Part shown: positions 1 through 25,773 of the stretch, in pieces
How the letters are laid out: the number at the start of each line of letters is the position of its first letter
How positions within the stretch are numbered: position 1 is the stretch's first letter
Assembly: GCA_043808895.1 (NCBI GenBank)
Contig: JAZDEK010000204.1
Span: 1 to 25,773, forward strand
From: Pseudomonadota bacterium
GTDB lineage: Bacteria; Bdellovibrionota; JAFGOL01
Direction of reading: 5' to 3'
DNA: 25,773 nucleotides
The notes under the pieces: model-generated
Databases searched by the model: none
Seen by the model: the letters and a program-made list of their open reading frames with translations, nothing else
What the model was told of the DNA's origin: nothing
Position numbers and translations under genes: made by a program

Positions 1-382
1 AGCGATGTCTGTCCAGCCTTACGTTGCCCAACGCCTTAGTAAAACTGTACCAAAAAGAGTCCTCACTATCTGAATTTGTGGCGGCAAGGACCTTTTCACA
101 GTTTTTCCTGATCAAACTTACGTTATCCTCACCAATGATCCAAACAGCCCCACTTATACAAGTGATCCTGGAACAATCTTCCTGGTAGTTACCGAGTTCA
201 GAACCGGAACAAAAGTCACAGACGTTCTTTGCCGTTTCCCTATCAAGATCCACATATGCTACATCCGAATAGTAGTAAGTGATCTTAGAGCACCAGGACG
301 CACCATCCTGTTGCGCTGCTCCTACCGTAGCAAAAATGTTCCCAGAGACCCAAACCAACGATGCCAACAAAAAGATCTTCAT
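1..382 (-). CDS. Exported Cys-rich hypothetical protein, partial (runs off the left edge; not in the ORF track)
   Basis: Hand translation from ATG at 382 gives MKIFLLASLVWVSGNIFATVGAAQQDGASWCSKITYYY..., 127 open codons to the window edge. It has a signal-peptide-like N-terminus, 6 Cys, and an AGGAGG Shine-Dalgarno (SD) about 9 nt upstream. Confidence 0.8.
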   Translation of the reverse strand, partial: MKIFLLASLVWVSGNIFATVGAAQQDGASWCSKITYYYSDVAYVDLDRETAKNVCDFCSGSELGNYQEDCSRITCISGAVWIIGEDNVSLIRKNCEKVLAATNSDSEDSFWYSFTKALGNVRLDRHR

Positions 383-445
383 TTTAATTTCTCCTCCTAG
401 TTTTATTTCTAAGGGCCATTAATGCTGGGAAAAAACATATTGTGT

Positions 446-474
446 AATTCATTGTTATAATGTATTGATGAATT
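446..474 (+). promoter_or_regulatory. Extended -10 promoter (TGn-TATAAT) for lysR, overlapped by the inverted repeat AATTCAT-N15-ATGAATT
   Basis: TGTTATAAT at 453-461. AATTCAT (446-452) and ATGAATT (468-474) are exact reverse complements. No SD precedes the lysR ATG at 478. Confidence 0.5.
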
Positions 475-477
475 TAA

Positions 478-1341
478 ATGAGTTTACTATCTCCAGAGCT
501 GCAAGCCTTCGTCGCTATAGTGAAGAAAAGCACTGTACACGGCGCGGCACGCCAGATCGGTCTGACGCAGACCGCCGTAACACAAAGGATAAGGGGCCTT
601 GAAAGAAAAATAGGCACAACGCTATTCACAAGATCAAGAAAAGGGATGTCGCCCACGGAAGAAGGAAAAGCGCTTTATGTTTATTGTCAGAAGGTCTTGG
701 ATATAGAGGGCGAGACACTTTCTCTTATCAAAGGGGATACTCACCAAAAGAACATCCATATTGAGATCGTGGGGTCTTCAAGCATAATGCGGTCGAGAGT
801 AATACCGGGTTCAACAAAACTCTTAGATAGATACAAGGACATCACGTTCACATATCATATCACCGACGATGAATCGCCTGTGCGATACCTAAAATCGGGG
901 GAGTGTCAGTTCGCCGTTCTATCGCCGCTTGAAGTGCCAAACGAGCTGGATTCAAAAATGCTGGAACCTGAAATATATGTAATGGTCGCGGCGCCACGTT
1001 TTAAAACAAAGGACGTTAAAGACATATTAAAGACAGAACGGCTTGTGGATTTTAACTACGGCGATAAATTCACCCTTTTGTTCTTAAAAAAATACGGCCT
1101 TACCACTCTTGCAAAAAAAGAAGGACACTACGTTAATAACACCGACGCTCTTGTTTCTCTTCTTATAAACGGACACGGTTATTCGGTGCTGTCAAAAAGA
1201 TTTGTAGAACCTTATATAAAGAATAAACAGCTCGTAGAAATAATGCCCGGAAAATATTCAAAGATAGAATTCGCGCTTGCATGGTATCCGAGACACGAGA
1301 TGCCAAAATATTTTAAAGAACTGATAAAACTAATCGACTAG
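478..1341 (+). CDS. LysR-family transcriptional regulator (ArgP-like)
   Basis: N-terminal LysR HTH (TVHGAARQIGLTQTAVTQRIRGLERKIGTTLFTRSRKGMSPTEEG), followed by a substrate-binding domain; 287 aa. Confidence 0.92.
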   Translation: MSLLSPELQAFVAIVKKSTVHGAARQIGLTQTAVTQRIRGLERKIGTTLFTRSRKGMSPTEEGKALYVYCQKVLDIEGETLSLIKGDTHQKNIHIEIVGSSSIMRSRVIPGSTKLLDRYKDITFTYHITDDESPVRYLKSGECQFAVLSPLEVPNELDSKMLEPEIYVMVAAPRFKTKDVKDILKTERLVDFNYGDKFTLLFLKKYGLTTLAKKEGHYVNNTDALVSLLINGHGYSVLSKRFVEPYIKNKQLVEIMPGKYSKIEFALAWYPRHEMPKYFKELIKLID

Positions 1342-2544
1342 CCGCCATATCATTATAGAAGCCGTGAGCGCCATAACACCGCCGAATATGAATACAAGAC
1401 ACGGAGATAGAACGAATAAAAAACCTGCAATTACGCTCGCAGGCAGAAGCCCTATGCCAACTATCGTGTTATAAAATCCAAGCGCGGTTCCCTTTGAGTG
1501 TTCAGGTGCTGTTTCTGCAACAAAAGCTTTTTCAACTCCTTTCGTCATGGCGTTATATAATCCATATAATGGCCAGCACAACCATAACAAATAACTTCTA
1601 TCGGGCGTTATAAAACCAAAAGACAAATATACAACCGCATATAAAAGGTACCCAAACACCATAAGTCTTTTTCTTCCCTTCTTGTCTGACAGCCCGCCAA
1701 AGAAAGTAGAAAATATAGCCGATACAAAATTAAATAACATATACATCAGAATAACTTTTGACAGCCCGCCGATAAGACTGCTGCTTTGTAATAACAAAAA
1801 CTGATTGGATGAATTCCCAAGCGTAAAAACAAACTCTGCTAAAAAGAATATCTGAAGATTTTTGCTATATTTTCTAAAATTAAGAGTTGGTTTTAATATC
1901 TCTTTTTTTACATCCGCTTCTTTCACTTTCTCATCTTTTGTGAAAAATAAAAATACAACTCCGATAACTGTCGATATGATCGCTATAATAAAAATCGGAT
2001 AGAACGCTTTTGGCGAAACAACCCCTTTCCCGTAGACGACATCGTTCAAGTAAGGAAAAGAATACTTAATAAGAATGTAAAGAACCGCTGAGCCCATAAA
2101 GGCTCCCGTAAAATCCATGGCCCTCTGGAACCCAAAAGCCTTGCCCAACAAGGTTCTTGGGACGGACTCGGATATCAGGGCATCGCGTGGGGCGGTTCGA
2201 ATACCTTTGCCGACTTTATCAAAAAACCTCACAAAAAATATCGACGCTATACTCGGTATAAAAAACAAAACCTTTGACAGCGACGATAAAGAATACCCAA
2301 ATATGGTAAAAAACTTTCTCTTTTTTAAAACATCCGAATAATATCCCGAGAACACCTTAAGAAGACTCGCCAGACTTTCGGCAACCCCCTCCATTATTCC
2401 AAGGACAGGGCCGACCGAGACGGTAATAGCCCTAACAAATGCCTGTATCAGTGGGTACAACATTTCCGAGGAAACGTCTGTAAACAGCGACGTAAATCCC
2501 GTCATAAGGACGTTCCTACTTATATAACCCCTGTTCTTTGACAT
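1330..2544 (-). CDS. Major facilitator superfamily transporter, substrate unknown
   Basis: 404 aa with about 12 hydrophobic segments. MFS motif-A-like SGYYSDVLKKRK and GGLSDKKGRKR; family-typical TDVSSEM and GKGIRTAPRDALI. Confidence 0.9.
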   Translation of the reverse strand: MSKNRGYISRNVLMTGFTSLFTDVSSEMLYPLIQAFVRAITVSVGPVLGIMEGVAESLASLLKVFSGYYSDVLKKRKFFTIFGYSLSSLSKVLFFIPSIASIFFVRFFDKVGKGIRTAPRDALISESVPRTLLGKAFGFQRAMDFTGAFMGSAVLYILIKYSFPYLNDVVYGKGVVSPKAFYPIFIIAIISTVIGVVFLFFTKDEKVKEADVKKEILKPTLNFRKYSKNLQIFFLAEFVFTLGNSSNQFLLLQSSSLIGGLSKVILMYMLFNFVSAIFSTFFGGLSDKKGRKRLMVFGYLLYAVVYLSFGFITPDRSYLLWLCWPLYGLYNAMTKGVEKAFVAETAPEHSKGTALGFYNTIVGIGLLPASVIAGFLFVLSPCLVFIFGGVMALTASIMIWRLVD

Positions 2545-2651
2545 CCCCGCTAAACCCCTGTAAGAAAAGTGTTGACCCTGTGTTTTATGGTGCTAATACT
2601 ATATTGAAAAATGCGCTAAGGCTGCATAAAAATAAAAAGGAAGGTGTCATT

Positions 2652-2798
2652 ATGAAGAAAGTATTAAGTTTAGTTATCGTTTCTGCTTTTGCTCTTACAA
2701 TGGCTGCTTGCACAAAGAAAGCAACTGAAGAAGTTCCTCCAGCAGATCCAGCTGCTACAACAGCTCCTGCTCCAGAACAGACTCCAGAAAAAAAGTAA
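2652..2798 (+). CDS. Small (48 aa) lipoprotein with a Pro/Ala/Thr-rich tail
   Basis: The ATG at 2652 has an AAGGAAGGTG SD and is preferred over the 2538 start of the ORF track. MKKVLSLVIVSAFALTMAA-C is a signal peptide II with a lipobox. Confidence 0.8.
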   Translation: MKKVLSLVIVSAFALTMAACTKKATEEVPPADPAATTAPAPEQTPEKK

Positions 2799-2817
2799 CT
2801 GATCTAATCAATCAAAC

Positions 2818-2855
2818 AAAAACCGGATCTTTCGACAAGAAAGATTCGGTTTTTT
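2818..2855 (+). terminator. Rho-independent terminator-like hairpin
   Basis: ACCGGATCTTTC-GACAA-GAAAGATTCGGT forms a 12-bp stem with one G-U pair, flanked by an A-tract and a T6 tract. Confidence 0.75.
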
Positions 2856-2861
2856 ATGGTT

Positions 2862-2935
2862 TGGGAGATCGTCTAATGGTAGGACAGCGGACTCTGACTC
2901 CGTCAATCTAGGTTCAAGTCCTGGTCTCCCAGCCA
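2862..2935 (+). tRNA. tRNA-Gln (anticodon CTG)
   Basis: Cloverleaf: acceptor stem TGGGAGA/TCTCCCA with U1-A72, D-arm GTC...GAC, anticodon arm GCGGA-CTCTGAC-TCCGT with CTG at 2894-2896, T-loop TTCAAGT, discriminator G73 and an encoded CCA. Confidence 0.97.
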
Positions 2936-3074
2936 AAAAGCTCTATTACTCGTCAAGCCTCAGATCAAATGCACATATGACGGGGCAAAGTATTTCAGCA
3001 TCACCCGCATTCTAGTTGTTGTATTTTTTTCACAGTTAATGTATACAGTAACGGACTTTGAATCAGGAGGTCCT

Positions 3075-3644
3075 GTGAAAAAACTATTAATTGCCACCTT
3101 GTGCTTTCTTGTAGGCCTAAGCTTGTACTCTCAAGAGAAGAAAACTCCTTTTTGGGGTTTGTTGTCTTTTAACAACAACGGGCAGGTCGTCACATATAAA
3201 GGAGCCAAAACAATTTCTGCCGCCGTGTTTATAAGTGACGTATTAAGTGGAGGTTATTGTTTCGCCGGAGATGAGGGGCAAGCTTACTCAGATTTATCTC
3301 AAAACCGGAACTCATACGTTCTAAAGAATAAAATAAGTTGGAAAGGAGACCCCAAGGTCAGCACCTATCCAGGAAACACAGATCTATACGAGAATGCTGA
3401 AGTTCCAACAGAAGAAACATACGGCATATACGTTGATGACACAAAAAAGATCTACATTAAACTTGAAAAAGAAAGAACTTGTGTAAATTATGTGCAGGAA
3501 AGGATAGATTGGGAAGACGGTGCGCGTCAGATAGGTATTTACTCATGTCGTGAGTGGGAAGAAACAACTTGCGACCAGATCATCCCAATAAAAGTATGTG
3601 AAAAATGGGAAGCCCCTCTGCAAGAATATTTAATGAACCAATAA
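3075..3644 (+). CDS. Exported hypothetical protein (189 aa from the GTG start)
   Basis: AGGAGG at 3065-3070 precedes GTG at 3075, in frame with ORF 3039..3644. MKKLLIATLCFLVGLSLYS-Q looks like a signal peptide; 5 Cys in the mature part. Confidence 0.75.
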   Translation: MKKLLIATLCFLVGLSLYSQEKKTPFWGLLSFNNNGQVVTYKGAKTISAAVFISDVLSGGYCFAGDEGQAYSDLSQNRNSYVLKNKISWKGDPKVSTYPGNTDLYENAEVPTEETYGIYVDDTKKIYIKLEKERTCVNYVQERIDWEDGARQIGIYSCREWEETTCDQIIPIKVCEKWEAPLQEYLMNQ

Positions 3645-3667
3645 ACACTTCGCCAGCGAAAGCGGAT

Positions 3668-4777
3668 CTAAATTATAGGAATACCGCTCGAATTAACATG
3701 TATATAACGTGCCTCGCTGTTAGGTGTCACACGGAGTCTTATTCTCTTTTTTGTTTCAGCCGATTTGATCACTAGTTTCACTTCTTCGTCGCCATGGTTG
3801 GACAAGATATGTAGGAAGTAAGGATCATTCGCTCGATACACGTCATAATCAAACGTACCCATAAACGAGTACGTAGTCCAATGGCGAGTATCTTTCCCAT
3901 GAATTTTTAGGATCACATCCCCAGGTTTTATTCCTTGTTTGTCAGCTATCGAAGACGGTTCTACATAACTCACAACGCGCCAGTCTTCAGGATCGAACCC
4001 GAGTCCCAATCCGCCATAACGAAAATAACGTACGTACCGTGTTGGAGCTTTGTTGACTTGATCAGGGAACTCCCCAGCGAGCTCGCCAAACATCGACGGC
4101 GCAACATCACGGATGTCTGAATTAGTTCCTTCATTATCAGCTTCACCTATCCAGAGGAGCGGAGGAGTCTTTATTTTTTTATTTTCCATAAGTTTGGCGC
4201 GATTTAGGAAATTAAGTCGAATATTGGTGTAATAACTGATCGTAGTATAGCCGGGCGTTGTCGTGGAACTGGTTACAGGCACCTGTGAAGAGTACCCCAT
4301 CATATCCCAACCGATCATGCCGGTATTCCATACGGTCTGAAGCTGTGTGCTAGTAATCGTGGTCGGCGGTGTGTATTGTTCCTTCTTGCCGATAAAAAAA
4401 TCCATACTGATAAGTATTTGTGGATCCTCTTTAGCTCGTCTCATCCCATTTTCTTGCAATATTTGCTCCAACTGATGAAATAATTCTTTTTCAAGAAGCG
4501 GATTGGCCTTGTTGGTGTAATCAAAGTCAAAGGTCTTGTAGGCGGCAAGAGTTTCATCAACGTCCTTATATATTTTAACGTTGATCGCTTTTGTGGGAAA
4601 AACAGCCGGATAGTCCGGAGAACCAACAGGTGCGTAAGCAGGCTGATATCCCAACTCTAGAACTATTCCAGGCTCGGTTGCCAACTCAGAAGTAGCCGCG
4701 GTTCTCATAGACGACGTTGTCGCGCACCCGGAAATTATCGCTGCAAGACAGCAAGACGACAAAAGTTTTATTATCAT
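3668..4777 (-). CDS. Lipoprotein with a DUF4136-like N-terminal domain and a C-terminal PDZ domain
   Basis: Lipobox ISG-C. YKTFDF...LFHQLEQILQENGMRRAKEDPQILISMDF resembles DUF4136. GGLGLGF...VSYVEPSSIADKQGIKPGDVILKIHGK is a PDZ signature. Confidence 0.75.
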   Translation of the reverse strand: MIIKLLSSCCLAAIISGCATTSSMRTAATSELATEPGIVLELGYQPAYAPVGSPDYPAVFPTKAINVKIYKDVDETLAAYKTFDFDYTNKANPLLEKELFHQLEQILQENGMRRAKEDPQILISMDFFIGKKEQYTPPTTITSTQLQTVWNTGMIGWDMMGYSSQVPVTSSTTTPGYTTISYYTNIRLNFLNRAKLMENKKIKTPPLLWIGEADNEGTNSDIRDVAPSMFGELAGEFPDQVNKAPTRYVRYFRYGGLGLGFDPEDWRVVSYVEPSSIADKQGIKPGDVILKIHGKDTRHWTTYSFMGTFDYDVYRANDPYFLHILSNHGDEEVKLVIKSAETKKRIRLRVTPNSEARYIHVNSSGIPII

Positions 4778-4827
4778 ATGATCCTCCCTCTTAAATTATA
4801 TCACAACAGTGCGCTAGCCAACCTCTT

Positions 4828-5607
4828 TCAAAACGCTATACCGATCCTATATGCCGTATATCTCTGGTTATATCTTAACAGCGACTCATTGTAACCATTA
4901 TAGACCTGAAAGAACATCATTGGATTAAAAGTCCCCCAGCCTAGCCTCATGCCAAGCCCTATCTCCTGTCCGCCCTTTGCTATACATTGAGAATAAGAAC
5001 CGCCTGAAAAGAACGCGAAATACATTACGATCCTGTCTATGAACTTCTCGGGCTCAAAATAATTTATGAGAGAGAAGCGCATGTCCCACCATCCGGAGTA
5101 TTCCCTGTAATCTCTGTTATTGTCGTCGAATGAGCCGCCGTAGAACCATTTTACTTTTGTATCCCAGTTAAAGCTCCATTGATAGAATTTAACAATGGTA
5201 TAGAGCTTTACATAACTTCCGCTCCACGCGCGGGAATCTGCACCGGCCTTTCCGTCCGATTTATGTTCGAATATCCCAAGATCTATTGCCTTTATAAACG
5301 TATCCTCGGAAAATTTCAGCCTGTAGAAAAGATCCGGATTAAAATTTATATCGCTGAACGGCATGGAAGTCTGCCCAAGCTCCCAAAACATAATCTGAGT
5401 GTAGCCAAAATATAAATCGATATAACTGCTTATTTTATATTTCAAACTGATCTGGAACTTTGTGTTAGGGGCGCCGAATATCGCGTAGAAGTCATTGTGT
5501 TTACTGATACGGTCGCTTAGATCCTCACCACTTTTTGTTGGCGCTTTATCTTGCGAAAAAATAGGGATCGTTAACATAAAAACAAAGACGAGAAGGATCT
5601 TTTTCAC
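4828..5607 (-). CDS. pldA: Outer membrane phospholipase A (OMPLA)
   Basis: KFQISLKY, YFGYTQ..FW, FSDINFNPDLFY, catalytic H-x-S-x-G...SRxW (HKSDG...SRAW), C-terminal RIGIAF, and a signal peptide. Confidence 0.88.
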   Translation of the reverse strand: MKKILLVFVFMLTIPIFSQDKAPTKSGEDLSDRISKHNDFYAIFGAPNTKFQISLKYKISSYIDLYFGYTQIMFWELGQTSMPFSDINFNPDLFYRLKFSEDTFIKAIDLGIFEHKSDGKAGADSRAWSGSYVKLYTIVKFYQWSFNWDTKVKWFYGGSFDDNNRDYREYSGWWDMRFSLINYFEPEKFIDRIVMYFAFFSGGSYSQCIAKGGQEIGLGMRLGWGTFNPMMFFQVYNGYNESLLRYNQRYTAYRIGIAF

Positions 5608-5621
5608 AGCTACCCTCTAAA

Positions 5622-6731
5622 TTAATTCGAGAAACATTTTTCAAAAGACGAAACCCTCAGGAATTTTGGTTTAACAACGTAGTCGCCGGTCCTGTCTATA
5701 AAACCCCATTTTCCGTTCTCTTCCACAGCCGCTAATCCATGGCTGAAATCGTTTATCGCGTCGAATTTTGGTTCAACAATATATTTCCCTTCAACATCTA
5801 TAAAACCCCATTTGCCTTTTATATCCACGGCGGCAATACCGCCGCTGAAGTTCCACGCCCAATCATACTGCGGTTCTATAATAATTTTCCCTTCCCTGTT
5901 TATATAACCCCATTTCCCCCTGGAGCGGACCATCGATATATCCTCGACAAAATCGTGAACTTCGCCGAATTGCGGCCTTATAACGAAGTTACACTTCTTA
6001 TCTATAAAACCCATAAGTCCGCCGCTTTTTACTCTAGCAAGTCCGTCAACAAAATCATTCGTATAACCGAATCTTGCTGATATCACCATTTTTCCGTCGG
6101 TGTTTATATAACCCCAACTTTTACGTTTTACTTTCACTCTGGCAAGTCCGTCGGAGAATTCTCCCGCGCCAAGATATTTAGGTGTAACGATGTAAGAGCC
6201 TGTCTTATCTATGAAACCATATTTCCTTTTAACCTTTACCCTGGCGATACCGTTCAAAAAATCGTCCGACGACGTGAACATTGGTTCAACAATGTACTCG
6301 CCGCTCATGTTTATATATCCCCATTTTTTATCGACCTGCACCCTTGCAAGCCCTTCGGAGAAAGCTCTAGCGTAATCGTATTTTGGTTCTATTACGAACG
6401 TACCTTTTATATCCACATATCCCCACAAACCGTCCACCTGTACAGCGGCAAGACCTTCGCTAAAATCGGAGATAAATTCAAACTGTGGTTTTATAACGTA
6501 ATGTCCTCTTGGATCTATGAAGCCCCACTGACCGTCGATGTAAACACCGGCAAGACCTTCGCGGAACGGACGGGCATCGCTGTATTTTTCGCTTACAACA
6601 AAATCCCCGTCTTCATCTATAAAACCCAATTTTTTATTCCCGGCCATAGCGCGCACACAAACACTTTCCTCTGAACAAAGTTCAGCGCTAAAAATAAAAA
6701 GAGCGAGTACTGTAATAACAATTTTTCTCAT
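5622..6731 (-). CDS. Exported WG-repeat (WG_beta_rep/KWG-type) protein
   Basis: Signal peptide followed by ten repeats of about 34 aa: WG(F/Y)I(D/N)xxG...P...F..G(L/I)A.V. Confidence 0.9.
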   Translation of the reverse strand: MRKIVITVLALFIFSAELCSEESVCVRAMAGNKKLGFIDEDGDFVVSEKYSDARPFREGLAGVYIDGQWGFIDPRGHYVIKPQFEFISDFSEGLAAVQVDGLWGYVDIKGTFVIEPKYDYARAFSEGLARVQVDKKWGYINMSGEYIVEPMFTSSDDFLNGIARVKVKRKYGFIDKTGSYIVTPKYLGAGEFSDGLARVKVKRKSWGYINTDGKMVISARFGYTNDFVDGLARVKSGGLMGFIDKKCNFVIRPQFGEVHDFVEDISMVRSRGKWGYINREGKIIIEPQYDWAWNFSGGIAAVDIKGKWGFIDVEGKYIVEPKFDAINDFSHGLAAVEENGKWGFIDRTGDYVVKPKFLRVSSFEKCFSN

Positions 6732-6779
6732 CGTTCTACCAATTCAGGCTTAGGATTTTACAAGGTCTTCTTTGCGTTG

Positions 6780-7772
6780 TCAGCATATTCTTGGGAGCTG
6801 CATAGTCTCCAGCATCCCTAGTTTTCTAATACCCCCGATCTTGGTTTCCACCGTAAGTTCGGCCTTTTTGGATGAAATAACCTCGCCTATTACGACCGCA
6901 TGCGCGCCAAAAACTTTTTTGACATATTTTTCGGAGCCTTTTGGGCACACAACTATGTAACAACCCTCGTTGGCAAGATATAGAGGGTCATATCCTATGA
7001 GCGCGCAGAGAGCTTTTACGTTCTTATCTACCGGGATATTCTTTTCAAAAAGCCGAATCCCGCATTTTGAGTGCTCACATATCTCATATAAAGCAGAGGC
7101 TGTGCCACCTCGGGTCGGGTCTTTAATTACATGGATGTTTTTTGTCAGGGACAGAAGTTCTTCTACCTTCTTATTTAAAGGAGCAACATCGCTTTTTATC
7201 TCAGCGTCGAATTTTATAACACCTCTATACTTTAATAACGTAGCCTCGTGATTACCTATTGAGCGAGTAACAAGAACAACGTCCCCTTGTTTTGCGTTAT
7301 GAGTTGAGAGGTTAATGCCTTTTTTTATAAAACCAATGCCGCAGGTGTTTATGTAAACACCGTCGCATTTTCCTTTTTCAACGACCTTGGTGTCGCCCGT
7401 TACTATTTTAACATCAGCCTGCTTTGCGGTCTTTGCTATTGAATCTATAATTTTCTTTAGGATCTCGAGCGGAGTTCCTTCTTCCAGAATGAACGACAAC
7501 GTTATCGCATACGGTTTGGCGCCGCTGGTTGAAAGATCGTTCACTGTTCCGCATATACACAGTTTTCCTATATCTCCACCCGGGAAAAACAAGGGCGACA
7601 CAACATAGCTGTCTGTTGTGACCGCTATTCTTAGATCCGGACGATTTAAAAGCACCGCCGAGTCATCTAATTTATTTAAGACGCTGTTTGAGAGTCTTTT
7701 TATAATATAGCCTGAGATGAAGTTATGCATTTCTCTTCCGCCGGAGCCAAGATTAAGTGTAACTTTGTCCAT
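6780..7772 (-). CDS. hypE: Hydrogenase maturation carbamoyl dehydratase HypE
   Basis: DSYVVSPLFFPGGDIG, GTVNDL, GDTKVV, DPTRGG, LANEG and the C-terminal PRIC. The start is likely 7772 (or 7781), not 7835. Confidence 0.96.
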   Translation of the reverse strand: MDKVTLNLGSGGREMHNFISGYIIKRLSNSVLNKLDDSAVLLNRPDLRIAVTTDSYVVSPLFFPGGDIGKLCICGTVNDLSTSGAKPYAITLSFILEEGTPLEILKKIIDSIAKTAKQADVKIVTGDTKVVEKGKCDGVYINTCGIGFIKKGINLSTHNAKQGDVVLVTRSIGNHEATLLKYRGVIKFDAEIKSDVAPLNKKVEELLSLTKNIHVIKDPTRGGTASALYEICEHSKCGIRLFEKNIPVDKNVKALCALIGYDPLYLANEGCYIVVCPKGSEKYVKKVFGAHAVVIGEVISSKKAELTVETKIGGIRKLGMLETMQLPRIC

Positions 7773-7777
7773 TATTA

Positions 7778-8782
7778 TCATTTCCTCACGTACTTGTAAT
7801 ACGCCGCACAGGTTCCTTCGCTTGAGACCATGCACGGACCAATGGGATTATTGGGTGTGCAAAGTTTTCCATAGTACTTACAATCAACTGGGCTGTTCTT
7901 TCCCATGAGTATGTTCCCACACAAACATCCTTCGGCGTCTTTGATATTTTCATTTTTGAGCTCAAATCTTTTTGCCGCGTCAAATTCAGAATATCTTTCG
8001 CGTATCTTAAGCCCGGACATTTTTATTACACCAATGCCGCGCCAATCAGTATCAACATCCTCAAAAACTTCGTTCATTGCGGCCATTGCTATGGTGTTAC
8101 CCTGTTCAGAAACAACACCGGTGTAATCGTTCACCACAACACCTCTATTTATATTTTCGTTTATTATGGAGATCGCCCTCATTACATGTTGAGGTTCAAA
8201 ACCGGCTATTACGGACGGAACGTTATAGTTCTTTATAAAATCAAAGTACCTGCTTCCTGTTACAGCACTAACGTGCCCCGGAAGAAGAAGCCCGTCTATT
8301 TTACTATCTTTATCTTCCAATATTACTTTTAGAGCGGATGGAACGGTTTTATGCATGCAAAGAACTGAAATGTTCTTTACACCGTCCGCCGCAGCTTTTT
8401 TTATTATGGACGCTATAAGGGGAGCGGTTGTTTCAAAACCAACGCCGATAAAAACTATGTTCTTACCTTTATTCTCATCAGCCACTTTAAACGAGTCAAG
8501 TGGGCTATAGACCATCTTAACGTTCTTATAATTTTGCAAAGAGTCGCCGTTACAAGGAACCTTTACCATATCGCCAAAAGTCGTGATGATGACATCATCC
8601 ATGGTCGCAAGACGAAGAGCGTTATTTATATCGCTGGAAGACGTAACGCACACAGGGCAACCCGGCCCACTTATTAAATTAACGCCTTCAGGGAGCATTG
8701 AGCGAATACCGTGGCGCGCGATACTCATTGTGTGAGTGCCGCAAACTTCCATTATATTTATTTTTTTATTTTGTAAGTTCAA
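7778..8782 (-). CDS. hypD: Hydrogenase maturation protein HypD
   Basis: CGTH, GPGCPVC, GFETT, PGHVS and the C-terminal Fe-S region ending GPCMVSSEGTCAAYY. TTG start. Confidence 0.96.
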   Translation of the reverse strand: MNLQNKKINIMEVCGTHTMSIARHGIRSMLPEGVNLISGPGCPVCVTSSSDINNALRLATMDDVIITTFGDMVKVPCNGDSLQNYKNVKMVYSPLDSFKVADENKGKNIVFIGVGFETTAPLIASIIKKAAADGVKNISVLCMHKTVPSALKVILEDKDSKIDGLLLPGHVSAVTGSRYFDFIKNYNVPSVIAGFEPQHVMRAISIINENINRGVVVNDYTGVVSEQGNTIAMAAMNEVFEDVDTDWRGIGVIKMSGLKIRERYSEFDAAKRFELKNENIKDAEGCLCGNILMGKNSPVDCKYYGKLCTPNNPIGPCMVSSEGTCAAYYKYVRK

Positions 8783-8969
8783 TCAATTCCTCTGCGTCTT
8801 TTTTTGATATCTTCTGTATCGCGAATCCCGCGTGAACAAGAACATAATCGCCAACAGCAATGTCTTTAAGAAGCATCCCCGACGCTTCGAACTTCACGCC
8901 ATTAGATTCAACGAGCATATTCTGCTCATCCATCTTTTGTATTATCTTTACCGGTACCGCTAAACACAT
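8766..8969 (-). CDS. hypC: Hydrogenase maturation chaperone HypC
   Basis: N-terminal MCLAVP and GDYVLVHAGFAI; 67 aa. Confidence 0.96.
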   Translation of the reverse strand: MCLAVPVKIIQKMDEQNMLVESNGVKFEASGMLLKDIAVGDYVLVHAGFAIQKISKKDAEELIELTK

Positions 8970-8980
8970 TACTTAACACC

Positions 8981-11170
8981 TCAAATAAGGGCTTGTCCAA
9001 AAGACACGCCAGCGTCGTTTATGGGGACGTTATTATTAAAGAATAATTTTGTATACCCGTTTTTATTAAGCTCTTGTTTCACTAGTTCAGAGAGGAGCTT
9101 GTTCTGGAAACAGCCTCCGGAAAGAGCGATTATCTCACCATTTGATCCCTTTACGGTCTGTGTGATGTAGCCTGCCACCCAAACATGGAATTTATACGCA
9201 ATTTCGCTGACCGAAACTTTGTTCTCCATATCCTTATTTAGCTCCCGGATCATTTGTTTAAAATCTATTACGTCACCCGCGGTAACCGTATATGGTGTTT
9301 TAACAACGCCTTTAAATTCTTCGGCGTACTTTTGTAAGAGTATTGCCGCCTGCGCCTCATACTCAACATTCTTTATTACTCCGCACAAAGCAGCGACTGC
9401 GTCAAATAGCCGCCCCAAAGATGATGTAAGCGGACAATTTATGCCGCTATCGATAAGTGAGCTTATTAGAGTAAAACGTTCTTTTGAGACATTTGTCGCG
9501 GTGTTAAGCCCGGACATTTTTAAAACGGAAACCGCCAATCTGTCTACCTCGTTAATTGCTTTCTCGCCGCCGGGTAAAGGAAAATATTGCAAGTGAGACA
9601 GTCTTTCGAATTTTTTATAGTCAGCACCTATTTTAAGGAACTCAAATCCCCATATGTTGCCGTCTGCTCCATATCCTGTTCCGTCGCAAATAACACAAAG
9701 CACATCTTTGCCAAGTAACCCATGTTCCCCCATTACACTTAATGCGTGGGAGTGGTGGTGTTGGATTTTGTTATATTTATCGTCGTAGTTTTTGTACCCA
9801 GGGTGCATATCTATATTAATATTTTTTGTTTTAATATTCAAAAGTTTTAAAAAATCGTTAATTTGCTCTTTTTGATAATCGTAGTTCCTTATGTCGTCCA
9901 TGTCACCTATGTGCTGGGACATATAAATTTTGTTGCCAATTCTAACAGAGAACGTATTCTTAAGTTCAGCTCCTAAAGAAATTGTACCGGCGTGGTCGGC
10001 TGCGTTGGGCGCGATCTCAAACACCGACGGCACAAAACCTCTTGCGCGTCGTATCATCTGAATGTCGCCATTAACTATCGCAGAAATTGAATCATCACAG
10101 CGATGTACTATATCTCTGTCATTTGTGAGCGCAACATCCACCATTTTATCTTTTATAAGTTCATTAACCTCAGCATCACTTATGGCTATGGGGTCGTCTA
10201 TTTTATTGGCGGACGTCATTATCAAGGCATCAACGTGGCTAAAAATAAATTTATGAAGCGGAGTATAAGGAAGCATAACGCCAAGATAGTTATTGTCGGG
10301 CGATATATTATTAAGAGCGTCATCTTTCTTTCTTAGTAGAACAATTGGAGCGGCCATGGATAAAAGAAGTTTTTGTTCGCTTTCTGAAACAACGCAGTAT
10401 TTCCTGACAACACCAATATCTTTCATCATCAGCGCAAAGGGTTTATTCCCTCTCTTCTTTGCCCGTCTTAATCTTGATACAGTTTCGTTATTAAAAGGGT
10501 CGCAAGCTATATTAAAACCGCCCAACCCTTTCACAGCGACCACCTTACCGCTCTTTAATAACTTAACGGTCTCGGTAATTGGATCACCATCAGCTCCAAG
10601 AAGTCCCAATTTTGGCCCGCACTTTGGGCATGCGTTTGGCTGTGCATGAAATCTTCTATTAGACGGGTCGTTATATTCTTTCTCACAGTCGGTGCACATT
10701 TTAAACCCAGACATGCTGGTATATCTTCTGTCATACGGACGATCTTGTATAATTGTAAACCTGGGGCCACAGTTCGTGCAATTTGTGAATGGATATAAAT
10801 ACCTTCTATTTGTCTTATCAAGAATATCCTTAACGCAATCGTCGCATACAGCTATATCTGGCGATATATCCGTTACCTTTTCACCCTCTGGCTCGCTTCT
10901 TAATATCAAAAATTCCGTTTCGTTTTTTACAGGGATCTCTTGGATATTAGATCCTGTTACTTTTGACATCCTTGGAGGATAAGTGAATAGTCTATTAATA
11001 AAATCATTCAGGACATTATCTTCTGCTTCAGCTTCTATAGTAACGCCCTGACTGGTATTAACAACATAACCTGTAACTCCATATTCATGGGCGTACTTAT
11101 ACGTTGTAGGACGAAAACCTACGCCCTGAACTATGCCGGTCACTTTAATTCTAACTCTTTTTAAGTTCAC
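8981..11170 (-). CDS. hypF: Carbamoyltransferase HypF
   Basis: Acylphosphatase domain (GIVQGVGFRP), four CxxC zinc-finger motifs, YrdC-like domain (AVKGLGGF), and Kae1-like domain (QHHHSH, DGTGYG, NDAGVSFGQ). GTG start. Confidence 0.96.
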   Translation of the reverse strand: MNLKRVRIKVTGIVQGVGFRPTTYKYAHEYGVTGYVVNTSQGVTIEAEAEDNVLNDFINRLFTYPPRMSKVTGSNIQEIPVKNETEFLILRSEPEGEKVTDISPDIAVCDDCVKDILDKTNRRYLYPFTNCTNCGPRFTIIQDRPYDRRYTSMSGFKMCTDCEKEYNDPSNRRFHAQPNACPKCGPKLGLLGADGDPITETVKLLKSGKVVAVKGLGGFNIACDPFNNETVSRLRRAKKRGNKPFALMMKDIGVVRKYCVVSESEQKLLLSMAAPIVLLRKKDDALNNISPDNNYLGVMLPYTPLHKFIFSHVDALIMTSANKIDDPIAISDAEVNELIKDKMVDVALTNDRDIVHRCDDSISAIVNGDIQMIRRARGFVPSVFEIAPNAADHAGTISLGAELKNTFSVRIGNKIYMSQHIGDMDDIRNYDYQKEQINDFLKLLNIKTKNINIDMHPGYKNYDDKYNKIQHHHSHALSVMGEHGLLGKDVLCVICDGTGYGADGNIWGFEFLKIGADYKKFERLSHLQYFPLPGGEKAINEVDRLAVSVLKMSGLNTATNVSKERFTLISSLIDSGINCPLTSSLGRLFDAVAALCGVIKNVEYEAQAAILLQKYAEEFKGVVKTPYTVTAGDVIDFKQMIRELNKDMENKVSVSEIAYKFHVWVAGYITQTVKGSNGEIIALSGGCFQNKLLSELVKQELNKNGYTKLFFNNNVPINDAGVSFGQALI

Positions 11171-11810
11171 TAATTTTCACATCCAGAAAAGCGTTCCACT
11201 CAGCAAGTGTTTTTTCATTATTAGCTGATAATTTAAAGACCACTGCGTTTGGAGCAGCCTCTTTTACTTCTTTCTCTATTACTTTAAGGTCAACTTTGCA
11301 CGCGTCAGCAAGATCCACTTTATTTATTATAACAACGTTCGCGGTCTTAAACATTGTCGCATATTTCTTTGGTTTATCTTCGCCCTCTGTTATTGAATAA
11401 ACAAGAACCCTTAAGTTCTCGCCAAGGTCAAAGCTCGACGGACAGACAAGATTTCCAACGTTCTCTATCACCACAAAGTCCAGCTTATCAATTGGGAGTT
11501 CATTCAGAGCACCGCTTATCATTCTTGCGTCAAGGTGGCATCCTCCCTCGGTGTTTATCTGTACTATAGGAATATCTAGGTCCTGCAGTTTTTCTGCATC
11601 CCTTGATGTATAAAGATCACCCTCTATGACTGCCGTCTTATATTTTCTAATAAACGACTTTAATGAATTCTGCAGCAGCGTTGTTTTCCCTGCACCCGGA
11701 GAACTCACAAAATTAACGGAATATATTTTACGTTCAGCGAGCATTCGTCTTATATCCGCTCCGACGGTGTTATTTTTTATCATTACGTTCTTTAGAACTT
11801 TAATTTCCAT
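11151..11810 (-). CDS. hypB: Nickel insertion GTPase HypB (short form)
   Basis: P-loop SSPGAGKTT, metal site GGCHL, ENVGNLVCP and NKVD. No His-rich or CxxCGC N-terminal extension. Confidence 0.96.
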   Translation of the reverse strand: MEIKVLKNVMIKNNTVGADIRRMLAERKIYSVNFVSSPGAGKTTLLQNSLKSFIRKYKTAVIEGDLYTSRDAEKLQDLDIPIVQINTEGGCHLDARMISGALNELPIDKLDFVVIENVGNLVCPSSFDLGENLRVLVYSITEGEDKPKKYATMFKTANVVIINKVDLADACKVDLKVIEKEVKEAAPNAVVFKLSANNEKTLAEWNAFLDVKISELKKS

Positions 11811-12039
11811 CGTCCACCTCTATAGAGAAAACAAAAAAGCCTTCCTCGTTTGAATCTTCATAAATGAGTTCCGCTTTTTCAAGAGCGCTCCCTTTTATAA
11901 GTCCCAGAAAATACATCTCAAAAGAATCCCGCATTACAGTATTAGGTTTACCGACGCCAAAAGTGATCTTAGTAACATGTTTTGGCGTAGCCTCTTTTAT
12001 AATATCGAAAGCGTATTGTGCTACTTTTGCCTCATGCAT
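11800..12039 (-). CDS. hypA: HypA nickel metallochaperone, minimal form lacking the zinc-finger domain
   Basis: Starts with the MHE Ni-binding motif, ends with an SIEVD strand, and lies directly upstream of hypB (11-nt overlap). It is 79 aa long with no cysteine. Confidence 0.85.
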   Translation of the reverse strand: MHEAKVAQYAFDIIKEATPKHVTKITFGVGKPNTVMRDSFEMYFLGLIKGSALEKAELIYEDSNEEGFFVFSIEVDDGN

Positions 12040-12667
12040 ATTCTTTAAAAGCTTTTATCCTGCTTCTTATAAACCATATTATCCCTATTAATATTAAGAC
12101 GCCTATCACTATGTCAGCCTCGTGTATTATGTGGCGCAGGGTGCTGTTCTTGTCGTCCCACATCTCGCCAGCTTTCATCCCGGCCCATGCGAGTAGAAGA
12201 CACCAAGGATAGCTCCCTAAGAACGTATATATATGGAATCTTGCTCTTGGCATTTTTGCGACACCTGCCGGAAATGCTATAAAAGTTCTTATAACGGGAA
12301 GCAGCCTTGCTATGAATACCGCCGCACTTCCGTATTTCTCGAACCACTTTTCCGCTGATGCGAGTTCTTTCTTAGACATTAAAATATATTTTCCATACCT
12401 ATATATAGCAGCACGTCCGCCGAGCGAGCCTATCCAATACGCGATCTCGGAACCTACGTTACATCCAATGGCACCAGCCAACGCGGCAAGCCATAAATTC
12501 ATTTTACCGGCGTAAACAAGATATCCCGCGAAAGGCATTATAATTTCGCTCGGAAGAGGAATGCACGCTGATTCAATTGCCATTAACGCGACAATGCCGA
12601 AGTATCCAAGGCTTCCAATAGTTCCGACAGTGAACACCTTAAGGAATTCTATTATTGTTTCGACCAT
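12032..12667 (-). CDS. dedA: DedA-family membrane protein (UptA/YngC-like)
   Basis: IESACIPLPSEIIMPFAGY, YWIGSLGGR...YGKY, WFEKYG..AVFIARLLPVIRTFIAFPAG are DedA signatures. Confidence 0.92.
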   Translation of the reverse strand: MVETIIEFLKVFTVGTIGSLGYFGIVALMAIESACIPLPSEIIMPFAGYLVYAGKMNLWLAALAGAIGCNVGSEIAYWIGSLGGRAAIYRYGKYILMSKKELASAEKWFEKYGSAAVFIARLLPVIRTFIAFPAGVAKMPRARFHIYTFLGSYPWCLLLAWAGMKAGEMWDDKNSTLRHIIHEADIVIGVLILIGIIWFIRSRIKAFKEYA

Positions 12668-13164
12668 TATTTACCACCCGTTGTCTCTATTATCGCAGAG
12701 ACTATTTTATTCACCGCATCATCCACGTTCTTTGTAAGTTCCTGGCCAAAACTTAATTTCTCGGGCTCTATTCCTATAACAAGAGTTTCAAATTCAATGG
12801 ACTGCGAAAGATAATCAAGCATTACAGAAAGAGGAAGCACGTGAGTTGAGAACGTAACACCTGCTATATCTTTTCTGGGGATCAATGTTATGGTCCCTGG
12901 TTTTTTTCCCGTCTCTGCGGCGTCTATAATAATTAAGTGCGTGGTCTCGAACCTTTTAATATCCGAGGTATAATTCTCTGGGGCTGTTCCGCTGGAGAGT
13001 ACCTGGATATTTTTGTTTTCATTTTTCTTGTTTTTGGCAGCTAATCTTCCGGCAGCGTAATGTCCGGCACCGTCGTCTGATTTTATCTCGGAGCCTACAC
13101 CAAGAACGGTTATTTTAGGATCTTTCGCGCCTGTCTTAAAAAATTTGAGCAGCTCATCTTTCAT
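12667..13164 (-). CDS. hycI: Hydrogenase maturation endopeptidase (HycI-like)
   Basis: GVGSEIKSDDGAG, IIIDAA and STHVLPL motifs; 165 aa; located next to a group 4 hydrogenase. Confidence 0.9.
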   Translation of the reverse strand: MKDELLKFFKTGAKDPKITVLGVGSEIKSDDGAGHYAAGRLAAKNKKNENKNIQVLSSGTAPENYTSDIKRFETTHLIIIDAAETGKKPGTITLIPRKDIAGVTFSTHVLPLSVMLDYLSQSIEFETLVIGIEPEKLSFGQELTKNVDDAVNKIVSAIIETTGGK

Positions 13165-13507
13165 TTATCTTAACTCTGAGCTTTTTTCTGTCCAGCGCGG
13201 CAAGCTCGAACTTTGGAGTAATATCCAGCGCTTTTTTGGGGCACGAATCAACGCACTGAGCGCAATATAAACACTTATCCAACTCAACTATGGCGTCAAA
13301 TGTGTCGCCGAACTTTTCTATTGTTATGGCGTTAGACGGACAGTCTTTCATGCAAAGTTTGCAGCCTATACATTTTTCGGCATAGAACAAAAGTTTGCCC
13401 CTGAATTTATCCGGCATGTTAACAGCCTCGTAAGGATACTTTATGGTCGCAGGCTTTCTTGTCAAAGAATCAATAACCAACCTAAGCATTTTTCCGGGCC
13501 TTATCAT
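13154..13507 (-). CDS. 2[4Fe-4S] subunit of the hydrogenase (NuoI/HycF/MbhN-like)
   Basis: ATIKYPY...FRG leader and two CxxCxxCxxxCP motifs. Confidence 0.92.
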   Translation of the reverse strand: MIRPGKMLRLVIDSLTRKPATIKYPYEAVNMPDKFRGKLLFYAEKCIGCKLCMKDCPSNAITIEKFGDTFDAIVELDKCLYCAQCVDSCPKKALDITPKFELAALDRKKLRVKINER

Positions 13508-14439
13508 GATAGCACTCCCTTAATAATGAGGATAAATAAAAGCTGCAAGAATGCCGCTGGAGCAAAATATTTCCAGCACGCGTTGACCATTTGATCTATT
13601 CTTAAACGCGCAAAGAGCGTTCTTCCAAGCGATATAAGAAATACAACGGCCGTTACTTTAATTATATAGAGCACAAACCCTGTTACGGGCTCCAAATACA
13701 GACCAAACGGCAAAAATACCGCGGCAATTAAAGACGCGCCAACGACCATTTCTATGTCTATTCCCATTCTAAAAAGCGCCAATAATCTTCCTGAATATTC
13801 TGTAAATGTACCGCCAACAATTTCTGTTTCGGCTTCTGCCATATCAAAAGGAACTTTTTCAAGTTTTCCAAGCAGAGCTATTATAGAGATACAAAACGCC
13901 GCGATATTGAAAAGCATAAGCTCCGGGCGCGCATCATAGAACACGGTCATTGAGCTCAGCGACCAGGTGTTTGCAAGAAGCGCTGGAGACAATACCGCCA
14001 AGAATAAAAGCACTTCATAAGAAAAGAGCTGCGTTAACGTACGCATCGCGCCGACCATTGAGTATAGCGATGTTGAAGACCAGCCGGCCAAAAAGAAAGA
14101 AACCGTTGGTATTGTTAAAAGATACAGCACAACGATAATGTCGCCTGCGAACGGGAATAAAGATGATGGATGCCACAGCGGTATATAAAAGAAAGAAGCG
14201 ACGGACGCTGTTACAGCCAATATCGGCATAAACTTAAATAGTTTCTTGTCGGCACACTCCGGGATTATCTCTTCTTTTGCTGTTAGCTTAATAAAATCAG
14301 CGAAAGGCTGAAAGAACGGAGGGCCTTTCCTGTTTTGGAACCTAGCGTAAAGAATTCTGTCAACGTATTCAAACACCAGCGCCATTACGCACAGGAACAT
14401 GAATCCCGGGAAAATTAAGATATTAAAAAGCGTCATCAT
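13504..14439 (-). CDS. Membrane subunit (NuoH/HycD/EchB-like)
   Basis: ARFQNRKGPP..QPFADFIKL.AKE, PFDMAEAETEIVGG...EYSG and ARLRIDQ. Confidence 0.94.
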   Translation of the reverse strand: MMTLFNILIFPGFMFLCVMALVFEYVDRILYARFQNRKGPPFFQPFADFIKLTAKEEIIPECADKKLFKFMPILAVTASVASFFYIPLWHPSSLFPFAGDIIVVLYLLTIPTVSFFLAGWSSTSLYSMVGAMRTLTQLFSYEVLLFLAVLSPALLANTWSLSSMTVFYDARPELMLFNIAAFCISIIALLGKLEKVPFDMAEAETEIVGGTFTEYSGRLLALFRMGIDIEMVVGASLIAAVFLPFGLYLEPVTGFVLYIIKVTAVVFLISLGRTLFARLRIDQMVNACWKYFAPAAFLQLLFILIIKGVLS

Positions 14440-14445
14440 GTAGGA

Positions 14446-15669
14446 TCACTCCCCCTTACGATATTTTTTATTGAGCTCGGTAAAATCTATTCCGCGCTCT
14501 TTTTTATACCATTCAATGCTCTGAGCCCTTAAAGTACGCCAATCAACCGTTTTTGTTTCGCCTGTAGCAAAATTATTTACTTTTATTGTCCTATCTGTGC
14601 ACGAGAAACAAGGATCAATGGCCGCTATGGCTATTGGAACGTCGGCCAAGTTATTGCCTTTTAACATAGTCGCCACTGACTGAAGGTTGGCAAGAGTAGG
14701 AGCTCTTAGTTTAACTCTCTCCGGCTTATCTGTTCCATTCGTTTTAACATAGTGAACATCTTCTCCTCTTGGAGCTTCGTACCTTGATGTCGCTTCGCCC
14801 GCCGGAACACGGCGCGGGAATTTAACAGCTATATCTCCGTCCGGGATATTCTTTACAAGCTGACGGAGAATTTTATAAGTCTCCATAAGTTCGAATATCC
14901 TAACGACCGCTCTTCCATAAACATCACAGTGATTATCTGTTATTACGTTAAAATCTACCTCGTCGTAGGCTGCGTATGGATCGTCCTTACGTGTGTCTCT
15001 GGACATGCCGGATGCTCTTCCGGTAGGCCCTACTGTACCAAGTCTTAAAACGTCCTCTTTAGATATGTAACCAACACCTGAAAGTCTTTTCACGAACGTA
15101 ATTTCTTCCGTAGATACTTTCGCAAAATATTTTGTTCTCTCTTCAAGTATGTCAACAGCCTTTGAAATATCCAGCAGTTGCTCTTTGCTAAGATCTCTTC
15201 TTACACCGCCGTAGGTATTCATGCCGTAGTTAACCCTGTTACCGCTTATAGCAGCAAGAAGGTCCATAACAACTTCTCTGTCTCTCCATGTGTACATAAG
15301 AAGAGTGTCGAACCCAACTTCGTGAGCAGCAACACCAAGCCACAATAAATGGCTGTGCACTCTTTCAAGTTCTCCAATAATGGAACGTATATATTTTGCC
15401 CTTTTTGGTATCTCAGTGTTAGCCGCGTCTTCAACAGCCTGAATAAATGCTGTTGAGTGAGAGTGTGAACAAATACCGCACACTCTTTCTATAAGATACA
15501 TGGATTCTATGAACGTTCTTGATTCAGCCGCTTTTTCTATGCCCCTGTGGTTATAACCAAGACGCATCCCAAAATCCGTTATCCTCTCGCCATCCAGAGA
15601 GATAAGAAAACTTTCAGGCTCTTTTAACGCCGGATGTTGAGGCCCTATTGGTATTTTTACTGTTCCCAT
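14446..15669 (-). CDS. Group 4 [NiFe]-hydrogenase large (catalytic) subunit
   Basis: L1 motif ERVCGICSHSH, L2 motif DPCFSCTDR, NuoD-like N-terminus GPQHPALKEP, and a 47-aa C-terminal extension after the L2 Arg. Confidence 0.95.
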   Translation of the reverse strand: MGTVKIPIGPQHPALKEPESFLISLDGERITDFGMRLGYNHRGIEKAAESRTFIESMYLIERVCGICSHSHSTAFIQAVEDAANTEIPKRAKYIRSIIGELERVHSHLLWLGVAAHEVGFDTLLMYTWRDREVVMDLLAAISGNRVNYGMNTYGGVRRDLSKEQLLDISKAVDILEERTKYFAKVSTEEITFVKRLSGVGYISKEDVLRLGTVGPTGRASGMSRDTRKDDPYAAYDEVDFNVITDNHCDVYGRAVVRIFELMETYKILRQLVKNIPDGDIAVKFPRRVPAGEATSRYEAPRGEDVHYVKTNGTDKPERVKLRAPTLANLQSVATMLKGNNLADVPIAIAAIDPCFSCTDRTIKVNNFATGETKTVDWRTLRAQSIEWYKKERGIDFTELNKKYRKGE

Positions 15670-15670
15670 T

Positions 15671-16147
15671 TTACTTTCCCCCTTTGTCGAGCATGTCAGC
15701 TGTCCAATCTTTTCTTAAAGGATACTGACCGTCCGGCCAACCGTCTGGCAGAGGATATCTGTGGCCTTCCGGAAGACCCTGAACTTTCATTCCGAACATA
15801 TCAATAAGTTCTCTTTCATATAGTATCGCTCCGGGAAATGCGTCGCCTATTGAGTTAAGCACCGGATTACTTTTAGGAACGCTTGTCTTTAGATCGAACA
15901 CAACACCTTCAAAATTGCAGAGATGATAAATAGCTGAAAGGTTCTCTCCCTCGTCCAAGCCCGTTATCATGCATATCGCTTTAAAGTCCAAATCCTTAAC
16001 AACATGATCAAAGACTTGCCTGAAATTATTATATTCAACCTCGGCAGATATGCGTCTTGCTCTTTTTATTTTCATTTTGTCTTTCATATGGCCGAATTTT
16101 CCGGCAACACTGTCCGTTATTTTTTGTTCTTTGTTGAATTCGCTCAT
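15671..16147 (-). CDS. NuoC-like subunit (EchD/MbhK-like)
   Basis: ITGLD...YH, YERELIDMFGMKVQG.P and YPLRKDW. Confidence 0.92.
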   Translation of the reverse strand: MSEFNKEQKITDSVAGKFGHMKDKMKIKRARRISAEVEYNNFRQVFDHVVKDLDFKAICMITGLDEGENLSAIYHLCNFEGVVFDLKTSVPKSNPVLNSIGDAFPGAILYERELIDMFGMKVQGLPEGHRYPLPDGWPDGQYPLRKDWTADMLDKGGK

Positions 16148-16605
16148 TTTGATTCCCTCCGTTTTTTGCGCTCCCCTTCCTCGTAACTTGTGAGAAGTTT
16201 CACAACGCCGTCTATAATGGCTTCAGGACGAACAGGACATCCGGGGATGTACGCTGCGACCGGAATTGTAGAATCAATGCCGCCTTTCACGTTATAACAA
16301 CCGTTAAACACTCCGCCGGAAGACGCACATGTTCCTACAGCGACCACGAATTTGGGGGATGGCATTTGCTCGTATATCCTGACCAATCTTTTTTCTATCT
16401 GTCTTGTCACAGGCCCTGAGCATAAAAGAACGTCCGCGTGTCTTGGTGTACCTTTTAACAGCACGCCAAATCTTTCAAGATCAAATAGCGGTGTAAGTGT
16501 GGCAACTATCTCTATATCGCAAGCGTTACAGGCACCAGTATTAAAGTGGATGACCCACGGGGATTTTGTTCTAGACCATGTTACTAATTTATCCACAATC
16601 TTCAC
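16144..16605 (-). CDS. Group 4 [NiFe]-hydrogenase small subunit (NuoB/EchC/MbhJ-like)
   Basis: SPW...GACNACDIE, PRHADVLL..GPVT, GTCASSGG and IPGCPVRP: four cluster-ligating Cys. GTG start. Confidence 0.95.
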   Translation of the reverse strand: MKIVDKLVTWSRTKSPWVIHFNTGACNACDIEIVATLTPLFDLERFGVLLKGTPRHADVLLCSGPVTRQIEKRLVRIYEQMPSPKFVVAVGTCASSGGVFNGCYNVKGGIDSTIPVAAYIPGCPVRPEAIIDGVVKLLTSYEEGERKKRRESK

Positions 16606-16612
16606 TTGATGT

Positions 16613-16942
16613 TTACCTCCTGAACAATATCAAAAGACCTATTATCGCGCACACAACGTACAGAGCCGGAACAAATACATCGCTCATGCTCGACGGATTT
16701 GGAGCCGTGGCTATTACAAGAGCGACCACGTGCATGATCGTGAAAAAGAAAGCGAACGGAAAGAACTGTCTGTAATCCGGCTGCACCCTGTGGTCAGAAA
16801 CGTCTTCGCCGCAGGCATAGGCTTTATTCTTTCCAGGCTCGTCTTTTCCCTGAAAGGCCAACTTCTTCATAAAGTAAGCTTGAATGGAAACAACGACCAA
16901 GATAATAAAGAATACAATTGGCGGTAAAAGAAGATAATTCAT
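16613..16942 (-). CDS. NuoA-like membrane subunit (3 TM)
   Basis: First TM helix, a loop containing KNKAYACGE (equivalent to NuoA YECG), then two further TM helices. Confidence 0.8.
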   Translation of the reverse strand: MNYLLLPPIVFFIILVVVSIQAYFMKKLAFQGKDEPGKNKAYACGEDVSDHRVQPDYRQFFPFAFFFTIMHVVALVIATAPNPSSMSDVFVPALYVVCAIIGLLILFRR

Positions 16943-16950
16943 GCTTTCAC

Positions 16951-17271
16951 CTATCCTTTAAGATTTCTTAACTTTGTGACGTTAAGAGATCCAATTTTTT
17001 TAAATATCCCGAACACAATACCCGCCGCGACAGCTATAACGACGACCTCTATAACAATGAGCGTGATCGCCATTGTTTGCGCGAGTGCTAGACGGTTGCT
17101 AACATATCCCGCGAGTATTATCAAAAGCGTCACCGCCTTTGTAAGAAGCTCAAGTCCTATAAGTGTTCGGATAAAATTCCTGGTCACTGTTATGCAGTAA
17201 ATACCGCACACGAACAAGAGCACTATAAAAATACTAAACGTCCAAAAAAGGTTTGCTGATTCATTCATCAT
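16951..17271 (-). CDS. NuoK/MnhC-like membrane subunit
   Basis: NFIRTLIGLELL and ITLIVIEVV retain both NuoK-type glutamates. The start is likely 17271 or 17268 (GAGAGGG SD), not 17304. Confidence 0.88.
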   Translation of the reverse strand: MMNESANLFWTFSIFIVLLFVCGIYCITVTRNFIRTLIGLELLTKAVTLLIILAGYVSNRLALAQTMAITLIVIEVVVIAVAAGIVFGIFKKIGSLNVTKLRNLKG

Positions 17272-17764
17272 CTTTTGCCCTCTCTTTGAATAACACCACG
17301 ACACCGAAAACTCCGGCGAGCAGTATTATCATCTGACCTATTATATCTGTCGTCCTCATGCCCCATAGAACGTTCTTAACGTCGCCCTGGGGATAAAGAT
17401 TAAGTGTGTTGTTAAGTTCCGGATAAACCATATAAAATCCGAGGAAAACAAAAAGCCCGACGATGATAACAGGAAGATACCAGTATCTTTTTATCCTGTG
17501 CTTTGTCTGTTGTTTGAGTTCCGGCCTTGTTATCGGCTTTGTAAGGCTTATCGTGCTTACAAAAACTACGGTAATAAGTCCCGCGCATACAGAAAGCTCA
17601 AACACCGCAGCTAACGGAGAATCCAAGTTGAACATAAGAAGTGTGAGCACAATGCTTACGGCCGCAAGACCTATTGCCGACATCAAAAGGCTTCTCGTCA
17701 TAACAGCCCATACCGCGCAAAGCAGCATAATCGTAAGGAGAATTAAATTTAGATCTAAAGTCAC
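17261..17764 (-). CDS. NuoJ-like (DUF4040/MnhB-related) membrane subunit
   Basis: 167 aa, 5 hydrophobic segments, SPLAAVFELSVCAGLITV, C-terminal LWGMRTTDIIGQ; sits immediately before the NuoK-like gene. GTG start. Confidence 0.82.
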   Translation of the reverse strand: MTLDLNLILLTIMLLCAVWAVMTRSLLMSAIGLAAVSIVLTLLMFNLDSPLAAVFELSVCAGLITVVFVSTISLTKPITRPELKQQTKHRIKRYWYLPVIIVGLFVFLGFYMVYPELNNTLNLYPQGDVKNVLWGMRTTDIIGQMIILLAGVFGVVVLFKERAKDDE

Positions 17765-19164
17765 TTCAGCACCCCCGCTACCGGAATTATTATTGTATCA
17801 ACAAAGAACGGAAAGAATACTCCAACGCCTATTGTTATTATCGCGAGTATAACGGCAGGAAGAACCAGGCTCATCCCAGCCTCTTTTATTGAAAGCACTT
17901 TGAGTTTGCCAAAGAACACTCTTCTTTGAAGAGATAAAAAGTACGCGAGCGTTATTAAGCTTCCAAGTATCGCGGCAGCGGCGTAGCCGTATTGGCCGAC
18001 CTTCCACAGCGCTATTATTATAATAAGTTTGCTCCAGAACCCTGAAAGCGGAGGAATTCCAGCTGCTGATAAAAAAGCCACAACAGATGTCCAGCCCGTG
18101 AACGGCATCACTTTTGATAAGCCTCCCATGGAGTCCATGTCGCGCGTGCCCGTCTGTTTTTCCACAGCAGCCGCGTTAACAAAGAGCTGGGCCTTGAATA
18201 TTGAGTGATTAAAAAGATGGAACACAGCACCTGCTATTCCAAGTTCTGTTCCTGTACCAAGTGCCAAAATTATATAACCAACTTGGCTGATACTTGAGTA
18301 CGCGAGCATCCTTTTCATATCTTTTTGCGTTAAAGCGGCAAACGCGCCGATAAATATCGATATAATTCCGACGAGAAGAAGAATGCTTTTTATCGTCTCA
18401 TTAAATCCGAAAACTTCTGTCACCAAACGGATCATCGTGTAGATACCGGTCGTTTTTGTGACTATACCGGCCAAGAACACCGACGTACTCGCGGGAGCCG
18501 CGGTATACGCGTCGGGCAGCCAGCCGTGGAAAGGGACAAGCCCTCCTTTTATAAAAAGTCCGGCCATAAAAAGTATAACGGCTGTTAGCACAAAGAAATT
18601 ATTTGATCCCTGAACACCATCCCTGACGCTCAAGAACGTTGTGTCTCCAGAGTACATCATAAGAAGAGAGATGGATGTCAGCATCATTATCGTAGCAATA
18701 GCGGACAGCACTAAATATTTAAAAGAGCCCTCGAACGCCAGCTCGTCTTCCTGAATTGCTATCAATATAAAGGATGCAACCGCTGTTATTTCTAAAAATA
18801 CGTACATCGAAAATATGTCTCTTACCATAACAACGCCGTTCATTCCGACCACAGCAAGAAGTATCAGGTTAACAAAGTTAAAAGACTTTTTAGGGTCTTT
18901 AATTGTACCTGCCGCGACCAAGAGGGAGCAAAACGCGACAATGCCTACGGAAAGAATAAGAACAAGGCTCAATCTATCTAGCTCCAAATTAAAAGCCGTT
19001 GTGGAAAGCACAATGTTCAGCTTGTTATTAAAGATAACAAGAAAGCTTTGCAGGAACGTTGCGAACAATCCCAGCCAAAGCGCAACGCTTCGCATCGCTT
19101 TTTTAAAGCCGACGTTCAGTATAATTACAGAGACGAGCGGAATAAGAATTAATAAGAGTGCCAC
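17761..19164 (-). CDS. Antiporter-like subunit 3 (NuoN/MrpD-like)
   Basis: YVFLEI, KGGLVPFHGWLPDAY, KRMLAYSSISQVGY and GIPPLSGFWSK; 467 aa. Confidence 0.92.
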   Translation of the reverse strand: MALLLILIPLVSVIILNVGFKKAMRSVALWLGLFATFLQSFLVIFNNKLNIVLSTTAFNLELDRLSLVLILSVGIVAFCSLLVAAGTIKDPKKSFNFVNLILLAVVGMNGVVMVRDIFSMYVFLEITAVASFILIAIQEDELAFEGSFKYLVLSAIATIMMLTSISLLMMYSGDTTFLSVRDGVQGSNNFFVLTAVILFMAGLFIKGGLVPFHGWLPDAYTAAPASTSVFLAGIVTKTTGIYTMIRLVTEVFGFNETIKSILLLVGIISIFIGAFAALTQKDMKRMLAYSSISQVGYIILALGTGTELGIAGAVFHLFNHSIFKAQLFVNAAAVEKQTGTRDMDSMGGLSKVMPFTGWTSVVAFLSAAGIPPLSGFWSKLIIIIALWKVGQYGYAAAAILGSLITLAYFLSLQRRVFFGKLKVLSIKEAGMSLVLPAVILAIITIGVGVFFPFFVDTIIIPVAGVLK

Positions 19165-19178
19165 TTTAAAATATCCCC

Positions 19179-21014
19179 CTATTTAACCGTTTTTATTATC
19201 CAGACAGCTAGAAGTATCATCCCAGCCAGAGACCACAATATGTACATGGAAAAATTCCCTGTATGAGCTTTCTTAATACTGTTCGAGAATACGTTCGCCG
19301 TTTTAACGCTGAATACGTTATAGACCCAGTCGGTCGCTCTATCTACTCCGAACGCGGCGTAAGAGAACGCGTTAATGAATTTCAATCCTATATCGTAAGG
19401 GTCGAACACTTTTCTTTCGGCCTTATCATATATACCGTGAAGCACCGGCGCGTAATGTATGTGATCCACAGCACCTATGCCTTTACCAGTCTTTTTAACG
19501 CCGTACCTATGGTTAAGGTACGCGGCAGTAAGAACAACTATCGTTACAATGACAAGTGTAACGTTCGCATGAGTTTCGCCAAGGATATTCCCGTCGAGAG
19601 CCATATTCGAAAGCACAGGTTGAATTAAATGATAAATTGGATATGAGTTATAAACGCCAAAGAATATACAGAACGCGGCTATTACTATCATCGGAAGATA
19701 CATCGTCCATGGAACTTCCTTGATGTTGTTGTACTGCTCATCCCTTTTTCCTAAGAAAGCGGCATGACCAAGCTTTAAGAACGACGCGGCTGTTAAAAAC
19801 GACCCCAGCGCTGCAGCGCCGTAGAATATCCATCCTCTTTCAAGAGCGCCATCGTATATAAGTTCCTTTGAAAAGAATCCGTTGAACGGAGGAACTCCGG
19901 ATATGGAAAATGCTGCAACCAAAAAGCACGCAAAAGTTATCGGCATCTTTAAACCAATGCCGCCAAGTTTATTTAAGTCAGTGGTACCTGTTTGTCTTTC
20001 TACGGCACCGCCGGCAAGGAATAATCCGTCTTTATACAGAGCATTATTTATCATGTGGAAAAGTCCACCGATTATACCTACAGGAACGCATGTCCCAATG
20101 CCAAGTATCATGTATCCGACCTGACTGATGGCGTGATATGAGAGAAGTTTCTTAAAGTCGTGTTGAACAAGTGCCATCATAACAGCGGCGAGTATTGTTA
20201 CAGCGCCGATAGTCATCATTGTGTAACTTAGCCACGAGCCGTGGTCAAGTTTGAATAAGTCCAAAGATATTCTGGCAAGGAAATAGATTCCAACTATTTT
20301 TTCTATCGATCCGGGAATGAACGCCATGAACGGGAGCGGAGCATCCTTTGCGGCGTCGGGTATCCAGCTATGGAAAGGCATAGCACCCGCTTTTCCAATA
20401 GCTCCTATCATAAGAAGAAGGAACGCGACGCTGCCCAACCCTTGGGCAGGAATATTAATTCCGGACATTGTGAAAGTGCCGGCGATAAATCCTGTAAGAG
20501 CGATACCGGCCATAAAACAAATATCAGCAACGCCGTTAATTACGAATGCCTTAACCGCTGTTTTAAATGATTCCTTTCCGCCTATAGCTATGAAACCAAA
20601 TAGAGTTAGGAGCAGTCCTTCCCAGAAGAAAAGCATCATGATGAGGTTATTAGAAAGAAGAACTCCGTTCACTTGAGCGATAGTTAAAAGAAAATACGCG
20701 TAGAACTGTGACACATTATCTTTTCCTTTCATGAACGACGCTGAATAAAGCGCTATTAAAAGCGCGAACGCAGCCGCTGAAAGGATCATAAAGCTCGCGA
20801 AAGGATAAACTCTCAGCGAGAACTCAAGCCCCCATCCGCCGCCCCAAGGAAAAGAAAATAGCATTTCCTTTCTAAAAAGAGGGAATACTAAAATTAAATT
20901 TGTCGCCGCAACAAGTATCGCGAAGACCTCCCTATAGTACGCTCTTCTTGGAAGAAGAAAAACAAGTGCGGCAGCCACCGCCGGAATAATTAAAGTCCAA
21001 AGCATTATATTCAT
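19179..21014 (-). CDS. Antiporter-like subunit 2 with a NuoL/MrpA-type C-terminal lateral helix
   Basis: FFWEG, KAGAMPFHSWIPDA, KKLLSYHAISQVGY and GFFSKE. 611 aa, with an amphipathic extension ending HTGNFSMY and a final TM helix. Confidence 0.92.
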   Translation of the reverse strand: MNIMLWTLIIPAVAAALVFLLPRRAYYREVFAILVAATNLILVFPLFRKEMLFSFPWGGGWGLEFSLRVYPFASFMILSAAAFALLIALYSASFMKGKDNVSQFYAYFLLTIAQVNGVLLSNNLIMMLFFWEGLLLTLFGFIAIGGKESFKTAVKAFVINGVADICFMAGIALTGFIAGTFTMSGINIPAQGLGSVAFLLLMIGAIGKAGAMPFHSWIPDAAKDAPLPFMAFIPGSIEKIVGIYFLARISLDLFKLDHGSWLSYTMMTIGAVTILAAVMMALVQHDFKKLLSYHAISQVGYMILGIGTCVPVGIIGGLFHMINNALYKDGLFLAGGAVERQTGTTDLNKLGGIGLKMPITFACFLVAAFSISGVPPFNGFFSKELIYDGALERGWIFYGAAALGSFLTAASFLKLGHAAFLGKRDEQYNNIKEVPWTMYLPMIVIAAFCIFFGVYNSYPIYHLIQPVLSNMALDGNILGETHANVTLVIVTIVVLTAAYLNHRYGVKKTGKGIGAVDHIHYAPVLHGIYDKAERKVFDPYDIGLKFINAFSYAAFGVDRATDWVYNVFSVKTANVFSNSIKKAHTGNFSMYILWSLAGMILLAVWIIKTVK

Positions 21015-22444
21015 TTTACGACTCCCATAAGTTGTTGAACTGTCGTGTAAACATAGTCGGCCGGATAATTAATGAAAATTCCGCCGGCCAAAGAAAGCAC
21101 CGCAAGCAGCGCAACGCTGAATAACATAACGAACGAGCCCTCTTTTACAGGATGTTCAACTTTTGTCTGTCCCATAAATATAAGGATAAATATCCTGAAT
21201 AAATAAATTATCGTCATTACAGCGCCGAATAGGAACATTAGCGCTATCCAAACATGCCCACTCTGCAGAGTGCCATTAATAACAAGGAACTTTGAGAAGA
21301 AGCCTCCAAGCGGAGGAATTCCCATTACAGAGAACGCGCATATAAGGAATGCCATCGCTGTAACAGGCATTGTCTTTATAAGGCCGCCCATCTTTGTAAT
21401 GTCTTTTGTATGCGCGGACTGTTCAATTATACCGGCGCAAAGAAATAGTCCGGCTTTTGCCATGCCGTGCATCAATATATATAGTAAGCCACCCGCAAGA
21501 GCGACTTCGTTCCCGATAGAAAGCCCAAGGAATATAAAACCGATCTGGCTAATAGTTGAATACGCTATTATTCTCTTCATATCTTTGTCTATCATGGCGG
21601 CACCGGCTGAAACCAGGGCGCTTGCTCCCGCAATAACAGGGACAACTGTGTGCCATACGGCATCCAGGGTCATTGTCGCGACAAAAAGTCTCGCGTAAAC
21701 ATAGACACCGATCTTAACAAGAACAGCGGCGTGGAGAAGAGCAGTAACAGGAGACGGCGCAACACCGGCGTCCGGAAGCCATGTATGAAGTGGCAACGTC
21801 GCGGATTTTGAAAGTATACCGAACAGTATTAGCGCCATTGCGATATTGGGTACTGTTGAGTGTCCAATAACACCAAGGTCAAATGATCCTGTTGCTTCAT
21901 ATACATATAAGAAGCCGATAAGCATCATCAGGGCACCGAACACTGTAACAAGGAAAGCCTTGTCCGCTTTGAGCACGTGTTCTTTTTCCCTAAAGAATCC
22001 TATTAATCTCCAGCACGCTATTGCCGTGATCTCCCAGAATAAATAGAGACAGATCAAATTCCTGGAGAAGATTATTCCCATCATTGAGCCAAGGAACAGA
22101 ACCACCATAAAGTAGTATTCGTTCCTTTCTTCGTAGTGGCTTATGTAACCAAACGAGTAAAGCACGATGATAGATCCAACCAACGACGATACTATCGCCA
22201 TAAATACGGCAAGCCCGTCCGCGTAGAAATAATTCATAGCTAAAGTTTGACTGTAAAGGGCTGTGACTGTTTCGCCTCTAAGTACCATCGGTACTAAAGC
22301 AAAAGAGCACACTAATGAGGTCATTACCATTAGCAGTGCGCAGACGTTTCTTAACCCCTCTGATAGCCTTCCAAGCACGGGAAGTAGAAAAGACCCGAGT
22401 ACGGGTACTAACACTGTAAGCAGAATTAAAGATTCGTTCTTCAT
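21011..22444 (-). CDS. Antiporter-like subunit 1 (NuoL/EchA-like core, no lateral helix)
   Basis: LFWEI, KSATLPLHTWLPDAGVAPSPVTALLHAAVLVKIGVY, KRIIAYSTISQIGF and GIPPLGGFFSK; 477 aa. Confidence 0.92.
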   Translation of the reverse strand: MKNESLILLTVLVPVLGSFLLPVLGRLSEGLRNVCALLMVMTSLVCSFALVPMVLRGETVTALYSQTLAMNYFYADGLAVFMAIVSSLVGSIIVLYSFGYISHYEERNEYYFMVVLFLGSMMGIIFSRNLICLYLFWEITAIACWRLIGFFREKEHVLKADKAFLVTVFGALMMLIGFLYVYEATGSFDLGVIGHSTVPNIAMALILFGILSKSATLPLHTWLPDAGVAPSPVTALLHAAVLVKIGVYVYARLFVATMTLDAVWHTVVPVIAGASALVSAGAAMIDKDMKRIIAYSTISQIGFIFLGLSIGNEVALAGGLLYILMHGMAKAGLFLCAGIIEQSAHTKDITKMGGLIKTMPVTAMAFLICAFSVMGIPPLGGFFSKFLVINGTLQSGHVWIALMFLFGAVMTIIYLFRIFILIFMGQTKVEHPVKEGSFVMLFSVALLAVLSLAGGIFINYPADYVYTTVQQLMGVVK

Positions 22445-22584
22445 CCATAAACTCCTATATCAGATTACCTAACAGCCCCACATAGTTATAACGAAGTCTG
22501 TGTGTATGCAACCCTAAAATATGTCAGAACGGCGCAGTGCTCCTTACGTCTATTTTCTGCGCCTATTAACGATCTGCGGTCGCC

Positions 22585-23367
22585 TTATTTTAGATTATTC
22601 GCGTATAAAAAAGGCTCATCCTTCATAAGAGCGTCATACTGCGCGTCAAAAATAACGGTTTTATTTTCGGAAAGCACCACCGCGCGTTTAAACACTCCTT
22701 TCACATATTCAAAATCGTGCGTGGCACAAATTATAGTTTTTCCTTCGCGATTTAAATTCACAAGGAGTTCACTTATAAATCTTTTTGTTTTCGGGTCTAT
22801 CCCGTTCATCGGCTCATCAAGCACAAGGACTTTTGGCTCCATGACAAGAACGCTCGCCAGCGCCACTTTCTTTTTCTCACCCTCGCTTAAAAAATAAGGA
22901 ACCCTTTGGGAGAGTTTTTGTATACCGAGGAGTTCAAGATATTTTTTCACTTTGAGTCTTGTTTGTTCTTCATTCATACCCATTTGCATCGGAGCGAACG
23001 CGACTTCTTCATATACGCTGGAGCAAAAAAGTTGCGTTTCGGGGTTTTGGAACACGAATCCTATCGTGGAGTGAAAAGTTCTTGCCGCGTTAATATTGCT
23101 CAAATATTTCTCCGTTATGTGCTGGCCGTTAAAAAAGTAGCCCCTGCGTGAGTCGGTATTTTTATCGTTCGCGTCGGCATTATTGCCTTTCGTGTCAGCG
23201 GCGAAAACCAACCCGTTAATAAGTTTAAGGAGCGTGGATTTGCCACTCCCGTTCGGGCCTATTATCGCGACAGAGTCGCCTTCAGAAATACTGAGCGTGA
23301 TGTTGTTAAGCGCGGGGATATCGTCGTAGTTGAAGCTTATGTTCTTTATTGTGATAATCTCTTTCAA
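22585..23367 (-). CDS. nikO: ECF Ni/Co transporter ATPase (NikO/CbiO)
   Basis: Walker A GPNGSGKST, VFQNPE, LSEGEKKK, Walker B VLDEP and an H-loop. TTG start overlaps the nikQ stop. The Ni assignment comes from context. Confidence 0.88.
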   Translation of the reverse strand: MKEIITIKNISFNYDDIPALNNITLSISEGDSVAIIGPNGSGKSTLLKLINGLVFAADTKGNNADANDKNTDSRRGYFFNGQHITEKYLSNINAARTFHSTIGFVFQNPETQLFCSSVYEEVAFAPMQMGMNEEQTRLKVKKYLELLGIQKLSQRVPYFLSEGEKKKVALASVLVMEPKVLVLDEPMNGIDPKTKRFISELLVNLNREGKTIICATHDFEYVKGVFKRAVVLSENKTVIFDAQYDALMKDEPFLYANNLK

Positions 23368-24119
23368 ATCAACGCTCCTGAAAATAACATCAGCAGGATA
23401 AGGGCGATATACATATAATCGGACAGCCCTAATTTCAACAAGGACGTTCTTTTATATTCGCCGTTAAATCCTCGGCATACCATGGCGTCATACATACTTT
23501 CAGACATGTTCTTTGATTTAATGAATAGAACCCCGAACAGACCAAACATACTTTCGCGCGCTGTTTTGAATTCTCCGACGGTCTTTTTTTTGAGCGCCAA
23601 TAGCATATTGACCGCGGTATCGCCGACTATGACAATGTGTTTTACTGTAATTCCGACAATAAATATAATTACGTCGGGAACAAATAAAACCTTAAGGGAC
23701 TGCGTAATTTGGACCGGGTTGGTTGAATAAACAAAGACGTTGACGCAAAGAACACTGACAGCAATTTTAAGCACGATAAAAAAGGAAGCTGTTGTTTTGA
23801 ATAAAAAAACAGACGGCAACATAATAATAAACGCAAATAGAACAGAAGCACCGGCAACGGTTAATATTTTTTTTAATTCCCGACGCGGAAAAATAGCCGC
23901 TGCGACCGTAACAATAATGCCAATAAACAGAACGTACGACAGTTTTCCGGATAGACTTACGGACAGTACCAACACCAGCACAGACAAAAACTTTACGATA
24001 GGATTTACTGACGACAGAAAGGACGGTGATGTTTTCTCGCGTCTTAAATTGGAAAATACCCCAAAAAAAGAAAGAACGTTTTTCTCTATAAAATTACCTT
24101 TAATAATTCGTACGCGCAT
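23364..24119 (-). CDS. nikQ: ECF Ni/Co transporter T component (NikQ/CbiQ)
   Basis: Hydrophobic; VNPIVK at the N-terminus and MYDAMVCRGF (ECF-T motif); lies between the S component and the ATPase. Confidence 0.86.
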   Translation of the reverse strand: MRVRIIKGNFIEKNVLSFFGVFSNLRREKTSPSFLSSVNPIVKFLSVLVLVLSVSLSGKLSYVLFIGIIVTVAAAIFPRRELKKILTVAGASVLFAFIIMLPSVFLFKTTASFFIVLKIAVSVLCVNVFVYSTNPVQITQSLKVLFVPDVIIFIVGITVKHIVIVGDTAVNMLLALKKKTVGEFKTARESMFGLFGVLFIKSKNMSESMYDAMVCRGFNGEYKRTSLLKLGLSDYMYIALILLMLFSGALI

Positions 24120-25035
24120 TAAAAACTCTTTTTAAGGCTCTCGTTATAAAAAGTACCAGCGCTACTCCTATCACTGCCGACAACATATAAGAAAGCGCCC
24201 CGTTCTTAATGAACGGGATAGCATAGTCCGGGATTATGGAATTGAACTTAAATCCATTTTGCCTATCCCATTCACCCCACGCTGTGCCTGATACCAGCAT
24301 CCCCAGCGGCGACAAAAGGATCATAAAAACAATGACAGCGTACGCTGGTTTTAAATTGACCTCATAAATTTTCCTTACGGACACCGGAGAAACTCTTTTT
24401 ATAAAATTATAAATACCGACGGTAATAAATCCCTCTATCACTCCAACAACCAATAAATGCGGGATCATCATAGCGGGAAGCGCGATACTTAAAGGATATG
24501 GGGAATACATGGGCAGTCCCGCGACATTTTTAAAAAGCAGAGGCTGAATGCCGAACTCAAGCGCTGTAAAAAGGGCGCCAATATTTAAAGACATATAAGA
24601 CGCGACAAAAAGAGCGGCACTATTCCATTTATCCGATCTAAATAACGACCTTAAGACCATGTAGATAAAGTATCCGCTGAACGTCATAACAAAAGCAATG
24701 TTGAACGCGTTAACCCCAAAGGATAAGAGCCCTCCATCGCCAAAGAACACAGCCTGTATAAAAAGCGCGATGCTTAATGATACACACGCGGCAAATGGCC
24801 CGATAAGAACTGATAAAAGTGTCGCCCCTACGGCGTGCCCTGTGGTGCCACCAGGGAGCGGGATATTGAACATCATTAAAAGAAAAGAATAAGCGGCGAA
24901 TATCCCTACTAAAACTATATTCTTGGATGAGAATTCTTTTTTTACTTTCTTAACAGCCCATGCCCACACCGGTACCATAACAGCACCCGCTGCAGCACAA
25001 GTTGAGGGACTTAAATAGTTGTCAGGAACATGCAT
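24100..25035 (-). CDS. nikM: ECF nickel S component, NikM fused to a NikN/PDGLE-like domain
   Basis: Metal-binding N-terminus MHVPDNYLS, GGTTGHAVG, QAVFFGDGG; C-terminal LSPLG...AWGEWD...IPDY domain. Confidence 0.9.
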   Translation of the reverse strand: MHVPDNYLSPSTCAAAGAVMVPVWAWAVKKVKKEFSSKNIVLVGIFAAYSFLLMMFNIPLPGGTTGHAVGATLLSVLIGPFAACVSLSIALFIQAVFFGDGGLLSFGVNAFNIAFVMTFSGYFIYMVLRSLFRSDKWNSAALFVASYMSLNIGALFTALEFGIQPLLFKNVAGLPMYSPYPLSIALPAMMIPHLLVVGVIEGFITVGIYNFIKRVSPVSVRKIYEVNLKPAYAVIVFMILLSPLGMLVSGTAWGEWDRQNGFKFNSIIPDYAIPFIKNGALSYMLSAVIGVALVLFITRALKRVFNARTNY

Positions 25036-25059
25036 AAACTGTCAAAATAATGTTATGAA

Positions 25060-25236
25060 TTAATCGCCGGCGGCAATTGCTTCAACCGGGCACACTCCCA
25101 CGCAATTTCCGCAATCAATACATTTGGCGCCGTCTATAATGAAAATACTTCCATCCTGATTTATGGCAGACACCGGGCATTCCGGTTGGCAAGCACCACA
25201 GCCTACACACTTTTTCTTATCTATTCCGTGAGACAT
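25060..25236 (-). CDS. fdx: Clostridial-type 2[4Fe-4S] ferredoxin, 58 aa (absent from the ORF track)
   Basis: Hand translation gives MSHGIDKKKCVGCGACQPECPVSAINQDGSIFIIDGAKCIDCGNCVGVCPVEAIAAGD, with two CxxCxxCxxxCP motifs and a strong SD (AGGGAGG). Confidence 0.96.
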   Translation of the reverse strand: MSHGIDKKKCVGCGACQPECPVSAINQDGSIFIIDGAKCIDCGNCVGVCPVEAIAAGD

Positions 25237-25255
25237 TTTGTTACCTCCCTTGAGC

Positions 25256-25278
25256 TTATGAACTATCTTGTTTCATAA
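25256..25278. promoter_or_regulatory. Inverted repeat TTATGAA-N9-TTCATAA, candidate operator
   Basis: Perfect 7-bp inverted repeat in the 94-bp divergent spacer upstream of fdx. The binding factor is unknown. Confidence 0.35.
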
Positions 25279-25295
25279 ATAAAAAAACATACTTC

Positions 25296-25324
25296 TTGCG
25301 CGTGGTCAAATAATATCTTAATAT
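25296..25324 (+). promoter_or_regulatory. Sigma70-like promoter TTGCGC-N17-TAATAT
   Basis: Canonical 17-nt spacing; the predicted start site falls on or next to the ATG at 25331. Confidence 0.4.
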
Positions 25325-25330
25325 CCTGAT

Positions 25331-25615
25331 ATGATTTTAAAACACGGGAATGGCAGGGTTTCTTTCATATTTGACCAGCCGTCGTCATCCCCGGTGTTTC
25401 TGACCGGCGACTTTAACGACTGGAGCACGCAAATAGACCCCATGGAGCTTATAGACGACAAATGGCAGAAAACCATAAAACTTAAACCCGGAGCGTATCA
25501 ATATAAATTCTTTACCATAGAGGCTGACGGCATACATTGGTACAACGATTGGCGCGCCGACGCCTACGTTAAAAGCCCGTTCGGCGGCGAAAATTCCGTA
25601 GTTATCATAGATTAA
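25331..25615 (+). CDS. Stand-alone glycogen-binding (CBM48 / AMPK-beta-like, isoamylase early-set) domain protein
   Basis: VFLTGDFNDW...PM...W..TIKLKPGAYQYKF...W..D...Y...PFGGENSV; 94 aa. Confidence 0.88.
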   Translation: MILKHGNGRVSFIFDQPSSSPVFLTGDFNDWSTQIDPMELIDDKWQKTIKLKPGAYQYKFFTIEADGIHWYNDWRADAYVKSPFGGENSVVIID

Positions 25616-25635
25616 ATCCGCATGCTCATGTTATA

Positions 25636-25773
25636 CTAATTCGCAGTCAAAGATAAATTAACCACCCAGTCGAAGCCAGTTAATGACCTTATTTTTGCAT
25701 GGTCAGATTCCATATTAAAGAGAGCCTTCATTAAGACGTTTTCAACCCCGTTCATAGAGTTAAAAACTTTGTT
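25636..25773 (-). CDS. Probable C-terminal end of a gene entering from the right edge
   Basis: 45 open codons from the edge (NKVFNSMNGVENVLMKALF...FDWVVNLSLTAN) ending at TAG 25636-25638. No family recognised. Confidence 0.45.
   Translation of the reverse strand, partial: NKVFNSMNGVENVLMKALFNMESDHAKIRSLTGFDWVVNLSLTAN

Follow-up and report, generated by a model that had tools for sequence, protein, structure and literature searches.

In the accepted scheme of nickel insertion into [NiFe] hydrogenases, NTP-bound HypB binds HypA and nickel moves to the N-terminal site of HypA; hydrolysis frees Ni-HypA, which gives the metal to a large subunit carrying Fe(CN)2CO, and endopeptidase cleavage comes last (PMC12134894). 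A 2019 review places a zinc site in all HypAs, and the field's picture is that of a protein always provided with two metal sites. In Thermococcus kodakarensis HypA (3A43/3A44), the nickel domain consists of the N-terminal ~70 residues and the C-terminal strand, and an insertion of ~50 residues carries two CxxC pairs and His98. Complexes of this protein are known with the ATPase-type HypB (5AUN/5AUP) and with HyhL (5YXY/5YY0), and in the HypAB complex a nanomolar nickel site recruits His98 of the inserted region (PMC7055735). In Helicobacter pylori HypA (6G81, 2KDX), the nickel domain supplies all the proposed nickel ligands, namely the N-terminal amine, His2, Glu3 and Asp40 (PMC7055735), and several mutants in the zinc-site cysteines have no more hydrogenase activity than a hypA knock-out (PMC5557546). 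Given these mutant defects and the part taken by His98 of T. kodakarensis in binding nickel, it is not self-evident that the zinc domain can be lost without consequence.

The window analysed here, a stretch of 25,773 nucleotides of contig JAZDEK010000204.1, encodes a 79-aa protein that is a HypA homologue missing one of the two defining features of its family. It is a real, conserved HypA variant without the whole zinc-binding domain. Its gene belongs to a locus arranged on a single strand, in which a nickel importer and a group-4 [NiFe] hydrogenase are accompanied by hycI, dedA and the series hypA-hypB-hypF-hypC-hypD-hypE:

22585..25035, minus strand: ECF-type Ni/Co importer, composed of CbiM with a fused PDGLE domain (NikMN-like), CbiQ and an ABC ATPase (Pfam)
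13154..22444, minus strand: 11-gene hydrogenase operon, including the large subunit (Pfam)
14446..15669, minus strand: [NiFe] hydrogenase large subunit, group 4, MbhL/HycE-like (PF00346 and PF00374)
12667..13164, minus strand: hycI-type hydrogenase maturation endopeptidase (PF01750, 80.3 bits)
12032..12667, minus strand: dedA (membrane protein with a VTT domain), between hycI and hypA (PF09335, 88.3 bits)
11800..12039, minus strand: hypA, short form, an open reading frame matching Pfam HypA, with the nickel domain only and confidently modelled by AF2
11151..11810, minus strand: hypB, GTPase with a metal site in the G-domain only (Cys91-His92, Cys123) (TIGR00073)
8981-11170, minus strand: hypF (Pfam)
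8766-8969, minus strand: hypC, open reading frame starting MCLAVP (Pfam)
7778-8782, minus strand: hypD (Pfam)
6780-7835, minus strand: hypE (Pfam)

The hydrogenase operon encodes three antiporter-like subunits, NuoJ/K/A/B/C-like subunits, a NuoD-like large subunit, a NuoH-like subunit and a ferredoxin. The large subunit has P. furiosus MbhL as its best PDB match (6CFW_L, E 2.5e-98), retains both CxxC motifs in its translation and is the sole PF00374 match in the assembly; it is presumed to be the recipient of nickel. About 44 of its residues follow the C-terminal DPCFSCTDR motif, which would be quite a long tail for HycI to cleave off. The operon as a whole offers counterparts of 11 complex I core subunits, with antiporter-like subunits of 477, 611 and 467 aa, whereas Ech has fewer such counterparts. 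Downstream of hypE, at 4828-6731 on the minus strand, lie genes for a protein with nine WG repeats and for a homologue of phospholipase A1; in a related locus, L031, two genes of matching sizes follow hypE at 14308-16218, the second being a phospholipase A1 by Pfam.

The short hypA is tightly packed between its neighbours. The dedA stop and the hypA start overlap by 8 nt, the hypA stop and the hypB start by 11 nt, and the GAGGTG Shine-Dalgarno sequence of hypB is located within hypA. At the hypA start itself the Shine-Dalgarno sequence is weak and distant, and translation of hypA may depend on coupling to dedA. The position of dedA is kept in L031 (8373-9008), where HypA is 66% identical to that of the window; in another genus of the family (e.g., L018) dedA is absent and hycI abuts hypA. 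The order hycI-hypA-hypB-hypF-hypC-hypD-hypE is retained in relatives. A look for evidence of expression turned up no public sequencing run covering this locus. An earlier note on this DNA, made from the sequence alone, had described hypA as coupled on both sides; both overlaps were found as it described them, but coupling to dedA turned out to be specific to a sub-lineage, relatives having hycI next to hypA.

The translated short HypA has 79 residues, starts with MHE and contains two histidines and no cysteine. The Pfam HypA family, PF01155, has a cut-off of 28.9 bits; short HypA scores 31.7 bits (E 1.7e-7), matching just profile positions 1-67 of 112, and 29.5 bits in a scan of the whole genome. 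Under TIGR00100, the NCBIfam equivalog model for hypA, it falls far below the cut-off (21.1 against 88.1 bits). Within the gene two elements are of particular relevance:

12031..12039, minus strand: codons of Met1-His2-Glu3, the predicted nickel-binding N-terminal motif (conservation in short and long forms)
11839..11859, minus strand: EDSNEEG, residues 61-67, the end of strand 2 and the turn at the zinc-domain insertion point (N64/E65) (alignment and model)

Profile alignments define the limits of the missing part. With a profile of the short family, residues 1-71 of the T. kodakarensis chain are aligned and, separately, its last strand at 117-134; with a profile widened to 74 HypAs of both lengths, residues 1-68 and 123-134 are aligned. 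The T. kodakarensis zinc domain, ~50 residues in length, forms one insertion between N64 and E65 of short HypA, and H. pylori HypA has the same single insertion, past which the alignment covers the first residues only. Columns 84-119 of the 74-sequence alignment, which fall between N64 and E65, are occupied in long forms only. The zinc site, normally a CxxC-Xn-CxxC domain placed before the last strand, is therefore absent from short HypA, which has no cysteine and leaves the insertion columns empty. Because the zinc domain aligns as a single insertion at N64/E65, EDSNEEG can be read as a hairpin turn at the usual site of that domain.

Outside the insertion, short and long HypAs share an identical conservation pattern in the 74-sequence alignment. 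In both forms M1 and H2 never vary, and E3 is conserved at 98-100%; G30 is conserved, an acidic residue is retained at position 38, and F42, F44, K49, G50, T51, E54, A56 and L58 are common to both, as is the terminal S-I-E-V strand. D38 was considered as the counterpart of H. pylori Asp40 and rejected, the profile alignment setting Asp40 opposite M36.

The predicted structure agrees with these alignments. An AlphaFold (AF2) model of short HypA, built on the 74-sequence alignment, reaches a pLDDT of 93.2, with a helix at residues 2-17, a strand at 22-29, a second helix at 37-48 and strands at 57-62 and 68-75. In a Foldseek search of the PDB, the top 14 matches of the model are all HypA entries. 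VIA-align superposes 79 of 79 residues onto T. kodakarensis HypA (3A43_B, Z 13.3, 1.7 A) and 78 residues onto H. pylori HypA (6G81, Z 11.9, 2.0 A), against a score of 7.1 for the next unrelated fold. In the model, short HypA is a complete HypA nickel domain, with the hairpin turn E61-G67 exactly at the site where the zinc domain is otherwise inserted. The nickel-domain fold and the MHE N-terminus are what it has in common with the T. kodakarensis protein, and the fold is likewise that of H. pylori HypA. The earlier note had read the gene in much the same way, as a 79-aa, MHE-starting, cysteine-free HypA that keeps the helices and strands of the nickel domain and the terminal strand and has the EDSNEEG linker in place of the zinc domain; the translation and the above-cut-off PF01155 match, the single N64/E65 insertion and the superposition over 78-79 residues bear this reading out.

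A protein shorter than any characterised HypA, and under the equivalog cut-off, might be taken for the functionless product of a decaying gene or of an assembly artefact. Comparison with relatives leaves this hardly credible. A database search with short HypA returned ten proteins, 79-97 aa long and with identities down to 50%. A short, 84-aa orthologue with an MHE start is present in each of the family's eight other genomes (one copy cut by a contig end); none of these close relatives was found to have a full-length HypA instead. The same architecture recurs in many independent metagenome assemblies. Among eight orthologues (79-84 aa, 48-94% identity), pairwise dN/dS, taken where synonymous sites are unsaturated, ranges from 0.07 to 0.30, and the closest pair has a dS of 0.18 and a dN of 0.03: short hypA is under purifying selection. 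In addition, the limits of the deletion coincide exactly with those of the domain, the predicted fold is confident and the overlapping start and stop codons are conserved. Decay and artefact are thereby effectively refuted.

Another way to account for the missing domain is that its function is provided in trans, short HypA being one half of a split system. The provider could be a separate small protein with a zinc ribbon or some different partner, for instance SlyD or a large-subunit domain. The starting point for this idea is a set of small open reading frames in several relatives that match PF01155 weakly, at profile positions 70-108. The matches to the zinc-ribbon part of the profile, whether from the window's genome or from its relatives, proved on inspection to be FmdB-type zinc-ribbon proteins, with thiC beside their genes, and ribosomal protein L32, with fabD beside its gene. 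Neither is linked to the hyp genes, and a split gene was rejected. The hyp locus, both in the window and in relatives, contains no zinc-ribbon open reading frame. Provision in trans is accordingly regarded as quite improbable. Nor was a second, canonical HypA above the PF01155 cut-off found elsewhere, whether in the window's own assembly or in the eight relatives; a second hypA might be missing from the former, which is 78% complete, but the three relatives that are 91-94% complete are also without one.

The partner encoded next to short HypA is itself reduced. HypB scores 241.5 bits with TIGR00073 (cut-off 121.2), and among solved structures it comes closest to H. pylori HypB (4LPS, E 6e-48), with which it shares the Cys-His...Cys site. 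Its sequence contains neither an N-terminal CxxCGC motif nor a His-rich stretch, leaving Cys91-His92...Cys123 as the sole metal motif, just as the earlier note had it in ascribing to HypB a G-domain metal site only. This GTPase-type HypB differs from the partner of T. kodakarensis HypA, which is of the Mrp/MinD ATPase type.

Modelling of a 1:1 HypA-HypB complex, a step the earlier note had proposed, gave a score of 0.64 against 0.00 for the best of three controls, this score being a model confidence that may partly reflect family likeness. Of 80 solved complexes, 58 attain the mark used for such scores, as do 2 of 110 mismatched pairs; these counts are only a rough guide here because our own alignment was used for the complex model. 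For comparison, no solved structure of HypA bound to a GTPase-type HypB is known. In the interface, on which all three model runs agree, Met1, His2, helix 1 and the last strand of HypA face residues 1-13, 90-94 and 122-127 of HypB, the two loops including Cys91 and His92 (90-94) and Cys123 (122-127). Met1-His2 would accordingly sit next to Cys91, His92 and Cys123 in the modelled complex, the geometry expected for metal hand-over. Since residues 3-211 of HypB correspond, in profile coordinates, to residues 78-286 of E. coli HypB, the contacting N-terminal segment falls where HypA-binding residues of the E. coli protein have reportedly been mapped.

The same interface is also what would be expected if short HypA were an adaptor that docks HypB onto the large subunit, nickel passing directly from HypB to the enzyme and the MHE motif being kept to contact the HypB metal site and not to hold nickel alone. 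Two further points are in keeping with such a role: the high-affinity site of the T. kodakarensis type needs a histidine from the region that is missing here, and the family of short HypAs has no conserved extra histidine. Yet the ligands proposed for H. pylori HypA are all found within the nickel domain (PMC7055735), and conservation of M1-H2-E3 in short HypAs is as strict as in canonical ones. A pure adaptor role therefore seems unlikely.

The reading preferred here is that the gene probably encodes a working, zinc-free nickel metallochaperone made of the HypA nickel domain only, with a predicted helix-strand-helix-strand-strand fold. Nickel would be taken up by the NikMNQO-type importer, whose genes stand first in the locus, and would be held by the G-domain site of HypB (Cys91, His92, Cys123). 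Short HypA would dock onto the first 13 residues and the metal-site loops of HypB, and nickel would pass to the HypA N-terminus (Met1 amine, His2 and Glu3), as in a site of the H. pylori/E. coli type, which draws all its ligands from the nickel domain. After GTP hydrolysis, HypA would hand the metal to the group-4 large subunit loaded with Fe(CN)2CO, which HycI would then trim. The earlier note had seen in hypA and hypB a functional minimal nickel-delivery pair, and this view is supported by the short forms of the relatives, the failure to find a canonical hypA in the genomes searched, the selection acting on the gene, the fold, the locus and the complex model, from which we infer the function.

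By analogy with H. pylori, a HypA consisting of the nickel domain only could in principle form a ligand site of the H. pylori type, and the zinc domain appears to be unnecessary in this lineage. A high-affinity site of the T. kodakarensis type is impossible in short HypA, since the inserted region that supplies His98, with its two CxxC pairs, is absent. Likewise, as short HypA has no zinc site, it would have no pH or nickel sensing in the H. pylori style and no zinc-site dynamics.

Zinc-free HypA is not peculiar to the genome under study; it is widespread. A search of 1.84 billion representative proteins with the short-family profile gave 75 matches, and these together with near relatives, minus fragments and unrelated repeats, formed a set of 79 sequences. 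More than half of this set (48 of the 79, a ratio biased to short forms because the query profile was made from them) are metagenomic proteins of 77-91 aa without a CxxC pair, with an MHE start and the same domain limits; 27 are canonical, with two CxxC motifs and mostly 112-122 aa, and four are odd forms. Short, CxxC-free HypAs are common in metagenomes. Within the window's phylum, an even sample of 201 genomes contains HypA in 16, full length in four and short in 12, the latter from four taxonomic families.

Short HypAs occur in other settings as well. At three loci of the same phylum, L021 (genome G129), L022 (G142) and L024 (G186), a short HypA is accompanied by hypF, hypC, hypD and hypE nearby, and tblastn finds no hypB within the 18-20 kb fetched; in the window's lineage, hypB adjoins and overlaps hypA, and HypF is full length. 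The large subunit adjacent to the short HypA of L021 is 22% identical to that of the window. Given this low identity and the loci without hypB, short HypA is not tied to the window's type of hydrogenase or to an adjacent hypB.

The evolutionary origin of the form can be approached from an 81-column HypA tree, which is unrooted and largely unresolved; on the best tree the short/long label needs 13 changes, yet a tree that unites the short forms in one clade is not rejected by the AU test (p = 0.258), and the zinc domain may have been lost once or many times. It is tempting to speculate that zinc-free HypA represents one old and widespread lineage, possibly even the ancestral architecture before the insertion of the zinc ribbon. 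The 79-aa HypA and its G-domain-only HypB would then be a true minimal nickel-insertion machine, and the zinc domain a later regulatory addition. The AU result and the conservation pattern common to short and long forms make a single old lineage compatible with the data; we put this scenario forward as a rather unlikely possibility.

A full-text search of open-access papers found no description of a zinc-free HypA, and the protein studied here is apparently one instance of a widespread, undescribed form. Its conservation departs from the notion of a HypA with two metal sites. The role of the zinc domain is debated, being seen as structural, regulatory or a matter of partner recognition, and zinc-free HypAs offer a natural test. 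They provide a handle for experiments on whether the nickel domain alone can take nickel from HypB and deliver it, on the affinity of the MHE site without a second domain, and on the benefit of the zinc domain to organisms that have retained it. There are practical implications too: equivalog models miss short HypAs in annotation, and the form bears on minimal maturation sets for hydrogenase production in other hosts.

Some members of the wider set depart from both architectures. P0018 (113 aa) and P0019 (111 aa) are of canonical length and have no CxxC pair, a different acidic or low-complexity segment replacing the zinc domain or following its position. The representatives of short forms P0020 and P0028 come from contigs of less than 2 kb, which tell nothing about gene context. 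P0002 (97 aa), encoded on a metagenome contig of 1084 bases, is the closest to the HypA of the window, with 84% identity in the alignment and 70% by BLASTP. In P0002 the loop that links helix 1 to strand 1 has an insert of 18 residues, among them Cys-Ser-Cys-Ser-Gly-His. This insert may be a metal-binding loop gained recently by a protein with no other cysteine, or an oddity of assembly.

Follow-up and report, generated by a model that had tools for sequence, protein, structure and literature searches.

A Membrane-Bound [NiFe] Hydrogenase Operon with the Same Eleven Parts as the Respiratory Complex I Core

An Operon with the Subunit Inventory of Complex I

Does an operon with a counterpart of every core subunit of respiratory complex I encode a hydrogenase, and what would three antiporter-like subunits do in such an enzyme? 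The question is raised by a stretch of 25,773 nucleotides (hereafter, the window), for which a preliminary description had mapped eleven consecutive genes onto all 11 core complex I subunits. The ORFs and the Pfam and profile matches agree with this assignment. All 11 ORFs are tightly packed on the minus strand, from 22444 to 13154, and encode three antiporter-like and NuoJ-, K-, A-, B-, C-, D-, H- and I-like subunits:

21011-22444, minus strand, antiporter-like subunit 1, 477 aa (Pfam PF00361, Proton_antipo_M, 242 bits, and PF00662)
19179-21014, minus strand, antiporter-like subunit 2, 611 aa (Pfam Proton_antipo_M, 180 bits; NCBIfam NuoL model)
17761-19164, minus strand, antiporter-like subunit 3, MbhH/MrpD type, 467 aa (Pfam Proton_antipo_M, 240 bits)
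17261-17764, minus strand, NuoJ-format subunit, 167 aa (Pfam Oxidored_q3, 36 bits, over the cut-off)
16951-17304, minus strand, NuoK/MrpC-like subunit, longest ORF 117 aa (Pfam Oxidored_q2, 63 bits)
16613-16942, minus strand, NuoA/ND3-like subunit, 109 aa, three predicted helices (Pfam Oxidored_q4, 21.3 bits, just below the 23.3 cut-off)
16144-16605, minus strand, NuoB-like small subunit, 153 aa, one [4Fe-4S] site (Pfam Oxidored_q6, 110 bits)
15671-16147, minus strand, NuoC-like subunit, 158 aa (Pfam Complex1_30kDa, 78 bits)
14446-15669, minus strand, NuoD-like [NiFe] large subunit (P0001), 407 aa (Pfam Complex1_49kDa, 237 bits, and NiFeSe_Hases, 66 bits)
13504-14439, minus strand, NuoH/MbhM-like membrane subunit, 311 aa (Pfam NADHdh, 253 bits)
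13154-13507, minus strand, NuoI-like 2x[4Fe-4S] subunit, 117 aa (Pfam Fer4 families)

[quoted passage not shown] The NuoC-like gene is separate from the large-subunit gene and unfused, and the true start of the NuoK-like protein is probably an ATG located 11-12 codons inside the longest ORF. Flanking the cluster are genes for a HycI protease, the Hyp proteins (hypABFCDE), an ECF transporter for nickel/cobalt and a small ferredoxin:

25060-25236, minus strand, 58-aa 2x[4Fe-4S] ferredoxin (Pfam Fer4, two clusters)
24100-25035, minus strand, CbiM/N-like protein of ECF-type nickel/cobalt uptake (Pfam CbiM, 196 bits)
23364-24119, minus strand, CbiQ (Pfam CbiQ, 64 bits)
22585-23367, minus strand, CbiO ATPase (Pfam ABC_tran, 95 bits)
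12667-13164, minus strand, HycI-type maturation endopeptidase (Pfam HycI, 80 bits)
12032-12667, minus strand, DedA/VTT protein (Pfam)
11800-12039, minus strand, short HypA (Pfam)
11151-11810, minus strand, HypB (Pfam)
8981-11170, minus strand, HypF (Pfam)
8766-8969, minus strand, HypC (ORF)
7778-8782, minus strand, HypD (Pfam)
6780-7835, minus strand, HypE (Pfam)

The genes from DedA/VTT to HypE (6780-12667) overlap or lie a few bases apart, and in most related loci hycI likewise comes after the gene for the NuoI-like subunit. Given its setting, the ECF transporter (22585-25035) presumably carries nickel. The 12-gene order (three antiporter-like genes, J-K-A-B-C-D-H-I and hycI) was compared across 80 loci fetched from MAGs that carry the labels of at least ten phyla. 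It recurs in nearly every locus long enough to show it, with large-subunit identities of 65-82%; the arrangement is thus not a chance grouping.

Catalytic and Peripheral Subunits

The large subunit harbours a complete L1 motif, RVCGICSHSH (C64, C67), and a complete L2 motif, DPCFSCTDR (C354, C357), followed by a 48-residue tail, which bears out the earlier view of a hydrogenase rather than a quinone reductase. Both motifs and a tail of 35-51 residues are kept in all 81 sequences of the large-subunit family, and all Ni-Fe and Fe-S ligands are conserved among orthologues, including C26, C29, C93 and C123 of the NuoB-like subunit (73 sequences) and eight Cys of the NuoI-like subunit (71 sequences).

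It is hardly credible, then, that the complex is an 11-subunit complex I or an Ehr-type (energy-converting hydrogenase-related) oxidoreductase, reducing quinone or another acceptor. Its composition is that of 11-subunit complex I, several subunits find their best NCBIfam matches among Nuo models (all under their cut-offs), and sister lineages (P0150, P0174/P0291 and P0208) have lost the Ni cysteines, with P0291, from locus L097, showing the same 11-gene layout. However, the NuoD of complex I, which binds quinone, and the Ehr complexes lack the Ni ligands, whereas the present enzyme keeps the four cysteines, invariant across the family, together with a cleavable tail, HycI, six hyp genes and a Ni/Co transporter. 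Furthermore, neither cytochrome bd nor a haem-copper oxidase was found in the 78%-complete genome.

The likeness to complex I (NDH-1, Fpo-like or Nuo without EFG) is a one-to-one match of subunit inventories, and the complex I blueprint previously proposed does not extend to the sequences, which are nearer to MBH, MBS and Mrp chains than to Nuo chains in PDB matches. The large subunit best matches MbhL (333 bits), then HycE (277) and Nqo4 (209), and the NuoH-like subunit matches MbhM (143 bits), Nqo8 (132) and HycD (105). As a model for the hydrogenase-to-complex I transition, another suggestion of the preliminary description, the enzyme has a fitting composition, but in the tree the complex-I-type NuoD clade, devoid of Cys motifs and represented in L067 by a nuoABCDHIJ cluster, is separate and not resolved as sister to the present hydrogenase clade.

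The Membrane Arm

The three antiporter-like subunits share a conserved TM5 Glu, TM7 Lys, TM8 Lys/His and TM12 Lys. Subunit 1 has an MrpA/NuoL-type core without the C-terminal extension, and its best PDB matches are MrpA (201 bits), NdhF (196) and NuoL (192). Its residues E138, K213, H238, K244, H326, K330 and K385 do not vary among 54 sequences and align with E144, K229, H254, H338, K342 and K399 of E. coli NuoL; it also carries the MrpA-type TM8 lysine. Subunit 2 is of NuoL format, with TM15, a long lateral helix and TM16, and is covered end to end by the NCBIfam NuoL model (2-608 versus 3-611 of 615). Its AF2 model (pLDDT 80.6) places helices at 513-583 and then 588-610, and the top Foldseek matches are full-length NuoL, NdhF and ND5 (TM 0.75-0.79 in both directions). 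It is therefore predicted to fold like full-length NuoL, including the lateral helix of ~70 residues and TM16; E132, K208, K239, K383 and K414 are invariant. Subunit 3 best matches MbhH (217 bits), MrpD (198) and MbsH (173), with E125, K206, K237, H316, H320 and K379 100% conserved in 63 sequences.

The NuoJ-format subunit, with an invariant E56, matches MbsD and MbhD over residues 5-76 and full-length NuoJ weakly. Its AF2 model comprises five helices; residues 1-76 of the model superpose on MbhD (TMt 0.85), and over its full length it matches NuoJ, ND6 and NdhG (TM about 0.5-0.57). In the NuoK-like subunit, which matches MbsG, MbhG, NdhE and NuoK, glutamates E52 and E86 lie in the membrane and are kept in 98-100% of 52 orthologues. 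The weak Pfam call for the NuoA-like subunit is strengthened by a profile of 30 orthologues, which retrieved from the PDB ND3/NuoA chains only (8 out of 8, best E 0.004, full length), and by an invariant Y42-x-C44-G45-E46 loop aligning with the 'YECG' loop of ND3. The lateral helix, this YxCG loop and the two NuoK-type glutamates are features shared with complex I.

Electron Donor, Direction and Ion Movement

In the 78%-complete genome, three POR_N genes occur alongside an F-type ATPase and a single [FeFe]-hydrogenase. Beyond the operon, no antiporter-like gene was found in it, nor were RnfD/NqrB or MrpE/G. The enzyme most likely works as a ferredoxin:H+ oxidoreductase, evolving H2 and moving ions. 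We infer the donor, the reaction direction, the ion pumping and the subunit order in the arm as follows. Ferredoxin, likely the 58-aa protein encoded upstream, would be reduced by 2-oxoacid:ferredoxin oxidoreductases, and its electrons would pass through the two clusters of the NuoI-like subunit and the single NuoB-like cluster to the NuoD-like subunit, whose Ni-Fe site would reduce protons to H2. As in MBH and complex I, this reaction would power ion movement where the catalytic part adjoins the NuoH/A/J/K-like subunits; the ions would pass through an arm of three antiporter-like subunits tied together by the lateral helix of the 611-aa subunit. The host, apparently a fermenting anaerobe with a small genome, would use the resulting gradient to drive its F-type ATP synthase.

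Ferredoxin had already been put forward as the likely partner, and linked genes speak for it: the 58-aa protein is a candidate donor from its gene neighbourhood, a related MAG locus (L008) carries an orthologue with 83% identity, about 250 bp upstream of its first antiporter gene, and in L097 the same 11 genes are directly followed by ferredoxin and POR alpha/beta/gamma genes. A formate dehydrogenase, CO dehydrogenase or NADH-binding module encoded elsewhere might dock on the NuoI-like subunit instead, since 11-subunit enzymes may use several transient partners (Moparthi and Hagerhall, PMC3144371) and other group 4 enzymes use formate or CO. This is very unlikely, as no such gene belongs to the 12-gene unit conserved across phyla and Pfam finds no NuoE/F/G, formate dehydrogenase or CO dehydrogenase gene within the window, in line with the preliminary description.

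Less easily reconciled is the higher ion stoichiometry suggested at first. Calculated from standard potentials, the energy released by electron transfer from ferredoxin to H+ is about 7-17 kJ per H2 at 1 bar H2, rising to about 30-39 kJ at 10 Pa H2, while moving one ion against 150-180 mV costs about 15-17 kJ. A complex-I-like translocation of 4 ions per 2 electrons during H2 evolution is thus thermodynamically implausible: four complex-I-like paths cannot all pump outward on this reaction.

One possible though unlikely answer is an MBH/Mrp-like arm, in which at least one antiporter-like module would swap Na+ for H+ and yield a net sodium gradient rather than four pumped protons. It would suit subunits nearest to MrpA, MrpD and MbhH by sequence, the MrpA-type lysine of subunit 1, and the ATP synthase c subunit, whose Q...ES...Y pattern may be compatible with Na+ binding. 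MAG papers assume this mechanism (PMC8542988). However, the c-subunit motif lacks the usual Thr after Ser, and the operon encodes none of the MrpE/F/G-type small subunits (MbhA-C), which contribute to the Na+ path proposed for MBH and Mrp; nor were these found in the 78%-complete genome.

The energy objection to four outward ions per H2 would vanish if the enzyme ran in the opposite direction, H2 being oxidised and ion influx pushing electrons uphill onto ferredoxin for biosynthesis, as Loh et al. proposed for the 11-subunit archaeal Hfo (PMC7886697). The three antiporter modules would then constitute a high ion-per-electron 'gear' making ferredoxin reduction feasible, and the separate [FeFe]-hydrogenase could take over H2 evolution. 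We consider this quite unlikely, since the organism looks like a fermenter generating reduced ferredoxin through three 2-oxoacid oxidoreductases, and the sister-lineage cluster adjoins POR, a ferredoxin producer. H2 evolution from ferredoxin remains the preferred reading.

Known Relatives and Class

The closest solved relative of five subunits (large, NuoH-like, antiporter-like subunit 3, the J-like N-terminus and K-like) is the group 4d MBH of P. furiosus (PDB 6CFW), an H2-evolving ion pump, likewise ferredoxin-dependent and with the same Fe-S chain. MBH, however, has one antiporter-like subunit and a split MbhD/MbhE, against three and a fused NuoJ-format subunit here, and carries MbhI in place of a NuoA-type subunit plus MbhA-C/F (Mrp E, F, G, B), whereas the present enzyme has a NuoA-like subunit and no MbhA-C. 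Ech2 of Thermoanaerobacter kivui has been characterised biochemically. It is also ferredoxin-coupled and energy-converting, and its cluster organisation matches that of the group 4g clusters treated in one paper (PMC13582414), but it is an Ech-type cluster with far fewer membrane subunits; HydDB group 4g being polyphyletic (PMC13582414, PMC7886697), the common label does not imply close kinship.

The contrast with Ech and MBH had been drawn in the preliminary description, which omitted E. coli Hyf and archaeal Hfo. Hyf (hydrogenase 4, FHL-2; group 4a) likewise has three antiporter-like subunits (PMC3144371), but its large subunit is a NuoC-D fusion, it is formate dehydrogenase-coupled, and it reportedly lacks the NuoA and NuoJ homologues present here; HycE scores below MbhL against our large subunit. 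Hfo, an Fpo-like 11-subunit [NiFe] hydrogenase of Bathyarchaeia, Pyrodictium and Ca. Methanomethylicus (HydDB 4g, lineage 4g-6), has been published as a link between hydrogenases and complex I (Loh, Herve & Brune 2021, PMC7886697). Both enzymes have eleven subunits matching NuoA-D and H-N and intact L1 and L2 motifs, lack the Mrp E/F/G sodium module and any NADH or F420 input module, and have ferredoxin as presumed partner. Compared by description only, Hfo differs in being archaeal and in its gene order, A-B-C-D-H-I-J-K-L-M-N.

As first suggested, the present enzyme likely belongs to HydDB class 4g, a loosely defined group for which MAG papers use the name 'Mbh-Mrp type': in Omnitrophota and Endomicrobium, orthologues sharing about 70% identity bear the 4g label (PMC8542988, PMC11257099). 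With these labels in place, Hfo described in 2021 and three antiporter-like subunits in Hyf, its novelty is lower than first held. This enzyme type is common among uncultured anaerobes, already catalogued, and has a published archaeal counterpart, and the operon is a good example of it rather than a new kind.

A Group 4 [NiFe]-hydrogenase operon

A single dense gene block occupies the minus strand from 25236 to 6780 (ORF coordinates in the window), and most of its adjacent genes overlap or lie at most 14 bases apart. Scans for promoters and terminators returned sites no more numerous than in shuffled sequence, so that the operon boundaries are drawn from gene spacing only. The block contains the following features:

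25060-25236, minus: 58-aa 2x[4Fe-4S] ferredoxin of clostridial type, heading the block
22585-25035, minus: CbiM/N-CbiQ-CbiO ECF transporter, between the ferredoxin and hydrogenase genes
13154-22444, minus: eleven structural genes (Pfam and NCBIfam)
down to 6780, minus: hycI, a DedA/VTT gene, hypA, hypB, hypF, hypC, hypD and hypE, in this order
12032-12667, minus: the DedA/VTT-domain membrane protein, in the hycI-hypA interval, its ends touching or overlapping both
11800-12039, minus: HypA, 79 aa, its Pfam match confined to positions 1-67 of a 112-position model

The preliminary description had assigned to the eleven structural genes counterparts of the core subunits of complex I, and the Pfam and NCBIfam assignments agree with it. 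They comprise three Proton_antipo_M proteins (477, 611 and 467 aa, hereafter antiporter-like subunits 1, 2 and 3) and proteins of the NuoJ, NuoK, NuoB, NuoC, NuoD, NuoH and NuoI types, to which the NuoA-like protein discussed below is added. The same holds for the distinction between a hydrogenase and a quinone reductase. The NuoD-like large subunit (P0001, 407 aa) displays the two Group 4 signatures, L1 (RxCGxCxxxH) as RVCGICSHSH and L2 (DPCxxCxxR/H) as DPCFSCTDR, and thereby keeps all four Ni-Fe Cys. Both motifs are invariant or nearly so in 81 family sequences, and the tail that follows L2, 48 residues long in P0001, measures 35 to 51 residues in all of them. In the small, NuoB-like subunit, C26, C29, C93 and C123 provide four Cys for one [4Fe-4S] cluster, and the NuoI-like subunit harbours eight Cys for 2x[4Fe-4S]; both sets are conserved in the family. 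As in other Group 4 enzymes, the same operon encodes a NuoH-like protein (Pfam NADHdh) and three PF00361 proteins.

With regard to maturation, HycI, the protease that cleaves such tails, and six Hyp proteins (HypA, B, F, C, D and E) are encoded directly downstream, the 48-aa tail is present, and the genes of the metal transporter lie on the upstream side. Since its match is limited to part of the Pfam model, HypA seems to lack its zinc-finger part; HypA orthologues taken from related loci measure 84 aa. Judged from sequence, the operon is real and intact and encodes a Group 4 membrane-bound [NiFe]-hydrogenase.

The flanking genes vary in their conservation among the best 80 of at least 544 relatives (see below). 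An orthologue of the ferredoxin (83% identity) is found at positions 2782-2955 of a related MAG locus (L008), about 250 bp upstream of the first antiporter-like gene. The ECF transporter, whose substrate is probably nickel, is separated by a 140-bp gap from the first of the eleven hydrogenase genes. Homologues of CbiM/N and CbiQ were absent from these 80 loci, and CbiO yielded only weak ABC-ATPase matches (23-32% identity) in 4 of them. At 77-78% identity, orthologues of the DedA/VTT protein are found in this position only in the closest MAGs (L006 and L007). On the downstream side of hypE, the minus-strand interval 3668-6731 encodes a protein with nine WG beta-repeats, a homologue of outer-membrane phospholipase A1 and a DUF4136/PDZ protein, which are, as far as can be told, unrelated to the hydrogenase.

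A membrane arm of complex I format

Each of the three antiporter-like subunits retains the residues characteristic of a functional channel in complex I and Mrp, with 100% conservation across 54 to 63 sequences. In subunit 1, E138, K213, H238, H326, K330 and K385 align with E144, K229, H254, H338, K342 and K399 of E. coli NuoL, and the MrpA-type TM8 lysine is also present (K244). The conserved residues are E132, K208, K239, K383 and K414 in subunit 2, and E125, K206, K237, H316, H320 and K379 in subunit 3. Subunit 2 (611 aa) matches the NCBIfam NuoL model from end to end. Its AlphaFold model, with a pLDDT of 80.6, shows helices at 513-583 followed by a last transmembrane helix, and the best structural matches of this predicted model are full-length NuoL, NdhF and ND5 (TM 0.75-0.79 in both directions).

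The NuoA-like protein (109 aa) falls just under the Pfam NuoA cut-off. A profile built from 30 of its orthologues nevertheless retrieved from the PDB exclusively ND3/NuoA chains (8 of 8, over their full length, best E 0.004), and its invariant Y-x-C-G-E loop aligns with the 'YECG' loop of ND3. For the J-like protein (167 aa), structure modelling predicts five helices; in the model, residues 1 to 76 superpose on MbhD with a target TM of 0.85, and the full length matches NuoJ, ND6 and NdhG (TM about 0.5-0.57). These three features of the predicted structure identify it as a NuoJ-format subunit, the MBH counterpart of which is two small proteins. The inventory of complex I is thus represented by A, B, C, D, H, I, J and K together with three antiporter-like subunits, one of which has a long lateral helix according to its model.

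Comparison with known systems

The closest sequence relatives of these subunits belong to other systems. The large subunit is nearest to MbhL (333 bits, versus 209 for Nqo4) and the NuoH-like protein to MbhM (143 bits), whereas the top matches of antiporter-like subunits 1 and 3 are MrpA (201 bits) and MbhH (217 bits), respectively; MbsG/MbhG are nearest to the K-like protein and MbsD/MbhD to the J-like one. With an inventory of complex I and a sequence kinship to MBH, MBS and Mrp, the enzyme has the composition of complex I, and its nearest solved relative is MBH.

Several known types of enzyme can be compared with it. The Mrp-linked MBH of Group 4d is defined by small subunits resembling MrpE/F/G (MbhA-C), which the operon lacks: no ORF of the MrpE/F/G type was found in it, and a search of the organism's own genome (1.34 Mb, 78%-complete) for PF03334 and PF01899 gave no hit. 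The label 'Mrp-linked', used in MAG papers, is rejected for this operon because genes of the MrpE/F/G type were not found. Group 4e Ech consists of six subunits, one of them antiporter-like, versus eleven and three here. Hyc and Hyf of Group 4a possess a fused NuoC-NuoD and a linked formate dehydrogenase or HycB/HyfA, whereas in the window the NuoC-like and NuoD-like proteins are encoded by separate genes; Pfam detects no formate dehydrogenase gene there, in line with the preliminary description. In respiratory complex I, NuoD is devoid of Ni-Fe ligands and contributes to a quinone site, while the NuoD-like protein studied here keeps the four Cys.

With Hfo, the archaeal Fpo-like enzyme, the hydrogenase shares eleven Nuo/Fpo-type subunits, an intact Ni-Fe site and the absence of an Mrp sodium module. 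As judged by the published description of Hfo, which puts it in lineage 4g-6, the gene orders differ, being A-B-C-D-H-I-J-K-L-M-N in Hfo and antiporter-antiporter-antiporter-J-K-A-B-C-D-H-I in the window. Hfo was the first [NiFe] hydrogenase reported to have the same 11 subunits as Fpo/Nuo, and was proposed to connect hydrogenases with complex I more closely than MBH does (Loh et al. 2021, PMC7886697). Earlier, Moparthi and Hagerhall (2011, PMC3144371) had postulated an 11-subunit enzyme with a Ni-Fe site as the ancestor of complex I; the same authors counted three antiporter-like subunits in Hyf and remarked that hydrogenases seemed to be without NuoA and NuoJ.

Relatives of about 70% identity come from MAGs of Omnitrophota and Endomicrobiaceae, the hydrogenases of which have been classed as 4g (PMC8542988, PMC11257099), which indirectly favours 4g for the present enzyme. 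HydDB describes 4g as a loosely clustered, uncharacterised and putatively ferredoxin-coupled class (PMC5037454), which later work found to be polyphyletic (PMC13582414, PMC7886697). In MAG papers on Omnitrophota, Cloacimonadota, Auribacterota, Endomicrobium and Elusimicrobia, the names 'group 4g Mbh' or 'Mbh-Mrp type' are used, and the searchable literature yielded no explicit account of NuoA-, NuoJ- and NuoL-format subunits in the bacterial family. Widespread, catalogued and biochemically unstudied, the family has a precedent published from archaea; the operon is a typical representative of it and adds no new kind of system.

Distribution and inheritance

A contig scan of species-representative genomes gave at least 598 pattern matches, at least 544 of which encode a relative, and the best 80 were fetched. 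Among these 80, the order antiporter-antiporter-antiporter-J-K-A-B-C-D-H-I-HycI is kept in nearly every contig that is long enough, and the large subunits share 65% to 82% identity. According to the record titles, the carriers in this set are MAGs of Omnitrophota, Planctomycetota (Sedimentisphaerales, Phycisphaerae), Verrucomicrobiota, Kiritimatiellia, Krumholzibacteriota, Riflebacteria, Margulisiibacteriota, Treponemataceae and Bdellovibrionota, the closest copies (80-82%) being found in MAGs labelled Bdellovibrionales. Within the organism's own family, 7 of 8 genomes (1.3-1.7 Mb) encode an orthologue (78-82% identity). In contrast, the search of further families in the phylum returned only homologues of 26-35% identity, many of them with long reading frames. 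This, together with the 70% identity to enzymes from other phyla, suggests that the window's family acquired the hydrogenase through horizontal transfer.

Phylogeny and sister lineages

A phmmer search against 1.84 billion representatives returned 9486 hits. In a tree of 76 sequences (LG+C20+F+G4), for which the bootstrap was not fully settled and the 50%-identity representatives bear MAG names only, the window family falls inside a 17-row clade (support 99/96) that also includes P0123, a relative of 60% identity, and several lineages without Ni ligands. The sister of this clade is an archaeal lineage (95/90), the cluster of which includes a protein annotated as Methanoregula sp. A separate clade (100/100) is devoid of any Ni-Fe cysteines; it is taken as the complex-I type and includes the nuoA-B-C-D-H-I-J cluster of the related MAG locus L067. 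In this tree, the branching order of the window clade, the complex-I-type clade and about a dozen further group 4 lineages collapses into a polytomy. The proposal that the enzyme models the transition from hydrogenase to complex I therefore draws on composition alone: its subunit set speaks in favour, and the tree gives a polytomy rather than a sister relation.

Three related loci illustrate the diversity of gene arrangements. At L097 (3014-15423), where the cluster proteins are annotated as Firmicutes/Bacillota in NCBI, eleven genes follow the identical order, and the Ni site has been lost, since the large subunit reads ERYGGLGPQAH and YDFCFGAASR, both CxxC motifs being gone. This cluster is preceded by hypFCDE and directly followed by genes for a ferredoxin and POR alpha, beta and gamma. 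L096 (2954-13015), a Methanoregula-type archaeal relative with 58% large-subunit identity, displays the order split J, K, a 1094-aa double antiporter, a 490-aa antiporter and A-B-C-D-H-I-HycI; the 1094-aa protein seems to consist of two fused antiporter-like modules, and a second B-C-D-I set lies just upstream. L067 (2618-15245) carries an 11-gene hydrogenase cluster directly followed by a cluster of the nuoA-B-C-D-H-I-J type, the NuoD of which has no Ni ligands. With the latter taken as complex-I type, a hydrogenase and an 11-subunit complex I would stand side by side.

Physiological role and energetics

Besides the hydrogenase, the organism's genome contains three 2-oxoacid:ferredoxin oxidoreductase genes, genes for an F-type ATP synthase and one [FeFe]-hydrogenase. 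No antiporter-like genes beyond the three of the operon were found in this 78%-complete genome, nor were RnfD/NqrB, cytochrome bd, haem-copper oxidase or MrpE/G. A second, divergent pair of NuoB-like (175 aa) and NuoD-like (350 aa, P0122) proteins is encoded at 497-1024 and 1024-2076 of L003, a locus on a 2.1-kb contig (C132) of the same genome; P0122 is devoid of Ni-Fe cysteine motifs, and the pair resembles a remnant, or a complex, of the Ehr type. The ATP synthase c subunit, encoded on contig C100 (L099, 1176-1517, minus strand), contains the segments ...GAIGQG... and ...ALIESLVIY...; its Q...ES...Y pattern is presumably compatible with Na+ binding, the usual Thr being absent.

Most probably, the enzyme re-oxidises ferredoxin with release of H2, coupled to ion export. 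Calculated from standard potentials for ferredoxin between -450 and -500 mV, the yield is about 7-17 kJ per H2 for H+/H2 at -414 mV (1 bar) and about 30-39 kJ per H2 at about -296 mV (10 Pa H2), while the calculated cost of moving one ion against 150-180 mV is about 15-17 kJ. One to two ions per H2 are thus feasible, but not the four of complex I. The higher ion stoichiometry initially envisaged is, on these yields, unlikely for H2 evolution, and would be in keeping with reverse operation, or with some of the modules exchanging Na+ for H+.

Significance

We regard it as improbable, though worth stating, that the bacterial family is the living bacterial counterpart of the 11-subunit Ni-Fe ancestor of complex I postulated by Moparthi and Hagerhall. 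If it were, a complete lateral helix of the NuoL type, together with three ion modules that are all intact, would be operating on a reaction too weak for four outward ions. The family would then offer the best system for asking what extra antiporter modules do, whether they act as a variable gear, exchange Na+ for H+ or allow the enzyme to run in reverse. The sister lineages without Ni ligands, one of which (L097) has the same 11 genes, would then record a repeated step from hydrogenase to non-hydrogenase, independent of complex I.

Anoxic sediments, groundwater and lakes harbour the hydrogenase family in abundance, with at least 544 matching stretches in species-representative genomes. In the organism considered here, with a genome of about 1.3-1.7 Mb, the hydrogenase appears to be the sole redox-driven ion pump found, and it probably sets how the cell makes its membrane potential. 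The 11-subunit clade, biochemically unstudied, joins the chemistry of a hydrogenase to a membrane part with the complete architecture of complex I, so that a structure and an ion-per-electron value would bear on the origin of complex I and on the number of its antiporter modules.
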